Source of the DNA: a bacterium
GTDB taxonomy: Bacteria > JACRDZ01 > JAQUKH01
Assembly (NCBI GenBank): GCA_028719205.1
Contig: JAQUKH010000030.1
Span: 1-30,940 of the forward strand
Direction: 5' to 3'
Length of the DNA stretch: 30,940 nucleotides
In this document: piece after piece, positions 1-30,940 of the stretch
Layout of the letters: the number at the start of each line of letters is the position of its first letter
Numbering within the stretch: the stretch's first letter is position 1
Position numbers and translations under genes: made by a program
Notes under the pieces: generated by a model
Seen by the model: the letters and a program-made list of their open reading frames with translations, nothing else
Databases searched by the model: none
Told to the model about the DNA's origin: nothing

Positions 1-475
1 TGATTAATTTCCCGGACAGTACATCTTTGTCCCAAACTTTATCATAAGGGATCTGGGCATAGGTTAAAGCTAATGTAACCGCGTCGTCCCATGGCAATTT
101 TTCCGGCGGGGTATAGACCGCGATCAATGGCGCTTTTTCCAGTAAAACCCGTTCCATATTATTGTTCTCGATCTCCTGATATAAATTCGGGATACTTGAT
201 TCCGGTATGATTTCATATGAGACACCCCTTATCGCTGCTTCCTGGCGCAGGGGAGATGAATCATTCATTAAAAATGAACCGCCGCGGTAGTTTAACAGCC
301 ATTCAATTTTTTCACCTTGCTGAAGCACCCAGTAAGCCAACCCATAAGCTTTAAGATGATTATTCTGGCTTGAGTCCATATAGATAAAAAACCGGTTTTG
401 AGCGGACTCGTCCGCCGTGGCGGAAGAGACGGAAGAAAAAAAGAAAAATAATATAACAAAAATTAATTTCTTCAT
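1..475 (-). CDS. hypothetical secreted protein, N-terminal part (3' end of gene lies beyond window start)
   Basis: ATG at 475..473 (minus strand). Reverse translation gives MKKLIFVILFFFFSSVSSATADESAQNRFF..., a hydrophobic signal peptide. The frame is open to the window edge. It starts 5 nt after the stop of the upstream DnaI-like gene, suggesting an operon. No family recognised with confidence. Confidence 0.45.
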   Translation of the reverse strand, partial: MKKLIFVILFFFFSSVSSATADESAQNRFFIYMDSSQNNHLKAYGLAYWVLQQGEKIEWLLNYRGGSFLMNDSSPLRQEAAIRGVSYEIIPESSIPNLYQEIENNNMERVLLEKAPLIAVYTPPEKLPWDDAVTLALTYAQIPYDKVWDKDVLSGKLI

Positions 476-480
476 TTAAA

Positions 481-1251
481 TTATTTCTGATTTTTACGTT
501 TTTCTTCTTTTTGTTTTTCCATGGACATTATAGAAGAATGTTTCATTTCTTTGCGAAAATCCTTAGCGTTTATTTCAACTACATGGCACATTTCATAAAG
601 ACGGGACCGGAGACGGGTGCCTATACGGTTTTCCAGTGTTTCATCGGTTTTAACCGCCGGTTCATCGAGGTAATTAGATGTAAAAATGGTGATTTTCTTA
701 TCGTTATATCTTTGATTGATAATATAGGATAAGGTGTCCTGAACCCAGTTTGTGATCTTACTCGCGCCTAATTCATCCAGAACAATTACCTCTTTTTGGA
801 AAATAGGCTTTAAAACCTCTAATTCCGACGTCTGGGCTTGCGCATTATAGGAGTTTTGGATCTCCTTTAAAAGGTCGCGGAAATCGTAGAACGCGCAGGG
901 GATACACTTTTGTTTTATGAGTTCTTTGATAATTGCCACGGCAAGATGTGTTTTTCCCGCTCCAGGCTGGCCGATAAATATAAGCCCCGCTTGTACGACC
1001 GGGTATTCCCTGACAAAATCGGAGGCGATCTTTTTAGCCTGCCCCAGAGACGATGTAAGTTCATAAAAGCTCTCAAAATCGCAGTGTTGGTACCGTTTAG
1101 GAATACGTGATTCTATTAAAAGCCGTTCACTTATCCGGGAATAAAAACAGCTGCAGCGTTTTACCGCTTCAACATCATCTTCCTTAACAACTTCCCAGCC
1201 GGCACCATTGCATTTTGGGCAAATTTCTGGTTTTTCTATCTTTTTTTTCAT
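481..1251 (-). CDS. DnaI/DnaC-like helicase loader (IstB-type AAA+ ATPase with N-terminal zinc ribbon)
   Basis: 256 aa. N-terminal CPKCNGAGW...CSC zinc-ribbon. Walker A GQPGAGKTHLAVAI, Walker B VLVLDELG and the sensor region FTSN are typical of the DnaC/IstB/DnaI family. The zinc-binding N-domain plus AAA+ layout matches DnaI-type loaders. Confidence 0.65.
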   Translation of the reverse strand: MKKKIEKPEICPKCNGAGWEVVKEDDVEAVKRCSCFYSRISERLLIESRIPKRYQHCDFESFYELTSSLGQAKKIASDFVREYPVVQAGLIFIGQPGAGKTHLAVAIIKELIKQKCIPCAFYDFRDLLKEIQNSYNAQAQTSELEVLKPIFQKEVIVLDELGASKITNWVQDTLSYIINQRYNDKKITIFTSNYLDEPAVKTDETLENRIGTRLRSRLYEMCHVVEINAKDFRKEMKHSSIMSMEKQKEEKRKNQK

Positions 1252-1287
1252 TTAGATTCCCTTCTTAAATACGAACTTCCCTTGATC

Positions 1288-1378
1288 CCCTCTTTAAAAA
1301 AAGAGGGGAAAATAACAAAAAACTTTTATCTGGCTTTTTTTACTCCTCCTCTTTTTTTAAAGAGGAGGTTGGGAGGAG
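1288..1378. terminator. two adjacent GC-containing palindromes between convergently read minus-strand genes (cccctcttt-a7-agagggg and cctcctcttt-t4-aaagaggagg)
   Basis: Perfect 9-10 bp inverted repeats at 1288-1310 and 1349-1372. They lie in the 150 bp gap between the DnaD-like and DnaI-like genes. A- or T-runs in the loops and flanks make intrinsic terminator or attenuator function plausible on either strand. Confidence 0.35.
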
Positions 1379-1400
1379 TTCATATCCGTTGAATTTACAT

Positions 1401-2054
1401 TTAATCGTAAAGCCCTATATTTGTCAAGCTGAATTTCTTTAAGACCTCTTTCTGCAAAAGCTGTTCCTTGGTTTCTTCAAAAGTTTTCCGGGGCATTCTT
1501 TTTTTATAAGGTAAAAGATCGCTTTCAATTTTATCTTCTATCTCCGCGTTTTCTTTGGGACCAAGGCATTTTATTAGATATTGCACGATCTCATTTTGAT
1601 TTTGATTAAACTTCTGTTCAGCGTCAAGGAAAGTGAGTGCTTGTCTGTCTTTAAGCAATAAATTATTCATATTCTCAAATAAAGATAATATATGTTCATA
1701 AATAAGTTTATTTTTACCTTTTTCAGTTCTTTCAGCGAGCATTTTAATGATCCCGCTGATCCTGTCCAGTATAAAAGCAGGCGCGTCTTTCGGGTCTTCT
1801 TTCCGGGCTGATCCGATCATATTTTCCTTGTAAAGTTCCCACGCTGAAAGAATTTCGGATTCGCAGTAACTGATGGAATTTATTCTTTTAGGATTGGGAT
1901 TATTAGCGAAGGTAGTGTCGATCCCCTGCAATATCAAAGCCAAAGGTATCCCTTCAGTAAACCATTTTTTTATTAAAAGCCAGTCTTTCGGCGAAAGAAT
2001 AAGGCTTTTCCCTTTTTTTTTGCAAAAATAATTTTCAACGTCTTCTAAGTACAT
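1401..2054 (-). CDS. DnaD-domain (DnaB_2 / DDBH2-like) replication protein
   Basis: 217 aa. The N-terminal LSPKDWLLIKKWFTEGIPLALILQGID...YCESEILSAW resembles the DnaD C-terminal domain (Y-x4-I-x3-W, a variant of YxxxIxxxW). It lies directly upstream of a DnaI-like loader, as in Firmicute-type dnaD/dnaB-dnaI modules. Confidence 0.45.
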   Translation of the reverse strand: MYLEDVENYFCKKKGKSLILSPKDWLLIKKWFTEGIPLALILQGIDTTFANNPNPKRINSISYCESEILSAWELYKENMIGSARKEDPKDAPAFILDRISGIIKMLAERTEKGKNKLIYEHILSLFENMNNLLLKDRQALTFLDAEQKFNQNQNEIVQYLIKCLGPKENAEIEDKIESDLLPYKKRMPRKTFEETKEQLLQKEVLKKFSLTNIGLYD

Positions 2055-2057
2055 GAT

Positions 2058-4127
2058 TTATGGTTTCAGTTCTTCTATTTTTTTCCTGATGATCTCAATA
2101 ACCGGATTTTCAGGGAAATCTGTTAATAATTTGATATATTCGGCGCGCGCTTTAGCATTGTCTTTAAAATTTGTTTCATAAATGGACGCCAGTTGTTTGG
2201 CTGCTTCCTGCCTGTAAAAAAAAGAATTTATTTTTTTAATATTCTCATAAATTTTCAGCGCCTCAGGCCATTTGTGCTCTAAAGAATAGATCTCGCCCAA
2301 TTCCATTAAAAAATATATCATAAGTTTTGAGCCGGGATTCCTGCTTATAAAATCATTCGCGTTATTTTCCGCCTCAGGCAATTTGTAATAATTTTTTTCA
2401 CGGATTATATTGGTTAGCGCCTTTAACTCAATTTCATTTTCCTTATTTTTATTCAAAAGGACCAGCCTGAGCAAAGTTTGATTTGCCTGCGGTTCTCCGG
2501 GAAACCGTTTGGCAAAATCTTCAAAAGAGCCCTTAGCTTTTTTAAAATCATCTTCTAAAAAGCAGATCTCCGCAAGATAAAAATTCGCGGGAGAAGAGAA
2601 GACCCCGAACATTTTGTTGTTTACAATGGTTGTAAATTGATTTTTTGCTTCTGTAAAATTGCCCAGAAGGAATTCAACTTCAGCCGACCGGAAAAAAGCT
2701 TTATTTTTAGTTTCGTTTTGTTCAGGCTTATTTTTAAAGTAATTTAATGTTTCTTTTGCCGAAGACAAGTTATGTGTTTCAAAAAGAATTTCGCCTTTTA
2801 AGGCATAGGCTTGAGAAAAATAAGGTTCCGGCATATTTTCATTAATGATCTCGTTTAGAATATTCAGACTCGAATCATAACTCCCAAGATCGTAAAAGGA
2901 CAGGGCGACTTGATAATTTGCCAATGGCCCGAAAGGGGAGGTATCTTTTATTTTAGTAAAGGTTGTTATTGCCTCTTTATAAAATTTTTTGTTAATAAGT
3001 TTTTCTCCAAGTTGAACCAGAACAATCTCTTTGTTTTTCCTGAGTTCACCTGCTTTTTCAAAACAGGGGATACTCTGATCGGGCCGGTTTGTTTCAAGAT
3101 AGATCTCGCCGAGAAGCTGATATGATTCAGCGGACTCCGGTTTTCTTGAAATTTCCGATTTTGCTTTTTCGATCAACAGCCCGGGATCATTTGAGCCTTT
3201 GATAACCTCATACAGTTCTGAAATTACGAACGGGAAATCCTGCGGGGAATAATTTAAAAGGTTAAGCAGTTCTTCAAAAGCTAAGCCTGTTTGCGCCTGT
3301 AAAAGATAAATTTCAAATATCTCCCGGTGATAAACTAATGGATTATTAAATCTCTTCCTTGCATCCAGGTAGCAATTTAGCGCTTCATCGGTCAGGCCTT
3401 TTTTGTTAAATATGGACACCGTGAACTGCAGGGTTTGGCCGTTAGGATCCTGAATAAAAATATTTTTCCAGATCGATATTGCCTCTTTTTTTCTGTCAGA
3501 TCCAAAATAGAGATCTCCCAGGGTTTCAAAATAGAAAAGATCTTTATTCGGATTTTTCTCCCAGATAGAAATAGCCTGAGAATATTTTTTTTGCCAGAGA
3601 TAAAAATTTACGAGGATCCGGCGGATATGATCTTTTCCGGGAAACCGGTTTAATTCATTCTCAAGACTTTTAATTTTTTCTTCCAGGATATTTGTTTTTT
3701 CATAAACCCGGAAAAGGTGCTCCTGCAGGTCAGGATTAAACGGGTCTTTTTCTGCCATTTCCTCAAGGATCCCAATTTGTTTTTTTGGATCATTATTTAT
3801 TTGATACAATTCAGCCAGCCTTCCGCGGATCGTGTTTATTTCAGGTACCGCGGGATAATTTTTTACTAACATCTCATATTCTTTTGCCGCTTCCTCAAAA
3901 TTTCCAAGTTTGTCATAACTCTCAGCTATCCCTTTCTGGCAGGTGATTTTTTCATTTTCATCCAGAGTGGTCAACAATATTTCTTTATATGTTGTTATAG
4001 CGGATTCATATTGTTTTTTATTGAAAAAACTATTGGCCTGGAATAATTTGTAGGTTTTAATATTAGGCATGGCCCGGGATGCTGTGATAAAAGTTAATAA
4101 AAGGATGAGAATGGAAAATTTCTTCAT
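2058..4127 (-). CDS. secreted tetratricopeptide-repeat (TPR) protein
   Basis: 689 aa. Signal peptide MKKFSILILLLTFITASRA. Many 34-aa repeats with the W/LG/Y...A...F...A...P pattern throughout (AISIWKNIFIQDPNG, YQLLGEIYLETNRPDQSIPCFEKA, etc.). Confidence 0.75.
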   Translation of the reverse strand: MKKFSILILLLTFITASRAMPNIKTYKLFQANSFFNKKQYESAITTYKEILLTTLDENEKITCQKGIAESYDKLGNFEEAAKEYEMLVKNYPAVPEINTIRGRLAELYQINNDPKKQIGILEEMAEKDPFNPDLQEHLFRVYEKTNILEEKIKSLENELNRFPGKDHIRRILVNFYLWQKKYSQAISIWEKNPNKDLFYFETLGDLYFGSDRKKEAISIWKNIFIQDPNGQTLQFTVSIFNKKGLTDEALNCYLDARKRFNNPLVYHREIFEIYLLQAQTGLAFEELLNLLNYSPQDFPFVISELYEVIKGSNDPGLLIEKAKSEISRKPESAESYQLLGEIYLETNRPDQSIPCFEKAGELRKNKEIVLVQLGEKLINKKFYKEAITTFTKIKDTSPFGPLANYQVALSFYDLGSYDSSLNILNEIINENMPEPYFSQAYALKGEILFETHNLSSAKETLNYFKNKPEQNETKNKAFFRSAEVEFLLGNFTEAKNQFTTIVNNKMFGVFSSPANFYLAEICFLEDDFKKAKGSFEDFAKRFPGEPQANQTLLRLVLLNKNKENEIELKALTNIIREKNYYKLPEAENNANDFISRNPGSKLMIYFLMELGEIYSLEHKWPEALKIYENIKKINSFFYRQEAAKQLASIYETNFKDNAKARAEYIKLLTDFPENPVIEIIRKKIEELKP

Positions 4128-4217
4128 AAAATAGGTTTCTTTCTATTGGAAATCTATCATAGTATGGTTTGAATTGTCAATAGAATACAAATATACAAGA
4201 TGCTTTTGTATGTCAGA

Positions 4218-4246
4218 ACAAAAAAAGCATACCTTGAGGATATGCC
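4218..4246 (-). terminator. intrinsic terminator hairpin (bidirectional) downstream of the 4280..4834 gene
   Basis: The hairpin gcataccttgaggatatgc (4227-4245) is flanked by an A7 run on the plus strand, which is a T7 run on the minus strand. It sits 35 nt after the stop of the minus-strand gene. Confidence 0.5.
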
Positions 4247-4279
4247 TTTTTGTGTTTATTTAAATTAACCTTTACTAAA

Positions 4280-4834
4280 TTAAAACAACAATGAAACATT
4301 TATTCCAGCAGCGAATCCATCAAGTTTTCCTACAGGATCTGTTACTAATACCGCTGCATTAGCTATTTTGAGAAAACGATACATAACATCTATTGAAAGT
4401 TCTACTGTAGAATATTTCCCTAAAGTACTCATTGGTGTAATTTTTACTCCAACGTCAACAATCGAGGCGCCATCGGCAATACCGCCGGAAAGATTAGCCC
4501 ATCCGGAACCTAATACTACACTAACAGGCCCTGCTATTTCCTTTTGAATCCTCAATTCCTCAATATCTAAATTTACGTTACAAACCGCAGCTACTTCTTT
4601 TCCATTTAAGCGGCTGGTTTCATGATAAATTACAACCTCTGTTCCCTGATCAATAGGGAGGACTAAAGAAAAATTGCTTCCCTGACCGGTAAACCTTTTA
4701 TCAGACGGTTTAATAAAATTAACCCCGGACGAAAAACCAATAATTTTATCCGCGGCTTGCGATATTGAAGATATCCCCAACAACAGCATTACCGCGAAAA
4801 AAAGAACTGAATAGCTTTTAAAATATTTTACCAT
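4280..4834 (-). CDS. secreted hypothetical protein (possible beta-rich outer-surface protein)
   Basis: 184 aa. Signal peptide MVKYFKSYSVLFFAVMLLLGISSISQA. The alternating hydrophobic pattern and C-terminal ...VSLLF are compatible with a small beta-barrel or surface protein. Confidence 0.5.
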   Translation of the reverse strand: MVKYFKSYSVLFFAVMLLLGISSISQAADKIIGFSSGVNFIKPSDKRFTGQGSNFSLVLPIDQGTEVVIYHETSRLNGKEVAAVCNVNLDIEELRIQKEIAGPVSVVLGSGWANLSGGIADGASIVDVGVKITPMSTLGKYSTVELSIDVMYRFLKIANAAVLVTDPVGKLDGFAAGINVSLLF

Positions 4835-4910
4835 TTATATCTCCTGTTTTAAGGTTATGCTGAATTCATTGCTTCAAAAATTTTATATTTTCACCTCCTT
4901 TTCTTTTCTA

Positions 4911-5471
4911 TTATGGTACATAACTCAAAACTCCGCCTAACCAACTAGTTCCGGAAATATTACTTGTAGTATCTATTGATGATTTAAGAAAGCTATTTGT
5001 AGTATTGAATCCTATATAAGTATTTGTCTGAGCAGTCAGTGCTTTAAAAGTAACAGTAGCTAACAGTCCATCTCCTGTCACTCCCGAGAGATGGCCGGAT
5101 CTGAATGTTCCGAGAAGTAATGTTCCCTGTTGTCCGTTATACAGAGCAGCTTTATTTTCGGCGCCAGTTCCAAGATAGGTTCCTACTTGTGAAGTAGAAT
5201 AAGCTATCAGGTTTGGGTTATAGGTTATCTCTAAAGCACCTCCATAAACATCAGTTCCTCCTTTTACCTTAATATTCAGAGTGATTGTATTATTGCTGCT
5301 TGTTGTTCCATCAAGATAAACTGTGTTGCCGGTAGGAGTGCCGGAAGGACTGAAAGTTGTTTGAGCTGAGGGGGCGGTCCCTCCACCTCCGCTTCCGCCG
5401 CATTTACAACCATTAAAATGCATTAAGCAAAGAAAAATTATTATAAGAGAGAATCCCTTTATTCTTTTCAT
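4911..5471 (-). CDS. cohesin-like lipoprotein
   Basis: Start is taken at the second ATG (5471), which has an AAGGAGA Shine-Dalgarno 8 nt upstream. The 5495 start would overlap the upstream gene. Lipobox LMHFNGC followed by a Gly-rich linker CGGSGGGG. The body (TITLNIKVKGGTDVYGGALEITYNPNLIAYS...GDGLLATVTFKAL) matches the cohesin domain pattern (..v.v.l.n...i.g..f.l.YdpnvL....G.l......dG.latvtFkal). Confidence 0.55.
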   Translation of the reverse strand: MKRIKGFSLIIIFLCLMHFNGCKCGGSGGGGTAPSAQTTFSPSGTPTGNTVYLDGTTSSNNTITLNIKVKGGTDVYGGALEITYNPNLIAYSTSQVGTYLGTGAENKAALYNGQQGTLLLGTFRSGHLSGVTGDGLLATVTFKALTAQTNTYIGFNTTNSFLKSSIDTTSNISGTSWLGGVLSYVP

Positions 5472-5484
5472 TTTTTTGGTCTCC

Positions 5485-8139
5485 TTATTTTCCAAAATTA
5501 GCCGCCATTGGTATTAAATCATTTCCATCAATTATTGAATTACCATCTAAATCCGCGAGAGCATTCCAGTTTGTATCTGTTGTGTCTGAACCGAATGCTC
5601 TTTTCAGAATGTATAAATCATGTCCATCTACCCGAGTAATTGAACCTGGAGAAAGAGTATCAATATTTCCCAGAAAGATTTTATCAAATGTTTGGGTTGG
5701 TTTAACACCAATACTATAAACACCTGTTCCTTTATTATTCCCATGTGAAACAGTCAAATAACATCTTTTACTTGATAAGGCGTGCCATATTATATTTGAC
5801 CCCCCGCCCTGGTTACCTGTTTTATCCTGCCCTAATACTGTGGCAGAGTCACTATCATACAGTTTAATAAGGGTTATCATGTCTTCAGGATATAACTTGG
5901 AAGTGTAGAAAGTATAACTATTCCCTCCTGTCGCGTCAAAATAAAAATAATCAACATCCCCGTCTGTTTCAAGCTTTCCATTGACTATCGTACTATCTAA
6001 AAGCCTTGTAGCGCCCGCAAAAGTACTGCCATAATCATCAGATATAACACCAGAAGTTTTCAGGGAAGCATTTGCAGAAAGGTTAAAATTTTCTGTTATT
6101 TTTACTTCAGGAATCGAAGATCCTGCTTTAATGGAAGTCCCATGTGGAGTCTCCACAGAAGTACCAGATGGATTAGAAACTTTAGCATTGAATGTGTAGT
6201 CACCATTTATATAATTGGCAATTATTCCCGTATATTTTCCGTCACCGGCTATGTAATCAGGACTTAAACCATCATCTTTTAAACCAATAGCTGATGTAGT
6301 AACAGCTCCTGTTGTATCTGTAACGGTAACAGTTGCCTCCACAGTAGCGCCCTTAATATTTAATCTTCTATAGGGAGTTGCTGTTATTAATATTGGCTCA
6401 GGATATTTTCCTCCATTTGCCTCCAGGTCCAATGAATAATCCGCATCTGTTTTAGCTTCTAATATAACCTCGATATTTGTAGTATCCGCGGATGATAACG
6501 AAAGTTCCATTTGCCATTCGCCTGAAGCTGGATCGGTTACTTCGTATATTATATAACCGGGTTCTTTAATATAATTAATATTTGAAAAAGCGCTCACGGT
6601 TGTAGAATCAACTAAAGCATTATTAGGCATTATCAGGCTTAATCCCATCTTTTGTGTATTTGGGAAAGCAGCACTAAATATTGCTTTTTTAGAGGAGGGG
6701 TCTACGATAACACTTGTGGTTTTAGATGGTTTTGAAAGATTTAGATTGTCTTTAACCCAAGCCGTAAGTTTATCATCAGAGGTCATGCTTTGAATATCAG
6801 AATAGATGGCATTAAGTGTGGCGGCTGATGACGCAAAATAGGATTTACCTCTCGTTCCCGTTGAGACAGCGCCTAATGTAGCCATATCTGCGTTTGCGCC
6901 TAATCCTATAGAGTAAACAGGGTATCCGGCACTTTGCAAATCAGTTAGAACCGCTCCTGTCGGTGATTCTCCGCTATTATGCAAGCCATCTGTCAGCAAA
7001 ACAATATACTTAAACGTTCCTTTGCGCGTACTGGCGTTTAAAATATTTAAACCGCTGCGTAATGCGGCTCCAATAGCTGTATTATTACCGGGAGCAATCG
7101 TGTCGATACTTGCTTTAAATCCGGCTTTTGTGGTTGAATCCAGCAGTGCAAGCGAAGCCAAAGTAGATACTACGTCATCATAAATCACTACAGCGGCGTA
7201 ATCTGTTTCTTTAAGCTTATCAAGATATGATTTCGCGCCGGATTTGGCATCCTGCATTTTAGTACTGGTATTAACACTGGTACTCTCGGCCATACTTCCT
7301 GAATGATCGATAATGATGACGGCCTCTGATCCTCCCATATATATTATTTCCACATCCGGAGCGCCGGCAGGTTGTGTCAGGACAGTCGGGTTTGCAAGCG
7401 CGTTGAGGTCAGGGAATTCATATCTTGGCAGTTGAGATGTCAGCCTTGGATTAAAAAGATCCCAAATCGGGTCTCGAACTAATGTCGCCCAGCATGAGGA
7501 TTCATTCATTCTCCATTGAGCGGTATTCTGGGTAGTACTGCTATAATCTGAATCAAGGCTGAACTGCTGATTAGTCCTGTGATCAGCCATTAAGGTTATT
7601 TTCCTGTTATCTGTGGAATGAGGCATATAGTCGATACTGTCATATGTTGTGGAAGTCGGTTTATATTCATCATAAAGGCCATAGGCGTAATGCCCTAATT
7701 CATGGGCCATCGCATGGCCTACTTCATTAAGATCATTGAGATTATCATCTACCCATATTCTTCCGGCATTATGGGTAAAACCATTGGGGGTAGCATTTGC
7801 TAAATCTCCATTGTTTTCAAATTGAATATCTGCCTTACCCCATTCACGTTCTTTATTAGTAATAGGATCAGGAGTATATACATAGAGAGTTTTTAAGAAA
7901 TGTTTGCCTTCTGTCATTTTATAAACATCGCTGGCAAAGAGTTTAAAAACAGTATCTAAGTGTGTTGTGTCAGTAGCGGTAGGTTTCCATTTCAGAGAGA
8001 TAACAAGATTAAAGGCTCCGGAGGAATCCCATTTTGTAAGGGAACTGCTGCCTGCGTATACAGTAGAGTAATTTAAAAATAGAATGAAAGCTATTAATAT
8101 ACCAAAAAAAATTCTATTTAGAATATATTTCATTTTCAT
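5485..8139 (-). CDS. secreted CLCA-like zincin metalloprotease with VWA domain and C-terminal dockerin
   Basis: 884 aa. Signal peptide. HAMAHELGHYAYGLYDEY fits the CLCA-type motif HExxHxxxGxxDE (codons at 7690-7704). MIDAS DHSGSM plus ...LLTDGLHNSG indicates a VWA domain (about 7294-7308). The C-terminus carries two dockerin-type Ca-binding repeats (VDGHDLYILKRAFG and DLDGNSIIDGNDLIPMAANFG) at about 5488-5680. Confidence 0.7.
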   Translation of the reverse strand: MKMKYILNRIFFGILIAFILFLNYSTVYAGSSSLTKWDSSGAFNLVISLKWKPTATDTTHLDTVFKLFASDVYKMTEGKHFLKTLYVYTPDPITNKEREWGKADIQFENNGDLANATPNGFTHNAGRIWVDDNLNDLNEVGHAMAHELGHYAYGLYDEYKPTSTTYDSIDYMPHSTDNRKITLMADHRTNQQFSLDSDYSSTTQNTAQWRMNESSCWATLVRDPIWDLFNPRLTSQLPRYEFPDLNALANPTVLTQPAGAPDVEIIYMGGSEAVIIIDHSGSMAESTSVNTSTKMQDAKSGAKSYLDKLKETDYAAVVIYDDVVSTLASLALLDSTTKAGFKASIDTIAPGNNTAIGAALRSGLNILNASTRKGTFKYIVLLTDGLHNSGESPTGAVLTDLQSAGYPVYSIGLGANADMATLGAVSTGTRGKSYFASSAATLNAIYSDIQSMTSDDKLTAWVKDNLNLSKPSKTTSVIVDPSSKKAIFSAAFPNTQKMGLSLIMPNNALVDSTTVSAFSNINYIKEPGYIIYEVTDPASGEWQMELSLSSADTTNIEVILEAKTDADYSLDLEANGGKYPEPILITATPYRRLNIKGATVEATVTVTDTTGAVTTSAIGLKDDGLSPDYIAGDGKYTGIIANYINGDYTFNAKVSNPSGTSVETPHGTSIKAGSSIPEVKITENFNLSANASLKTSGVISDDYGSTFAGATRLLDSTIVNGKLETDGDVDYFYFDATGGNSYTFYTSKLYPEDMITLIKLYDSDSATVLGQDKTGNQGGGSNIIWHALSSKRCYLTVSHGNNKGTGVYSIGVKPTQTFDKIFLGNIDTLSPGSITRVDGHDLYILKRAFGSDTTDTNWNALADLDGNSIIDGNDLIPMAANFGK

Positions 8140-8162
8140 ACCTCCTTTTAAATTATCTCACA

Positions 8163-8621
8163 TCATAATTTTTTAATAGTAACATCTATTTTTCTCACTG
8201 AATGAGATTCTTTATGTTCTTCCTTTCTGGGTTTACATTCAAATATATCCCCCTTGCTGAAAGGCGGAGCTTTAGCAACGGATTCATTGATTATCCACGA
8301 TGATAATTTTTTGATATAAAAAATATCATCTACACCTTCTACTTTTATGTAAATTTTCCCTTCCTGTATTTTTGTGATAACTCCTTCGCATCTTCTTTCT
8401 GTTTTTGTATCGGGGCCAAACTCAGGATCTTCTTCAATGGTTTCGTAGGTTTCAATACAAATTACGCTGTCGCCGATAACTAGATCTTCATTAGCCTGAT
8501 TTTTTTCAATACTGCTGTCGGCCGCTTTTTCATCACAAGATACTTTCATATTCAAAAAAACTATTCCTGTTATGAACAAAACGGCAAATAAAATAAAAAA
8601 TTTCTTATAAAAATGACACAT
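8163..8621 (-). CDS. small membrane-anchored/secreted hypothetical protein
   Basis: 152 aa. N-terminal hydrophobic segment FFILFAVLFITGIVFL, then a charged acidic domain. A possible promoter TTGACT-N16-TAGAAT lies just upstream on the minus strand (about 8640-8670). Confidence 0.5.
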   Translation of the reverse strand: MCHFYKKFFILFAVLFITGIVFLNMKVSCDEKAADSSIEKNQANEDLVIGDSVICIETYETIEEDPEFGPDTKTERRCEGVITKIQEGKIYIKVEGVDDIFYIKKLSSWIINESVAKAPPFSKGDIFECKPRKEEHKESHSVRKIDVTIKKL

Positions 8622-8691
8622 TATAAAACTATTCTAACATTGATATGTATGAAGTCAATATAAAATTTTGGGATACAAATATAGTACAAAT

Positions 8692-8723
8692 AAAAAGGGG
8701 AGGCAGGTCGCCTCCCCTTTTTT
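8692..8723 (-). terminator. rho-independent terminator (bidirectional: A5-ggggaggc-aggtc-gcctcccc-T6)
   Basis: Perfect 8-bp GC stem with a 5-nt loop and U-runs on both strands. It begins 11 nt after the stop of the 8738..9940 lipoprotein gene. Confidence 0.8.
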
Positions 8724-8737
8724 ACGATGGAATTAAA

Positions 8738-9940
8738 TTATCGTGTTTTTAATTGTACTATGCGGCTTATTACATTACCGTATTTATCAGCAAGGGCTGT
8801 GAAAGCAGGGCCGGCAGTCTGAGTACTTGTAATATATATTGTACCCGGATAAGTATATGTGATCGTAGCGCCAGCAGCTGTTGCATATGTACTGAAATGC
8901 GGTGTAAGTGTAAGCGTTAAGTTACTATTAGAAAGAGCCGCGGTAACATTGCTTGCGGCAGCGGTATCAAATACTGCGCCTGAAGCGCCGGATAATGTTC
9001 CAACAAACGTGGATTCGAATCCAGTTGTTAAACTTACGGCCTGATTAAATGTCAAAGTAAGAACACCCGTACTGTCAATAGTACCGGGTACAGAGTTTGA
9101 AGCAATATTAACATAAAGATTAGGATCTAAATTAGCTAATGCAATGGTTTGATCTACTTTATTGGTTCCGATAATAAACGAGGCTCCAGCGGCTCCGCCA
9201 AGTTGCTGACCCTGGAAAGTTAACGGATCAACAGTAACAGTATATTGTCCACCCAAAACAAGGGTTGAATCGGCAAATGTAGCTATACCGGCTGAGTCCG
9301 TTGTAGCGGATACATTCGGCATTAATCCCGCTGATGCAAGCAATCTGTTGCCGGTTTCAGCAATAGGAGTACTACCTGTAATATTCTGTTGTAAACGAAC
9401 GGTTGCGCCGCTAACGACTCTGGCGAAAGGATCTGTCACTTTGACAGTAACACTGCCTGCAGTAGTTCCTGTAGGGAAAAGATAAATATTCCCCAGCATA
9501 TTATATTTACCATCTACTCTCATAGAATCAGTCTTATCCGCGAATGTATTTACTGATAACGCGTTAGGAGTGACATTCCCTTTAAAATCTTGATAACCGT
9601 CTCTTGTAACGACTAATTGATATATTATATTTCCGGCATAAAGGTTAAATGGGATATTGTTATATGCGTAAAACCCATAATCCCTGTCATTAGTGTCGGT
9701 TACTAATACATCAGGATCACGGCGGTCTGAACCTTGATATAGACGCATTTTAAGAAGATCATTACCACCAAGGCGGCTGCCGGTTACGGCGTCAAAAATG
9801 AAGCCCTGTAAGGTTCCTGTTTTATTAAATTCACCGGATACTACATTATCACCTTTTTCTCCTTTGAAATTATCACATCCACTCGAGATTGCTGCTATAA
9901 ACAGCACAGCAAATAAAAATAATCCTAATCTTTTCATCAT
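8738..9940 (-). CDS. Thr/Ser/Gly/Ala-rich surface lipoprotein with Ig-like beta-strand repeats
   Basis: 400 aa. Lipobox AISSGC. Composition is dominated by T, S, G, A, V and N, with repeated beta-strand-like segments (TVTVDPLTF, TLTLTP, ITYTYPGTIYITST). Strong AAGGAGA ribosome binding site. A candidate promoter TTGATA-N17-TATATT lies at 10047-10075. Confidence 0.6.
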   Translation of the reverse strand: MMKRLGLFLFAVLFIAAISSGCDNFKGEKGDNVVSGEFNKTGTLQGFIFDAVTGSRLGGNDLLKMRLYQGSDRRDPDVLVTDTNDRDYGFYAYNNIPFNLYAGNIIYQLVVTRDGYQDFKGNVTPNALSVNTFADKTDSMRVDGKYNMLGNIYLFPTGTTAGSVTVKVTDPFARVVSGATVRLQQNITGSTPIAETGNRLLASAGLMPNVSATTDSAGIATFADSTLVLGGQYTVTVDPLTFQGQQLGGAAGASFIIGTNKVDQTIALANLDPNLYVNIASNSVPGTIDSTGVLTLTFNQAVSLTTGFESTFVGTLSGASGAVFDTAAASNVTAALSNSNLTLTLTPHFSTYATAAGATITYTYPGTIYITSTQTAGPAFTALADKYGNVISRIVQLKTR

Positions 9941-10046
9941 TTTCTCCTTATTTAATTTAATCGATCCCCCAATTGCAGAAATTCAGAGTATTTGATCCCC
10001 TCCTTTCTTTAATAATTTATTGAAATAATTAAATTAATGCCCGTTA

Positions 10047-10075
10047 AATATAGCAGATATTCTCACTTTTATCAA
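10047..10075 (-). promoter_or_regulatory. candidate sigma70-type promoter for the 8738..9940 lipoprotein gene
   Basis: Minus strand reads TTGATA (plus 10070-10075), a 17-nt spacer, then TATATT (plus 10047-10052). It lies about 100 nt upstream of the ATG at 9940. Confidence 0.3.
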
Positions 10076-10104
10076 AATATTCATATTTTGTCAATCAAAA
10101 ATTT

Positions 10105-13100
10105 TTATTTTTCCTCCGACAAACGGCGGAAATATCCCTCCACAAGTTCGCGGTATTCTAAAGGTATTTTATCCTCCTGCATATTTTCTATCTCGGACAA
10201 AATTTTCTTTTTGATGTCTTTAAAAGAATCCGGCAGGTCCTTTGGAGCTTCATTAATTCCAAAGTCCTGTCCGGTGGTTGATTTCCATTCTTTTCCTGCC
10301 TCGCGCTGCCTGATGGATTTCTGGGCGTCGAGCAGTCTTGTTAATATTTTCCGCTGTCTTTGCTGTACTTTTTCATCGGCTTCTTTGTTTTTTAATCCTT
10401 TTTCCACTTCTTCCATATCGCTTAAAGTCCCCCCGAAACTTCCTGATTTTTCGGAAAGAGACTGCATTTGTTTTTCCAATTCCTCCAGGGCCTGTTTAAT
10501 AAGGGATTGTTCAAACGCCATTTGCTGAAAAATATTTTCTTCCTGCGGGTTTAACCCTCCATTTTTTTTCATCAATCTATCAAGTTTTTTGGTAAGCTCA
10601 TTCAGATTTTCCTGCCGTTCGGAAAGTTTTTTCAATTCCTCCATAAATGAACCCGATCCGCCTCCGGGGGGGGCGTCTGAAAGGTCCTCATGCAGTTTAA
10701 TTAAATAAAGGGTTATACTGTTAACCTTTCCCATGCCTTCTTTCCCAAAGGAAAGCGCCTCCGGGGTTTGCCCGTTTTTCAATGCCTCAATGGACTGGCT
10801 GAGATTATCCTGAGCCTTTCGAATATTATCGGCTAAATGAGGATTAATAAATATAAATTTTTTTGATAATTCTTTGTATTCTTTTTCAAAAAGGTTGACA
10901 CCTTGTTTGAGGTTGTTTTCCTTTCCTGCCAGTTCCTGCCGTTTTTCTTCACTGACGCCTGACCGGGATTCGGATAAATTTTTTCTTGTCATTTCGTTTA
11001 TTTCATTTCCTGATGATGAAATTATCAGTCCGTAATCAATGGCCTTTTCAATAGCGGATAAAATTTCCTGCATGGATTTTTCTTTAAAATCTTCCTGTAT
11101 TTTGCTGAGTTTTTTGGAGAGGCCTTTTAACTCAGACGATATTTTCTCGTCAATTTTTTTACCGCCTTTTTTAACCGCGGATTCAAGCTCTTTTGTCAGC
11201 TCATCCATTTTCTTTTCTAATTCATTTTTTTCCATTTCATTGCTTGCCTCTTTGAGGCTTTCTGAAGTTTTTTTATCCATCTCTTTCAGGTCTTTGCTTA
11301 GTTTTTCAAGGTCATTTTTCACATCGTTAGTTTCTTTTTTTATGGATTTTTCTTCACTTACCGCTTTATCATCAGGGAAGATGTTTTTTTCCTGGCGGTT
11401 TGCCAATTTATCAACCTCATTAATTAAGGCCTCCAGTTTCTGTTCCGCAAGGGTTCGTTTTAATAAATTAAGCGTGCGGTCTATCTTTTCTTCGAATTCC
11501 TTTTGGTTAAAATTGGTTTCCATAAGTGATTTTTGTTTTTCTGAAAGGTTAGTCTGCTGCAGCGCTTTATTTATCTTCTCCATTAATTCTTTCATTTCAG
11601 CGGTTAAAACCTCATTGATCAGCTTTTGGATTTCAGCGATCTTTTCCAAAGTGTCTTCCTTAATAAAAGTACTCTTGGACAGCCTGTCAGTAGTGGTTTT
11701 CATATTTTTTAATATGTTCTCCAGATTCTCTTTGACTTTTTCCTCGCCTTTATGTATTGATTCCAGTTCTTTTTCTTTTGCCCAGTCAAATTCTTCCCCC
11801 TGGCTCATGCTGTTGATAAATTTTTCGGTCTTTTCTTTCAGGTCCTTTTGTTCCTTCAGGACATTCTGAAGTTTCAGGTTTTCAGACGTTTGGCTGTCTT
11901 CCGTGTCTTTATAGATCTCGAATAAAGAAGGAAAACGGATCTGGTAAGTATCAGACTTCCCGATATTCGGGCCGCTGATATTGTCATTGTCTTTTGCCTC
12001 AATATGATAGATTATTGTATCTCCCGGAAGAAAACCGAGCCCGGCTAAATTCCAGATGTAATCAAAAACAAGACTTTTATCCTGCGGACTTCCGGGTTTT
12101 TGCGTAAGCAGTATAGAGGCGGTTTCATTCCGGCTTAATATTTCAGCTTTTAATTCCACTGTGTCAATTCCATAGTCATCAAGCACGGAAATTTTTAACG
12201 GAACGATCATCCGCTCATCAATTGTTATATCTTTCCCCGGCTCAATTATTTTTACATCCGGAGGGTTGTCTAAGACAGCGTTAATTTTATATTGAGGGGA
12301 TTCGTTTGTGTATCCGTCTTTATCAAAAAGCTCAATATAATAGTTATCATCTTTTTTGACGGTTAACTCACCGCTTGCCTTGTTTTTCCGGATATTCATG
12401 GATATCTTTTTACCCGAAGGGAATTTCAGGCTCGCTGACTTAAGCTCTTTATTGCAGTCGATATTGATCTTTGCCCTGGTTCCGGTTATGGCTTTGATCC
12501 AGTTATCATTAACCGTTTTGGGAGGCAATTTTGTGTATTCAGGAAAAATAAGATCAACCTTAAGGTCGCGAATCTCAGGCTTTTCAATGATTTGAATAGT
12601 ATACTCAGGCGATTTCATATCTCCATGTGTAACATAATATTTTGTATCTTGTGTAATTTGAGAGAGCAGGGTCTGGTGTTTTGTATTTGTGATCCTGTTA
12701 AGGTCCTGAGTTTTTATTTCATTTCCGTTTGTCCAATAGAATATTTTTACATCGTTAAGGCTGGTCTTCAGGGAAAAGGCGGTTATCTCAATATCGTTTC
12801 CCGGAAATATTTTTGCGTTTCCCGGCGATATCTTTAACGGTATAGAGGGTGATACATTTTGAAACTCATTAGAAAAAAAAGACGAAGTCCCCGCGAACAT
12901 ATCGGGCGATATAATTATCAGCAATAATAAAAGCCCGGCCGCCGCGGCAAATATCCTAAGATCGTTTTTAAGGGGTTTCGCGGAAACAGCGTTTTTAAAA
13001 TTATACTTTGCAATAAGTTGTTCGGTATTTTCCAGATACGCGGAAATAAGGTTAAGAGAGTAACCATAGGTGTTATTATTAAAATATTTTTTTAATTGGA

Positions 13101-13410
13101 TATAATTGATAATTGTATATTTTAATTGCGGGATCTGATTCTCTATCAGAAAAGCTGTTTTCTCCGCGTTATATTTTTTGAAAACAGGGATCTGTAGAAA
13201 AACAAATATAAGTATGAAAAACAAAAAGGATCCGAATCTAAGGAGAGAAAGGAAACTGTAATTAGCATTGAACAAATTAATTATTGGCGTGATCGCAATA
13301 ACAAAAAACAGCGAGACGGTGAGGAATAAGATCATACCCTTGATGAATTCAATTCCCTTCAGCCTCAAAGAAAAATTATAAAGTTTTTGTTCCACAGTTT
13401 CCTTATTCAT
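10105..13410 (-). CDS. 1101-aa membrane-anchored giant coiled-coil protein (Lys/Glu-rich)
   Basis: Three N-terminal hydrophobic helices (ILFLTVSLFFVIAITPIINLF, FLFFILIFVFLQIPVF, IFAAAAGLLLLLIIISP). Then a beta-rich region of about 350 aa. Then more than 500 aa of heptad-like K/E/L/Q-rich sequence (EKQKSLMETNFNQKEFEEKIDRTLNLLKRTLAEQKLEALINEV...) with a short GGGSGS hinge. Codon usage is consistent across the whole frame. Confidence 0.65.
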   Translation of the reverse strand: MNKETVEQKLYNFSLRLKGIEFIKGMILFLTVSLFFVIAITPIINLFNANYSFLSLLRFGSFLFFILIFVFLQIPVFKKYNAEKTAFLIENQIPQLKYTIINYIQLKKYFNNNTYGYSLNLISAYLENTEQLIAKYNFKNAVSAKPLKNDLRIFAAAAGLLLLLIIISPDMFAGTSSFFSNEFQNVSPSIPLKISPGNAKIFPGNDIEITAFSLKTSLNDVKIFYWTNGNEIKTQDLNRITNTKHQTLLSQITQDTKYYVTHGDMKSPEYTIQIIEKPEIRDLKVDLIFPEYTKLPPKTVNDNWIKAITGTRAKINIDCNKELKSASLKFPSGKKISMNIRKNKASGELTVKKDDNYYIELFDKDGYTNESPQYKINAVLDNPPDVKIIEPGKDITIDERMIVPLKISVLDDYGIDTVELKAEILSRNETASILLTQKPGSPQDKSLVFDYIWNLAGLGFLPGDTIIYHIEAKDNDNISGPNIGKSDTYQIRFPSLFEIYKDTEDSQTSENLKLQNVLKEQKDLKEKTEKFINSMSQGEEFDWAKEKELESIHKGEEKVKENLENILKNMKTTTDRLSKSTFIKEDTLEKIAEIQKLINEVLTAEMKELMEKINKALQQTNLSEKQKSLMETNFNQKEFEEKIDRTLNLLKRTLAEQKLEALINEVDKLANRQEKNIFPDDKAVSEEKSIKKETNDVKNDLEKLSKDLKEMDKKTSESLKEASNEMEKNELEKKMDELTKELESAVKKGGKKIDEKISSELKGLSKKLSKIQEDFKEKSMQEILSAIEKAIDYGLIISSSGNEINEMTRKNLSESRSGVSEEKRQELAGKENNLKQGVNLFEKEYKELSKKFIFINPHLADNIRKAQDNLSQSIEALKNGQTPEALSFGKEGMGKVNSITLYLIKLHEDLSDAPPGGGSGSFMEELKKLSERQENLNELTKKLDRLMKKNGGLNPQEENIFQQMAFEQSLIKQALEELEKQMQSLSEKSGSFGGTLSDMEEVEKGLKNKEADEKVQQRQRKILTRLLDAQKSIRQREAGKEWKSTTGQDFGINEAPKDLPDSFKDIKKKILSEIENMQEDKIPLEYRELVEGYFRRLSEEK

Positions 13411-13543
13411 AACGATAAATTATTATACCATAAAAATATTATTTTAATATCATAGGCCTTTTTTATTATATGGAATGTTGCGGGGGAAAGGGGTGAAAAG
13501 TAGTGGAGTGTTTCCGATTATGCTGTTTTGTGCATAAAAACAC

Positions 13544-13576
13544 TTGACAAACAGTATTGTTAATAGTATTATTAAC
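13544..13576 (+). promoter_or_regulatory. sigma70-like promoter TTGACA-N17-TATTAT with overlapping palindromic operator GTTAATA-gtat-TATTAAC upstream of the Phd/YefM antitoxin gene
   Basis: -35 TTGACA at 13544-13549, exactly 17 nt, then -10 TATTAT at 13567-13572. The inverted repeat at 13559-13576 overlaps the -10. AGTATT is repeated four times across 13552-13596. The site is 40 nt upstream of the ATG at 13613 and is typical of an autoregulated TA operator. Confidence 0.5.
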
Positions 13577-13612
13577 AGTGTTATAAAAAGTATTATATGG
13601 AAAGGTTGTTAA

Positions 13613-13867
13613 ATGGATTATAAAATATCTGCGAATGAACTAAAGACAAAAGGCGTATCGGCTATAAAAGAAGCTACTGCTAATTATCCGGAGGCAGTTA
13701 TAACGGTAAGGGGTAAGAGCCGTTATGTTGTTATTCCAATCGAATCATATAATCATTTGAGGGAATGTGAACTGGAAGCCGCTATTATTGAATCCAAGAA
13801 AGATATAAAAAATGGTAAATATGTCCAGGAAAGTGTTGAAGATCACATTAAAAGACTAGTGCGCTGA
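13613..13867 (+). CDS. Phd/YefM-family type II antitoxin
   Basis: 84 aa. ...ISANELKTKGVSAIKEATANYPEAVITVRGKSRYVVIPIESYNHL matches the Phd/YefM core (ITkrGkpvaVvvsveeYe). Confidence 0.7.
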   Translation: MDYKISANELKTKGVSAIKEATANYPEAVITVRGKSRYVVIPIESYNHLRECELEAAIIESKKDIKNGKYVQESVEDHIKRLVR

Positions 13868-13913
13868 TAAATTAATTTTGATGCGATAGAATGCCCAGAT
13901 TTGAGACAATTTC

Positions 13914-14086
13914 AACGAACGACGACGCAGGCGTATCCTCTGCGATACGTCAAGGAGGAGTGAGGCAGAAATTGGCCAAAGATGGGTATTCCCGAAGGGC
14001 AGAGGTTCTTTTGCCCCGCTTCTGCGTTGCTCGTCGCTAACATACCGCAGAGGGTATGCTATGCTCCTCGTGCCTTGAATCAGGCC
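13914..14086. repeat. GC-rich, highly structured about 170-bp insertion separating antitoxin and toxin genes
   Basis: Abrupt GC-rich island in AT-rich DNA. It contains two similar local hairpins: cgtatc-ctctgc-gatacg (13933-13950) and catacc-gcagag-ggtatg (14041-14058). There is long-range complementarity between cgacgacgcag (13920-13930) and ctgcgt-tgc-tcgtcg (14021-14035), plus ccc-gaa-ggg and ggccaaag...cttttgcc pairs. The 5' end tttcAACGAAcg resembles the TTTTAACGAA end of the attC-like family at 25-30 kb. Confidence 0.5.
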
Positions 14087-14133
14087 AAAATAATCTCTGC
14101 TATCACATCAAAATAAATTTAACAGAGCACAAC

Positions 14134-14412
14134 ATGGCTAAAATAATATATACCGAAAGTTATATTAAACGGGCAAAGAAATTTGTTAAGAAACATCCTG
14201 AGATTATTAATCAATACGCTAAAACATTAAAATTGCTTGAAATTAATCCGTTTCATCCGTCCCTCAGGCTTCATAAATTAAAAGGCAGGCTTTCCAATCT
14301 ACATTCCGTATCAATAAATATCTCATACCGCATATCGATTGATTTTATAATTGAAAATGATACAATTATACCAATTGATATCGGTTCCCATGATGAAGTA
14401 TATCAAGATTAA
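14134..14412 (+). CDS. RelE/StbE-family type II toxin (mRNA interferase)
   Basis: Start is placed at the internal ATG at 14134 (MAKIIYTESYIKRAKKFVKKHPEI...). ...HKLKGRLSNLHSVSINISYRISIDFIIENDTIIPIDIGSHDEVY matches the RelE/ParE core (L.G.l.g..s.ri..dyRiiy.i.d..i.ii.igHR.d.Y). The ORF-track start at 14056 would add 26 residues read from the GC-rich insert. Confidence 0.7.
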   Translation: MAKIIYTESYIKRAKKFVKKHPEIINQYAKTLKLLEINPFHPSLRLHKLKGRLSNLHSVSINISYRISIDFIIENDTIIPIDIGSHDEVYQD

Positions 14413-14442
14413 ATTATTGCTACTTGAATATTAGGAAGGTAT

Positions 14443-14718
14443 ATGAGAGTTAGAAAAAACGAATTTAGGCGCGCGGAACCGCACATAGAATTAACGACAG
14501 GCGAGGTTATTCAAATGCTTCGTGAATTGAAAGAATGGACTCAGGAAGAATTGGCTAAACGCTCTGGTATTAACTCTACAAACATTAGTTTACTGGAAAA
14601 TGGCAGGGTAGATATTGGTAAAAAGCGGGCGGAACAATTGGCAAAGGCCTTCAATATCCATCCGGCAACTATCATGTTTCCCGAGTATGAGTCTTTGGAA
14701 ATAAAAAAAGCGGCGTAA
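14443..14718 (+). CDS. XRE-family helix-turn-helix transcriptional regulator (HigA-like position)
   Basis: 91 aa. LRELKEWTQEELAKRSGINSTNISLLENGRVDIGKKRAEQLAKAFNI is a Cro/C1-type HTH. AGGAAGG ribosome binding site. It lies 30 nt downstream of the RelE-type toxin, the same order as in higBA. Confidence 0.7.
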   Translation: MRVRKNEFRRAEPHIELTTGEVIQMLRELKEWTQEELAKRSGINSTNISLLENGRVDIGKKRAEQLAKAFNIHPATIMFPEYESLEIKKAA

Positions 14719-14729
14719 TAAAACTATAT

Positions 14730-15551
14730 TTATTTTTGTTTAAGTTTTCGGTTTTTCTGTGCCTTTTTTGCCTCGTTCCAAATTTTATCCAGCCCTTCAA
14801 GCGTATAATGCGAGAAATCTTTTCCGTCCCTTGCTATTTTTTCTTCGATGAATGTGAAGCGATTGATAAATTTACCGATGGTTTTGCTTAGGACCGTCTC
14901 AGGGTCTTTTTCAAGAAATCTCGCGATATTAACCAGTACGAAAAAAAGATCGCCGAGTTCCTCTTCCATGCCCTCGGAATCCTTTTTCTTGTACGCGCTT
15001 TTAAATTCAGCGAATTCCTCATCCAGTTTTGCGAATATATCCTCCACATGGTTCCAGTCAAAACCGACTCGTGCCGCTCTATCCTGCACGCGTTGAGCCC
15101 GCATTATTGCCGGCATGCTTTTAGGTATCCCGTCCAAAATAGATTTATTTTCAGATTTTTTATCGCCTTTTTCCTCTTTTTTTATCTTTTCCCAGTTGCT
15201 GAGAACGTCTTTTACTCCCTTTACCTTTGTGTTCTCAAAAACATGCGGGTGACGGCGGATCATCTTTTCACGGACATTTTTCAGAACATCTTCTATATCA
15301 AAAGATTTATTTTCGGAGGCTATCTGACAGTGGAAAATGACCTGGAATAAAAAATCGCCCAATTCTTCTTTTAATTTATCCGTATTATTTTCATCTATCG
15401 CTTCAATGACTTCGTAAGTCTCTTCTATTAACGAGGGTTTGAGCGAAAAATGGGTTTGTTTCAGATCCCAAGGGCACCCGTCTTTCGAACGCAGTTTTTC
15501 CATAACCTCAACAAGCCTGATAAATTCATTTTTAATATTTTCTTTTTTCAT
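14730..15551 (-). CDS. mazG: nucleoside triphosphate pyrophosphohydrolase MazG (tandem MazG domains)
   Basis: 273 aa. N-domain LRSKDGCPWDLKQTHFSLKPSLIEETYEVIEAI...ELGDFLFQVIFH and C-domain EFAEFKSAY...EELGDLFFVLVNIAR are both EExxE/D MazG motifs. Confidence 0.85.
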   Translation of the reverse strand: MKKENIKNEFIRLVEVMEKLRSKDGCPWDLKQTHFSLKPSLIEETYEVIEAIDENNTDKLKEELGDFLFQVIFHCQIASENKSFDIEDVLKNVREKMIRRHPHVFENTKVKGVKDVLSNWEKIKKEEKGDKKSENKSILDGIPKSMPAIMRAQRVQDRAARVGFDWNHVEDIFAKLDEEFAEFKSAYKKKDSEGMEEELGDLFFVLVNIARFLEKDPETVLSKTIGKFINRFTFIEEKIARDGKDFSHYTLEGLDKIWNEAKKAQKNRKLKQK

Positions 15552-16846
15552 AACAAATTAACCGCGAGCGAGGATAAATAGCTTCTTTCGCTTTTTTCAA
15601 GCGTAATGTGGCCGAATATTTCTTCGCCTTTAAAACGCTCGGCTACGTAGGTCAGGCCGTTGCTGTTTGAGTCGAGGTATGGGTTATCGATCTGATACGG
15701 GTCTCCCGTAAGGATAACCTTGGTGTTCTCTCCCGCGCGGCTTATAATGGTTTTAACCTCATGCGGGGTTAAGTTTTGGGCCTCGTCAACAATGAAATAC
15801 TGGTTCGGCAGGGTCCGGCCGCGGATATAAGTTACAGCCTCAAGTTCGATTCTTTCGGATTTAGAGATAGACTGGTAGGTTTCTTCCGTGTTTTTATTGC
15901 AGAACATCAGGTATTCCAGATTGTCGAAGATAGGCTGCATCCAATGTGAAAGTTTGGCGTCTTTGTCGCCGGGAAGAAAACCGATATCTTTTCCAAGCGG
16001 GACGATCGGACGGGATATCAATATTTTATTATATCTGTTCTCATTAAATGTTTTATGCAGGCCGGCGGCCATTGCCAGAAGCGTTTTTCCTGTACCCGCT
16101 GTGCCGACCAGAGTGACAAGTTTTATATCTTCGCAAAGCAAAAGCTCCATCGCGAAATGCTGCTGCATATTAAGGGGTTTTATTCCCCACGTGTTTGTTT
16201 TCTGATGAAAAAGCGGGACTATTTTATTAAGTTTTTTTAAATATTTAGTGAGAGCTGTTTTGTCAGGATTTATCTCGCTTTTTAGAAGGACAAATTGATT
16301 ATTATTAAGATCGGTGTTTTTCAGGACAAGTTCTTTATTTAAATAAAAATTATCAAGTTTTTCCTTGGATACCAGAATTTCCTTCCAGCCGGAATAAAGT
16401 TCTTCGATATTAACTTTTTGTTTTTCGTAATCCCGCGCGTCTATTCCTAACGCGTCCGCCTTGATACGAGCGTTTATGTCTTTGGTTACAAAAAATACGT
16501 TTTCGCCTTCTTTCTTTAATTTTAAAGCAGTCATTAAGATCTTATTATCAGCCGCCGCCAGATTCATACCGGAAGGGAGGTCAAATTCATAGTTTAATTC
16601 TATTCTTAACCTGCCTCCGTTGCTTAAGGGCACACCCTCGCTTAATTTCGCGCCGTCGGTTCGTAATCCGTCCAAAAATCTCGTTACAATCCTCGCGCTT
16701 CTGCCGCGTTCATCAGTAGAACTTTTAAACCTGTCCAATTCTTCAATTACAGTGATAGGGAGAACGACTTCATTATCTCCGAAAGACGTTAGTGAGTCGG
16801 GGTTGTGTATCAGGACATTGGTATCTATCACGAATGTTTTTTTCAA
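15548..16846 (-). CDS. PIN-domain / PhoH-like ATPase (PhoH2, YlaK-type)
   Basis: 432 aa. N-terminal PIN fold (FVIDTNVLIHNPD...). The C-terminal PhoH core has Walker A VGTAGTGKTLLAMAAG and the motif TGDPYQID. Its stop overlaps the mazG start by 4 nt (15548-15551). Confidence 0.85.
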   Translation of the reverse strand: MKKTFVIDTNVLIHNPDSLTSFGDNEVVLPITVIEELDRFKSSTDERGRSARIVTRFLDGLRTDGAKLSEGVPLSNGGRLRIELNYEFDLPSGMNLAAADNKILMTALKLKKEGENVFFVTKDINARIKADALGIDARDYEKQKVNIEELYSGWKEILVSKEKLDNFYLNKELVLKNTDLNNNQFVLLKSEINPDKTALTKYLKKLNKIVPLFHQKTNTWGIKPLNMQQHFAMELLLCEDIKLVTLVGTAGTGKTLLAMAAGLHKTFNENRYNKILISRPIVPLGKDIGFLPGDKDAKLSHWMQPIFDNLEYLMFCNKNTEETYQSISKSERIELEAVTYIRGRTLPNQYFIVDEAQNLTPHEVKTIISRAGENTKVILTGDPYQIDNPYLDSNSNGLTYVAERFKGEEIFGHITLEKSERSYLSSLAVNLL

Positions 16847-16960
16847 TTTGATTCCTCCTTTAAACTTAAAGTATACTAAAAAATAAAGATATGGGCAAAC
16901 TATATGTTATAATATCGGTTAAAAAAAGTTTGGTTATAGTAAAAAAAAGAGGAGGTATAT

Positions 16961-17707
16961 ATGTCGTTATTAGCAATTTTAATAGTTTTAGGTTTAGTAA
17001 TAATATCAATGGGAGTCAGGATCGTTTCGCAATGGGAAAGAGGCGTGGTTTTTCGCCTGGGGAAATTTTCACGGGAGCTTACGCCCGGATTTAATGTTAT
17101 TATTCCTGTGATTGAATATGTGACAATGGTGGATGTGCGCATCCGGACAATGGATGTTGTTCCCCAGGAGATCTTGACGAAGGATTCGGTTCCTGTAAAG
17201 ATCGACGCGGTGGTTTATTATAAGATATTTGACGCCCAAAAATCGATTGTAGAAGTAGAAAATTTTTCAATGGCATCCACTCTTTTGGCGCAGTCTAAAT
17301 TAAGGGATGTTTTGGGGAAATATGACCTGGATACTCTTTTGGCGAATAAGGATCACATGGGAAAAGAGTTATTGGCGGTTTTGCAGGGGCCTACGGATGA
17401 ATGGGGCATTACGATAATGAGTGTGGAGATAAAAAATATTGAAGTGCCGGATAATATGAAACGCGCAATGGCAAAAGAGTCTGAAGCGATCAGGGAAAAA
17501 CGGTCGCGTTTAGTAAAGGCGTCCGCTGAAGAAGAAGCAAGTAAAAAGTTCGCGGAAGCGGCCAGAATAATGGCAGAGTCGCCTAATGCCATGATGTTAA
17601 GGCAATTGCAGACATGGCAGGAGATCGGGGCGGAACAGAACAGTTTAATTATTCTTGTCCCGACTGAGTTTGCTAAAATTGTCAGTAAATTAAATGAAAA
17701 AAATTAA
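16961..17707 (+). CDS. SPFH/band-7 (stomatin/slipin-like) membrane protein
   Basis: 248 aa. N-terminal transmembrane helix LLAILIVLGLVIISMGV. VRIVSQWERGVVFRLGKF...VDVRIRTMDVVPQEILTKDSVPVKIDAVVYYKI is the canonical SPFH core. Strong AGAGGAGG ribosome binding site. Confidence 0.85.
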   Translation: MSLLAILIVLGLVIISMGVRIVSQWERGVVFRLGKFSRELTPGFNVIIPVIEYVTMVDVRIRTMDVVPQEILTKDSVPVKIDAVVYYKIFDAQKSIVEVENFSMASTLLAQSKLRDVLGKYDLDTLLANKDHMGKELLAVLQGPTDEWGITIMSVEIKNIEVPDNMKRAMAKESEAIREKRSRLVKASAEEEASKKFAEAARIMAESPNAMMLRQLQTWQEIGAEQNSLIILVPTEFAKIVSKLNEKN

Positions 17708-17730
17708 AGATTGAATTTAGAAAAAGATTT

Positions 17731-19233
17731 ATGTTTAAAAAAATATTTAATAAAGTAATTTTTATTCTTTCTTTGTTTTTTATTGTAAATTTATCGTCAA
17801 ATGCGTCATTTTGCGCGGAAATATCCCCTTTGGATAAAATTAAAGAACGTGGTTCTATTATGTGGGGCGCGGACGCGGAGGGCGGCGCGCCGTATATTTT
17901 CCCTGACCCGAAAGATCCTGAAAAATTCATTGGTTTTGAAGTGGACCTGGCGGAGGCGATCGCCCGTGAATTGGGTGTGAAGGCAAAACATGTCCAAAAT
18001 GCCTGGGACAGTTTGATTCCCGCGCTGGAACGGGGGGACTGTGATATCGCGATGAACGGGATCGAGATCACTCCTCAGAGAAAAGAACACATTCTTTTTT
18101 CAAGGCCGTATTATGTTTATGTTGAACAGCTGGTCGTGCGTAAAGAGGAAACCGCGATAAAAGGCATTGATGACCTGAAAGGAAAAAAGGTAGGAACGCT
18201 TTCAGGCACGGTAGCGCAGAATATTTTAGAGGGTATGGGCGGGGTGGATGTGAAGATCTATCCCGGGCAGGTTGAACCTTACGAGGACCTTGCGATCGGA
18301 AGAATAGACGGGGTGCTTTTAGACCTGCCTATTGCCGCTTATTACGGTAAACCAAATCCAAAATTAAAATACGCGGGAAATCCGATGGGCGAAGGGTTGT
18401 ATGGGATCGCCATCAGGAAGGAAGATGAAAATCTAAAAAATAAAATAGATGAAATTATAGATAAACTTTTACGGACGGGCGAATTAAAAAAGATCTATGA
18501 AAAATGGGACCTGTGGAACGCGGCGCAGGAAAAACTTTTTGAGAACATTCAGGGCGAACGGGGTTATGTGGATCTTGAAAAAAGCAAGTCCGCGCCGGTC
18601 TACACTTTTTTCCCGTACCTTATTAAGGGCGCGGGGGTAACGATCCTGATTTCCGTGACTTCAATGGCGTTAGCTATTATTTTAGGGCTTTTCCTCACGC
18701 TTTTGAGGTTATATGGAAGAAAACCATTTAATAACCTGGCTGTCGCGTACATTGAAATTTATCGCGGTACACCTCTCTTGATCCAGCTTTTTATCCTTTA
18801 TTACGGCCTTCCCAATATCGGTATTTCAATGAGTCCGTTTTTAGCCGCGTTCATAGGTTTAGGCATGAATTATGCCGCGTATGAGGCGGAGCTTTACCGC
18901 GCGGGAATTATGGCAGTTCCAAAAGGCCAGATGGAAGCAGGCCTTTCTCTGGGAATGTCGCAGGGGCTTACGGTCCAAAGGATAATTCTGCCTCAGGCAT
19001 TTCGGATCGCGCTGCCGGGTATAACAAACGATTTTATCGCGCTTTTTAAAGATTCATCCTTAGTTTCAATTATAGCTATGGTTGAGTTAACCAAAACTTA
19101 CAATATACTCGCGGCTTCGACATTGCGTTTTTTTGAACTTGGATTAATTACCGCGGTCTTATATTTTGGTATGAGTTATCCATTGTCGTTATTGGCAAGA
19201 AGATTGGAAAATAAATTAAAAAGGAAAAAATGA
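17731..19233 (+). CDS. amino-acid ABC transporter, fused periplasmic substrate-binding domain + permease
   Basis: 500 aa. Signal peptide. The N-terminal half is a PBPb-type binding domain ([12 protein letters not shown]...[15 protein letters not shown]...CDIAMNGI). The C-terminal half is a HisM/GlnP-type permease with the EAA-like loop ([34 protein letters not shown]). Confidence 0.85.
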
Positions 19234-19985
19234 TAACTGTAAAAGATTTACACAAATCGTATAATGATCTTCACCTTTTTAAAGGCATTAGCCTCAATAT
19301 AAAAAAAGGAGAGGTTGTTGCTTTTATCGGCCCTTCGGGAAGCGGGAAAAGCACTTTTTTGAGGTGCATAAACGGCCTTGAATATTTTCAGAAGGGTGAG
19401 GTAGTTGTTGATGGTATTGAACTTCATTCGATTAACAGGATAGATCCTACGAAAGAGGATCTTGAAGCAATCCGTAAGATAAGGTTAAAGGTTGGAATGG
19501 TTTTTCAGCAATTCAATTTATTTCCCCATATGACTGTTCTGGAAAATATTATTGAAGCGCCTGTAAGGGTTTTAGGTATTGATAAAAATACTGCTTCCGA
19601 AAACGCGTTGGCACTTTTACGCCGCATTAATCTTGAAAATAAGGTAAATTGCCATCCCGAAGATCTTTCAGGAGGAGAGCAACAACGCGTTGCTATTGTA
19701 AGGGCTCTCGCGATGAAACCGGAGGTAATGCTTTTTGATGAGCCTACTTCATCGCTTGATCCGGAGATGGTCGGCGAGGTTCTTTCCGTTATTAAAGATC
19801 TGGTCGATGAGGGAATGACAACTTTGATCGTTACCCACTTGATGCATTTTGCTCGCGAGATATCTGACCGTGTTGTTGTTTTTGATAAAGGTGATATTAT
19901 TGAAACAGGCTTGCCCGATGAAATCTTCACAAATCCCAAAATTGGGCGAACGAAATTATTCCTCAGCAGGGTATTAAACAAATAA
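19230..19985 (+). CDS. amino-acid ABC transporter ATP-binding protein (GlnQ-like)
   Basis: 251 aa. Walker [10 protein letters not shown], signature [16 protein letters not shown], Walker [12 protein letters not shown]. Its start overlaps the stop of the permease gene. Confidence 0.9.
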
Positions 19986-20212
19986 TGAAGAAAATAAAAA
20001 TTAAAGTCATTCCTAACGCCCGCAAAAACAGTGTTTCAGAAGAAAGCGGTATTTTTAAAGTGCGCGTGACGGCACCGGCGGTAGACGGTAAAGCAAACAA
20101 GGCGGTAATTGAAGTGTTGAGTGAATTTTATCAAGTTAAGAAAAGAGAGGTTAAGATCCTTCGCGGTGAAAAATCCCGTGAGAAACTAGTCGAAATCATA
20201 TCGTTAGATTAA
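19985..20212 (+). CDS. DUF167 (YggU/UPF0235) family protein
   Basis: 75 aa. IKVIPNARKNSV...FKVRVTAPAVDGKANKAVIEVLSEFYQVKKREVKILRGEKSREKLVEI matches the YggU pattern (v.P.A..n.i......lkv.v.AppvdGkAN.ali.flak.l.v.ks.v.ii.G..sr.K.v.i). ATG overlaps the upstream TAA (TAATG). Confidence 0.65.
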   Translation: MKKIKIKVIPNARKNSVSEESGIFKVRVTAPAVDGKANKAVIEVLSEFYQVKKREVKILRGEKSREKLVEIISLD

Positions 20213-20219
20213 TTGTCCA

Positions 20220-21473
20220 ATGTCAAACAATAAAACTAATTTACAATTTATTTTACGGGCGTTCCGGTACCGGAATTACAGTTTGTTTTTTGGAGGGCAG
20301 AGTGTTTCGCTTGTAGGTACATGGATGCAGCAGATAGCAATGGGATGGCTGGTTTATCGTTTGACCGGTTCTGTGTTTATCCTTGGAATGGTTGGATTCC
20401 TGAGCCAGATCCCTGTTTTCTTTTTTGCTCCTTTTGCCGGTATTTTTGTTGACCGGTGGGATCGAAGGAAGCTGCTTATTATTACTCAAATATTATCCAC
20501 AATACAGGCTGCTGTTCTTTTTATTTTAGTGTTGTTAAATATGATCGCGGTCTGGCATGTTATTGTCCTGGGTATTTTCCTGGGGCTGATCAATGTGTTC
20601 GATATGCCGGGGCGGCAGGTTTTTGTGGTTGATATAATTGAAAAAAAAGAAGATCTGGTGAATGCCATTGCCATAAATTCAGCTATGGTGAATATAGCCC
20701 GGCTATTAGGCCCTTCATTGGCCGGCCTGGTGCTCGCGTGGAAGGGCGAAGGATTTTGTTTTTTACTTAACGCGTTAAGTTACCTGGCCGTTATTATTTC
20801 TTTATTTATGATCAAGACTGATTCTTATTTGGAAAATAAAAACAAAAAATTCAAGCTTTGGGATGAGTTTAAAGAGGGATTCATCCATGCTTTTGAATTG
20901 CCTGTTGTGCGTTCGATGATCCTGCTTTTAGCTTTGACAAGTTTGATGGGAATGGCATATCAAACCCTTATGCCTGTTTTTGTAAAAGATATTTTAAAGA
21001 GTGACGCGCGCACGCTGGGTTTTTTAATGGCTGGTTCAGGAATAGGGGCATTGGCAGGCACTTTTTATCTTGCTTCGCGTAAAAAGGTTGACGGGCTTGG
21101 GAAGATCATTGTTTTTGCTTCAGGTATTTTTGGAATGTCTTTGATCTTTTTTTCTTTATCCCGGAATTTCTGGTTTTGTTTCTTTTTTATGATGTGCTCA
21201 GGATTTGGCATGATGGTGCAGATGGCCGGAAGCAATACTATTTTGCAGATGGTTGTCCATGACGATAAAAGAGGCCGCGTGATGAGCCTTTTTATTACCG
21301 CGTTAGTCGGTATTATGCCGTTTGGAAGTTTGTTGTCAGGATGGATGGCAAATAGGATCGGAACGCCAAATACGATATTAATATCCGGAATAGGCTTGTT
21401 TTTTGGAATATTTGCCCTTGGCCGGCGGATATCCGGTATATCATTTTTAAATCAATTGACAGAAGTAAAATAG
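20220..21473 (+). CDS. MFS transporter
   Basis: 417 aa. About 12 predicted hydrophobic helices. The MFS-like loop motif GIFVDRWDRRK lies between TM2 and TM3. Confidence 0.8.
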   Translation: MSNNKTNLQFILRAFRYRNYSLFFGGQSVSLVGTWMQQIAMGWLVYRLTGSVFILGMVGFLSQIPVFFFAPFAGIFVDRWDRRKLLIITQILSTIQAAVLFILVLLNMIAVWHVIVLGIFLGLINVFDMPGRQVFVVDIIEKKEDLVNAIAINSAMVNIARLLGPSLAGLVLAWKGEGFCFLLNALSYLAVIISLFMIKTDSYLENKNKKFKLWDEFKEGFIHAFELPVVRSMILLLALTSLMGMAYQTLMPVFVKDILKSDARTLGFLMAGSGIGALAGTFYLASRKKVDGLGKIIVFASGIFGMSLIFFSLSRNFWFCFFFMMCSGFGMMVQMAGSNTILQMVVHDDKRGRVMSLFITALVGIMPFGSLLSGWMANRIGTPNTILISGIGLFFGIFALGRRISGISFLNQLTEVK

Positions 21474-21508
21474 TTCAATATAATTATTGGAATTTTAAGG
21501 AATTAAAT

Positions 21509-22522
21509 ATGCAGGATAAAAATAGTAAAGAAGATGAATTAAAAGCTGTTCAGGAAATAAAAACCGCGCATGACGCGATACTTTCTGAAGTGGAAAAGGT
21601 TATCGTCGGCCAGAAGCATGTGGTTGAACAGTTTTTGATCGCTCTTTTTTCAAACGGGCATTGTCTTCTTGTGGGGGTTCCGGGATTAGCCAAAACATTA
21701 TTAATAAATACCTTATCCAAAGTTTTAGACCTGAAGTTTAAAAGGATACAGTTTACCCCGGATCTGATGCCGTCTGATATTATAGGGACGGATATTATTC
21801 AGGAAGATGTCAATACGGGCAAACGCAGTTTTAAATTTTTACCGGGGCCGATATTTGGCAATATTATTCTTGCGGATGAAATTAACCGTACGCCGCCAAA
21901 GACCCAGGCCGCGCTTTTAGAGGCTATGCAGGAATATAAGGTGACGGCAGGCGGCGAGACTTACGAATTAAAACTTCCGTTTTTTGTTCTCGCGACTCAG
22001 AACCCGATCGAACATGAAGGCACCTATCCTTTACCTGAAGCGCAGTTAGACAGGTTTATGTTCAACGTGCATATCGAATATCCTTCTAAAGAGGAAGAAA
22101 TGGAGATCGTTAAATTAACTACCTCCGCGTATGAAGCTTCCTTAAAAGTCGCTTTAACAGGTGATGATATTATCCGCCTGCAGAAGATGATCAGGAAAGT
22201 TCCTGTGAGTGATTATCTGGTGGAATACGCTGTCGATCTTGTTAAAAATACCCGTCCGGGGGTACCGGGTTCTCCAAAGATAGTAAAAGACTGTGTCAGC
22301 TGGGGCGCAGGGCCGAGGGCATCACAGTATCTTATCCTCGGCGCCAAGACGAGAGCGGTTATGCACGGGCGATACACAGTTACAGGCGATGATATCAGGG
22401 CTATAGCCGAACCTGTACTTAGGCACAGGATAATAACTAATTTTAACGCGGATGCCGATGGAATTGATTCAACAAAGATAATCGCTGAACTTATTGAAAA
22501 AATAAAGGAGCCGGTAAAATGA
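21509..22522 (+). CDS. MoxR-family AAA+ ATPase
   Basis: 337 aa. VIVGQKHVVEQFLIALFSNGHCLLVGVPGLAKTLLINTLSKVLDLKFKRIQFTPDLMPSDIIGT, ADEINRTPPKTQAALLEAMQE and VLATQNPIEHEGTYPLPEAQLDRF are canonical MoxR/RavA-like motifs. Confidence 0.9.
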   Translation: MQDKNSKEDELKAVQEIKTAHDAILSEVEKVIVGQKHVVEQFLIALFSNGHCLLVGVPGLAKTLLINTLSKVLDLKFKRIQFTPDLMPSDIIGTDIIQEDVNTGKRSFKFLPGPIFGNIILADEINRTPPKTQAALLEAMQEYKVTAGGETYELKLPFFVLATQNPIEHEGTYPLPEAQLDRFMFNVHIEYPSKEEEMEIVKLTTSAYEASLKVALTGDDIIRLQKMIRKVPVSDYLVEYAVDLVKNTRPGVPGSPKIVKDCVSWGAGPRASQYLILGAKTRAVMHGRYTVTGDDIRAIAEPVLRHRIITNFNADADGIDSTKIIAELIEKIKEPVK

Positions 22523-23397
22523 TCCATAGTATGACAGGTTACGGCAGAGGAATAGCTAAATATAACGGCGCGGATCTGGTTATTGAACTTCGTTCGGTTA
22601 ACCGCAGTTCCCTGGAAATATCCAGCAGATTTCCGCAGGATTATCAATTTCTGGAATTGGTAATAAGAAAGATCATTCAGAAGAAACTGTTCAGGGGGCA
22701 GATAAATGTTTCCATACAGGAAGGCATAAAAAATAAAAATAATGTTTTCAAAGTAGATGAGGAAGTGTTTGGAGAAACTTATGCCGTTTTCAATAAGCTG
22801 AAGAAAAAATTTAAAATGGAAAGCAATATATCTTTTGGAGATATTTTGCGGATAGAAGGAGTGGTTATTAAAGAAACTCCGAAAGAAAACCAGAAGGCTT
22901 TAACTAACGCGGCAGAAAAGGCGCTGAATACGGCATTGGATAATCTGATCAATATGCGTATCGAAGAAGGAAAATCTTTATGTAAAGATATGCTGAACCG
23001 GATAGAAATTATAAATAGTATTTTAAAAGGAATTAATAAAATAGTTCCTGACGCGCTGGAAAAGTATAAAAAAAGTTTAGAGTATAAAATGAAAAGTTTA
23101 ATGCCGGAAGGTATTAAGATCGATGACGCCCGGTTTTATACTGAACTCGCGATTTACGCGGAAAAAGTCGATATTACAGAAGAGATAGTAAGGCTGGAAA
23201 GCCATATCAACCTCTTTAAAGACACGCTTGAAAAAAATAATTCAATAGGTAAAAAACTGGATTTTATACTGCAGGAAATGAATCGTGAGGCTAATACGAT
23301 GGGGTCCAAGGCCTCTGATTCCAGTTTGACAAAAGAAGTTATTAATATCAAAAATGAAATAGAAAAGATAAGAGAACAGGTCCAAAATGTTGAATGA
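22519..23397 (+). CDS. yicC: YicC-family stress-induced protein (YicC_N + DUF1732)
   Basis: 292 aa. Hallmark N-terminus MIHSMTGYGRG. C-terminal ...EEIVRLESHINLF...GKKLDFILQEMNREANTMGSKA. Start overlaps the MoxR stop (ATGA). Confidence 0.85.
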   Translation: MIHSMTGYGRGIAKYNGADLVIELRSVNRSSLEISSRFPQDYQFLELVIRKIIQKKLFRGQINVSIQEGIKNKNNVFKVDEEVFGETYAVFNKLKKKFKMESNISFGDILRIEGVVIKETPKENQKALTNAAEKALNTALDNLINMRIEEGKSLCKDMLNRIEIINSILKGINKIVPDALEKYKKSLEYKMKSLMPEGIKIDDARFYTELAIYAEKVDITEEIVRLESHINLFKDTLEKNNSIGKKLDFILQEMNREANTMGSKASDSSLTKEVINIKNEIEKIREQVQNVE

Positions 23398-23977
23398 AAA
23401 AAAGCAACCGCGGGGAATGATAATTGTAATATCCGCACCTTCAGGCGCGGGGAAGACTACTTTAGTTGAGTTATTGAGGAAAGATTTTCCGGATATATAT
23501 CGTTCTGTTTCCTGTACTACCCGTTCTGAGCGAAAGGGAGAAGCACATGGCAAGGATTATATATTTGTTTCAGATGAGAAATTTAAGAAAATGGTGGAGA
23601 ATAATGAATTTGCCGAGTGGGCGGAGGTGCACGGAAATATGTACGGCACGCCAAAAGCTGCTTTGGAAGAAAGTTTAGCAAAAGGGAAAGACGTCCTTCT
23701 GGATATTGATGTCCAGGGTGCCGAAAAGATCAGGGAATTATACCCAAACGCGCTATTTATTTTTATAATGCCGCCTTCGATAGAAACATTGAGAAAACGG
23801 CTGTTAAGCAGGCAGACTGAAAATAAGGATTCACTGGAAATAAGATTAAAACAGGCAGTGAATGAAATGAGATATCATTCTTCCTATAATTATACTATTG
23901 TGAATGAAGACCTGAAAAAAGCTGAACTGGAACTAAAAAGTATTATTAAAAAAGAGAAAAAGAAATCGTTGCTGTAA
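23387..23977 (+). CDS. gmk: guanylate kinase
   Basis: 196 aa. P-loop ISAPSGAGKTTL. Further motifs SVSCTTRSERKGEAHGKDYIFVS and LLDIDVQG. It overlaps the yicC 3' end by 11 nt, the conserved yicC-gmk linkage. Confidence 0.9.
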   Translation: MLNEKKQPRGMIIVISAPSGAGKTTLVELLRKDFPDIYRSVSCTTRSERKGEAHGKDYIFVSDEKFKKMVENNEFAEWAEVHGNMYGTPKAALEESLAKGKDVLLDIDVQGAEKIRELYPNALFIFIMPPSIETLRKRLLSRQTENKDSLEIRLKQAVNEMRYHSSYNYTIVNEDLKKAELELKSIIKKEKKKSLL

Positions 23978-24085
23978 AGTCAAATATCGTTAATATTTTC
24001 TGATCTTCTTGTCTTTTTATCATTTTATATATTTCCGCTGAATATTTCACTTCATTCGATACAATGTTTTTTATTTTATGATTTT

Positions 24086-24340
24086 TTAGAAATCAGATAT
24101 GGGTTTATCATTTGACGATAAGTTCCCGGGAAATTTATGAGCTAATTCCTTTCCGTCATAAATACCAAAACCAATTTCGATATCACGTTGTTCATCCATA
24201 CTTTTTCTATAAGACAAATTGTAATCACCTAAGCCTCCTCCATAAGAAAACACTATTCCAATTTTATCTTTTGCACTTAAACATGGTGCAGTTCCAAAAA
24301 TGATTAAACTTGTTATTAGTACAACTTTTAAAATTCTCAT
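24086..24340 (-). CDS. small secreted hypothetical protein
   Basis: Start is taken at the internal ATG 24340 (MRILKVVLITSLIIFGTAPCLSA..., a signal peptide), which is preceded by AAGGAGAACT. The longer 24478 start would overlap the upstream gene by about 95 nt. Confidence 0.4.
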   Translation of the reverse strand: MRILKVVLITSLIIFGTAPCLSAKDKIGIVFSYGGGLGDYNLSYRKSMDEQRDIEIGFGIYDGKELAHKFPGNLSSNDKPISDF

Positions 24341-24383
24341 AGTTCTCCTTCTTTTAAAATATAAGTTTATTTTCGATAAGAAA

Positions 24384-25040
24384 TCAAGAAATCCAGCACA
24401 TAAAACGGCCAATTTCTTTCCAAATATTGTTTTTCTTTTCGTAAAGAATATAATAACCTGCGCCACTTGTGGGCCCAATCATGAAACCGGCATATAACAA
24501 AGCTTGTGTTTTATCTTGATTAAATCCAACTCGCGATAAAGTTGTAACACCAAGTAATTGCGCACTTGGAAAACGATTATATAACTTTTCACTAAAAATA
24601 GAAGTAGAATCTCCACTTAACAAAATTTGATTTTCTAATTCTTCAGTAAGAAAAATATATTCATTCTCAATGGGAATAACACAGTTCAAAGTTGATGATT
24701 CTTGATTTCTTTTCCAGAAATCTTTAAACGTATCCGGTAAGATATTGACAATTTTAAATTTCTCAAAAAATACAGACAAAAAGGTAAAATGATTTTTTTC
24801 ATCTTTATATTTGTTTTTACCAGATGTATCTATTGGAATATCCATTTCGGTTTTATCTTTAATAATTAAAACAGGTTTTTCTTTTGGTTCCTTGTTGTGT
24901 TTAGTTTTTTGTTCAATAAATGCATTAAAATATATAGAGTAAATTAGAGCTTCATCAGAGTGATTAGAAATATCGGCAGCAACAGTAAATGATAATTTAA
25001 AAAAAGAAATAATTATAATTGTGCATAAAATTTTCTTCAT
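24384..25040 (-). CDS. secreted hypothetical protein (terminal cassette-like ORF)
   Basis: 218 aa. Signal peptide MKKILCTIIIISFFKLSFTVAA. No recognisable family. It lies immediately downstream of the relic attC-like element. Confidence 0.5.
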   Translation of the reverse strand: MKKILCTIIIISFFKLSFTVAADISNHSDEALIYSIYFNAFIEQKTKHNKEPKEKPVLIIKDKTEMDIPIDTSGKNKYKDEKNHFTFLSVFFEKFKIVNILPDTFKDFWKRNQESSTLNCVIPIENEYIFLTEELENQILLSGDSTSIFSEKLYNRFPSAQLLGVTTLSRVGFNQDKTQALLYAGFMIGPTSGAGYYILYEKKNNIWKEIGRFMCWIS

Positions 25041-25097
25041 ATTATTTTTTACTACAGCCGCACTGTACTCGGCGCCGGTTACAACGTTTTGTTAATT
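25041..25097 (-). repeat. degenerate/relic attC-like site (R'' AATTAAC overlapping the stop codon; the L arm is degenerate and no R' end is present)
   Basis: The minus strand reads attaacaaaacgttgtaaccggcgccgagtacagtgcggctg. This aligns with the R''-proximal half of the 28.4-28.6 kb site (AACAAg...CCGaCGCCGAGTACgGcGCGGCTG). The outer stem is broken (cagccg vs ccggtt) and no GTTRRRY end precedes the next start codon. Confidence 0.45.
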
Positions 25098-25522
25098 TAT
25101 TTTATGACAACACATTCCTTTGGTTCGAGATTTTTTGCCATTGACCAAACAGTGGCCGCCATTTCTTTGACCCGAAATACGGCAATGCACTCTTGCCCAT
25201 ATTGAGCGACTATCGGCTTGAGGAAAGGCCTTTGTGAAATAATTTCCTCTCTTAACTTACTATCGTTTTCAGGTACGGCAATTCCGCTGACGCGGACTTG
25301 TACCAAATTCTGCGGATCGCCATTATGAAAACATAACTCAATATTAGGATTTGTCCGGAGCTGCTTATACAGGTCTCTCATCACGCCCGTGTGAAAAATA
25401 ATGCCTTTCTCATCAGCCCTATACATCCACATCCCGCGAACATGGGGTTTGTTATTAACGCACGTTGCCAACGCGCAAGACATATTTTTGTTAATGAACT
25501 CCAAGATTTCTTTCTGTGTCAT
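25097..25522 (-). CDS. pyridoxamine 5'-phosphate oxidase-like FMN-binding split-barrel protein (cassette ORF)
   Basis: 141 aa. ...SCALATCVNNKPHVRGMWMYRADEKGIIFHTGVMRDLYKQLRTNPNIELCFHNGD matches the PNPOx-family core. Its AGGAG ribosome binding site begins 6 nt after the attC R' GTTAGAA. Confidence 0.65.
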   Translation of the reverse strand: MTQKEILEFINKNMSCALATCVNNKPHVRGMWMYRADEKGIIFHTGVMRDLYKQLRTNPNIELCFHNGDPQNLVQVRVSGIAVPENDSKLREEIISQRPFLKPIVAQYGQECIAVFRVKEMAATVWSMAKNLEPKECVVIK

Positions 25523-25538
25523 ATTGTTCTCCTTTAAG

Positions 25539-25596
25539 TTCTAACGCCAAAGCTCACTGGCGGCGTACTCGCCGTCCAGTGAAGCGCCAGTTAGGC
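25539..25596 (-). repeat. integron attC-like recombination site (58 bp)
   Basis: The minus strand reads R'' GCCTAAC (plus 25590-25596), 11 nt after the brnA stop, and ends with R' GTTAGAA (plus 25539-25545). The centre is cactgg-cggcg-tact-cgccg-T-ccagtg with a single bulged T on the plus (bottom) strand. Confidence 0.7.
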
Positions 25597-25607
25597 TATT
25601 TTATTTA

Positions 25608-25823
25608 TTAAGCCGCTTTCCATTGCAAAGAAAGCCTGCGACTTGAAGCGGCACAATCACGCAAATAGAGATTGATCAGGGTTTGATATGGTATTTCTGC
25701 TTCTTCCGAAAGTTTTTTGAAATACTTAATTGTGTCCTCATCAAGCCGGATTGTAACCTGTTTTTTTAGGCGGCTAGCATATGGATTTTTTTTGGCTTTT
25801 GAAAAATCGTATTCTTTTCTCAT
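25608..25823 (-). CDS. brnA: BrnA-family antitoxin (RHH/CopG-like)
   Basis: 71 aa. KKQVTIRLDEDTIKYFKKLSEEAEIPYQTLINLYLRDCA matches BrnA. The last about 12 residues (SSRRLSLQWKAA) are read from the GC-rich attC-like element. Confidence 0.75.
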   Translation of the reverse strand: MRKEYDFSKAKKNPYASRLKKQVTIRLDEDTIKYFKKLSEEAEIPYQTLINLYLRDCAASSRRLSLQWKAA

Positions 25824-25826
25824 TTT

Positions 25827-26111
25827 TTACCTCCAATATTGTTTCTGTTCTGAACGGGTTGCTTTACGAGCAGATATAATTCTTATTACTTCATCATTCT
25901 TCTTATAACAGTGACAAACAACTAAAATACGAAGGTTAGAACTCAACCCAAGAAGTATAAATCTGTCCTCTTCATCCGAATGATCCGGGTCATGGAGAAG
26001 CAAGGCATTTTCATCAACGAATACTGTTTGGCCTTCCTCAAAGGATATACCATGTTTCTTTATGTTTGAAGTGTTTTTGTCCTTATCCCATTCAAATGAT
26101 ATGTTTGCCAT
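25827..26111 (-). CDS. brnT: BrnT-family toxin (ribonuclease)
   Basis: 94 aa. FEWDKDKNTSNIKKHGISFEEGQTVFVDENALLLHDPDHSDEEDRFILLG...LRILVVCHCYKKNDEVIRIISARKATRSEQKQY matches BrnT (FEWD..K...N..KHGv.FeEa..vF.D.......D..HS..E.R...iG). Confidence 0.8.
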   Translation of the reverse strand: MANISFEWDKDKNTSNIKKHGISFEEGQTVFVDENALLLHDPDHSDEEDRFILLGLSSNLRILVVCHCYKKNDEVIRIISARKATRSEQKQYWR

Positions 26112-26117
26112 ACTTAC

Positions 26118-26146
26118 ATTGTAACTACATTATAATGTTTTGTCAA
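26118..26146 (-). promoter_or_regulatory. cassette-internal promoter TTGACA-N17-TACAAT driving brnTA, 6 nt upstream of ATG (leaderless-type)
   Basis: Minus strand: TTGACA (plus 26141-26146), 17 nt, TACAAT (plus 26118-26123), then gtaagt and the ATG at 26111. There is no Shine-Dalgarno. The predicted transcription start coincides with the start codon. Confidence 0.5.
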
Positions 26147-26165
26147 TTTTATTTATAATTTATCT

Positions 26166-26225
26166 GTCTAACGCTAAAAAATCAGGCGTGGCTATAGGCC
26201 ATCGCCTGCATTGCCCTTGTTAAAA
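26166..26225 (-). repeat. integron attC-like recombination site (60 bp)
   Basis: The minus strand reads R'' TTTTAAC (plus 26219-26225), 11 nt after the DUF2442 stop, and R' GTTAGAC (plus 26166-26172). The centre is caggcg-tggc-tatag-gcca-T-cgcctg with a bulged T. Confidence 0.7.
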
Positions 26226-26236
26226 TCTTCTATTTA

Positions 26237-26479
26237 TTATTTAATAGTTTGTCCTACTTCGTAGAGGAAATCAGGTGAGAAATCAGCATTATTTGGCCAA
26301 ACTACAGTATCTATATCTTTATTGAGAGTTACGTTTTTAAAATATGAGATATCCTTTAGAGGCTCAAATATTTTTCCGTCAAGATATGATTTTAAATCAA
26401 CTATTTTATATTCATTATTTTCAAATTTTACTTTTAATTTATGTCCGTCAACATATTTTACATCAGTTATCCAATGCAT
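26237..26479 (-). CDS. DUF2442-family small protein (partner of DUF4160; TA-like pair)
   Basis: 80 aa. ITDVKYVDGHKLKVKFENNEYKIVDLKSYLDGKIFEPLKDISYFKNVTLNKDIDTVVWPNNADFSPDFLY matches the DUF2442 pattern (v.f.dG....vDL.p.L.G..F.pL.d...F..v......gtv.WPNGaD..Pe.L). Confidence 0.7.
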   Translation of the reverse strand: MHWITDVKYVDGHKLKVKFENNEYKIVDLKSYLDGKIFEPLKDISYFKNVTLNKDIDTVVWPNNADFSPDFLYEVGQTIK

Positions 26480-26490
26480 AAAATAACCTC

Positions 26491-26751
26491 CTATACTAAA
26501 GGTTCAATCTTTTTAAGTTCGTCTTTCCTTTCAACCAATTCCCAATCTTCCAGTAATTCTTCACGATGCAGAAAAGCCCATTCTAAAACAAGTGAAATTA
26601 TTCTTTTTGGTAAGTCACCTTCAATAAGCTTTAATTCATTTATAGAAAAAGATGCTCTGAATTCACCATACTTAGCATGAAAATGCGGTGGTGTATGTTC
26701 ATTATAATACATCGAAATTATTATTCCTAAAAATCTGGAGATTTCTGGCAT
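26491..26751 (-). CDS. DUF4160-family small protein (partner of DUF2442; TA-like pair)
   Basis: 86 aa. MPEISRFLGIIISMYYNEHTPPHFHAKYGEFRASFSINEL...LPKRIISLVLEWAFLHREELLEDWE matches DUF4160 (MP.is.F.Gi.I.my..dH.PPHfHa.Y). Confidence 0.7.
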   Translation of the reverse strand: MPEISRFLGIIISMYYNEHTPPHFHAKYGEFRASFSINELKLIEGDLPKRIISLVLEWAFLHREELLEDWELVERKDELKKIEPLV

Positions 26752-26847
26752 TAATCTTCCTTTCTGCTGAAATTATATCATATTTTATATATTTGTTATT
26801 CAGATTTTATAAAAGTTCAAATAGTTGGGATTGTTCCTAAATTTTAT

Positions 26848-26906
26848 TTTTAACGAATAAATCAGCGGTGCCGCTATGCGGTATCCGCTGCATGATGTTG
26901 TTAAAA
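26848..26906 (-). repeat. integron attC-like recombination site (59 bp)
   Basis: R'' TTTTAAC (plus 26900-26906) and R' GTTAAAA (plus 26848-26854). The centre is cagcgg-tgccg-ctatg-cggta-T-ccgctg with one inner-stem mismatch and a bulged T. The site starts 90 nt after the stop of the upstream ORF. Confidence 0.65.
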
Positions 26907-26995
26907 TCTTATTTTTTATATCTTCCCTTTTTGTTTATCGATGAAATAAAAGAGGGGTTAGGAAAGTTTAAATAGTTAAGAGCGTCCCCTATCTC

Positions 26996-27733
26996 TCAAT
27001 TGGATATAGATAAAGTTTTTGTTCTTGTTGGAGTAACAGAATCATTTTCATAAATTTCAATTGTTTTAGTATATGGACCGTCCCAGAAGGAAATATTCAT
27101 ATCATTATTTTTCGATTCTGATATAAAAACTCCTGTCGCTCCAAACATTCCTCCTATATTATTAGGATCATATTCAATCCAGCCTAAAGGATCCTTCGCC
27201 CAAATATCTTCTGAAGTTAATATAACTACTTTTAACTTAGCTCCCTCAATAAGTTCAGCTCTCAAACTATATGATTTACGAGTTATGATGTTAATTGAGT
27301 TTTCTCCTAAGATATTATTTCCGTAAATGCCTGTTTCAGGATAAGTAATGCCGGAAGTACCTGCTCCTTTAATAGTAAAAGTATAAAGGTTTTCGTCTAA
27401 ATCGTTATTTTTTATAAGTATGGAGGCAGTTTGTTCTTCTTTATTTTTAGGATTATAATTGATACTAAAAGTTTGCCTTGCGCCTAATGGAATAATCATT
27501 GAAGAAGGTTGAGTCAAAGTGAATACATTGCTATCACTTGTTAAAGTTATGTTGTCGCTTATTATTAAGTCATTATTGCCATTATTCTCTATCGTAAAAG
27601 TTATTGTCGTACTTTGATTAATTTTAATACTTCCGAAGTCATAAATTCCGCCTGAAGATATATCAGTATTCCCTACCTTCAGGATTAGTTAGTTTTGCAC
27701 CAGTGTTTTCATCTACATTCGTATTTGGGTACA
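26996..27733 (-). pseudogene. disrupted cassette ORF encoding an Ig-like/ASH-like beta-sandwich domain (in-frame TAA at 27689-27691)
   Basis: The ORF track gives only a TTG-initiated 173-aa ORF (26996..27517). The same frame reads on upstream without ATG or GTG as ...LILKVGNTDISSGGIYDFGSIKINQSTTITFTIENNGNNDLIISDNITLTSDSNVFTLTQPSS..., so the domain begins before the called start. An in-frame TAA follows MYPNTNVDENTGAK (ATG at 27733). The gene looks nonsense-interrupted. Confidence 0.4.
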
Positions 27734-27832
27734 TTGATCCTGAGGTTATTAGAAAAATTGAAAATCAATACCACCCCCCACCCGTGTTTAGTTAATTTTG
27801 TCATATGAATATTCCCTTTTTTATTTTTCTAT

Positions 27833-27889
27833 TTTTAACATTTGAGCTCAGGCGTGCCGTTAGGCGTCGCTTGAAGCGATTCGTTAAAA
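27833..27889 (-). repeat. integron attC-like recombination site (57 bp, slightly degenerate)
   Basis: R'' TTTTAAC (plus 27883-27889) and R' GTTAAAA (plus 27833-27839). The centre is caggcg-tgcc-gtta-ggcg-T-cgcttg with two stem mismatches. The bulged T is retained. Confidence 0.6.
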
Positions 27890-27956
27890 TCTTAATCTGT
27901 AAATCTTTTTTTGGTGTACTAATTCAATTCTGTTATCGAGCTGCTCCTTAAGTATG

Positions 27957-28385
27957 TTAGTTTCTTCCCATTTCAATTAGAAGAAATATATTCCCTTCTT
28001 TATCTTCTACATATCTCCAAAATGGCGATTTGAAATGAATTGAGGCCGCAACTACTTCTTGTTGCTTATATCCTTCAGCACTTGCTCGAACAATAAATTG
28101 TCTTTCTCCTATGTCTGGACATTTACTTAAGAAGAATTTCCATGGGATTCTGAATTTACCTTTTTTATCAATTTTAAAAGTATATGTTTTTGTATTTTCC
28201 TTAACAAGAAATCCTTTTTCATGGATTTCTAAAACAATTTTAGCATCAATTATAGGTTCGTTATTATCTTTACTTACAATTTGCCCATAAATTGTTTTGG
28301 TAAAATTTTGTTCACAACCAGATATAGAGAAAACAATTATAAAAAATATTAATAATTGTAAATAGATACTAATTTTATTATTCAT
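27957..28385 (-). CDS. cassette-encoded lipoprotein, hypothetical
   Basis: Start is placed at ATG 28385 (MNNKISIYLQLLIFFIIVFSISGC, a lipobox), 11 nt after attC R' GTTAAAT. The ORF-track start at 28460 would read 25 extra residues out of the attC-like element. Confidence 0.55.
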   Translation of the reverse strand: MNNKISIYLQLLIFFIIVFSISGCEQNFTKTIYGQIVSKDNNEPIIDAKIVLEIHEKGFLVKENTKTYTFKIDKKGKFRIPWKFFLSKCPDIGERQFIVRASAEGYKQQEVVAASIHFKSPFWRYVEDKEGNIFLLIEMGRN

Positions 28386-28396
28386 AGATATTTTCA

Positions 28397-28622
28397 ATTT
28401 AACAGCGAGTTGAGCGAAATTGAACTGGACTGGCATGCTTGCATGCCAAGACCAGGGCAATTTGCGCTCGAACGATTTGTTCGACCGCGCGAATCAGCGC
28501 GCGGTCGGACTAATCGGGCGAGTGCGTACGCGCAACTCGCTGTTCGGGCGCGCGCAGCGCGGCCGAACGCCCGAAACTCAGCCGCGCCGTACTCGGCGTC
28601 GGCTGGAGTGCACTTGTTAAAA
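28397..28622 (-). repeat. atypical long (226 bp) attC-like site with about 165-bp GC-rich structured insert
   Basis: Canonical ends: R'' TTTTAAC (plus 28616-28622) and R' GTTAAAT (plus 28397-28403). The R''-proximal arm is cagccg-cgccg-tact-cggcg-T-cggctg, a perfect stem with a bulged T. Between the arms lies very GC-rich sequence with perfect hairpins: gaccgcgcg-aatcag-cgcgcggtc, ggcatgc-tt-gcatgcc, and cgggcg...cgcccg. Confidence 0.6.
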
Positions 28623-28659
28623 TCTTAAATTGTAAAAGTATCTCACAAATTTAAAGAGC

Positions 28660-28878
28660 CTAGATATTTTTTAGTATTTCTTCAGCAGAATAAAAATGAG
28701 CTTTTTTATTTTTTTCTTTTATTTCAAATGTTTCAATCTCTTTCCTGTCTACCAGATTTTCGTACATCTCTATCATTGATTTCTTTAACAGTTTTGAACG
28801 GTCTTCGTCGTAATAAGTTTCTAATTTTTTTAAAACTTTTTCTTCATATGGATTAAATCTTACAGATATTACAGCCAT
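28660..28878 (-). CDS. ribbon-helix-helix antitoxin (DUF6290-like)
   Basis: 72 aa. MAVISVRFNPYEEKVLKKLETYYDEDRSKLLKKSMIEMYENLVD matches the DUF6290/RHH pattern (M.tisiRlneeEeklik.yA...g.s.Sefir.a.le.iEd). It overlaps the 3' end of the RelE-like gene by 10 nt. Confidence 0.6.
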   Translation of the reverse strand: MAVISVRFNPYEEKVLKKLETYYDEDRSKLLKKSMIEMYENLVDRKEIETFEIKEKNKKAHFYSAEEILKNI

Positions 28879-29138
28879 TGTTTATAAACCTCCTCTCGTT
28901 TTGCTATACTGATAATGAAGTAATCCTCATTTTCAATGTAGAATATCGCTCTGAACTTGTTTTTTCTCATTCTATAATATGTCCGTGCTTCATTTGATTT
29001 TAATCGCTTTATATCAAATAAGTTCAGATCTTTTGTTGTTTCCAAGGCAATAAATGCGTGATGAAATAATTGAAAAACCTCTTTAGGTATTTTTCCTTTC
29101 TTTAAATTCCGTAATACTTCATCTTCGTATTTAATCAT
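28869..29138 (-). CDS. RelE/ParE-family type II toxin
   Basis: 89 aa. ...IKRLKSNEARTYYRMRKNKFRAIFYIENEDYFIISIAKREEVYK matches the RelE core (l.g...g.yelRvg.yRiiY.i.d....il.i.hRkdvY). The toxin precedes its antitoxin, a higBA-like order. Confidence 0.7.
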   Translation of the reverse strand: MIKYEDEVLRNLKKGKIPKEVFQLFHHAFIALETTKDLNLFDIKRLKSNEARTYYRMRKNKFRAIFYIENEDYFIISIAKREEVYKQWL

Positions 29139-29144
29139 GTATAC

Positions 29145-29173
29145 ATTGTAATACTTATATTTATTTTTGTCAA
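29145..29173 (-). promoter_or_regulatory. cassette-internal promoter TTGACA-N17-TACAAT, 6 nt upstream of the RelE-like ATG (leaderless-type)
   Basis: Minus strand: TTGACA (plus 29168-29173), 17 nt, TACAAT (plus 29145-29150), then gtatac and the ATG at 29138. Same architecture as the brnTA cassette promoter. Confidence 0.5.
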
Positions 29174-29219
29174 GTTGTTTTTCGATAGGTGGGGAAGAAT
29201 TTAGTTATTTTATTCTTAT

Positions 29220-29279
29220 TTTTAACGTTGAAAACTCAGGCGCCGCCATAGGCGGTCGCCTGAAGTGCCCTTGTTAAAA
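29220..29279 (-). repeat. integron attC-like recombination site (60 bp)
   Basis: R'' TTTTAAC (plus 29273-29279), 2 nt after the ParE-like stop, and R' GTTAAAA (plus 29220-29226). The centre is caggcg-ccgcc-ata-ggcgg-T-cgcctg, perfect stems with a bulged T. Confidence 0.7.
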
Positions 29280-29281
29280 TT

Positions 29282-29575
29282 TTAATTTATTCTATCAGCC
29301 CAATAGTTAGGTTTTCTGTGTAAATGTGCAAATGCAAGAACAACAATTATGTCATTTTGTATTGAATAAATTATTTTATAGGGAAATTTATGAACTAAAT
29401 ATTTTCTGGTTTCTTTACGCTCAGGTGGCCATGCAAGAGGGAATTGCTGGATATGAAGAAGTGATTGCTCAATTTTATTTTCAAATTTGGTGCCTAAACC
29501 GGTTTGTTCTATTTCATAAAACTCTTTAGCCTCATTAAATTCAAATTGGGCAATTTTAAGAATTCTTATTTCCAT
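29282..29575 (-). CDS. ParE/RelE-family type II toxin
   Basis: 97 aa. ...QQFPLAWPPERKETRKYLVHKFPYKIIYSIQNDIIVVLAFAHLHRKPNYWADR matches the ParE C-terminal core (fPy.iiY.i.d..i.il.v.H..r.p.yw). Confidence 0.7.
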   Translation of the reverse strand: MEIRILKIAQFEFNEAKEFYEIEQTGLGTKFENKIEQSLLHIQQFPLAWPPERKETRKYLVHKFPYKIIYSIQNDIIVVLAFAHLHRKPNYWADRIN

Positions 29576-29577
29576 AG

Positions 29578-29787
29578 TTATTTTTTGGTAAACATTTCCT
29601 CAAGAGAAACAGTTTTTAATTTCCCAGCTTTATAGGCTTTCAGTCTTTTTTCTGCTTCATCTGCCCAAATTTTTTCAATTTCAGGATCTGGGACATCAAG
29701 ACTTTTCATTAACGCTTCAATAACTATGGATTTTTCCGCTGGTTTAAGATTTAATGCTTTTGATATTATTTGTTTTGTTGGTGACAT
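29578..29787 (-). CDS. putative addiction-module antitoxin (TIGR02574-like component)
   Basis: 69 aa. LKPAEKSIVIEALMKSLDVPDPEIEKIWADEAEKRLKAYKAGKLKTVSLEEM matches the TIGR02574 pattern (L...eR..L...Ll.SL......i...W..Ea.rR......G). It lies 2 nt upstream of the ParE-like gene. AAGAGG ribosome binding site. A possible TATAAT sits at plus 29823-29828 (minus strand). Confidence 0.65.
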   Translation of the reverse strand: MSPTKQIISKALNLKPAEKSIVIEALMKSLDVPDPEIEKIWADEAEKRLKAYKAGKLKTVSLEEMFTKK

Positions 29788-29868
29788 AATTTATACCTCT
29801 TAAATATATTTATTTCTTCTGAATTATAGCACAAAATATCTTAATATATTAATTTTTCTAATTTTCAT

Positions 29869-29927
29869 TTTTAACGCCGGAAATCACTGGCGGGCTACTG
29901 CCCGTCCAGTGCATTGAAATGTTGGGA
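29869..29927 (-). repeat. integron attC-like recombination site (59 bp)
   Basis: R'' TCCCAAC (plus 29921-29927), 8 nt after the ParE stop, and R' GTTAAAA (plus 29869-29875). The centre is cactgg-cgggc-tact-gcccg-T-ccagtg. It has the same outer stem as the 25.5 kb site but a compensatorily changed inner stem (cgggc/gcccg vs cggcg/cgccg). Confidence 0.7.
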
Positions 29928-29935
29928 ATCTTAAT

Positions 29936-30232
29936 TTATTTTATATAATTTTTTAATTCCATTGCGCCATGGAAGACACCAAGAATATCTATTCTCTGCG
30001 GATCATTAATTAAGTAAGCAATTCTATAATGTGTATAGTATATTACTCTCACATTTTCCTTGTTTATATCTTGGTATATCCCGCCAATTTCTGGGAATAG
30101 TTTTAATATTTGCGCTTTTTCACGTATTTTTGCTACGACATTTTTTGCTGCTCTGGGATTGTCTAGTGTGATGTAATCATGAATGTTTTTTAAGCAGGAT
30201 TTTGCTTCATCGGTCCAGTTCAATTTTACCAT
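29936..30232 (-). CDS. ParE/RelE-family type II toxin
   Basis: 98 aa. MVKLNWTDEAKSCLKNIHDYITLDNPRAAKNVVAKIREKAQILKLFPEIGG...VRVIYYTHYRIAYLINDPQRIDILGVFHGAMEL matches the ParE pattern (W...A..dl..i..yi...np.aA......i......L..fP..G...........Y.i.Y.i......v.il.v.H). Confidence 0.7.
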   Translation of the reverse strand: MVKLNWTDEAKSCLKNIHDYITLDNPRAAKNVVAKIREKAQILKLFPEIGGIYQDINKENVRVIYYTHYRIAYLINDPQRIDILGVFHGAMELKNYIK

Positions 30233-30405
30233 TTTTCAATTTCTCTACCCAAATCTTCATCGGATGTAATTTTATTTAATTGAGAATCCCTGATTCCTCT
30301 TTCAACCATACGTTTAAACAGTAATTCCTTTATAAGTTCATCGTATGAAACATCATCAGGCAGGTCATCTATTATTTTTTTAGCATTATCTTTTATTGAT
30401 AACAT
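30226..30405 (-). CDS. small antitoxin-position protein (59 aa) overlapping the ParE start; not in the ORF track
   Basis: Manual translation of the minus strand gives MLSIKDNAKKIIDDLPDDVSYDELIKELLFKRMVERGIRDSQLNKITSDEDLGREIEKW*. An AGGAG ribosome binding site lies 5 nt upstream of ATG 30405. The stop TAA overlaps the ParE ATG (AAATGGTAA), which is classic toxin-antitoxin coupling. Confidence 0.55.
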   Translation of the reverse strand: MLSIKDNAKKIIDDLPDDVSYDELIKELLFKRMVERGIRDSQLNKITSDEDLGREIEKW

Positions 30406-30461
30406 ATTTAGCTCCTTTCCTATGCTTATATTTTACCATAGTAAGGCAATTATTTTTGGAT

Positions 30462-30839
30462 TTATTTTTTATTCAAGGGAAAAATTTTATCGAAAATATT
30501 ATTATATGACAAATAAATGTTAAGGTGTTTTTTAAATATTTGCTTAGACTTATCAATTTGTTCACTGAACCAAATAATTTCTTTATCTATTTCTTCGTGT
30601 GTTGCAATCTTATCTTTATTGGGACCTTCTAGGATTTGTCTTTGTTTGCGAAGATTTAAACCATGTTTAAAAATTTCATTAATATAATCTGATATCTCTT
30701 GGCTTTCGAATAAAAAATCTGCCTCCGAAACAGAGTTTCGAAACCCGATAAGGTCGTTTAAGTCAGGCCGGTCATTTACAAAAGAAATACTTAATATCTT
30801 CTTAATTTCTTCGTAGATTTTAAGTCGTCGTTCATACAC
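30462..30839 (-). CDS. hypothetical protein (GTG start; first visible cassette ORF)
   Basis: 125 aa. The frame is closed upstream by TGA, so GTG at 30839 is the first usable start. No recognisable family. No attC-like site separates it from the downstream antitoxin/ParE pair. Confidence 0.4.
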   Translation of the reverse strand: MYERRLKIYEEIKKILSISFVNDRPDLNDLIGFRNSVSEADFLFESQEISDYINEIFKHGLNLRKQRQILEGPNKDKIATHEEIDKEIIWFSEQIDKSKQIFKKHLNIYLSYNNIFDKIFPLNKK

Positions 30840-30940
30840 TGCAGCTTTTGTTCAGAACCTTCGCCGTATGCTTCGGCATTTATTATCACCTGATGTTTTT
30901 TATCAGCCACCGCTATTCCATTATAGCCTTGTATTACTCC

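Follow-up and report, generated by a model that had tools for sequence, protein, structure and literature searches.

Two adjacent genes in the window (the whole stretch of 30,940 nucleotides analyzed here) raise the question of whether a cohesin-dockerin pair may tether a secreted protein to the cell envelope outside any cellulolytic context. We consider it probable that they encode a cognate cohesin-dockerin tether in the form of a two-gene cassette, a reading based on the domain identities of the two products, the exchange of the dockerin module between unrelated proteins, the recurrent adjacency of the two genes, a natural fusion and an invariant lipobox cysteine. Both open reading frames lie on the minus strand, as do all features given below, and every peptide quoted in the initial annotation is present.

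The smaller product (186 aa, MDD5773816.1, 4911..5471) is a cohesin-bearing lipoprotein and belongs to a large family. A mechanical list of open reading frames gives this gene as 4911-5495, with a TTG start and 194 aa; the gene in fact begins with the ATG at 5471, which lies 9 nt past GGAG and agrees with the NCBI gene call. The protein begins with a lipoprotein signal peptide up to the lipobox Cys22 (MKRIKGFSLIIIFLCLMHFNG-C, 5406..5471), followed by a flexible Gly-rich tether (KCGGSGGGGTAPSAQTTF, 5352..5405; pLDDT <50 in the model), both read from the sequence, and by the cohesin domain (around residues 41-186, 4914..5351), recognized by Pfam, Foldseek and a family profile. The Pfam Cohesin model (PF00963) scores 31.8 bits, above its cutoff of 24.1, a structural model of low confidence (pLDDT 55) has cohesins as 47 of its 50 best Foldseek matches in the PDB, and a profile built from 108 family sequences matches 30 solved cohesins (best E=1.3e-10). 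The description of this product as a cohesin-like lipoprotein was thus confirmed. Pfam Cohesin is matched by 87 of the 108 family members, in whose alignment the lipobox cysteine is the sole invariant column; a loose lipobox pattern is present in 106 of 117 small members, Gly- or Pro-rich tethers are typical, and Cys22 is likely to be lipidated.

Recognition of the dockerin needed profile-level evidence, the Pfam Dockerin_1 check proposed initially having given only subthreshold matches. The full-length 884-aa protein has no match in the Pfam dockerin search, its C-terminal 74 aa, searched separately, reach 17.0 bits (cutoff 22.9), and none of the proteins carrying the module reaches that cutoff, the subthreshold matches falling at the same place in three of them. 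A profile of three module sequences matches the solved dockerin 2y3n_B (E=8.3e-9), and 10 of its 12 remaining matches (E<=1) are cellulosomal dockerins or dockerin-bearing chains. From this profile, the subthreshold Pfam matches and a reading of the loops by sequence, the last 61 residues (824-884, 5488..5670) are recognized as a divergent dockerin. Of the two calcium-binding repeats described initially, the second stands, its half of the module consisting of a canonical calcium loop and a helix (DLDGNSIIDGND-LIPMAANFGK); the first half, which precedes a linker, has a degenerate loop and a helix (SPGSITRVDGHD-LYILKRAFG), and this loop, preceding VDGHDLYILKRAFG, has no acidic residue at either position 1 or position 3. 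Across the copies of the module, the first loop is always degenerate and the second is canonical in six out of six. The tail comes out unfolded in the AlphaFold2 model (pLDDT about 30), since no sequence but the query covers it in the alignment. In the whole window there is a single dockerin module and a single cohesin.

The protein ending in this module (MDD5773817.1, 5485..8139), annotated by NCBI only as a "VWA domain-containing protein", is a secreted multidomain protein whose model is confident over residues 29-818 (pLDDT 81.8, pTM 0.78). A Sec-type signal peptide read from the sequence (MKMKYILNRIFFGILIAFILFLNYSTVYA, 8053..8139) is followed by a zincin-type domain (about residues 30-262, boundaries approximate, 7354..8052), to which CLCA_N (16.3 bits) and Peptidase_M64 (15.9 bits) have subthreshold matches, and which carries the catalytic motif HELGHYAYGLYDEY (HExxHxxxGxxDEY, 7663..7704), whose H, E, H, D, E and Y are kept without exception across 24 homologues. 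Further on are a solid VWA domain (57 bits, 6802..7320) with an intact MIDAS motif (D278-x-S280-x-S282), a beta-sandwich region including a "Choice-of-anchor X" segment (residues 620-653, 6181..6282; NCBIfam NF041940, 32.6 bits, cutoff 25), and a domain resembling the pre-peptidase C-terminal (PPC) type (5695..5997). The latter is the final domain common to the protein and its homologues; Pfam PPC gives 14.8 bits here and matches in 7 of 24 homologues (best E=4.5e-9), and the family profile matches the ColH domain 3jqw (E=1.6e-4). The order of an HExxH zincin, a VWA and beta-sandwich domains is shared with the bacterial CLCA-type proteins of Lenart et al. 2013, a paper in which the word dockerin does not occur and in which M64 is the family closest to CLCA (PMC3650047). 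Two homologues are named "calcium-activated chloride channel regulator 4" by JGI, but CLCA_N scores 13.9-16.3 bits on the window protein against a Pfam cutoff of 25.6 and reaches that cutoff in none of the 24 homologues, and TIGR00868, with a cutoff of 900 bits, gives 48. The term CLCA-like protease is therefore only partly justified; protease activity is suggested by the sequence.

The junction of the two genes is compact, with a 13-nt gap in which a Shine-Dalgarno sequence (AAGGAGA, 5480..5486) overlaps the stop codon of the 884-aa gene (UAA-GGAGA), and its sequence, TAAGGAGACC, is identical in locus L001. Upstream lies a 152-aa ORF with an N-terminal hydrophobic segment (8163..8621) and no Pfam or NCBIfam family; it shares 31% identity (E=2e-25) with a 154-aa ORF directly upstream of P0005, the closest homologue of the 884-aa protein (locus L084), and is the sole gene conserved alongside the VWA gene. 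Just before it, a sigma-70-like promoter is suggested by consensus match only (TTGACT-16-TAGAAT with an upstream TG, 8631..8658). A strong terminator-like hairpin past the gene for a 400-aa lipoprotein (8692..8722; 14-bp stem with 7 G-C pairs and a T tail) was found by consensus scan in a region where terminator-like sites are not above the shuffled expectation; its stem is by far the longest, and it is the probable upstream boundary separating that gene from the unit of the 884-aa and cohesin genes. These findings lend no support to the surface assembly initially suggested for the surrounding genes (TPR protein, Ig-like lipoprotein, giant coiled-coil protein). On the other side, 76 nt downstream of the cohesin gene, a 184-aa signal-peptide protein ending in ...GINVSLLF (4280..4834) has no match in Pfam or NCBIfam and is not seen beside the cohesin genes of L001 or L002; by eye it is possibly a small outer-membrane beta-barrel, and its membership of the transcription unit is uncertain.

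The comparison across loci indicates that it is the cohesin gene, and not the catalytic domain, that the dockerin tail accompanies. The module also ends two S8 subtilisins, a Kelch protein and an NHL protein, and what the 884-aa protein shares with the L001 subtilisin is the last 61 residues only (61% identity, E=5e-20). A dockerin-ending gene abuts a cohesin-lipoprotein gene in five of nine informative loci, with gaps of 13 nt in the window, 12 in L001, -4 in L002, 13 in L087 and -4 in L093, and the cargo varies from zincin/VWA to S8 with PKD (and LVIVD) and to Kelch with fn3 and PKD (L087); the Peptidase_S8 domains are intact in the subtilisins of two cassettes. No adjacent dockerin gene is found in three to four of the nine (L088, L092, L096 and perhaps L089/L090, which are counted so unless the NHL gene there carries a dockerin), and one carrier of the module, in L083, possibly an M6-like peptidase by Pfam matches below cutoff, has no cohesin neighbor. 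In a set of 74 homologues the 884-aa protein alone has the module, the remaining 73 lacking it; a CFI-type tail stands at the C-terminus of 17 of the 24 closest, one of them reaching the NCBIfam cutoff for the CFI-box sorting motif, and the three loci of tail-less homologues that were checked (L084-L086) have neither cohesin nor dockerin. In P0099, which also has NHL and PKD domains, the dockerin module (88.9 bits) and a cohesin domain are joined in one chain by a 7-aa linker, a natural fusion. Cohesin and dockerin divergence are not correlated across five pairs (r=0.22, p=0.54). A second pair (MDD5773584/585) comes from the same sample as MDD5773816/817, with a tetranucleotide correlation of 0.957, and is thus probably a second cassette of the same genome. 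These data support, at the level of sequence, the two-gene module proposed initially, a lipid-anchored cohesin with a dockerin-tailed VWA/zincin protein.

It is very improbable that the two products do not interact at all, with the module as a calcium-binding stabilizing element or pro-domain and the adjacency reflecting co-regulation or hitch-hiking of two envelope genes. The subthreshold Dockerin_1 score, the degenerate first loop and the cohesin lipoprotein genes that stand alone would fit such a case, but the module profile is similar specifically to cohesin-binding dockerins, and adjacency in five of nine loci, in at least four cargo contexts and with a fusion in addition, would be very unlikely if dockerin-ending genes are rare per genome, as we assume. 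Small inhibitor lipoproteins are often encoded beside secreted proteases, and one of 108 family members has a weak Inhibitor_I42 match (E=0.004). That the lipoprotein is an inhibitor, chaperone or immunity factor acting on the catalytic domain of the hydrolase, its cohesin-like fold being incidental, is nevertheless hardly credible: its neighbors belong to unrelated catalytic classes or are no enzymes (zincin, S8, Kelch) and have only the C-terminal module in common, most of the family matches Pfam Cohesin, and the tail-less homologues also have no lipoprotein neighbor in the three loci checked.

Two other explanations retain the binding. Placing the complex at the surface is an assumption, and it could instead be periplasmic, attached to the inner membrane or to the outer membrane's inner leaflet, and serve to retain a potentially harmful enzyme or keep it latent, not to display it. 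We regard this as unlikely. In its favor, the host is probably diderm, the neighboring TPR protein scores 85.4 bits for the BamD subfamily (cutoff 81.4), the 184-aa ORF has an OMP-like end, and both proteins have Sec signals only, in a window with no T2SS, T9SS or lipoprotein-surface-export genes. The multi-cohesin relatives P0095 and P0106, with their T9SS-type (Por_Secre_tail-like) ends, may be cited for it, but also against it as surface systems, together with a proposal for Cloacimonadota (PMC8542988); the Gly- or Pro-rich tethers that follow the lipidated cysteine are long, which fits projection off the membrane, and VWA, PKD, Kelch, NHL and PPC are typically extracellular modules, none of these points being decisive. 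Quite unlikely, in our view, is an adhesive or polymeric surface matrix, in which dockerin-tagged VWA, Kelch and NHL binders would be joined to cells or to each other and P0099-type fusions would chain head to tail. Non-enzyme cargos (L087, P0099), the intact MIDAS adhesion motif and the 7-residue spacing in P0099, which favors binding in trans, speak for it; however, the zincin motif of the window cargo is invariant, two cassettes have subtilisins with an intact Peptidase_S8 and L083 maybe an M6-like peptidase, and a single-cohesin lipoprotein holds one partner at a time.

The window pair has the same two module families as the type I and II pairs of clostridial cellulosomes (Pseudobacteroides cellulosolvens 2y3n, Acetivibrio cellulolyticus ScaB 3l8q, C. 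acetobutylicum 6kgc), and the best solved-structure matches for both its halves are cellulosomal modules. As in cellulosomes, a Sec-exported protein carries the dockerin at its C-terminus, and in the dockerin a helix comes after an EF-hand-like calcium loop. Cellulosomes are anchored by SLH domains or sortase, whereas the window anchor is an N-terminal lipid, carried by a protein with a single cohesin instead of a multi-cohesin scaffoldin, in an uncultured and probably diderm lineage. The window dockerin is moreover asymmetric, with one degenerate loop, which suggests a single and not a dual binding mode. The setting outside cellulolysis claimed initially is upheld, and no glycoside hydrolase or CBM is present. 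Non-cellulosomal cohesin-dockerin pairs are already known, and modules of both kinds outside cellulose degradation were reportedly catalogued by Peer et al. 2009, mostly without partner pairs or lipid anchoring being established; among them, the Archaeoglobus fulgidus cohesin 2xdh and the C. perfringens cohesin-like 2jh2/2ozn include two (2xdh and 2jh2) of the fold or profile matches of our lipoprotein. The parent proteins of that survey are described, in one account, as predominantly non-catalytic (PMC13487519). The arrangement of one cohesin gene adjoining one dockerin gene is found in Cellulosilyticum lentocellum, where ClcC and ClcD heterodimerize experimentally (PMC13487519); that Firmicute pair is cellulolytic, with a GH5 cellulase as cargo and a CBM-bearing cohesin protein, whereas the window pair combines a zincin/VWA cargo with a lipid-anchored cohesin, in a cassette that is seen again with other cargos. 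For "Ca. Stygibacter" (Cloacimonadota), an uncultured diderm lineage known from MAGs, a cellulosome-like system was proposed in which C-terminal dockerins are found on enzymes with Sec signals, an S8/S53 serine peptidase and a C25 peptidase among them, with polypeptide degradation as a role (PMC8542988); its single scaffoldin of 3,755 aa has tandem cohesins and CBMs and is attached by a T9SS C-terminal domain, in contrast to the small single-cohesin lipoproteins described here, each often encoded beside its own cargo. As outlined in the literature, engineered cohesin display on Gram-negative cells or outer-membrane vesicles uses the same principle, an envelope-anchored cohesin capturing dockerin-tagged enzymes, in synthetic constructs from cellulosomal modules; if the tether is true, the window pair would be its natural counterpart.

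According to the tether reading, both products would leave by Sec; the 186-aa protein would be lipid-modified at Cys22 and seated on a membrane, holding its cohesin on a Gly-rich leash of roughly 20 residues, and the 884-aa protein would present, in order, the zincin, VWA/MIDAS, beta-sandwich and PPC-like domains and the C-terminal dockerin. The latter would fold around at least one Ca2+, bound by the canonical second loop, and bind the cohesin non-covalently, so that the 884-aa protein would stay attached to the cell envelope instead of being released; we infer this physical binding, its Ca2+ dependence and the membrane face used. The dockerin would replace the C-terminal "...GGG-CFI" tag found on most homologues and is for this reason most readily understood as a further anchoring device among interchangeable ones. 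Its 3' end and the cohesin gene would make up a portable unit behind unrelated cargo, and since the same pair accompanies secreted proteins that are unrelated to one another, both in this bacterium and in other uncultured ones, it most likely represents a portable envelope tether.

Two minus-strand genes lie 13 nt apart and encode a secreted 884-aa protein with a Sec-type signal peptide (5485-8139) and a 186-aa lipoprotein (4911-5471). This distance results from the spacing of the junction TAAGGAGACC, in which the stop of the 884-aa gene runs directly into GGAGA and the AUG of the lipoprotein gene stands 9 nt past GGAG; the same stop-plus-Shine-Dalgarno junction is found without any difference in L001, a locus carrying a related gene pair. 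The ATG at 5471, from which NCBI predicts an identical 186-aa product, was retained for its GGAG spacing, and a TTG start (194 aa) proposed by a mechanical ORF list was rejected. The initial annotation, which described the pair as a surface-tethering module made of a cohesin-like lipoprotein and a dockerin-bearing CLCA-like protease, had both ORFs correctly placed and oriented, and every peptide that it quoted was found. No stable RNA structure was detected at the junction (z=0.26) and no Rfam or tRNA match within the window, while a six-frame HMM scan of the 30.9-kb window retrieved one dockerin module and one cohesin, and no more.

The cohesin identity of the lipoprotein is well supported. 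Pfam PF00963 matches it with 31.8-32.0 bits, above the gathering cutoff of 24.1, and matches its relatives P0002 and P0003 with 34.4 and only 19.0 bits, respectively. A Foldseek search of the PDB with a low-confidence structural model (pLDDT 55, alignment of 3 sequences) gave cohesins as 47 of the best 50 matches, including non-cellulosomal ones of Archaeoglobus and C. perfringens; the best match from this model was 6kgc_A (E=6e-5, TM 0.61 normalised to the target). A profile of 108 family sequences matched 31 PDB entries at E<=0.01, 30 of them cohesins (best 3l8q_A, E=1.3e-10), and 87 of these 108 members individually match Pfam Cohesin at E<=0.01. WD40 repeat matches obtained against the PDB with the 3-sequence cohesin profile were discarded, as they consisted of summed scores with no significant single stretch.

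A word-indexed search with the lipoprotein found just the two relatives P0002 and P0003, and a search of genome contigs with the cohesin alignment gave no match. A sensitive search of 1.84 billion representatives clustered at 50% identity yielded 140 matches at E<=1e-10 and 857 at E<=1e-3, the latter being an upper bound because a WD40/repeat-protein artefact brings in members such as P0111, P0121, P0127 and P0205. Among the best 150 representative matches, 117 are small proteins (147-276 aa) that mostly align with the query over its full length, and a loose lipobox pattern, with a signal peptide running to a Cys and then a Gly- or Pro-rich stretch, is present in 106 of them. The lipobox Cys (C22 in the window protein) is the sole invariant column in the alignment of 108 members. 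The lipobox call comes from reading of the sequence and from a pattern, and the window lipobox (...LMHFNG-C22) has F-N-G at positions -3 to -1, which is atypical with respect to E. coli-type lipoboxes. Taken together, the Pfam, Foldseek and family-profile matches and the conserved Cys place the 186-aa protein in a large family of single cohesins with a predicted lipid anchor and a flexible leash.

Some relatives retrieved with the cohesin profile (P0095, P0106, P0107, P0110 and P0232) harbor three to five cohesins each. P0095 and P0106 also have CarboxypepD_reg domains and T9SS-type tails (Por_Secre_tail at 24-25.6 bits, just below the cutoff of 27), and P0107 and P0110 have tails that look similar by eye only. 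P0232 combines three cohesins with a canonical Dockerin_1 (44 bits), in the manner of an adaptor scaffoldin.

The 61-residue module that ends the 884-aa protein is more divergent. PF00404 (Dockerin_1) does not match the full-length protein and remains below its gathering cutoff of 22.9 bits on the isolated tail of the window protein (17.0) and at the corresponding place in the carriers of L001 (20.2) and L002 (14.6), L002 being a further locus with the module. As a single sequence, the tail has the cellulosomal dockerin 2y3n_B as its best PDB match (E=0.017), and a profile of three module copies recovers the same entry at E=8.3e-9 (38.7 bits), followed by 6kg9, 6kgc, 6kge, 5lxv_B, 4u3s_B, 1ohz_B and 3ul4_B; dockerins or dockerin-bearing chains make up 10 of the 12 other matches at E<=1. 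Of the two dockerin-type calcium repeats proposed in the initial annotation, the second stands, with a canonical 12-residue loop (D-x-D/N-x-D/N-...-D/N-x-x-D, DLDGNSIIDGND in the window) followed by a helix in all six complete module copies. The first does not stand as a canonical calcium repeat: its loop, SPGSITRVDGHD in the window, where S occupies position 1 and G position 3, lacks acidic residues at both positions in all six copies, and is degenerate in the same way throughout. The helix of this first repeat (…DLYILKRAFG) is kept, and the two helix segments share 6 of 16 identities. This conserved asymmetry of the two repeats accounts for the low Pfam score, and by analogy with further asymmetric dockerins suggests a single binding orientation, not a dual one. 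The AF2 model of the full 884-aa protein leaves the tail unfolded (pLDDT about 30), as the alignment covers it with one sequence only, and so carries no information on how the dockerin folds. Judged from its sequence, the tail is a divergent dockerin. Since it falls below the Pfam cutoff, the public record contains just a "VWA domain-containing protein" beside a "cohesin domain-containing protein", an annotation gap that this subthreshold dockerin exposes.

When the 65-aa module was used as the query, a word-indexed search returned one 74-aa fragment and nothing else, and a metagenome scan returned one heavily frameshifted contig, L083 (JGI Ga0124853_1415988), where the module lies at 1239-1379. 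There it follows ORF fragments with weak, subthreshold matches to M6/InhA-type metallopeptidase models, and in place of a cohesin gene the next one codes for a Zn_peptidase_2 protein, so that some proteases may have the module without a cohesin gene nearby.

Ahead of this tail, residues 29-818 of the 884-aa protein are modelled confidently by AF2 (pLDDT 81.8, pTM 0.78). The N-terminal domain harbors the zincin motif HELGHYAYGLYDEY (HExxHxxxGxxDE), whose H, E, H, D and E are invariant in 24 homologues together with a Y, and which would confer an enzymatic activity. It is followed by a VWA domain (57 bits) with an invariant MIDAS motif, which superimposes on the VWA domain of CLCA1, by beta-sandwich domains including the "choice-of-anchor X" segment NF041940 (residues 620-653, 32.6 bits vs a cutoff of 25), and a PPC-like domain is also present. 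The description of the protein as CLCA-like thus holds for its architecture but not for formal membership: CLCA_N (PF08434) reaches 13.9-16.3 bits vs a cutoff of 25.6, is below cutoff in all 24 homologues, only one of which shows a match (E=0.009), and TIGR00868 (hCaCC) reaches 48 bits vs 900.85, in a match confined to the VWA domain and the beta region behind it. Bacterial proteins combining CLCA_N and VWA are known (PMC3650047). No GH or CBM match was found among the scanned window proteins, and the cargo consists of zincin, VWA and PPC-like domains, in agreement with the initial placement of the pair outside any cellulolytic context. Nor does the window encode a cellulosome in the strict sense, as the 186-aa protein harbors its one cohesin and there is no scaffoldin with two or more.

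The dockerin is specific to the window protein among its homologues. None of the 73 other homologues of the 884-aa protein (74 with that of the window) has the module, and 17 of the 24 closest instead match the pattern of a …GGG-CF[ILV]… tail with few residues beyond it, some adding a TM helix (the C-termini examined include those of P0005, P0007-P0020 and P0023). One of these tails passes the cutoff of the NCBIfam "CFI-box putative sorting motif" (16.0 vs 15.9 bits). We know of no processing machinery for the CFI-box tag. In NCBIfam, the name "choice-of-anchor" is given to families whose C-terminal anchoring signal varies from lineage to lineage, which fits the occurrence of CFI-box, TM and dockerin tails in the present set. 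The 884-aa protein resembles the VWA homologues up to about residue 818 and the other dockerin carriers from residue 824 onward, which makes a sharp swap boundary. Neither a cohesin nor a dockerin is encoded in the three checked loci of homologues devoid of the module.

The two modules recur together on unrelated cargo. In L001 and L002, the loci of P0002 and P0003, the gene directly upstream of the cohesin codes for a PKD-containing S8 subtilisin (of 1176 and 761 aa, respectively) that ends in the module of the window VWA protein; the L001 subtilisin and the 884-aa protein share significant similarity in the last 61 residues alone (61% identity, E=5e-20). In L087 the module (91 bits) terminates a Kelch+fn3+PKD protein whose gene stops 13 nt ahead of a cohesin-lipoprotein gene, and in L093 a gene with a dockerin at its end (46 bits) overlaps by 4 nt the gene of a distant cohesin-family member (about 29% identity to that of the window). 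Across eleven family loci, several on short contigs, nine are informative and two more are cut at a contig edge; a dockerin-ending gene adjoins the cohesin-lipoprotein gene in five of the nine, and such a neighbour is missing in three: in L088 the cohesin gene follows V-ATPase genes, in L092 it follows peptide deformylase, and in L096 it follows a gene whose C-terminus does not match the module HMM. The order is reversed in L089/L090, where the cohesin gene is directly followed by that of an orthologue of the NHL protein P0099 (65% identity), with its C-terminus beyond the contig end. P0099 itself (JGI metagenome protein, 1451 aa) is a natural fusion, in which residues 1233-1449 comprise the dockerin module (88.9 bits) joined by a linker of 7 residues to a cohesin; it has NHL propellers and PKD and Big_7 domains ahead of them, is devoid of a lipoprotein signal, and could self-associate head to tail. 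In a mirror-tree comparison, cohesin and dockerin divergence show no significant correlation (r=0.22, p=0.54), but with 5 pairs and identities all within 0.48-0.66 this comparison has no power. We consider this co-travel of the two modules as the decisive evidence for their predicted pairing.

More than one such pair is probably present in the same genome. At NCBI, the window pair is MDD5773816 (cohesin) and MDD5773817 (VWA protein); the L001 subtilisin (S8+LVIVD+PKD), its cohesin and the next gene, on a 43.8-kb contig, are MDD5773584, MDD5773585 and MDD5773586; and a third cohesin lipoprotein, P0094 (L091), is MDD5772764 on an 87-kb contig. L001 and L091 come from one sample, and their tetranucleotide correlation with the window is 0.957 and 0.966, compared with 0.979 for the window's own halves. 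From the accessions, common sample and tetranucleotide profiles, the three cohesins are most probably paralogues in one MAG, which would have two or three cassettes. The window and L001 modules have diverged, with 53% identity between cohesins and 61% between dockerins.

Upstream of the cargo gene, a 152-aa ORF (8163-8621) shows 31% identity (E=2e-25) to the ORF that precedes the gene of the closest VWA homologue, and therefore belongs with the cargo gene. It is preceded on the minus strand by a promoter-like site (8658-8631) and, after the gene of a 400-aa lipoprotein, by a terminator-like hairpin of 14 bp (8722-8692), both being consensus matches only. Along with the homology of the 152-aa ORF, these sites delimit a likely transcription unit of the 152-aa, 884-aa and 186-aa cohesin genes, perhaps extending to a 184-aa ORF (4280-4834, minus strand). 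The TPR protein, the 400-aa lipoprotein and a 1101-aa coiled-coil membrane protein are not conserved beside either module elsewhere, and the idea that the whole neighbourhood forms one surface assembly was consequently abandoned.

The 184-aa product has a signal peptide and alternating beta-like segments, ends in ...GINVSLLF and matches no family; by eye it looks like a small outer-membrane beta-barrel, a feature that would point to a diderm host. The 1101-aa protein (10105-13410, minus strand) matches no Pfam or NCBIfam family significantly; it is hydrophobic in segments near its N-terminus and has an extended coiled-coil-like region rich in Lys and Glu. Long ORFs opposite its gene (10037-10528 and 11039-11869) resemble compositional artefacts of this gene. 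A type II toxin-antitoxin-like cluster at 13613-14718 (plus strand) includes an HTH_3 regulator (46.8 bits) and Phd/YefM-like (23.1 bits) and YafQ/RelE-like (23.3 bits) proteins, the last two below cutoff. At 481-2054 (minus strand), an IstB/DnaC-like ATPase (67.6 bits to IstB_IS21, Cys-rich at its N-terminus) lies beside a 217-aa ORF without family, and the two may be a helicase-loader pair or a mobile-element remnant. The region 24000-30940 has a [G + C] content of 0.28-0.35 (0.40 at 25-26 kb) vs about 0.34-0.46 over other parts of the window. Long ORFs are scarce there, and several of them have no family or weak Ig-like or CarboxypepD_reg-like matches; gaps without ORFs of at least 100 aa lie at about 25.5-27.0 kb and 28.5-30.5 kb, and the region as a whole has no tRNA or Rfam match. 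MoxR shows 69% identity to that of a "Poribacteria" MAG and 54-65% to those of FCB-group, WOR-3, Elusimicrobia and Planctomycetota genomes.

These data make a tethering role for the pair probable. Both proteins would be exported by Sec; the cohesin would be lipidated at Cys22 and tied to a membrane by its Gly-rich leash, and the dockerin tail of the cargo, which would replace the CFI-type tail used by its homologues, would bind it non-covalently and in a calcium-dependent manner, keeping the zincin/VWA protein at the envelope. A role of the lipoprotein as an inhibitor or chaperone of its neighbour was rejected, since the unrelated cargo proteins encoded beside the cohesins share only their C-terminal module. 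The TPR protein nearby scores at the level of the BamD subfamily, the C-terminal Phe of the 184-aa protein is OMP-like by eye, and relatives have T9SS-type tails, which suggests that the organism is probably diderm; a tether in the periplasm is thus a live alternative to the surface display proposed in the initial annotation.

Cohesin and dockerin modules outside cellulosomes were reportedly catalogued by Peer et al. in 2009, and non-cellulosomal pairs are known. Their role has, to our knowledge, been an open question since then, and their partners are seldom identifiable. Here the partners are side by side, the pairing recurs over different cargo, tail-less homologues provide negative controls, and a natural fusion exists. 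In Cloacimonadota MAGs, dockerin-tagged peptidases have been proposed to act with a T9SS-anchored multi-cohesin scaffoldin (PMC8542988), and a minimal adjacent-gene pair of C. lentocellum was shown by experiment to form a heterodimer (PMC13487519); engineered membrane-anchored cohesins reportedly serve surface display. The family of lipid-anchored single cohesins, the cassette that recurrently pairs it with an asymmetric dockerin at the end of unrelated cargo proteins, the exchange of a CFI-type C-terminal tag for this dockerin and the multiple paralogous cassettes in one genome all appear to be new, none of the four having been found in full-text literature searches, whose silence is not a proof of absence.

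A broader reading, which we put forward tentatively as possible rather than probable, is that a large undescribed family of small lipid-anchored single cohesins and an asymmetric, probably one-calcium dockerin form a portable plug-and-socket cassette, carried on unrelated secreted proteins (zincin/VWA proteins, subtilisins, Kelch/NHL propellers) of uncultured, probably diderm bacteria, as a non-covalent alternative to CFI-box/T9SS CTD tags, with several diverged and possibly orthogonal pairs per genome and occasional fusions that could self-assemble. The probable presence of two or three paralogous pairs in one genome makes binding, Ca2+ dependence and cross-reactivity between paralogues testable, and the diverged small pairs of one genome could serve as orthogonal parts for the engineered cohesin-dockerin display that is in current use. 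For the biology of these organisms, lipid-anchored cohesins may represent a general means by which diderm bacteria anchor their secreted proteins non-covalently.

Follow-up and report, generated by a model that had tools for sequence, protein, structure and literature searches.

The window, by which we mean the whole 30,940-nt stretch of DNA analyzed here, contains a Phd/YefM-type antitoxin gene and a RelE-type toxin gene that lie 266 nt apart and are followed by a gene for an XRE-type protein, and the question is whether this arrangement reflects a two-gene operon split by inserted DNA or a system of three components. All three genes are on the forward strand. The antitoxin (13613–13867, 84 aa) matches PF02604 in Pfam (E = 6e-5, 23.1 bits) below the curated cut-off of 29.8, and the YafQ/RelE-family toxin (14134–14412, 92 aa) matches PF15738 in Pfam (E = 4e-5, 24.3 bits against a cut-off of 30) and TIGR02385 in NCBIfam (E = 1e-5, 26.0 bits against 27.9). 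The first-pass annotation's calls of antitoxin, toxin, and XRE ORFs stand with the qualification that the first two matches are below the family cut-offs, yet clear homologs of both number in the thousands (3918 for the toxin, several of which bear PF15738 or PF05015). The XRE-HTH protein (14443–14718, 91 aa) is a match to HTH_3 (E = 3e-12), and its gene has its own Shine-Dalgarno sequence (AGGAAGG). The toxin ORF begins with ATG and is intact. Relative to the orthologs in locus L083, 77 of the first 82 antitoxin residues are identical and 18 of 23 differing codons are synonymous, the toxin is 95% identical with 19 of 24 differing codons synonymous, and the XRE protein is about 93% identical in amino acids (ortholog at 10606–10881 of L083). 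Most differing codons are synonymous in all three genes, and from this divergence all three look functional.

Upstream of the antitoxin, the promoter and palindrome described in the first-pass annotation are both present. The promoter-like site TTGACA-17-TATTAT (13544–13572, forward strand) matches 11 of 12 consensus positions, and the region TTGACA...AGTATT is kept in L003 and L083. A perfect 8-bp palindrome read off the sequence, TGTTAATA-GTAT-TATTAACA (13558–13577), overlaps the –10 hexamer of this site. Autoregulation is usual in type II toxin-antitoxin operons, and by this analogy the palindrome is a putative operator. The window shares with type II Phd/YefM-RelE/YafQ operons an antitoxin gene in first position, a promoter with a palindrome, and small proteins, but differs from them in the 266 nt between its cistrons and in an antitoxin C-terminus and stop codon that derive from an insert.

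The gene order in relatives indicates what the undisturbed operon looks like. Among 80 related genome loci, each holding a homolog of the toxin, all 80 have a Phd homolog as its immediate upstream neighbor, either overlapping it or 0–80 nt away. Locus L083 is syntenic with the window, with the same 1098-aa gene upstream and MazG downstream, and here the Phd gene overlaps the GTG start of the toxin. An adjacent, translationally coupled antitoxin-toxin pair is thus the arrangement in all 80 loci and in both L083 and L003, but not in the window. The insert is absent from L083 and from L003, the closest relative, such that both are empty sites and the window is a filled site. Pairwise alignment with L083 places a block of 271 additional nt at 13858–14128 (the number of extra bases is about 271–275) and a block of 300 missing nt at 14419–14422. 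Judged by the 266-nt gap against its contiguous relatives, the window is a disrupted member of the Phd/YefM-RelE(YafQ) operon type, as one of the two readings offered at first pass had proposed. On the other hand, the absence of a Shine-Dalgarno sequence at the toxin start, which was correctly noted, had been attributed to lost coupling. The relatives also lack this sequence because in them the toxin gene begins right at the end of the antitoxin gene or overlaps it, and its absence in the window is therefore not a consequence of the insertion.

The inserted DNA is a MITE-like structured element of 272 nt (13859–14130, forward strand) in the form of an imperfect palindrome, GTGC...GCAC, that scores 269 bits with a covariance model. 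It starts inside the antitoxin gene, whose last two codons (V and R) and TGA stop are element-derived. The gap has a GC content of 51–54%, compared to about 30% in the flanks, and folds with –97 kcal/mol (z = –5.2 against shuffled sequence). A GC-rich structured gap with two hairpins had been recognized at first pass, but the unit was taken as about 170 bp, whereas the 272-nt palindrome also takes in the AT-rich outer stem. This outer stem, P1 (helix 1), pairs a 5′ arm at 13859–13888 with a 3′ arm at 14101–14130, which stops 3 nt short of the toxin ATG. Compensatory changes occur within the element family at 29 of its 30 pairs, and the window copy of P1 shows 28 matches against 7 mismatches. 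Domain A is a long hairpin at 13889–13991 (helices 2–5) that consists of lower stems (13889–13913 with 13968–13991), a C-G helix with tandem G.A mismatches (13916–13926 with 13954–13964), and a conserved apical hairpin, CGTATC-CTCTGC-GATACG (13930–13951). A central mini-hairpin, CC-CGA-GG (13992–13998, helix 6), is part of TTCCCGAAGGGC; helix 6 is invariant across the family and hence has no covariation support, and its loop is GAA, TTCG, or one with insertions elsewhere in the family. Domain B, a second long hairpin at 13999–14100 (helices 7, 8, and 10), has stems pairing 13999–14022 with 14077–14100 and an apical hairpin, CATACC-GCAGAG-GGTATG (14041–14058), that is variable in sequence within the family while its pairing is kept. 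All of these parts are given on the forward strand.

No intrinsic terminator was found in the element, and the sole candidate for an outward promoter toward the toxin (14119–14147) has its –10 hexamer within the toxin ORF and therefore cannot serve the toxin. Three ORFs inside the insert had no Pfam match, a protein search with the 49-aa ORF among them gave no candidate, and a HMMER search of 1.84 billion representatives yielded, besides some repetitive proteins, no more than a single plausible spurious ORF. A coding function was rejected, as the internal ORFs have no family matches. A tRNA and tmRNA scan was likewise negative, and neither the 30.9-kb window nor L083 nor L003 gave a second copy on scanning with the covariance model.

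Copies of the element are nevertheless dispersed elsewhere. The family occurs at about 17 other distinct sites in metagenomes, most of them between housekeeping genes. Members are about 269–312 nt long with a terminal palindrome of 20–36 matched pairs. Metagenomes were scanned with a pattern based on the two arms, and subsequent blastn gave homologs that are 73–83% identical over about 200 nt; full-length copies score 171–282 bits with covariance model R1. The same element occurs in different flanks within one sample (L094 and L109), as it does in L112 and L115, and L117 has two copies, 95% identical and 1.7 kb apart, one on each side of secD. Copies in ftsQ-ftsA, alaS-hisD, secD-secF, map, and uvrA contexts have no toxin-antitoxin genes nearby, and relatives of the element sit in dcw, sec, ribosomal-protein, and his operons, outside integrons. 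In L085 there is, besides the window, a second and independent insertion at an antitoxin/toxin junction. The copies are found in both orientations relative to neighboring genes, and the hosts are of very different base composition. Flanks were counted at 14 distinct sites (15 rows, two of which are one element at two sites). TA is present on both sides of P1 at 7 of the 14 and on one side at four more, L108 has TTAA on both sides, copy a of L117 has TA on both sides as well, and the TA flanks are often inside CTAG.

Searches of reference collections did not place this family among those already described. Rfam 15 gave no match on 13800–14200 even at E ≤ 10 and, at the gathering threshold, none on the window or on 12 other copy-bearing loci. 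The covariance-model search suggested at first pass thus found no known family in Rfam, while our own model recovered a dispersed one. The insert had no blastn match in plasmid and phage collections, and two pattern scans of viral contigs were negative. In the loci examined there was no autonomous partner, transposase, or second occurrence of any P1 arm, no HUH or reverse transcriptase gene was seen near any copy, and no RAYT gene was seen. A literature search returned general MITE reviews and no described family with such features.

The family fold is a three-way junction in which outer stem P1 closes two long hairpins and the mini-hairpin. Across the family, 93.4% of cells are paired, compared to 68% in shuffles and 34–41% when partners are slid, and double (compensatory) changes occur in 69 of 90 pairs; the observed values were reached by none of 500 shuffles. 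P1 and the lower stems vary in sequence with pairing retained, and the ends differ strongly between subfamilies. The block CGACGACG, in contrast, is invariant in all 14 aligned sequences, the GTATC...GATAC hairpin is nearly so, and the conserved blocks are contiguous and free of codon-like periodicity. In L085 and L108, Watson-Crick pairs take the place of the tandem G.A mismatches of the C-G helix. This alignment shows the predicted single-strand fold of the family to be under strong constraint. A strand-specific RNA function was considered and is not supported, as both strands fold equally (–111.4 versus –111.2 kcal/mol), G.U and A.C counts are similar, and orientation is mixed. When the window copy is folded by itself, the minimum-free-energy structure is a single giant hairpin, which was rejected as the family structure, since the halves pair locally and not mutually in other copies. 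A possible pairing of the two conserved apices (CAAGG/CCTTG and GAGGAG/CTCCTC) has one compensatory case, in L085, but column 62:269 has no covariation.

Together, the gap is best explained, at a probability of about 0.85, as a non-autonomous MITE-like element inserted at a TA of the toxin-antitoxin junction, with the XRE gene as the surviving antitoxin of a second pair. The insertion event is ordinary, while the element family is out of the ordinary. Several features expected of a MITE are present: the element is short, non-coding, and bounded by terminal inverted repeats, occurs at multiple unrelated loci, and has filled and empty sites. The Correia/NEMIS, ERIC, RUP, and YPAL MITEs are likewise short, lack coding sequence, bear terminal inverted repeats and TA at their termini, insert between operon genes or in frame within genes, produce transcripts that form long stem-loops, and show filled and empty sites between relatives (PMC2229807). 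The element resembles them in these traits, although at 270–310 nt it is larger than those MITEs of about 100–200 nt, and in place of their single end-to-end stem it has a three-way junction from which two long internal hairpins extend; independently folding halves are described for CIR only (PMC2229807). In addition, its ends vary around a near-invariant internal core, unlike classical MITEs, and it occurs across hosts of very different base composition and not in a single genus.

The element would have landed at a TA at the Phd/YefM-YafQ/RelE junction, where the genes normally overlap, and would have been moved in trans. TA flanks, often in CTAG, fit an IS630/Tc1-mariner-type transposase, and RUP is thought to be moved at TA by an IS630-family transposase (PMC2229807). 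The window copy is flanked by GACTA on the left and AACATG on the right (TA and AA at its borders) and has TA on the left only, such that no target duplication is visible there. None of the filled/empty site pairs displays such a duplication directly, and TA, being self-complementary, may also represent the last two pairs of P1. The variable ends and conserved core reverse the pattern of classical MITEs and make a DDE transposase bound to the terminal inverted repeats less plausible. Variable ends with only the domain A apex conserved in sequence may better fit an enzyme that reads structure plus core and possibly acts on single-stranded DNA. In overall shape the element also resembles REPINs, which are paired REP sequences moved by RAYT transposases, with two inverted hairpins forming a larger GC-rich, extragenic hairpin. 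REP units are 20–40 nt long with a conserved GTAG-type head and occur as inverted pairs in genomes with a RAYT gene. The element is about three times longer than a REPIN, lacks a GTAG-type REP head, and has TA flanks; its size and flanks argue against REP/REPIN membership, and the likeness is noted by overall shape only.

The XRE gene suggests a different explanation, raised at first pass, in which a structured RNA and the XRE protein regulate the toxin, either as a Phd-RelE-XRE module or as a HigBA-like system with an orphan Phd. The order of a RelE-fold toxin followed by a small XRE-HTH gene does mimic HigB-HigA, the XRE gene has the ribosome-binding signal described above, and all three ORFs are intact. 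However, a homolog of the window's XRE gene was near the toxin homolog in none of the 80 loci, and the structured element itself recurs among housekeeping genes. In L083, moreover, the XRE ortholog has a partner of its own, a RelE-superfamily gene (ORF 10325–10597, with weak YoeB and HigB-like matches) that it follows. The window has a deletion scar at 14413–14442 in the pairwise alignment, where L083 has about 300 bp (10286–10585) comprising a promoter-like region and this RelE-superfamily toxin gene. By this comparison the XRE protein is an orphan, the antitoxin that survives from a neighboring RelE-like/XRE pair after loss of its toxin gene, such that the window differs from HigB-HigA in that its toxin is not the partner of the XRE protein. 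From these two loci we infer a probable deletion in the window rather than a gain in L083. Control or neutralization of the toxin by the XRE protein and a three-component module are thus largely refuted and, in our estimation, very improbable. An assembly artefact is more improbable still: the window is a metagenome-assembled contig, in which repeats can cause misjoins, but the same arrangement occurs in two assemblies (the 30.9-kb contig and a Logan contig from SRR22315506), the operon runs on through both flanks with its order and frame preserved, and the element is complete with both arms.

Two further readings concern the origin of the element. The window also contains an integron cassette array at about 25.0–30.9 kb with TTTTAACG...GTTAAAATC sites, one of which is GC-rich with a length of about 220 nt, and TTTCAACGAA is present in the window copy. 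An ectopic integrase event had been raised at first pass, and the insert would on this reading be an attC-like site or an empty cassette that came from the array 11 kb away and was integrated at a secondary site by the integrase. An attC site has an R″ box (RYYYAAC) at its 5′ end that pairs, at the base of the stem, with an R′ box (GTTRRRY) at its 3′ end; it is typically 57–141 nt long and lies at the 3′ end of a cassette in an array. The element is likewise an imperfect palindrome constrained as a fold rather than as a stem sequence, but it measures 272 nt, lies inside a toxin-antitoxin operon instead of at a cassette boundary, and has a conserved core instead of conserved ends. The apparent attC-like 5′ end depends on one window-specific base (CAACG instead of the family consensus CAAGG): TTTCAAC at 13910 faces CCTTGAA, the family consensus is CAAGG/CCTTG (within TTCAAGGAA), the AAC/GTT core is not conserved, and a GTTRRRY box is absent at the proper end. 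Moreover, blastn detected no similarity to the attC sites of the window, and the relatives of the element are outside integrons with mostly TA flanks. The attC reading and the ectopic integrase event derived from it are refuted at the available level, and we consider them scarcely credible. A mobile structured nucleic acid with a single-stranded intermediate, in place of a cut-and-paste MITE, is less readily dismissed, though we regard it as unlikely. Such an element may move as ssDNA through an HUH-type or structure-specific enzyme, or as reverse-transcribed RNA, with the domain A apex as the recognition site and with repair of the folded strand maintaining perfect stems. The inverted pattern of conservation and the Watson-Crick replacements in the C-G helix are consistent with this possibility, as are the two L117 copies, in which 10 of about 14 differences form 5 compensatory pairs on both arms, including a paired indel. 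The central C-GAA-G loop also resembles a very stable DNA mini-hairpin motif (PMC13037366). Against a single-stranded intermediate stand the equal folding of the two strands in mixed orientations, with no strand or RNA polarity evident, and the lack of reverse transcriptase or HUH genes near the copies. TA flanks inside CTAG are moreover a classic signature of IS630 and mariner elements. The same TA-flank signature is described for RUP and IS630-Spn1 (PMC2229807).

If the gap is a MITE-like insertion, as we favor, the operon may still be expressed as a unit. As a terminator-like T-run is missing from the element, transcription from the Phd promoter probably still extends through all three genes. 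The 5′ arm of P1 contains the stop codon of Phd (13865–13867) and the 3′ arm is followed after 3 nt by the toxin ATG, and therefore a ribosome finishing Phd would melt P1 and free the toxin start, such that coupling might persist, although altered. The long duplexes may instead be cut by RNase III; Correia stems are RNase III substrates (PMC2229807).

For the toxin-antitoxin genes, the appearance of a three-part system would reflect one insertion and one deletion, both ordinary, and advises caution in reading function from gene order alone. For the element, we offer a more speculative view, which we hold to be rather improbable: a structure-defined mobile element of about 270 nt, of a class not yet described, may be read through CGACGACG, the tandem G.A helix, and the GTATC...GATAC hairpin of its three-way junction, and not through its ends, and may have spread across distant bacterial lineages. 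Its arms may be kept complementary by copying or repair on the folded single strand, as the paired differences between the L117 copies suggest. As P1 joins an upstream stop and a downstream start, such elements could sit in operons, and even at toxin-antitoxin junctions, without breaking translational coupling. The family is widespread, has no Rfam match or description found, and shows unusually clean covariation, and its conserved core with free but paired stems is contrary to what is predicted for inverted repeats bound by a transposase. Its members are natural test cases for the effects of long hairpins between coupled cistrons on translation and mRNA processing, and if the mobilizing enzyme reads structure, the family would represent a new way in which bacterial DNA is mobilized.

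The window carries three consecutive ORFs on the forward strand, namely a Phd/YefM-type antitoxin (13613-13867, 84 aa; Phd_YefM match below cut-off), a YafQ/RelE-type toxin (14134-14412, 92 aa; YafQ, RelE/StbE, and HigB-like matches below cut-off), and an XRE protein (14443-14718, 91 aa; clear HTH_3). A promoter-like TTGACA-17-TATTAT sequence (13544-13572) and a perfect palindrome read from the sequence, TGTTAATA-GTAT-TATTAACA (13558-13577), precede the antitoxin. Just 5' of this promoter lies TGCTGTTTTGTGCATAAAA (13521-13539), and the same motif occurs as three TTTTGTGCA(A/T)AA repeats 3' of the toxin in the closest relative, L003 (3309-3375); these may be boundary repeats of a mobile toxin-antitoxin unit. 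The 266-nt gap between antitoxin and toxin is GC-rich (51-54%, against ~30% around it), as the first-pass annotation had described, although the structured unit was mis-bounded there and measures 272 nt rather than ~170 nt.

Two separate events have shaped this locus: a non-autonomous mobile element has inserted where the toxin and antitoxin genes were coupled, and a neighboring toxin gene has probably been lost. The toxin has 3918 homologs, many of them ~80% identical and found in MAGs labeled as Spirochaetota, Actinomycetota, Bacteroidota, Desulfobacterota, and others. Among 80 toxin loci sampled from species-representative genomes, with neighbors identified by tblastn, a Phd homolog ended 0-80 nt 5' of the toxin start, or overlapped it, in every case. 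The closest of these, L003 (Phd 95% and toxin 86% identical), has the same promoter region and a 16-nt spacer. In the syntenic relative L083 (GCA_040754625.1), where the window's large upstream gene and downstream MazG are both present, Phd overlaps the GTG start of the toxin. Orthologous loci, which the first-pass annotation had proposed to compare, thus have antitoxin and toxin contiguous. Global alignment of the window with L083 gave three collinear blocks (84-91% identity) separated by two gaps, the window having 271 nt more at 13858-14128 and 300 nt less between 14418 and 14423. Most differing codons are synonymous (Phd 18/23, toxin 19/24, XRE 17/23), and therefore the three shared genes have been under purifying selection. 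L083 has, 3' of the large upstream gene and ahead of the Phd promoter, an extra nucleotidyltransferase-type pair that is absent from the window (8675-9440; an NTP_transf_5/AbiEii-like gene of 186 aa and a 75-aa gene), and thus the intergenic island is a hotspot for small toxin-antitoxin-like modules.

The XRE gene was previously suggested to control or neutralize the toxin, or to complete a three-component Phd-RelE-XRE module. Neither suggestion is supported, as no homolog of the XRE gene was detected by tblastn at any of the 80 toxin loci, and the L083 ortholog (85/91 residues identical) has its own toxin-like gene immediately 5', encoding 90-92 aa with weak YoeB and HigB-like matches, with an AT-rich promoter-like palindrome ahead of both. 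The window lacks exactly this toxin-like gene and palindrome segment, leaving a 30-nt remnant before XRE that includes the Shine-Dalgarno sequence of the XRE gene itself. The XRE protein thus belongs, as antitoxin, to a second pair in which the toxin comes first and is missing from the window; it is not a partner of the YafQ/RelE-type toxin. A lone antitoxin is the expected survivor when a pair loses its toxin, and the event would be a loss in the window rather than a gain in L083.

The inserted element extends from GTGC (13859) to GCAC (14130), a palindrome that takes in a few bases flanking the gap. It starts within the Phd ORF, supplying the last two codons and the TGA stop. The 266-nt gap folds at -97 kcal/mol (z = -5.2), and the opposite strand is equally stable. 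The element belongs to no Rfam family (no match even at E ≤ 10), and no match to the insert was found in plasmids, phages, viral contigs, or the 82 loci numbered L001-L083, of which L001 and L002 only repeat the window's own sequence. Further copies were recovered with the pattern ACGASGA-N9-13-CCTCTGCGRTAYGT, composed of positions common to both palindrome arms, which matched 26 metagenome contigs; about a dozen of these share 73-83% identity with the insert across ~200 nt. A profile of peptides incidentally encoded by the conserved core picked up spurious ORFs from further copies, whose contigs provided additional sites. A covariance model of the family, a search also proposed in the first-pass annotation, scored all full-length copies at 171-282 bits and detected no additional copy in the window and none in L003 or L083.

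The copies occupy varied sites: between map and a glycosyltransferase gene downstream of secY-adk (L110), upstream of uvrA (L111), between an ftsQ-like gene and ftsA (L112, L113, L114, and L118), between alaS and hisD (L115), beside a tRNA and smpB/tmRNA (L099), and on either side of secD (two L117 copies, 95% identical, at 826-1110 and 2507-2789). Identical elements occur in different flanks within one sample (L094/L109 and L112/L115), and the element is therefore a dispersed, mobile repeat. The earlier reading of a yefM-relE-type operon disrupted by a repeat is borne out by this dispersal together with the contiguous, insert-free loci. In L085, a reverse-orientation copy between a DUF6290 antitoxin and a ParE-family toxin is a second independent insertion at an antitoxin/toxin junction. 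It lies directly after the antitoxin and four codons into the toxin gene (6503-7063), where it adds 276 nt (274 nt plus TA) without a frameshift or a stop and yields a fusion ORF of 186 aa. The L094 copy sits within another inverted repeat, GTCATTGCGAG...GCGACGAAGCAATC / GATTGCTTCGC...CTCGCAATGAC (495-535 and 811-853), whose CTCGCAATGACA motif also adjoins the L109 copy (3752-3790), possibly representing a second repeat family.

The consensus fold of 14 distinct copies consists of a 30-bp outer stem (P1) enclosing long hairpin A, a mini-hairpin of 2-3 bp (CCC-GAA-GGG or a TTCG loop), and long hairpin B. Standard pairs occupy 93.4% of cells, compared with 68.4% after columns were shuffled and 34-41% after partners were slid by 1-3 columns; double changes occur in 69 of 90 pairs, and none of 500 shuffles reached any observed measure. 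The giant single hairpin predicted from the window copy alone was rejected as the family structure, because the halves of other copies pair locally and not mutually. In hairpin A, an invariant CGACGACG lies opposite a G-rich GAGGAGGAG, giving C-G pairs split by tandem G.A/A.G mismatches, and the replacement of these mismatches by Watson-Crick pairs in L085 and L108 (GTCGGCG) supports such a helix. Sequence is conserved at the apex of A (CGTATC-CTCTGC-GATACG), and pairing alone at that of B. P1 and the lower stems are almost wholly different between subfamilies, although any one copy pairs near-perfectly in them. Of 35 positions in the P1 of the window copy, seven are mismatched; most copies have fewer mismatches, which fits an older, possibly immobile copy here. 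The L117 copies differ at ~14 positions, ten of which form five compensatory pairs (TT/AA to CC/GG, A/T to G/C, G/C to A/T, and a paired single-base deletion), hinting at arm-to-arm correction. L112 (3980-4288) and L115 (3980-4270) carry a 13-16-nt AT-rich insertion in the mini-hairpin loop, and L112 additionally has GCCTGCCGGCAGGCAGGC, a GC-rich palindrome, in domain B; therefore, the junction and B arm tolerate insertions. As the alignment folds equally well in forward and reverse (-111.4 and -111.2 kcal/mol; G.U/A.C counts 52/28 and 45/35) and copies lie in both orientations relative to neighboring genes, no RNA polarity is evident, and the molecule under constraint could be DNA, as a cruciform or single strand, or RNA of either direction.

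The terminal palindrome is flanked by TA on both sides at 7 of 14 distinct sites (15 rows, L094 and L109 being one element at two sites) and at one L117 copy (copy a), often as C-TA-G, and on one side only at four more. In the window, TA flanks the left end and AA the right end, and the sequence at the unoccupied L083 site is GAC-TA-AAAC. A target duplication is probable. Elements in L085, L109, L094, L087, L093, and L115 start with G (TA|GTG...) or CTGA (TA|CTGA...), so that an element landing on a stop codon's TA remakes a stop at once (TAG, or TAC-TGA), which may be why copies sit exactly at gene ends. IS630 elements prefer TA within CTAG as a target. The element would have moved in trans, and its TA flanks within CTAG are consistent with IS630/Tc1-mariner-type transposition; for RUP, a review reports TA targets and a link to IS630-Spn1 (PMC2229807). 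The ends vary while an internal arm is conserved, which speaks against a simple transposase binding terminal inverted repeats, and therefore a structure-reading enzyme, perhaps acting on single-stranded DNA, is a serious alternative to such transposition. No candidate gene for a mobilizing enzyme was found in the loci collected here.

An ectopic event between an attC and a secondary site, also raised previously, is contradicted by the absence of R''/R' boxes, by the window's AAC not being conserved in the family, and by size and context. The window does contain an integron-like cassette array (25050-30940), with all genes on the reverse strand and separated by attC-like sites, TTTTAACG...GTTAAAATC in the forward reading (~25540-25600, 26165-26225, 26848-26905, 27842-27890, 29222-29275, and 29868-29925). 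Its cassettes include PNPOx, BrnT, DUF2442/DUF4160, and two ParE toxins, and no integrase gene was identified in the window, where the protein-family scan of this region covered the cassette ORFs. A further attC-like site (28395-28615) is very GC-rich and multi-branched (DNA fold -88 kcal/mol, z = -12) and, at ~220 nt, far above the usual attC size.

No terminator-like site was found in or after the element, and read-through from the Phd promoter is therefore likely. A single promoter-like site lies near the toxin gene (14119-14147), and it cannot drive toxin expression, as its -10 hexamer is inside the ORF. The Phd stop occupies positions 7-9 of the P1 5' arm, and the toxin ATG lies 3 nt past the 3' arm. 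A ribosome terminating at Phd would have to open P1 and would thereby expose the toxin start, while, if Phd were not translated, P1 would mask the stretch immediately 5' of the ATG; toxin translation could therefore still depend on antitoxin translation. Alternatively to such coupling, RNase III might process the long duplexes, a fate also proposed for Correia elements (PMC2229807).

The element corresponds to a bacterial MITE in the working sense, being small and non-coding, with terminal inverted repeats, multiple loci, and both filled and empty sites. It differs from Correia, ERIC, RUP, and YPAL (PMC2229807) in size, in folding as a three-way junction, in its inverted conservation pattern, and in the range of its hosts, whose base compositions are very different (GC of the element 43-63% across copies). 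The insertion event is ordinary, and the element family, which appears to be undescribed and to have unusual properties, deserves dedicated study.

Follow-up and report, generated by a model that had tools for sequence, protein, structure and literature searches.

A probable array of integron gene cassettes beside gmk on a chromosomal contig of an uncultured bacterium

Introduction

Are the GC-rich hairpins that follow short minus-strand genes near the right end of this contig the recombination sites of an integron and, if so, does the array belong to a complete integron or has it been separated from its integrase? The window, i.e., the whole stretch of DNA that was analyzed (30,940 nucleotides), is an entire MAG contig of an uncultured bacterium and stops 1 kb upstream of the first attC site, within a truncated transposase. 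The published attC architecture comprises a 7-bp R box with an invariant AAC/GTT, unpaired spacers, a 3-bp L box, and bulges opposite the AAC arm (PMC5027507); a cluster of attC sites without an integron integrase is called a CALIN (Cury et al. 2016, PMC4889954). We estimate a probability of roughly 0.92 that integron gene cassettes form an array in the chromosome at 25.0-30.4 kb, adjoining gmk.

Results

Gene content of the array

The last 6 kb of the contig contain eight attC sites and one decayed site, and the array reads from right to left on the minus strand, in units composed of a short gene or a toxin-antitoxin (TA) pair followed by an attC site; the cassettes are mostly TA pairs. The setting is chromosomal, with gmk, yicC and moxR as neighbors. 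The genes, in reading order, are as follows:

30791..30940, minus strand: truncated IS1182/IS5-type DDE transposase remnant, running off the contig end; reading frame ends at 30791
30462..30839, minus strand: ORF of 125 aa without assigned family, flanked by the transposase remnant and the first TA pair
29936..30405, minus strand: antitoxin + ParE cassette (59-aa antitoxin 30226-30405; ParE toxin 29936-30232, ParE_toxin E 1.3e-17)
29282..29787, minus strand: Unstab_antitox/TIGR02574 + ParE-family toxin cassette (antitoxin 29578-29787; toxin 29282-29575)
28660..29138, minus strand: RelE/ParE-like + DUF6290 cassette (89-aa putative toxin 28869-29138; DUF6290/RelB-like antitoxin 28660-28878)
28403..28567, minus strand: ORF-less cassette, 165 nt (GC 0.62 versus 0.29-0.32 in its neighbors; G/TT at both bounds)
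27957..28385, minus strand: predicted lipoprotein cassette, 142 aa (lipobox ISGC; weak CarboxypepD_reg match, E 4e-4, below the family cut-off)
26996..27803, minus strand: Ig-like (HYDIN/VesB-type) cassette gene, frameshifted
26237..26751, minus strand: DUF4160 + DUF2442 cassette (DUF4160 26491-26751, E 1.6e-23; DUF2442 26237-26479, E 3.5e-15)
25608..26111, minus strand: BrnT/BrnA cassette (BrnT toxin 25827-26111; BrnA antitoxin 25608-25823)
25097..25522, minus strand: PNPOx-like flavoprotein, last recognizable cassette (PNPOx_N E 4.2e-16; GC 0.42; no own promoter)
24086..25040, minus strand: two signal-peptide ORFs (218 aa and 84 aa; GC 0.28) without attC, between the array and gmk

TA pairs account for five of the nine recognizable units. 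The original prediction had counted five of eight and had missed the ORF-less cassette. Pfam recovered the predicted pairs as BrnT/BrnA, DUF4160/DUF2442, Unstab_antitox (TIGR02574) + ParE, antitoxin + ParE, and a DUF6290/RelB-like protein with an 89-aa partner. The product of 28660-28878 matches DUF6290 (E 4e-11) and, below the family cut-off, RelB_antitoxin (1.1e-6); the 89-aa protein (28869-29138) has no family match in profile searches, and its size, position and gene overlap point to a putative RelE/ParE-like toxin. The frameshifted Ig-like gene has an identical sequence in the independent Logan contig L001.

At its proximal end, the array is cut at the contig stop by the truncated transposase, a remnant of 34 aa with 60% identity to residues ~190-225 of a 450-aa DUF772 + DDE_Tnp_1_6 transposase. 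The neighboring 125-aa ORF has no family match, and no attC-model match separates it from the antitoxin/ParE pair, which corrects the original description of a palindrome in every gap after a minus-strand ORF. At the distal end, the array decays into a relic site (25041-25097), followed by two AT-rich secreted-protein ORFs (24086-25040) next to gmk, as had been predicted; these ORFs may be decayed cassettes. Neither a tyrosine recombinase nor an integron integrase was found in the window, in agreement with the original reading, and no attI or Pc promoter was found there.

Structure of the sites

Two covariance models were used: R1, built from the seven window sites A-G only, and R2, which is broader than R1 and not independent of it. 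The sites are listed below with model scores in bits and with z-scores for folding as single-stranded DNA relative to shuffles:

29869..29927, minus strand: attC A, after the antitoxin/ParE pair; R'' TCCCAAC, junction R' GTTAAAA; 67 bits with both R1 and R2; z -3.15
29220..29279, minus strand: attC B, after the Unstab_antitox/ParE pair; R'' TTTTAAC, paired with R' GTTAAAA; 72.5 bits; z -4.22; the minimum-energy fold is the full attC architecture
28562..28622, minus strand: attC C, after the RelE-like/DUF6290 pair; junction R' GTTCGGC, contributed by the next, GC-rich cassette; 70.9 bits; z -3.03; the only one of A-G with the canonical G bulge in L''
28397..28485, minus strand: attC C', 89 nt; G bulge in L''; 5-nt spacers; z -4.72
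27833..27889, minus strand: attC D, after the lipoprotein gene; 59.1 bits; z -2.08; G-T wobble pairs on the plus strand only
26848..26906, minus strand: attC E, after the disrupted Ig-like gene; 61.5 bits; z -4.39
26166..26225, minus strand: attC F, after the DUF4160/DUF2442 pair; junction R' GTTAGAC; 71.6 bits; z -3.47
25539..25596, minus strand: attC G, after the BrnT/BrnA pair; R'' GCCTAAC, R' GTTAGAA; 70.3 bits; z -5.25
25041..25097, minus strand: relic H (decayed attC), at the distal array end; R'' AATTAAC; R' lost (GTAAAAA); middle similar to C and D

The seven short sites A-G (57-61 nt) lie at 25.0-29.9 kb in uniform orientation, each just 3' of a gene or gene pair on the minus strand. 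Their common fold, formed by the plus (bottom) strand, consists of a 7-bp AAC/GTT box, an unpaired spacer of 5-7 nt, a 3-bp box, a bulged base and, inward from this base, a 6-bp stem, an invariant bulged T, a 4-6-bp stem, and a loop. Compensatory changes were found in 10 of 14 stem pairs, with 94% of the cells of the seven sites paired, and this fraction drops to 27-46% in slid registers; the covariation score was reached by none of 500 shuffles. The G-T wobble pairs in the seven-site pair table occur on the plus strand only, and each of A-G gave a better fold as single-stranded DNA than did its shuffles (z -2.1 to -5.3). The sites equal the published attC description, having the bulges on the arm opposite the AAC triplet, the invariant bulged T at a distance of exactly 6 bp from the first bulge, and lengths of 57-61 and 89 nt, although six of the seven short sites have A or C, not the usual G, as their first bulged base. 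In every sequence and structure criterion that was tested, the repeats agree with attC sites.

The 5' cores on the ORF strand are TTTTAAC (five sites), GCCTAAC and TCCCAAC, and the 3' cores are GTTAAAA, GTTAGAA, GTTAGAC and GTTCGGC; the AAC/GTT triplets are the only invariant part. The core pattern proposed earlier, RYYYAAC...GTTRRRY, taken strictly, matches no site, since most of them have T/A as the outermost base. In four of five informative cases (C' read from the sequence), the better pairing partner of R'' is the R' of the previous junction, not its own R', as is expected from insertion at G/TT. Pairwise identity of the sites is 47-80% (mean 60%).

The gap at 28.4-28.6 kb, previously described as one 57-60-bp palindrome ending in GTTAAAT, is really site C (R' GTTCGGC) together with the 165-nt cassette that has its own site C'. 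This cassette sits exactly at the G/TT of site C, and its 5' TTCGGC pairs 6/7 with its own R'' GTCGAAC (read from the sequence). The bottom strand of C' reads ATTTAAC AGCGA GTT GAGCG...CGCTC G AAC GATTT GTTCGAC. C' was detected by R2 only (19.7 bits, full length, E 0.023 over the window); on real long attC sites, R2 gives 18.3 bits (attC_arr-2) and 15.9 bits (attC_dfrA1). This 89-nt site had been overlooked in the original prediction. As exemplified in the original prediction, R' GTTAGAA of site G leads directly into an AGGAG ribosome binding site and the next gene's ATG. The predicted relic H survives as a significant sequence likeness (global alignment relative to shuffles, z 4.9 to site C and 4.5 to site D), with only an 8-bit partial match to the model, but its fold is gone: as single-stranded DNA, it shows no fold beyond shuffles (z -0.27).

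Model searches and non-integron explanations

R1 scores 59-72 bits on its own seven sites and at best 12 bits (E 2) elsewhere in the window. This window-only model matches attC_aadA1 of class-1 integrons end to end, aligning over all 60 positions (51.6 bits, E 3e-10), and attC_ereA (27.4 bits), in both cases on the strand opposite the cassette gene, with no further match in 24 kb. Rfam has no attC family. Together with the seven-site fold and the covariation, the class-1 matches support the prediction of an integron-type array on the minus strand. The attC models gave no match in the other 25 kb (core genes) of the window or in 14.7 kb of core DNA of a relative.

REP/MITE-type intergenic palindromes or intrinsic terminators after small operons, with no tie to integrons, would account for GC-rich hairpins after stop codons, for U-rich tracts after some stems on the mRNA strand (sites B and F), and for the one site caught by a terminator scan. 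However, the repeats are uniformly oriented and confined to 25.0-29.9 kb (none in the other 25 kb), with conserved AAC/GTT boxes and with bulges at fixed spacing on one strand only; the site model matches real attC sites, the cores show offset complementarity, and terminator-like sites are not enriched (5 found versus 3.9 expected). Orientation, confinement, bulges and model matches already contradict this explanation, which we regard as very improbable. More improbable still is a TA island bounded by Xer-type (pdif-like) sites or by sites of another recombinase. The five TA pairs in a row would suit such an island, and pdif modules of Acinetobacter plasmids are known to include BrnT/BrnA and the like; however, the window sites are bulged hairpins of 57-89 nt in uniform orientation, as opposed to 28-bp 11-6-11 sites in alternating orientation, and they match attC_aadA1 in sequence and structure.

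The same cassettes elsewhere

The antitoxin + ParE + attC cassette recurs at 93% nucleotide identity within a different array (at least 17 sites) of another MAG. This array (JAHIRJ010000071.1 / Ga0180007_10002195; L013, L037, L038) is of the same attC type (at least 17 matches, 22-58 bits) and shares the Unstab_antitox + ParE-like and DUF4160 + DUF2442 cassette families, the latter pair also forming a cassette in L037, and no integrase was seen. All cassettes other than antitoxin/ParE/attC are different, and the array begins beside the nuo operon (in L037, ~540 nt after nuoN, with no integrase upstream), whereas the window array ends beside gmk. An in-frame stop codon is present in the ParE copy of that array. 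Site A is identical from R'' to L' to the site following the ParE homologue in L013/L037. Sites resembling attC follow ParE homologues in four more loci, and the antitoxin/ParE module is 80-93% nucleotide-identical in MAGs whose labels name five different taxa of phylum or class level. The homology of this shared module does not have its 5' limit at an attC junction, which counts against the cassette reading.

Promoters

A promoter scan revealed promoter-like boxes upstream of four of the five TA cassettes, two of which match the consensus 11/12; TTGACA-17-TACAAT boxes are located at 29173-29145, before the RelE-like/DUF6290 pair, and at 26146-26118, before BrnT/BrnA. The scan found no promoter-like box for the lipoprotein, Ig-like pseudogene and PNPOx cassettes. 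The ORFs had been called mostly promoterless, which holds for the non-TA cassettes but not for the TA cassettes, with near-consensus boxes before two pairs.

Discussion

The class-1 sites attC_aadA1/aadA7 (60 nt) share with the window sites the 7-bp R box, spacers of ~5-6 nt, the 3-bp L box, the bulge and the 6-bp stem and, further in, the bulged T, a 5-bp stem and a loop of 3-5 nt. The differences are in the first bulged base (A or C, not G, in 6/7), in the R boxes, mostly TTTTAAC/GTTAAAA (AT-rich host), and in the cargo, which consists of TA systems and unknown proteins, with no resistance genes; the window contains no IntI1, attI1 or 3'-conserved segment. Sedentary chromosomal integrons, such as the Vibrio cholerae superintegron, are likewise chromosomal and co-oriented, with many TA cassettes that have their own promoters (PMC4889954), and the attC sites of one array are related to each other. 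In contrast to the superintegron, the window shows just 8 to 9 sites and no intI, its attC identity is 47-80% rather than near-uniform, and its short sites have 57-61 nt, compared to about 120-130 nt for VCRs. The element on this contig, of which only ~1 kb of upstream sequence exists, fits the working description of a CALIN: it contains two or more attC sites less than 4 kb apart, no intI or intI pseudogene on the contig, cassettes of unknown or non-resistance function, and an IS at the border.

We give an even chance to a true CALIN, in which an IS-mediated rearrangement or deletion split the cassettes from the integrase, leaving them mobilizable only in trans, if at all. Consistent with such a history, the transposase gene at the upstream array end is truncated at about its midpoint, the distal site is decayed, one cassette gene is frameshifted, the related L037 array likewise lacks an integrase upstream, and CALINs outnumber complete integrons in genomes (279 versus 164; PMC4889954). 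On the other hand, seven of eight sites are structurally intact and, with so short an upstream flank, an integrase could lie just past the IS or elsewhere in the MAG, on a different contig. A more tentative possibility is that the array forms the distal part of a complete sedentary chromosomal integron whose attI and divergent intI would lie past the IS at the right end of the contig, as in the original prediction. This reading is favored by cassette orientation, which by the standard argument would place attI and intI to the right, by the setting beside gmk, yicC and moxR, by the TA-rich content typical of chromosomal integrons (PMC4889954), and by contig breaks at IS copies being common assembly artefacts. 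Conversely, the visible sequence ends at 30940, with no extension of the source contig found in the collections; the transposase itself is truncated rather than just broken off by the contig end; and the attC identity (mean 60%) falls short of the uniformity of classical large chromosomal arrays.

The cassette array is an ordinary example of a well-described class of element. By analogy with this class, its sites would be recombined by an IntI enzyme: once the plus strand of the window, which is the bottom strand for the genes, becomes single-stranded, every attC would fold into an imperfect hairpin, which an integron integrase would recognize, cutting the GTT core between G and TT, and the cassettes would then be excised as circles and reinserted. 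The lipoprotein, Ig-like pseudogene and PNPOx cassettes would rely on read-through transcription.

attC sites and their shared fold

The stretch from 30.4 to 25.0 kb of the window is occupied by an array of integron cassettes, and its setting is chromosomal. Its seven short attC sites (A-G, 57-61 nt) are intergenic in AT-rich DNA, and an eighth site, C', has a length of 89 nt. All attC copies in the window are co-oriented and located at the 3' ends of genes.

Short attC sites of the array (coordinates, strand of the genes, description)
29869-29927, minus: site A, attC, GC-rich imperfect palindrome
29220-29279, minus: site B, attC, GC-rich imperfect palindrome
28562-28622, minus: site C, attC with the outer 3' core box (R') GTTCGGC
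27833-27889, minus: site D, attC, GC-rich imperfect palindrome
26848-26906, minus: site E, attC, GC-rich imperfect palindrome
26166-26225, minus: site F, attC, GC-rich imperfect palindrome
25539-25596, minus: site G, attC, GC-rich imperfect palindrome

On the gene strand, the 5' core of these sites is TTTTAAC (five sites), GCCTAAC or TCCCAAC, and the 3' core is GTTAAAA, GTTAGAA, GTTAGAC or GTTCGGC. The original prediction described the cores as RYYYAAC and GTTRRRY. The AAC and GTT triplets are indeed unchanged in all seven short sites and in C'; however, the strict pattern does not hold, the outermost base being T/A in most sites, and at the four outer positions most sites covary or are paired. 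The sole match to the strict regular expression RYYYAAC...GTTRRRY was a chance site at 22 kb; the relaxed pattern YYYAAC...GTTRRR recovered six sites, plus two chance matches. A generic inverted-repeat finder run on the window missed the sites because of their bulges, and Rfam, which contains no attC family, gave nothing relevant at gathering or permissive thresholds.

Folded as single-stranded DNA, each of the sites A-G was better than its dinucleotide shuffles (z from -2.1 to -5.3). The plus strands of all seven share a common structure, consisting of a 7-bp outer box, unpaired spacers (5-7 nt on one arm and 4-6 nt on the other), a box of 3 bp, a single bulged base, a stem of 6 bp with a bulged T after it, and a stem of 4-6 bp with a loop of 3-5 nt. 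In this fold, 94% of the cells are paired, with changes on both sides in 10 of the 14 inner pairs; the covariation score was reached by none of 500 shuffles, and when the partner was slid by 1-3 columns, pairing dropped to 27-46%. The structure is conserved despite a pairwise identity of only 47-80% among the attC sites. Among 28 sites from five sources, pairing reaches 92% of the cells, and compensatory changes are seen in 15 of 21 pairs; this alignment was fitted to the model. The T bulge is present in 7/7 window sites and in 27/28 sites overall, and its 6-bp spacing from the first bulge is found in all of them. The first bulge, in the inner box L'', is a G in just two sites, C and C', and A or C in the remaining six; in a related cassette array (L037, Ga0180007_10002195 = JAHIRJ010000071.1), C predominates at this position.

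G-T wobble pairs were found on the plus strand only (sites D and E), and the extra bases sit in the arm opposite that strand's AAC triplet; both features indicate that the plus strand is the structured one. The folding strand is opposite the genes, and is equivalent to the bottom strand of attC. A covariance model built from sites A-G only (R1) scored the window sites at 59-72 bits on the plus strand, compared to 12-20 bits on the minus strand; with filters off, the best other position in the 30.9-kb window had 12 bits (E 2).

Identity of the sites as attC

In published attC sites, the R boxes contain AAC/GTT, the central spacers are unpaired and approximately 5-6 nt long, and the total length is 57-141 bp; the first of their extrahelical bases, in L'', is "usually G", the furthest is a conserved T, and a 6-bp stem lies in between (Nivina et al. 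2016, PMC5027507). The layout of the window sites agrees with this description at every point, with the first bulge (A or C) as the sole deviation. We also performed the reverse test, in which R1, free of class-1 sequence, was run on two class-1 integrons (three were retrieved). The attC_aadA1 site was aligned over all 60 positions with 51.6 bits (E 3e-10), and attC_ereA was found at 27.4 bits; both matches are on the strand opposite the cassette gene, and there was nothing else in 24 kb. The aadA1 attC and its junction with the 3'-conserved segment are found with 100% identity in R100 and in thousands of other plasmids.

Repeats of the REP/MITE type would be dispersed and in either orientation, and the original prediction named a genome-wide occurrence in arbitrary positions as the mark of such a family. 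In the DNA searched, no copies were detected in positions 1-25000 of the window or in 14.7 kb of core DNA from a relative (L043/L044), and the copies of the array are co-oriented at gene 3' ends. Uniform orientation, confinement to the array, strand-specific bulges and the attC_aadA1 match contradict the REP/MITE reading, and equally the readings as terminators or as pdif/Xer modules; a CRISPR reading was rejected on orientation, array confinement, the bulge pattern and the same attC_aadA1 match.

Site C' and the ORF-less cassette

The original prediction implied that site C ends in GTTAAAT. This is not so: R' of site C is GTTCGGC, followed by 165 nt (28403-28567) and only then by GTTAAAT. These 165 nt are a cassette without an ORF, with 62% GC inside an array of approximately 30% GC. 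A broader covariance model (R2), built from 28 sites of the window, three environmental arrays and class-1 integrons, gave a full-length match on the plus strand at 28397-28485 (site C'), with 19.7 bits and E of 0.023 over the window; its scores for genuine long attC sites are comparable (18.3 bits for arr-2 and 15.9 bits for dfrA1). The bottom strand of C' reads ATTTAAC AGCGA GTT GAGCG ... CGCTC G AAC GATTT GTTCGAC, and its L'' bulge is a G. C' was also considered as a three-way junction (150 nt, closed by AACAGCGAGTTG/CAACTCGCTGTT), a view that was dropped once R2 and manual pairing concurred.

The ORF-less cassette consists of an 89-nt attC of canonical layout and a leader of approximately 76 nt of GC-rich hairpins (28486-28567 was folded). 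It starts with TTCGGC, which pairs at 6/7 positions with its own 5' outer core box R'' (GTCGAAC), and it is inserted exactly at the presumed integron integrase crossover point (G/TT) of site C, between two G/TT points. The base composition suggests a GC-rich donor as the origin of this cassette.

Cassette boundaries and content

If an integron integrase had recombined these sites at G/TT, the six bases after each G would come from the next cassette. Under insertion at this point, the six bases should pair with the R'' of the next cassette. Five junctions are available where the alternatives differ, and four of them favour the next cassette: 7 versus 3 pairs for C, 6 versus 4 for C' (counts set by hand), 7 versus 5 for F and 6 versus 5 for G. 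The exception is site D, with 6 versus 7. Indirectly, these counts and the placement of the ORF-less cassette between two G/TT points support recombination by an integron integrase at G/TT. The cassette lengths are 649, 658, 165, 564, 985, 682, 627 and approximately 500 nt, and the eight attC sites are spaced at 165-985 nt. On the minus strand, the array reads as a series of small genes, single or in pairs, that share one orientation.

Units of the array, numbered from the right (all on the minus strand)
Unit 1: 125-aa ORF without a family match, then a 59-aa antitoxin and ParE
Unit 2: Unstab_antitox (TIGR02574) and ParE
Unit 3: 89-aa putative RelE-like toxin (no family match, inferred) and DUF6290/RelB-like antitoxin
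Unit 4, 28403-28567: ORF-less cassette
Unit 5: lipoprotein with weak CarboxypepD_reg similarity
Unit 6, 26996-27803: Ig-like (HYDIN/VesB-type) gene with frameshifts
Unit 7: DUF4160 and DUF2442
Unit 8: BrnT and BrnA
Unit 9: PNPOx-like flavoprotein

The frameshifts of the Ig-like gene are near a G-run at approximately 27775, and an independent Logan contig (L001) has the identical sequence; thus, the gene is either a real pseudogene or carries a shared homopolymer error. The cassettes had been described as mostly promoterless, which holds for those without toxin-antitoxin (TA) genes, but not for the TA pairs, four of which are preceded by promoter-like boxes. The two best promoter-like matches of the region (TTGACA-17-TACAAT) are directly upstream of the RelE-like and BrnT pairs, and extended -10 boxes were found upstream of two further TA pairs.

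Ends of the array and of the contig

Features at the ends of the array (coordinates, strand, description)
24086-25040, minus: two signal-peptide ORFs (218 aa and 84 aa), 28% GC, between relic H and gmk
30791-30940, minus: IS1182/IS5-type DDE transposase remnant at the right contig edge, cut at about its midpoint

Relic H (25041-25097) does not fold (z -0.27) and has a partial model match of 8 bits; it aligns significantly to sites C and D (z of 4.9 and 4.5), and by this similarity it is a decayed attC. The adjacent signal-peptide ORFs show no attC sites and no family matches; they may be old cassettes with eroded attC sites. Beyond them are gmk, yicC and moxR, in convergent orientation.

At the right edge, the first 34 codons share 60% identity with the central part of an IS1182/IS5-type DDE transposase, and the frame ends at 30791. 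No family was detected for the 125-aa ORF (30462-30839) downstream of this remnant, and no attC was found from upstream of the first TA pair to the contig end. An IstB-like AAA ATPase gene (IS21 helper type; 481-1251, minus strand) is located at the left contig end, so that both ends of the contig border mobile-element genes. Upstream of the IstB-like gene there is a 217-aa ORF (1401-2054) without a Pfam match, and an inverted repeat (1269-1385) with 51-nt arms, 73% complementary, lies between the two. Farther into the contig, a long gap between divergent genes (13411-14055) contains a 12-nt unit three times (13550-13596); the ORFs flanking this gap (1101 aa, 10105-13410, and 400 aa, 8738-9940) have no Pfam matches.

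Related loci and exchange of cassettes

The antitoxin/ParE module (29880-30444 of the window) is found with 80-93% nucleotide identity in 12 loci, the labels among which include Pseudomonadota, Kuenenia, Clostridia, Nitrospirae and Actinomycetota MAGs. The ParE homologues have approximately 80-92% protein identity in MAGs of several phylum- or class-level labels, and more remote homologues, down to 36% protein identity, are present in further loci. In the L013/L037 locus, the module is 93% identical over 544 nt, including the attC from R'' to the inner box L'; this ParE copy has an in-frame TAA. The L037 array (7389-20516) is co-oriented, has at least 17 R1 matches and is otherwise different from the window array, its cassettes including cation-efflux, HEPN/NTP-transferase, metallo-beta-lactamase fold, GNAT acetyltransferase and GyrI-like proteins. 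It starts approximately 540 nt after nuoN, with no integrase upstream.

ParE homologues directly followed by attC-like sites were also found in four other loci (L009, L010, L004 and L014); no attC follows the ParE homologue in Kuenenia, the Nitrospirae MAG and UASB bacteria. In another locus (L012), the module stands after an IS91-like transposase and only half an attC is kept. The 5' limit of the shared module is 20-40 nt upstream of the antitoxin start codon, and not at an attC junction, which indicates that the TA unit has also been moved or rearranged by other means. The attC of L014 (1137-1208) is nearer to window site G (25539-25606, behind BrnA, 81% identity) than to site A; this comparison suggests that attC sites and genes may have been reassorted between cassettes.

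A 2.7-kb Logan fragment is identical to 25800-28489 of the window, and the source organism is also present as short Logan contigs of SRR22315506. Exact matching of five window proteins yielded no sequence other than this fragment, and the source contig is absent from the GTDB species genomes and the JGI metagenomes. The nearest named relatives of the window PhoH protein are Poribacteria, Desantisbacteria and Firestonebacteria (75-77% identity); in a relative with 89% PhoH identity, synteny with the window is lost past the ABC transporter.

The integrase question

As the original prediction noted, there is no integrase in the window: approximately 35 ORFs compared to Pfam (the ORFs of the array, plus larger ones from all over the window) included no tyrosine recombinases, and IntI1 had no tblastn match in the window. 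A record with a 100% identical PhoH protein shows that the window spans a whole NCBI MAG contig of 30,940 nt, and the absence of an integrase covers 25 kb distal but only approximately 1 kb proximal of the first attC. The original prediction places attI and intI to the right, beyond the contig end. A complete integron, with an adjacent intI, attI and Pc, is not present on this contig. When IntI1 was compared by tblastn to approximately 250 kb of related loci, the only match was a Xer/IntI-like remnant in L004 (877-1251), in which an N-terminal SAM-like segment is fused to a C-terminal catalytic motif ending RSPLESL. It is found 200 nt downstream of a ParE cassette, the attC of which no longer has R'. 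The remnant is internally deleted, and is no evidence of an integron integrase.

A cluster of attC sites lacking integron integrase (CALIN) has as its working definition two or more attC sites that are separated by less than 4 kb, without intI in their vicinity; a sedentary chromosomal integron is found in all strains of a species or contains over 19 attC sites (Cury et al. 2016, PMC4889954). On this contig, with approximately 1 kb seen on the proximal side, the array fits the working definition of a CALIN. The truncated proximal IS, the decayed distal site and the frameshifted gene make us lean slightly toward an array that was cut off from its platform. With all eight sites structurally intact, an integrase acting in trans would still find substrates in its cassettes.

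A further reading, to which we give very little credence, is that this uncultured lineage may maintain and exchange attC cassettes without a linked integron integrase, by means of a trans-acting enzyme or a different recombinase. It is allowed by the absence of an integrase at the inspectable ends of the window and L037 arrays, two unrelated arrays of this attC type, the second of which directly adjoins nuoN at its upstream end, and by the L'' bulge, which is mostly A or C and not G; known IntI proteins contact G at this bulge.

Significance

Good descriptions exist of TA-rich chromosomal arrays and of CALINs, and both are common. The host from a candidate phylum, the ParE cassette that crosses phyla and the ORF-less cassette of high GC are details rather than surprises, and the window array leaves the understanding of integrons as before. 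It adds a well-resolved cassette array from a little-known candidate-phylum bacterium, and the antitoxin/ParE/attC unit common to two arrays at 93% nucleotide identity reflects cassette traffic in environmental communities. The array is useful in cataloguing the diversity of attC sites and the TA systems that cassettes carry.

What the first reader, a model, noticed from the sequence alone, without database searches (positions are those of the whole stretch)
25539..29927. attC-like repeats conserve structure, not sequence: covarying stems plus an invariant bulged T
The central hairpins read on the plus strand as outer stem, inner stem, loop, inner-stem complement, T, outer-stem complement. The six copies are: cactgg-cggcg-tact-cgccg-T-ccagtg (25.55 kb); caggcg-tggc-tatag-gcca-T-cgcctg (26.19 kb); cagcgg-tgccg-ctatg-cggta-T-ccgctg (26.87 kb); cagccg-cgccg-tact-cggcg-T-cggctg (28.58 kb); caggcg-ccgcc-ata-ggcgg-T-cgcctg (29.24 kb); cactgg-cgggc-tact-gcccg-T-ccagtg (29.89 kb). 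Outer and inner stems differ between copies but always keep complementarity, i.e. compensatory changes. All copies keep a single unpaired T on the plus strand, which is the bottom strand relative to the cassette ORFs. Extrahelical bases on the folded bottom strand are what integron integrases read in attC sites. The conserved flanks aaatcttaa / TTTTAAC suggest one homogeneous attC family, typical of sedentary chromosomal integrons.
Basis: seen in the sequence. Interest (0 to 1): 0.8.

Follow-up and report, generated by a model that had tools for sequence, protein, structure and literature searches.

The report
Integron attC sites in cassette array

Summary
The window holds seven intact hairpin sites, not six. 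All seven have the same polarity on the + strand, at 25539-29927. A decayed eighth copy lies at 25045-25097.

This is the published layout of a folded attC bottom strand, including the 6-bp spacing between the two extrahelical bases.

- **Covariation:** it is strong. The central helix is 100% paired, and 9 of its 13 pairs show compensatory changes.
- **Cross-detection:** a covariance model built only from these seven sites finds a verified class 1 integron attC, full length, on its bottom strand (42.5 bits).
- **Crossover signature:** R-box halves pair better with the next site's half than with their own, as expected for crossover at AA|C.
- **Cassette content:** all array ORFs lie on the opposite strand. 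Most are toxin-antitoxin pairs.
- **Integrase:** none is present. The window is a whole 30.9-kb MAG contig that ends 1 kb past the last site.

Verdict: a new member of a known kind, of low interest. A 165-nt GC-rich palindromic insert at one site is unexplained.

The parts
25045..25097 (+). S0: decayed terminal attC remnant. It keeps CAGCCG, TACT, CGGCG and GTTAATT. The 5' AAC box and the stem complementarity are lost. It marks the distal end of the array, next to housekeeping genes.
   Evidence: Read from the sequence. Model R1 does not find it even at E<=10. Left flank is MoxR-YicC-Gmk.
25539..25596 (+). attC S1, + strand = bottom strand. R' TTCTAAC, R'' GTTAGGC. Extrahelical T25575 and A25582. 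Inferred crossover 25544|25545.
   Evidence: 71.6 bits on +, 11.2 bits on -.
26166..26225 (+). attC S2. R' GTCTAAC, R'' GTTAAAA. Extrahelical T26202 and C26209. Inferred crossover 26171|26172.
   Evidence: 75.9 bits on +.
26848..26906 (+). attC S3. R' TTTTAAC, R'' GTTAAAA. Extrahelical T26884 and C26891. One G.T wobble in the inner stem.
   Evidence: 64.8 bits on +.
R' TTTTAAC, R'' GTTAAAA. Extrahelical T27867 and A27874. Two G.T wobbles, which would be C.A mismatches on the other strand.
   Evidence: 65.1 bits on +.
28403..28567 (+). Element X: a 165-nt GC-rich palindromic insert, made of a Y-shaped 138-nt fold plus a 27-nt hairpin. It lies exactly between two AA|C junctions on the R' side of S5. 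It is possibly an ORF-less cassette. Unexplained.
   Evidence: Fold -87.4 kcal/mol, z = -12.3. Junction analysis. No Rfam family. Short relatives in L127.
28562..28622 (+). attC S5. Its R' in the array is GCCGAAC, supplied by element X. R'' GTTAAAA. Extrahelical T28599 and G28606.
   Evidence: 71.3 bits on +; R-box analysis.
29220..29279 (+). attC S6. R' TTTTAAC, R'' GTTAAAA. Extrahelical T29256 and A29263.
   Evidence: 77.5 bits on +.
29869..29927 (+). attC S7. R' TTTTAAC, R'' GTTGGGA. The R box pairs through three T.G wobbles on the + strand only. Extrahelical T29905 and C29912.
   Evidence: 66.0 bits on +.
25097..25522 (-). Cassette ORF: pyridoxamine 5'-phosphate oxidase-like, promoterless. 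It starts 17 nt from the cassette boundary.
   Evidence: PF01243, E 4e-16.
25608..26111 (-). Cassette with the BrnT toxin / BrnA antitoxin pair. It has its own promoter-like site, TTGACA-17-TACAAT, at 26146->26118.
   Evidence: PF04365 E 8e-29 and PF14384 E 3e-10; promoter scan.
26237..26751 (-). Cassette with a DUF4160 / DUF2442 gene pair.
   Evidence: PF13711 E 2e-23 and PF10387 E 4e-15.
26996..27800 (-). Cassette with an Ig-like-domain gene whose 5' part is broken over three reading frames. It is either a pseudogene or the result of assembly errors.
   Evidence: Three-frame translation; weak PF22544 hit.
27957..28385 (-). Cassette ORF: a small putative lipoprotein with weak CarboxypepD_reg similarity.
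28660..29138 (-). Cassette with a DUF6290 antitoxin-like gene and an 89-aa partner. It has a promoter-like site, TTGACA-17-TACAAT, at 29173->29145.
   Evidence: PF19807 E 4e-11; promoter scan.
29282..29787 (-). Cassette with a ParE-family toxin and an 'addiction module component' antitoxin.
   Evidence: PF05016; PF09720 E 2e-15.
29936..30405 (-). ParE-family toxin plus a small upstream ORF. These lie upstream of S7, and no further attC is found before the contig ends.
   Evidence: PF05016 E 1e-17; no R1 hit above noise at 29931-30940.

Best explanation
Window 25045-29927 is an array of integron gene cassettes, and the repeats are their attC recombination sites.

**Shown here**
- Seven co-oriented 57-61-nt imperfect palindromes separate cassette-sized (630-990 bp) units.
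- All ORFs of those units lie on the - strand.
- The + strand folds into the canonical attC bottom-strand hairpin: R box with invariant AAC/GTT, unpaired spacer, a 3-bp + 6-bp L-box stem carrying two single-base bulges 6 bp apart on the arm opposite the AAC, and a GC-rich terminal stem-loop.
- Stems are maintained by compensatory substitutions.

**Inferred from the established integron mechanism**
- When the + strand is single-stranded, each site folds and two integron-integrase (IntI) monomers bind the R and L boxes.
- The bulged bases tell the enzyme which strand to use, which fixes cassette orientation.
- The strand is cut between A and C of the 5' AAC.
- Exchange with another attC or an attI excises or inserts a cassette.

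The integrase is not on this contig. It is either beyond the contig end, 1 kb past the last site, or elsewhere in the genome, or it has been lost. As sampled, the element is a cluster of attC sites lacking an integrase (CALIN). It sits in a variable gap between gmk and, in related genomes, priA.
For: 1. **Fold.** All 7 sites fold as DNA on the + strand into R box / spacer / 3 bp / bulge / 6 bp / T bulge / 4-6 bp / loop, with z-scores of -2.1 to -5.3.
2. **Match to the published definition.** Nivina et al. 2016 (PMC5027507) describe R' 5'-RYYYAAC-3' and R'' 5'-GTTRRRY-3', two or three extrahelical bases near L'', the furthest one a conserved T, a 6-bp stem between first and last, a spacer of about 5-6 nt, and a length of 57-141 bp. 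PMC7439510 adds the 6-bp spacing and a GC-rich apical stem.
3. **Strand polarity.** The architecture scan gives 7 hits on +, none on - and none elsewhere, against a shuffle mean of 0.7. Model R1 scores 65-78 bits on + and 11-15 bits on - for the same sites.
4. **Covariation.** The central helix is 100% paired, 9 of 13 pairs carry compensatory changes, and 0 of 500 shuffles reach the observed score. With 15 copies it is 95.9% paired with 11 of 13 pairs compensatory.
5. **Cross-detection.** R1 was trained only on the window. It finds the aadA-type attC next to intI1 in plasmid CP080283.1 full length at 42.5 bits, E 8e-9. The hit is on the strand opposite the cassette genes, with T and G bulges in the same model columns.
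6. **Crossover signature.** The R'' of each site pairs with the R' of the next site at 46 of 49 positions. It pairs with its own array R' at 37 of 49. Random assignment reaches 46 in 135 of 20000 trials. This is expected if cassettes move as units cut at AA|C.
7. **Cassette content and packing.** There are toxin-antitoxin pairs and small ORFs, all on the - strand, with stop codons 3-90 nt from the next attC (3-12 nt for four of the six).
8. **Wobble bias.** G.T wobbles fall on the + strand: 7 in 7 sites. A bias toward the bottom strand is reported for attC sites.
9. **Family members elsewhere.** Sites of the same family occur in other metagenome contigs with different neighbouring genes.
Against: - No tyrosine recombinase, intI pseudogene or recognisable attI is in the 30.9-kb contig. 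Pfam scans covered every ORF of 80 aa or more that is not nested in a larger annotated ORF. tblastn with IntI1 gave a best E of 0.49.
- The first extrahelical base is 'usually G' in known sites. Here it is G in only 1 of 7, and in 4 of 15 in the wider set.
- The outermost R-box position does not fit RYYYAAC/GTTRRRY. The sites have TTTTAAC and GTTAAAA.
- The folded + strand is not more stable than the - strand (mean difference about -0.2 kcal/mol). There is no purine excess on the + strand. Mobile-integron attC sites show both.
- No recombination has been demonstrated.
- IntegronFinder's own attC model was not available to me.
Confidence: 0.92

Rival explanations
1. A relic array. The sites are genuine attC sites by descent, but the lineage no longer has an integron integrase. 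The cassettes are then frozen, and the hairpins survive only through recent common ancestry or a secondary role.
For: - No intI is on the contig.
- S0 is decayed and S4 carries two wobbles.
- One cassette gene looks frameshifted.
- The relative L127 has only degraded attC-like remnants at the same locus, and L126 has none.
- About half of CALINs are in genomes without IntI (PMC4889954).
Against: - Six of seven central helices are perfectly Watson-Crick apart from a single wobble.
- Nine helix positions show compensatory double changes. This implies selection on pairing over the time the sites diverged to about 60% identity.
- The contig ends 1 kb upstream of S7, so an integrase could lie just beyond it.
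Confidence: 0.25
2. The hairpins are intergenic transcription terminators or REP-like stabilising elements that happen to be repeated after each small operon. They are not recombination sites.
For: - Each hairpin lies just downstream of a - strand stop codon.
- On the - strand, several are followed by short T runs. S2 is followed by TTTTTT, and S6 by TTTT one base after the stem.
Against: - The terminator scan flags only S3 among the seven. The total count (5) is no higher than in shuffles (3.8 +/- 2.6).
- A terminator does not need the invariant AAC...GTT boxes 15-20 nt outside the stem.
- It does not need two bulges fixed 6 bp apart on one arm.
- It does not explain R-box halves that match the neighbouring site.
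- The model built from the sites recovers a genuine attC.
Confidence: 0.03
3. The sites are targets or ends of a different mobile element, such as a MITE family or sites for an unrelated tyrosine or serine recombinase. They only mimic attC sites.
For: - No cognate integrase is seen.
- Element X shows that other structured DNA has entered the array.
Against: - The units between sites are whole genes with one site each, not short non-coding elements.
- There are no terminal inverted repeats or target duplications around the sites.
- The position-by-position match to a class 1 attC, including both bulges, is hard to obtain by convergence.
Confidence: 0.02

Closest known systems
Short attC sites of mobile (class 1) integrons, e.g. 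attC of aadA1/aadA7 (60 bp)
   Same: - Similar length (57-61 vs 60 nt).
- Same order of parts on the bottom strand: RYYYAAC-type box, spacer, 3 bp, bulge, 6 bp, bulged T, GC-rich stem, 3-5 nt loop, GTT-type box.
- The two align column by column under model R1 at 42.5 bits.
- The attC sequence I recalled was verified at 100% identity in R100 and in thousands of other plasmids.
   Different: - The first bulged base is G in the class 1 site. Here it is A, C, C, A, G, A, C.
- The spacer on the 5' arm is 6-9 nt here, against 5-6.
- R boxes are A/T-only (TTTTAAC/GTTAAAA).
- There is no purine-rich GAA loop and no bottom-strand stability or purine bias.
- The cassettes carry toxin-antitoxin and unknown genes, not resistance genes.
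- The host is an unclassified uncultivated bacterium.
Vibrio cholerae repeats (VCR) and other attC families of sedentary chromosomal integrons
   Same: - The array is chromosomal.
- Sites within the array resemble each other more than they resemble unrelated attC sites.
- Many cassettes are toxin-antitoxin pairs with their own promoters.
   Different: - VCRs are about 120-130 nt with a large terminal structure and three extrahelical bases. They are nearly identical to each other (my own knowledge).
- These sites are about 60 nt, have two bulges and share only 47-79% identity.
- Only 7-8 sites are visible and no integrase is seen.
- The array is absent or vestigial at this locus in relatives.
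CALIN (cluster of attC sites lacking an integron integrase; Cury et al. 2016, PMC4889954)
   Same: - At least 2 attC sites lie on one strand less than 4 kb apart with no intI nearby.
- The cassettes are unrelated to resistance cassettes.
- Similarity within the element is intermediate (for the definition; for the data).
   Different: The label depends on the sampling. Only 1 kb of sequence exists upstream of the first visible site, so a complete integron cannot be excluded.

Membership tests
integron attC site | Inverted core sites R' (5'-RYYYAAC-3' on the bottom strand) and R'' (5'-GTTRRRY-3') with a conserved AAC / GTT | tested here: met
   AAC and GTT are invariant in all 7 sites. The inner positions fit YYY/RRR in 6 of 7 R' boxes and all 7 R'' boxes; the exception is S5, whose R' half (GCCGAAC) comes from element X. 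The outermost position often deviates (TTTTAAC, GTTAAAA). Definition from PMC5027507.
integron attC site | Imperfect hairpin with an unpaired central spacer between the R and L boxes, and a total length of 57-141 bp | tested here: met
   DNA folds: 6-9 nt unpaired on the 5' arm and 4-6 nt on the 3' arm. Lengths are 57-61 nt.
integron attC site | [quoted passage not shown] | tested here: met
   T bulge in 7 of 7 window sites and 14 of 15 in the extended set. A second bulge lies exactly 6 bp away in all, on the 3' arm of the + strand.
integron attC site | The proximal extrahelical base is usually G | tested here: not met
   It is A, C, C, A, G, A, C in the window. In 15 family copies it is A x5, C x4, G x4, T x2. 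The literature says 'usually' or 'typically', so this is a deviation rather than an exclusion.
integron attC site | Structure is conserved while sequence is not (compensatory changes in the stems) | tested here: met
   central helix 100% and 95.9% paired, with 9 and 11 of 13 pairs carrying double changes. Mean pairwise identity is 60%.
integron attC site | The bottom strand is complementary to the coding strand of the cassette ORFs. Sites are clustered on one strand less than 4 kb apart, one per cassette. | tested here: met
   All array ORFs are on the - strand and all sites have bottom-strand polarity on +. Spacing is 627-985 nt.
integron attC site | Recognised by a covariance model of attC sites | tested here: met
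   IntegronFinder's model is not available here and Rfam has no attC family. I ran the reciprocal test instead: a model built from the 7 sites detects a verified class 1 attC on its bottom strand at 42.5 bits, E 8e-9.
integron attC site | Cassette boundaries at AA|C (G|TT), so that each array site is a chimera of two cassettes' R-box halves | tested here: met
   R''(j) pairs with R'(j+1) at 46 of 49 positions, against 37 of 49 with its own array R'. Random assignment reaches 46 in 135 of 20000 trials.
integron attC site | Recombined as folded single-stranded DNA by an integron integrase | not testable with these tools
   This needs a conjugation or in-vitro assay.
complete integron | An adjacent intI gene (tyrosine recombinase with the IntI-specific insertion), an attI site and a Pc promoter upstream of the first cassette | tested here: inconclusive
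   No tyrosine recombinase or IntI1-like pseudogene is in the window. However, the window is the entire contig and ends 1013 nt upstream of S7.
sedentary chromosomal integron | A long array (tens of cassettes) with highly similar attC sites, conserved at one locus within the lineage | tested here: not met
   Only 7 intact sites and 1 remnant are visible, with 47-79% identity. At the same gmk-priA locus, L126 has no array and L127 has only remnants. The array may continue off the contig.
CALIN | At least 2 attC sites on one strand within 4 kb of each other and no integron integrase in the cluster's neighbourhood | tested here: inconclusive
   This is met for the 25 kb downstream of the array and for the 1 kb available upstream. 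The upstream side is truncated by the contig end. Definition from PMC4889954.
intrinsic terminator | GC-rich hairpin immediately followed by a T/U tract on the transcribed strand | tested here: not met
   Only S3 among the seven is flagged. The count in the region is no higher than in shuffles.

The most novel reading that the evidence does not exclude
The 165-nt GC-rich element X (28403-28567) may be an ORF-less cassette, or an attC-targeting structured element, of a kind not described before.

- It sits exactly between two AA|C junctions.
- Removing it would restore perfect R boxes both for S5 and for the circularised element.
- Its own 'attC' is a 138-nt Y-shaped perfect palindrome with no unpaired spacer and no extrahelical bases.
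- Shortened copies of its ends recur at attC junctions in a related genome.

If real, it would mean that this lineage's integrase accepts a substrate lacking the features thought to set strand choice. Alternatively, a separate small element may parasitise the attC crossover point. The non-G first extrahelical base could reflect the same relaxed recognition.
Probability: 0.2. Interest if true: 0.45.

Novelty: new member of a known kind. Interest (0 to 1): 0.17.

Why it matters
The practical value is annotation.

- It identifies a cassette array, and so probably an integron, in an unclassified uncultivated bacterial lineage.
- It gives exact cassette boundaries.
- It provides a small attC family that can seed searches in related metagenomes.
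- It is a clean natural example of the attC rules: a 6-bp spacing between the two bulged bases, a conserved distal T and a GC-rich apical stem. It shows those rules holding in an AT-rich genome with a proximal bulged base that is not G.

It does not change the current understanding of integrons. Conservation of structure rather than sequence, and the role of extrahelical bases, have been established experimentally since the mid-2000s.

Tried and rejected
1. **Genome-collection scan.** The pattern TTTTAACN{38,55}GTTAAAATYTT returned 120 loci. None contains the hairpin architecture.
2. **Exact-protein look-ups.** Look-ups for three window proteins, meant to extend the contig, found nothing. One search then showed that the window is the whole 30,940-nt contig.
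3. **Rfam.** There was no family at gathering thresholds anywhere in the window. Around element X there were only sub-threshold chance matches.
4. **Search for an integrase.** Pfam on the substantial ORFs and tblastn with IntI1 found no tyrosine recombinase or pseudogene.
5. **Upstream partner of S7.** I looked to the right of S7 for an R' matching its R'' (TCCCAAC). There is no convincing site, so the upstream end of the array or an attI could not be located.
6. **Open frame at the right contig end.** I suspected that the 49-codon frame was a transposase fragment. Neither Pfam nor NCBIfam supports this, so I dropped the idea.
7. **Conserved-cassette idea for X.** I tested whether the X-adjacent ORFs in the window and in L127 are homologous, which would make X part of a conserved cassette. 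They are not.
8. **Bottom-strand stability and purine skew.** Neither is seen here, so they give no support for the strand assignment. That assignment rests on the bulge positions, the G.T wobbles and the ORF orientation.

Full report
**What is in the sequence**

A scan I wrote looked for a 6-bp stem, a 4-6-bp inner stem, a 3-6-nt loop, one bulged base on the 3' arm, and AAC/GTT within 22 nt on either side. It returns seven sites on the + strand, none on the - strand and none elsewhere in the 30.9 kb. Composition-preserving shuffles give a mean of 0.7 hits for both strands together.

A decayed eighth copy lies at 25045-25097, at the edge of the array next to the housekeeping genes moxR, yicC and gmk.

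**Anatomy**

Folded as single-stranded DNA, every site on the + strand gives the same picture:
- a 7-nt box ending in AAC (consensus TTTTAAC);
- 6-9 unpaired bases;
- 3 bp, then 6 bp, then a 4-6-bp G+C-rich stem and a 3-5-nt loop;
- on the way back, an invariant bulged T, the 6 bp, a second bulged base (A, C, C, A, G, A, C), the 3 bp and 4-6 unpaired bases;
- a box starting with GTT (consensus GTTAAAA).

Nivina et al. 2016 (PMC5027507) describe the folded attC bottom strand in these terms:
- R' 5'-RYYYAAC-3' and R'' 5'-GTTRRRY-3';
- an unpaired central spacer of about 5-6 nt;
- extrahelical bases near L'' on the arm opposite the AAC, the first usually G and the furthest a conserved T;
- a 6-bp stem required between them;
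- a variable terminal structure and a total length of 57-141 bp.

Nivina et al. 2020 (PMC7439510) again stress the 6-bp spacing and a GC-rich apical stem. The window sites (57-61 nt) meet all of these except that the first bulged base is rarely G.

**Is the structure selected?**

On the MAFFT alignment of the seven sites, 95% of cells are paired. The figure falls to 27-43% when partners are slid by 1-3 columns. The central 13-pair helix is 100% paired, with compensatory double changes at 9 pairs. No shuffle out of 500 reaches the observed covariation score.

A covariance model built from these seven sites (R1) scores them at 65-78 bits on the + strand. The same sites score only 11-15 bits on the - strand, so the asymmetry is real.

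A specific pattern scan of metagenome contigs found relatives of the family on other contigs with different neighbouring genes. With 15 copies aligned, the central helix is 95.9% paired and 11 of 13 pairs show compensatory changes. The distal bulge is T in 14 copies and C in one.

**Test against a genuine attC**

I recalled the aadA1-type attC from memory. I then verified it at 100% identity in plasmid R100 and in thousands of other plasmids.

In plasmid CP080283.1 this site lies in a class 1 integron next to an annotated intI1. Model R1, trained only on the window, finds it full length at 42.5 bits (E 8e-9). The hit is on the strand opposite the cassette genes. Its T and G bulges fall in the same model columns as the two bulges of the window sites, and its DNA fold has the same layout. 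This is the strongest evidence for membership short of running IntegronFinder's own model, which was not available. Rfam has no attC family.

**Evidence of cassette-wise recombination**

In an array, the six outer bases of each R' box belong to the neighbouring cassette, because the crossover is at AA|C. So the R'' of site j should match the R' of site j+1 better than its own array R'.

It does: 46 of 49 positions against 37 of 49. Random assignment reaches 46 in only 135 of 20000 trials. The informative cases are S1, S2, element X and S5.

The context also fits:
- all array ORFs are on the - strand;
- stop codons lie 3-90 nt from the next site, and 3-12 nt for four of the six;
- the units are 627-985 nt long;
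- most are toxin-antitoxin pairs (BrnT/BrnA, DUF4160/DUF2442, DUF6290 with a partner, and ParE with its antitoxin, once inside the array and once just upstream of S7), some with their own promoter-like sites.

G.T wobbles fall on the + strand, 7 in 7 sites. This agrees with the reported bias toward the bottom strand.

**What is missing**

There is no integron integrase, intI pseudogene or recognisable attI in the window. The window is an entire 30,940-nt contig of an NCBI MAG labelled only 'bacterium'. It ends 1013 nt upstream of the last site, so an integrase just beyond the end cannot be excluded.

As sampled, the element meets the working definition of a CALIN (PMC4889954).

Two related MAGs, with Gmk 77-78% identical, share the moxR-yicC-gmk...priA neighbourhood. 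One has no array there. The other has only degraded attC-like remnants in the same gap. The array therefore occupies a variable spot, and the label 'sedentary chromosomal integron' is not established. Mean pairwise identity among the sites is 60%, well below what I recall for VCR-type families.

**Mechanism**

Shown here: the fold, the polarity, the covariation, the chimeric R boxes and the match to a genuine attC.

Inferred from the established integron pathway:
- the + strand folds when it is single-stranded;
- integrase monomers bind the R and L boxes;
- the two bulged bases, on the arm opposite the AAC, direct use of this strand and so fix cassette orientation;
- cleavage occurs between A and C of the 5' AAC.

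Not shown: that any integrase acts on these sites today.

**Rivals**

- *Terminator or REP-like role.* This is disfavoured. Only one of the seven sites is terminator-like and the count does not exceed shuffles. Such a role would not explain the AAC/GTT boxes, the fixed bulges or the R-box chimerism.
- *Relic array without an integrase.* This remains possible (about 0.25). S0 is decayed, one cassette gene is broken over three frames, and the relatives show remnants only. Against it, compensatory changes at 9 positions argue that pairing was under selection while the sites diverged.

**Unexplained side finding**

A 165-nt, roughly 65% G+C element lies at 28403-28567, between ATTTAA|C and GCCGAA|C on the R' side of S5. 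It folds into a Y-shaped 138-nt palindrome plus a 27-nt hairpin (-87 kcal/mol, z = -12).

Removing it at the two AA|C points would restore a perfect R box for S5 (TTTAAC/GTTAAA). It would also give the circular element a CCGAAC/GTTCGG box. That is how an ORF-less cassette would look. However, the element has no unpaired spacer and no bulges, and the CCGAAC/GTTCGG pairing is also simply a local hairpin.

Shortened versions of its ends occur at attC junctions in the related MAG, next to a non-homologous ORF. No Rfam family matches it. I could not resolve what it is.

**Verdict**

This is the defining and long-known behaviour of integron attC sites, here in a new and unclassified host. It is a new member of a known kind, of low interest (0.17).

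The only leads with some novelty are element X and the non-G proximal bulged base.

Noticed in passing
window 28403-28567: A 165-nt GC-rich, highly structured palindromic element lies exactly between two AA|C junctions beside attC S5. It may be an ORF-less cassette with a non-canonical attC, or an unrelated structured insert. Short relatives occur in L127 at 12685-12725, 13386-13427 and 14055-14085.
   Followed up: partly
window 26996-27800 (- strand): The Ig-like-domain gene of the S4-S3 cassette has its 5' part split over three reading frames. It is either a pseudogene or the result of homopolymer assembly errors.
   Followed up: partly
window 26118-26146 and 29145-29173 (- strand): Near-consensus sigma-70-like promoters (TTGACA-17-TACAAT, 11 of 12 matches) lie inside two toxin-antitoxin cassettes. 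These cassettes therefore probably do not depend on an integron Pc promoter.
   Followed up: no
window 29869-29927: The R box of S7 (TTTTAAC / GTTGGGA) pairs through three T.G wobbles on the + strand. On the - strand these would be three C.A mismatches, so the asymmetry favours folding of the inferred bottom strand.
   Followed up: yes
window 29928-30940: Upstream of S7 there is a ParE-type toxin-antitoxin pair, a 125-aa ORF with no family match, and a 49-codon open frame running off the contig end. No attC, attI or matching R' box was found. My guess that the end fragment is a transposase got no support from Pfam or NCBIfam.
   Followed up: partly
window 481-1251 (- strand): An IstB-like ATPase (the IS21 helper protein family) lies near the left contig end, so the left end of the contig may lie in or near IS-related sequence.
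   Followed up: no
window 13613-14718 and 15548-16846: More toxin-antitoxin-like genes lie outside the array: a Phd/YefM-like gene, a YafQ-like gene with an HTH gene, and a PIN-PhoH fusion. The region at 8163-13410 encodes large proteins (152, 400 and 1101 aa) with no Pfam match.
   Followed up: no
L126 286-3211 (related MAG GCA_040754625.1): A reverse transcriptase-Cas1 fusion gene, with a faint Cas6 hit, and a cas2 gene lie a few kb upstream of the shared moxR-yicC-gmk block in the relative. They are absent from the window.
   Followed up: no
L125 310-390: A member of the same attC family has an 81-nt form. Its R boxes, the 6-bp stem (with one mismatch) and the T bulge are the same, but the terminal stem-loop is much longer. 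The family therefore varies in its terminal structure, as known attC sites do.
   Followed up: partly

Follow-up and report, generated by a model that had tools for sequence, protein, structure and literature searches.

The 226-bp site at positions 28397-28622 of the window (the whole 30,940-nt stretch of DNA analysed here) is very probably composed of two units lying side by side: an ordinary 61-bp attC and a 165-bp gene-less hairpin cassette located at its crossover. Comparative sequence data make it likely, with similarly high confidence, that this cassette, hereafter called the module, is a cargo-free, attC-like mini-cassette moved by the integron integrase. The original prediction described a single attC expanded in its interior; in fact, 28562-28622 is already a complete attC, and the additional DNA is a separate unit at the AA|C crossover. 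The further suggestion of a nested element or a fusion of two attCs came close to what exists, except that no single enlarged attC is present.

Composition of the 226-bp site

The complete ordinary attC at 28562-28622 (+ strand) belongs to the toxin-antitoxin cassette located upstream of it in the top-strand sense. It was recognised by the attC covariance model R1, whose training set consisted of 24 ordinary attCs and did not include 28562-28622; the match was full-length and restricted to the + strand (49.4 bits, E 1e-9). The segment aligned in register with the other ordinary attCs of the window (25539-25596, 26166-26225, 26848-26906, 27833-27889, 29220-29279, and 29869-29927), which R1 scored at 37.9-56.6 bits on the + strand and at most 13 bits on the - strand. 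The bottom strand of all these sites is the + strand of the window, as marked by an additional A on the arm facing the AAC (criterion from PMC5027507), and the cassette genes of the array (25539-29927) lie on the - strand. No integron integrase gene is present within the 30,940-nt window, because the array runs off its end at position 30940.

The ordinary attC is owned by a two-gene cassette (28660-29138, - strand) encoding a DUF6290 antitoxin-like ORF (28660-28878, - strand) and a RelE-like ORF of 89 aa (28869-29138, - strand). The next cassette carries a lipoprotein gene (27957-28385, - strand). The array ends in a degenerate relic of an ordinary attC (25041-25096, + strand), which has no relation to the module. 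This relic does match only a part of the 226-bp element, as had been noticed; the matching part (28579-28602, 88% identity) lies inside the ordinary attC and outside the insert. The proposal that the long form was ancestral to the relic was not borne out, as the relic resembles the ordinary attC part alone and the module profile found no second copy. The GC-rich element at 13.9-14.1 kb, suggested for comparison, was likewise unrelated by the module-profile search.

The outer ends of the site agree with the earlier description in the heptamer TTTTAAC at 28397-28403, whereas the opposite end, given as GTTAAAT, actually reads GTTAAAA at 28616-28622, the T being the following base. TTTTAAC is an R-box heptamer of the bottom strand (window +), with the crossover between A28402 and C28403, and it headed the attC now starting at 28562 before the insertion. 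In that attC, the original TTTTAA of the R box is swapped for the module-derived GCCGAA. The module itself, in its long form with two hairpins, A and B (AB form), occupies 28404-28568 on the + strand, as delimited by comparison of flanks. In strict crossover terms, under the AA|C cleavage rule for attC (PMC5027507), it extends from C28403 to A28567, and the two crossovers are TTTTAA|C at 28402/28403 and GGCCGAA|C at 28567/28568. An nhmmer search with the family profile detected it with 162.8 bits (E 1e-48) as the sole copy in the window. The GTTCGG/CCGAAC R box of the module is foreign to the local TTTTAAC/GTTAAAA boxes. The module is 88-90% identical to the copies in three of the fetched loci (L015, L145, and L086), and the remaining array has no DNA similarity to any fetched locus. 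The module in the window is a single imported copy.

The GC-rich block of about 165 bp with strong hairpins is real. The G+C content of the 165-bp unit is 61.8%, compared to 29.5% in 2 kb of flank; over 28400-28600 the G+C fraction is 0.625-0.63, with flanks of approximately 0.21-0.33 on either side. The + strand of 28390-28630, folded as single-stranded DNA, reached -88.4 kcal/mol, which was matched by none of 200 shuffles (average, -49.8 kcal/mol; z = -11.1), and the - strand reached -77.6 kcal/mol. Thus, the secondary-structure prediction proposed as a check came out clearly in favour of a structured block. All four pairings read by eye were found in it: the perfect hairpin GACCGCGCG-AATCAG-CGCGCGGTC, the palindrome GGCATGC-TT-GCATGCC (28432-28447), the CGGGCG...CGCCCG pairing, and the long-range complementarity between AGCGAGTTG and CAACTCGCT.

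The suspicion that the open reading frames over the block are spurious also proved correct. The Arg/Ala-rich ORF of 72 aa at 28410-28628 (+ strand) is a product of the GC-rich module, as is the ORF at 28420-28620, because homologous copies are called as genes in three frames and on both strands and differ from each other by 1-nt indels. The N-terminal extension of the lipoprotein ORF is similarly false: the TTG at 28460 is an artefact reaching into the element, and the true start is the ATG at 28385, which yields the signal peptide MNNKISIYLQLLIFFIIVFSISGC.

Conserved fold of the module and its fit to attC sites

The module is closed by a helix, P1, whose 5' arm (AGCGAGTTGAGCG, 28404-28416, + strand) pairs with 28529-28541. 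The order AAC, 5 nt, and GTTGAGC gives this end of the module a layout like that of an R box, a spacer, and an L box. Helix 1 of the alignment comprises 11 pairs and is 99.5% paired among the copies; at its pair 8/146, 19 copies have G-C, whereas the window copy has A-T. Hairpin A follows (28417-28463, + strand; 47 nt), with the apex GGCATGCTTGCATGCC and a conserved CTGG...CCAAG stem; the bulged A of this stem resembles the local L boxes. It contains 12 covarying pairs, and its apex also occurs as the variants GCCGAGCTTGCTCGG and GGCGAGTTTACTCGCC. Hairpin B (28464-28525, + strand; 62 nt) carries the near-invariant apex GTTCGACCGCGCG-AATCAG-CGCGCGGTCGGAC and showed no compensatory changes; alignment columns 86/113 and 89/110 form G·T pairs in 18-19 of 20 copies. 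Such conservation without covariation fits either a recent spread or sequence-specific recognition by some factor. A GTA linker and the 3' arm of P1 (CGCGCAACTCGCT) lie at 28526-28541 (+ strand), and hairpin C, GTTCGGGCGCGC-GCA-GCGCGGCCGAAC, at 28542-28568 (+ strand). Hairpin C is found at the junction in every form of the module. Its T-A pair is replaced by A-T in 8 of 20 copies and, in the larger set, in 14 of 48 (GTTCGG/CCGAAC versus GTACGG/CCGTAC).

The alignment of copies supports this fold. Paired states accounted for 98.1% of the alignment cells, compared to 29-40% in slid controls, and compensatory changes were detected at 14 pairs (48 cells), a level reached in none of 500 shuffles. 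In the set of 48 distinct copies, 15 of 60 pairs were compensatory. The G·T cells outnumbered the A·C cells by 59 to 4, and by 139 to 8 in the 48 distinct copies; the + strand folded better in all 48 of these copies (-58.2 versus -47.0 kcal/mol) and was purine-rich (GC skew, +0.10; AT skew, +0.06). Enrichment in G·T, a better fold, and purine richness are hallmarks of the bottom strands of attC sites (PMC5027507). The excess of G·T over A·C, the more stable + fold, and the purine richness show that the module fold is selected on the strand opposite to the cassette genes, as in attC bottom strands.

The module shares with attC sites, including long ones such as the Vibrio cholerae repeats (VCR, ~130 bp), the AA|C crossover, the selection of the bottom strand, and a variable terminal structure, and most copies have a paired AAC/GTT box similar to the attC R box. 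It differs from them in the branched terminal structure with two conserved hairpins, in the high sequence conservation across hosts, in the absence of an unpaired central spacer, and, in the long form, in the absence of extrahelical bases. Of 48 copies, 34 have GNCCGAAC/GTTCGGNC as the R box of the module itself and the other 14 the covarying GTAC/GTAC, so that in about 30% of copies GTA/TAC replaces the conserved GTT/AAC. The fourth position of the box is G and not the Y of RYYYAAC, although GCCGAAC/GTTCGGC boxes also occur in many of the ordinary attCs of these arrays. All pairs of the central spacer GGCGA/TCGCC form, each of them in 19-20 of 20 copies, and the only irregularity of the long form is a 1x1 A·G mismatch. 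A shortened 52-nt form has extra unpaired bases (GCAA versus T) on the correct arm.

The R1 model matched the window module with 16.9 bits (E 0.08; 28397-28485) and the other long copies with 13.6-21.4 bits, far from its range of 37.9-63.5 bits for ordinary attCs, and in these weak matches the L box was assigned to hairpin A instead of P1. Consequently, the site is not a simple tandem of two ordinary attCs, since the second unit scores just 13-21 bits with the ordinary-attC model.

Distribution of copies and proposed mobility of the module

Copies of the module were recovered by concatenating the three stop-free frames of the block and searching them as a 'protein'. The matches were 15 spurious gene products, called in three frames (E 1.7e-19 to 5e-2), and the DNA under them contained 10 module copies in L013-L015. 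The invariant 24-mer of hairpin B (GCGCGAATCAGCGCGCGGTCGGAC) recovered 30 real loci in genome bins, and the hairpin-C pattern at least 120 metagenome loci. At least 186 related copies were present in 143 fetched loci, belonging to genome bins of Syntrophales/"Deltaproteobacteria," Hydrogenedentota, and Omnitrophota and to metagenomes of sediment, groundwater, sludge, and digesters. With this number of copies and a covarying fold, the possibility that the insert was unique noise lacking homologous copies or conserved structure can be dismissed. A BLASTN search of the 226 bp against plasmids gave no match, and the hairpin-A apex 16-mer gave only chance matches in viral contigs. The hairpin-A apex 22-mer was absent from both the genome and metagenome collections, which indicates that they contain no near-identical copies. 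Among the fetched loci, no clear copy was seen outside an integron.

An AAC precedes 136-139 of the 139 copies with a definable left end, and the logo of these left flanks is [G/A][C/T][C/A][T/C]AAC, which is GCCTAAC-like and corresponds to RYYYAAC. All forms of the module terminate in ...CCG(A/T)AC|. On the right, 113 copies adjoin the remainder of an attC under a strict pattern and 41 an attI-like flank; of the 29 classified as 'other', inspection showed that most were either attI variants or remainders of attCs whose boxes are of the GTTCG type. About one-fifth of the copies are located at attI. Filled and empty versions of the same site, on the attC or attI side, were found in five pairs of loci (L086/L099, L089/L016, L134/L014, L154/L014, and L135/L101): the filled members read ...CCGAAC|, and their empty counterparts, with an ordinary cassette end, read ...YTAAC|. 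On the downstream side, L014 and L154 share a cassette that occurs both with the module and lacking it.

The orientation of the module is fixed. Two scanned ORFs from L025 and L026 matched the integron integrase family TIGR02249 with 425.8 and 423.4 bits (cut-off, 265) and lie downstream of the hairpin-B invariant 24-mer, with start distances of 253 and 248 nt; L029 encodes a similar ORF. The IntI N-terminus lies within 165-310 nt after 10 modules in the expected divergent arrangement, and all 10 are oriented alike with respect to intI. In L013, L014, and L015, as in the window, the + strand of the module is opposite to the cassette genes. The density of copies reaches six per 13 kb, and in L014 a copy is present at 6 of approximately 12 attC junctions. 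One of the L014 copies is adjoined by an apparently ORF-less group II intron. The G+C content of the module is intrinsic, given that host flanks range from 29% to 59% G+C.

The family ranges in size from 42 to 166 bp, its truncated members measuring 42-106 nt. Internal AAC triplets are the joining points in several of these, for example, in the form with hairpin B only (104-106 nt) and in L041, which has GCGCAAC| joined directly to attC; others, the recurrent 52-nt form among them, join elsewhere.

From the site specificity of the module we infer that excision and integration of the module are catalysed by IntI. In the window, the integron integrase would have inserted the module at the AA|C crossover of the toxin-antitoxin attC. 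The module may be regarded as one large attC-like fold of the bottom strand (window +), in which the R box (GNCCGAAC pairing with GTTCGGNC) would be followed by a fully paired 5-nt spacer, by an L-box-like GTTGAGCG/CGCGCAAC stem with the A·G mismatch, and by a 'terminal structure' that has developed into hairpins A and B. The 'cargo' would be limited to 11 nt, GCGCGCAGCGC. In the integrated state, two R-box halves and these 11 nt would form hairpin C, which can accordingly be read as the module's own R'' (GTTCGGGC), the 'cargo', and the R' box (GGCCGAA|C) now heading the resident attC.

Excision would proceed by recombination of the module's own site with a neighbouring attC, probably as a small rod-like single-stranded circle, and the circle could re-enter at attI or at another attC. 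For the window copy, the predicted circle has 165 nt, with ...GCGCGGCCGAA joined to CAGCGAGTTGAGCG at its junction, and the predicted restored empty site has TTTTAAC immediately before GCCCGAAACTCAG. As replication resolves integron junctions, the copy would stay in one of the two daughter chromosomes, and copies would therefore accumulate. No module-module tandems, a proxy for circle junctions, occurred among the 186 copies; this counts against free mobility, as a freely inserting cassette might give some.

As to the abundance of the family, a selfish, cargo-free cassette is our leading guess, with roughly even chances; a spacer or attenuator of cassette expression and an extra recombination hotspot are the alternatives to a selfish role. 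A more far-reaching and only tentative idea is that the modules are minimal self-propagating 'parasites' of integrons that use the host integrase to spread within arrays and from phylum to phylum, and that a 'naked attC' beside ordinary genes could seed new cassettes. The parasite part is compatible with the density of up to six copies per 13 kb, the location of about one-fifth of copies at attI, the existence of 42-52-nt forms, and the 88-90% identity of closest relatives in arrays otherwise devoid of DNA similarity. If true, the naked-attC idea would bear on how cassettes originate.

The usual view of an integron cassette is a gene with a recombination site, and gene-less cassettes are mainly explained as promoters. 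The module family is conserved, consists almost only of a recombination-site-like fold, abounds in the communities of anaerobic sediment, groundwater, sludge, and digesters, and is often the first cassette beside the integrase gene. Its presence also in an unrelated AT-rich genome shows that exchange takes place between cassette pools that differ greatly. If the integrase does move the module, the family would show the minimal needs of an attC (approximately 50 nt and, in the long form, neither an unpaired spacer nor extrahelical bases) and would offer a natural test case for selfish behaviour within integrons. It would likewise be a practical nuisance for annotation, as the family breaks metagenome assemblies, gives neighbouring genes false extensions, and in several frames produces Arg/Ala-rich ORFs that are not real.

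Among the closest known counterparts are the gene-less integron cassettes, such as those of Vibrio superintegrons and of Treponema/oral integrons (PMC11014356, PMC6557892), which share with the module the crossover bounds, the lack of a gene, the fixed orientation, and the position between ordinary cassettes. The Vibrio cassettes were chosen by the absence of annotation and of any ORF of at least 210 bp, and most of them act as promoters (PMC11014356). In contrast, the module measures 42-166 bp, is almost wholly a recombination-site-like fold, occurs in multiple copies within arrays, shows 88-90% identity between the window copy and its closest relatives, and is spread over very different hosts. 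A scan detected no sigma-70-like site inside the module; the promoters of gene-less cassettes are not reliably predictable in silico (PMC11014356). Literature searches on gene-less or empty cassettes and on Syntrophales or Desulfobacterota integrons, incomplete in their coverage, yielded no description of the element.

Alternative explanations

One alternative, which we consider very improbable, is a structured RNA gene or RNA regulatory element carried as a cassette, for example a distant relative of the Clostridiales-1 RNA (RF01699; PMC2864571). The full-length RF01699 model matched 28404-28541 of the + strand with 39.0 bits (E 2.5e-7) and the L015 copy with 35.3 bits. Both elements are multi-stem structures of approximately 140-165 nt with a terminal helix closure, a 47-nt first hairpin with a GCUUGC apex, and many copies per genome. 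The covariation backs a conserved fold, G·U pairs would suit an RNA as well, and small RNAs have been suggested as products of gene-less cassettes (PMC11014356). However, both scores are below the gathering score of 48, so that the Rfam check returned no match in the window at the gathering threshold; RF01699 gave no match when L013-L015 were scanned whole, nor on the L046 copy, in which the hairpin-A apex is altered by compensatory changes. The alignment to the model is poor in its second half, with most of P4 deleted and low posterior probability over P3. The conserved P3 (GAGCA...GAAGC...GCGA) and P4 (GGAUUGCGGGAG...GCAAUCC) motifs of true members are missing, the module having no conserved third and fourth stems. 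Low-complexity GCAUGC rows in the published motif alignment would reward the module apex. The hosts of the Clostridiales-1 RNA are gut Clostridiales, whereas those of the module are anaerobic sediment and sludge taxa. Moreover, selection acts on a strand that runs antisense to the cassette genes and to transcription from Pc, and promoter- or terminator-like sites were found neither in nor beside the module. The resemblance is therefore treated as coincidental, and the earlier suggestion of a small structured RNA inside the recombination site is not supported by a sub-threshold match that does not extend across the family.

A miniature non-autonomous transposable element, mobilised not by the integron integrase but by, for example, an IS200/IS605-type single-strand HUH transposase or an IS1111-attC-type enzyme with the AAC of attC sites as its target, is very unlikely. 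The module does have hairpin ends, a position 3' of a fixed short sequence, no target duplication, a fixed orientation, and multiple copies. Such features resemble those of IS200/IS605-derived elements. IS1111-attC elements and group IIC-attC introns target attC sites (PMC3001079) and share with the module the attC habitat, the bottom strand, and the single orientation, but they are 1.3-2 kb in length and encode their own enzyme, whereas the module encodes nothing. They also insert near the 5' end of the attC (PMC3001079), and the module is at the 3' crossover. Nearly all of the 186 copies examined are at the integrase crossover of attC or attI, a specificity that a 3-4-nt transposase target could not give; several deletion variants likewise break at AAC, and no transposase occurs among the called neighbours in L013-L015. 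Like the module, REP/BIME sequences and MITEs are short, intergenic, hairpin-forming, and multi-copy, and are richer in G+C than the host. The module differs from them in its confinement to integron crossovers and in its bounds, which are AA|C and not terminal inverted repeats accompanied by target duplications. Two further candidates were rejected: a group II intron remnant, as the block is too short and has no domain-V-like hairpin, and a retron RNA, as no reverse transcriptase is located nearby.

With just as little probability, the module could be a dead remnant without mobility or function, that is, an attC left after gene loss or two attCs fused by deletion. The cassette layout with an 11-nt 'cargo' would agree with this, and the deletion derivatives show that the region readily loses segments. 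Nevertheless, at least 186 copies share the 11-nt centre in unrelated contexts and hosts, with up to six per array, insertion polymorphism exists at identical sites, and relatives 88-90% identical to the window copy occur where nothing else in the array is similar in DNA. Independent deletions could not yield this pattern and could at most account for the origin of the family founder; shared vertical inheritance at orthologous positions is contradicted by the empty sites.

The least probable reading is a single attC whose variable terminal structure grew to 226 bp: the outer TTTTAAC...GTTAAAA can pair, the entire stretch adopts a single multibranch fold, and long attCs with complex terminal structures are known, such as the 133-bp VCR2 (PMC5027507), but the insert lies between the AAC of the R box and the spacer and not at the apex, the attC is complete without it, the module adjoins dozens of unrelated attCs and also attI, and the pairs of filled and empty sites already contradict such growth.

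Composition of the 226-bp stretch

Between 24 and 31 kb, the window contains an integron-type cassette array, which ends near gmk at 24 kb and on the other side continues beyond the window boundary at 30940. Within the 30,940-nt window, no integrase gene was found. The array genes are small and all located on the minus strand, and they include those for BrnT/BrnA, DUF4160/DUF2442, ParE-type, and RelE-like toxin-antitoxin pairs, a PNPOx-like protein, and a lipoprotein. The sites between them are 55–60 bp long and have the form TYTAAC-(7–9 nt)-CTCAGGCG-(hairpin)-CGCCTGAAG-(6–8 nt)-GTTRRR. The extra A of these attCs lies on the arm facing the plus-strand AAC, which is a criterion for the recombinogenic bottom strand (PMC5027507); thus, the plus strand is the bottom strand, consistent with the genes being on the minus strand. 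The ordinary attCs of the window and of the Syntrophales-type arrays among the fetched loci (L013–L166) formed one sequence family (AAC-G..A-rich..TCA[G/C]C[G/C]G ... C[C/G]G[C/G]TG.A ... TTGTTA), despite the far more AT-rich host of the window. At the array end nearest gmk, a degenerate attC relic (25041–25096) kept the central CAGCCGCACTGTACTCGGCGCCGG hairpin and the GTTAAT end, lost the AAC-side arm, and did not match the attC covariance model at E ≤ 10.

The original prediction described the stretch 28397–28622 as one attC expanded to 226 bp by a GC-rich insert, and all the hairpins it listed were present in the sequence. The G+C content of the region was 0.63 versus about 0.3 around it, and the single-stranded DNA fold reached −88.4 kcal/mol on the plus strand (z = −11.1 versus shuffles) and −77.6 on the minus strand. 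Read on the minus strand from 28622 to 28562, the sequence aligned position for position with the neighboring ordinary attCs, up to the R' box G↓TTCGGC. A covariance model trained on 24 ordinary attCs (5 from the window and 19 from related arrays), with 28562–28622 left out, matched this segment over its full length (49.4 bits, E 1e-9); the other six window attCs scored 37.9–56.6 bits. All these matches were on the plus strand, with at most 13 bits on the minus strand. Therefore, the 61 bp on the right form a complete attC. The other 165 bp (28404–28568; G+C 61.8% versus 29.5% in the flanks) are flanked on each side by an AA↓C crossover point, and taking them out restores a normal local attC, in which TTTTAAC runs straight into GCCCGAAACTCAG.... 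The original prediction was thus correct in part: its option of a nested structured element applies to the block, a separate unit hereafter called the module, but that of an expanded attC does not.

Relatives and conserved fold of the module

A BLAST search of the 226-bp region against plasmids gave no match, and a 22-mer of the module was absent from the genome and metagenome collections searched. Since the block creates long stop-free frames, three of them were concatenated and searched as a protein. Fifteen “proteins” matched with 59–89% identity, in three different frames and on both strands, which indicates conservation of the DNA rather than of a protein. Their contigs (L013–L015) contained 10 module copies. 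The invariant 24-mer of hairpin B revealed 30 real loci in genome bins of Syntrophus, Syntrophales, Syntrophaceae, “Deltaproteobacteria,” “Proteobacteria,” Hydrogenedentota, and Omnitrophota, with matches on at least 10 contigs in one bin, and the hairpin C pattern was found at no fewer than 120 metagenome loci from sediment, groundwater, activated sludge, and digesters. The resulting catalogue comprised at least 186 sites in 143 fetched loci. In L023, L035, L038, L042, and other loci, the sequence started inside the module, and several contigs began or ended there, suggesting that short-read assemblies of cassette arrays break at the repeat and that copy numbers are under-counted.

In the plus orientation of the window, the long form (161–166 nt) consists of the 5' arm of helix P1 (AAC followed by GGCGAGTTGAGCG), hairpins A and B, the 3' arm of P1 (GCGCAACTCGCC), and hairpin C (GTTCGGNCGCGC-GCA-GCGCGNCCGAAC). 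RNAalifold analysis of 20 distinct copies showed 60 pairs with 98.1% of cells paired, compared with 29–40% in slid controls. Compensatory changes occurred in 14 pairs (48 cells), a level reached in 0 of 500 shuffles; with 48 distinct copies, compensatory types were seen at 15 of the 60 pairs. Hairpin A covaried heavily (apex GGCATGCTTGCATGCC, GCCGAGCTTGCTCGG, or GGCGAGTTTACTCGCC), about 30% of copies had GTACGG/CCGTAC in place of GTTCGG/CCGAAC in hairpin C, and the sequence of hairpin B was near-invariant. Because the G+C content of host flanks varied from 29 to 59% across loci, the high G+C content of the module is intrinsic to the fold. Shorter forms were B-only (104–106 nt), A-only (54–101 nt), a recurrent 52-nt form, and a single 42-nt form; internal AAC triplets were the joining points in several of these. 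The idea that the long form was ancestral to the relic at 25.04 kb was not borne out.

The only Rfam resemblance was to Clostridiales-1 RNA, at 39 bits in the window against a gathering score of 48. The L015 copy scored 35 bits, and no match was obtained on L046 or on L013–L015 scanned whole. Membership was rejected: the match is sub-threshold and hinges on one apex variant, and the module lacks the third and fourth stems that are conserved in real members. Gene-less cassettes are not new, and the usual explanation for them is promoter activity (PMC11014356); no promoter-like site was found in the module. Group IIC-attC introns and IS1111-attC elements also target attC, but they do so near the 5' end and encode enzymes (PMC3001079). 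No description of the module family was found in the literature searched, coverage of which was incomplete.

Boundaries and selected strand

AAC preceded the left edge in 136–139 of 139 copies (logo GCCTAAC-like, RYYYAAC). Under a strict pattern, the right edge abutted an ordinary attC remainder in 113 cases, an AT-rich flank in 41, and “other” sequence in 29. Most of these 29 were either attI variants or remainders of attCs that have GTTCG-type boxes, and a few were unclear. The AT-rich flank is attI, since it leads into an integron-integrase ORF (425.8 and 423.4 bits on TIGR02249 in the two cases scanned; cut-off 265). The IntI N-terminus lay 165–310 nt after ten modules in divergent arrangement. 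The same attC or attI was preceded by the module in one locus and, in its counterpart, by the end of an ordinary cassette (L086/L099, L089/L016, L134/L014, L154/L014, and L135/L101), and an identical downstream cassette occurred with and without it (L014/L154); thus, the unit is independent of both neighbors. Its orientation was constant relative to the cassette genes and to intI. In L014, copies occupied 6 of about 12 attC junctions. No direct module-module tandems were present among the catalogued copies (at least 186), though up to half of an array's junctions were filled. We conclude that the element is a cargo-free, attC-like mini-cassette family.

G·T pairs fold on the plus strand only, whereas A·C cells would pair on the minus strand only; their numbers were 59 and 4 in 20 copies, and 139 and 8 in 48 copies. 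The plus strand folded better in 48/48 copies (−58.2 versus −47.0 kcal/mol) and was purine-rich. G·T enrichment, better folding, and purine-richness have all been reported for attC bottom strands (PMC5027507), and the module plus strand shares the three properties. This strand is antisense to the cassette genes, which argues for single-stranded DNA rather than sense RNA as the substrate; the suggested structured RNA inside the site is accordingly not demonstrably an RNA.

Proposed mobility and related elements

As a cassette, the module would comprise C, its own site GGCGAG...CTCGCC followed by GTTCGGNC (its own R''), the 11 nt GCGCGCAGCGC, and GNCCGAA. On circularization, GNCCGAA would join the leading C and complete the R' box, so that the module R box would be GNCCGAAC/GTTCGGNC. 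In the arm AAC-GGCGA-GTTGAGC, the spacing is that of R box, spacer, and L box, comparable to attC_aadA7. In contrast to canonical attC, the module has a paired spacer, and its long form lacks extrahelical bases. With the ordinary-attC model, it scored just 13–21 bits, with hairpin A taken as a pseudo-L box, and a simple tandem of ordinary attCs was thus dismissed. The integron integrase would excise and re-insert the module, and replicative resolution would allow copies to accumulate. The GTTCGG/CCGAAC box is common in ordinary cassettes of Syntrophales-type arrays and foreign to the TTTTAAC/GTTAAAA boxes of the window. In addition, the module is 88–90% identical to its closest relatives, whereas the rest of the window array had no DNA similarity to any fetched locus. 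Both features point to import from another cassette pool. Selfish spread is our leading guess for its role.

An apparent toxin-antitoxin operon of the window is split by about 270 nt of GC-richer sequence (13868–14135), which lies between a Phd/YefM-like ORF (13613–13867) and a YafQ/RelE-like ORF (14056–14412) whose Pfam match began only at residue 29. An imperfect inverted repeat (TTTTGATGCGATAG ... CTATCACATCAAAA) bounds this sequence, which had no Rfam match even at E ≤ 1, showed no similarity to the module when compared as originally proposed, and may represent a small insertion of a different type. In L014, a group II intron (8132–8442, minus strand; RF02001, 127.6 bits; RF01998, 45.3 bits), apparently too short for an ORF, abuts an altered hairpin C of the copy at 7724–7893. 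Its strand is the cassette-sense one, whereas the group IIC introns reported to target attC are on the bottom strand (PMC3001079). Other short GC-rich hairpins (e.g., GATGGCGCGGCGCGAAGCGTCCGCGCCATC, GTTGCCGTCGCGCGCAGCGCGGCGGCAAC, and GTTCCCGAAGCGCGCAGCGCTTCGGGAAC), some sharing a GCGCGCAGCGC center, were observed at the equivalent junction beside attC/attI (L034 near 2942, the L016 left and L089 right flanks, L025/L124, and L072 near 1564). As they occupy the same position as the module, a broader class of hairpin mini-units at attC/attI junctions is suggested.
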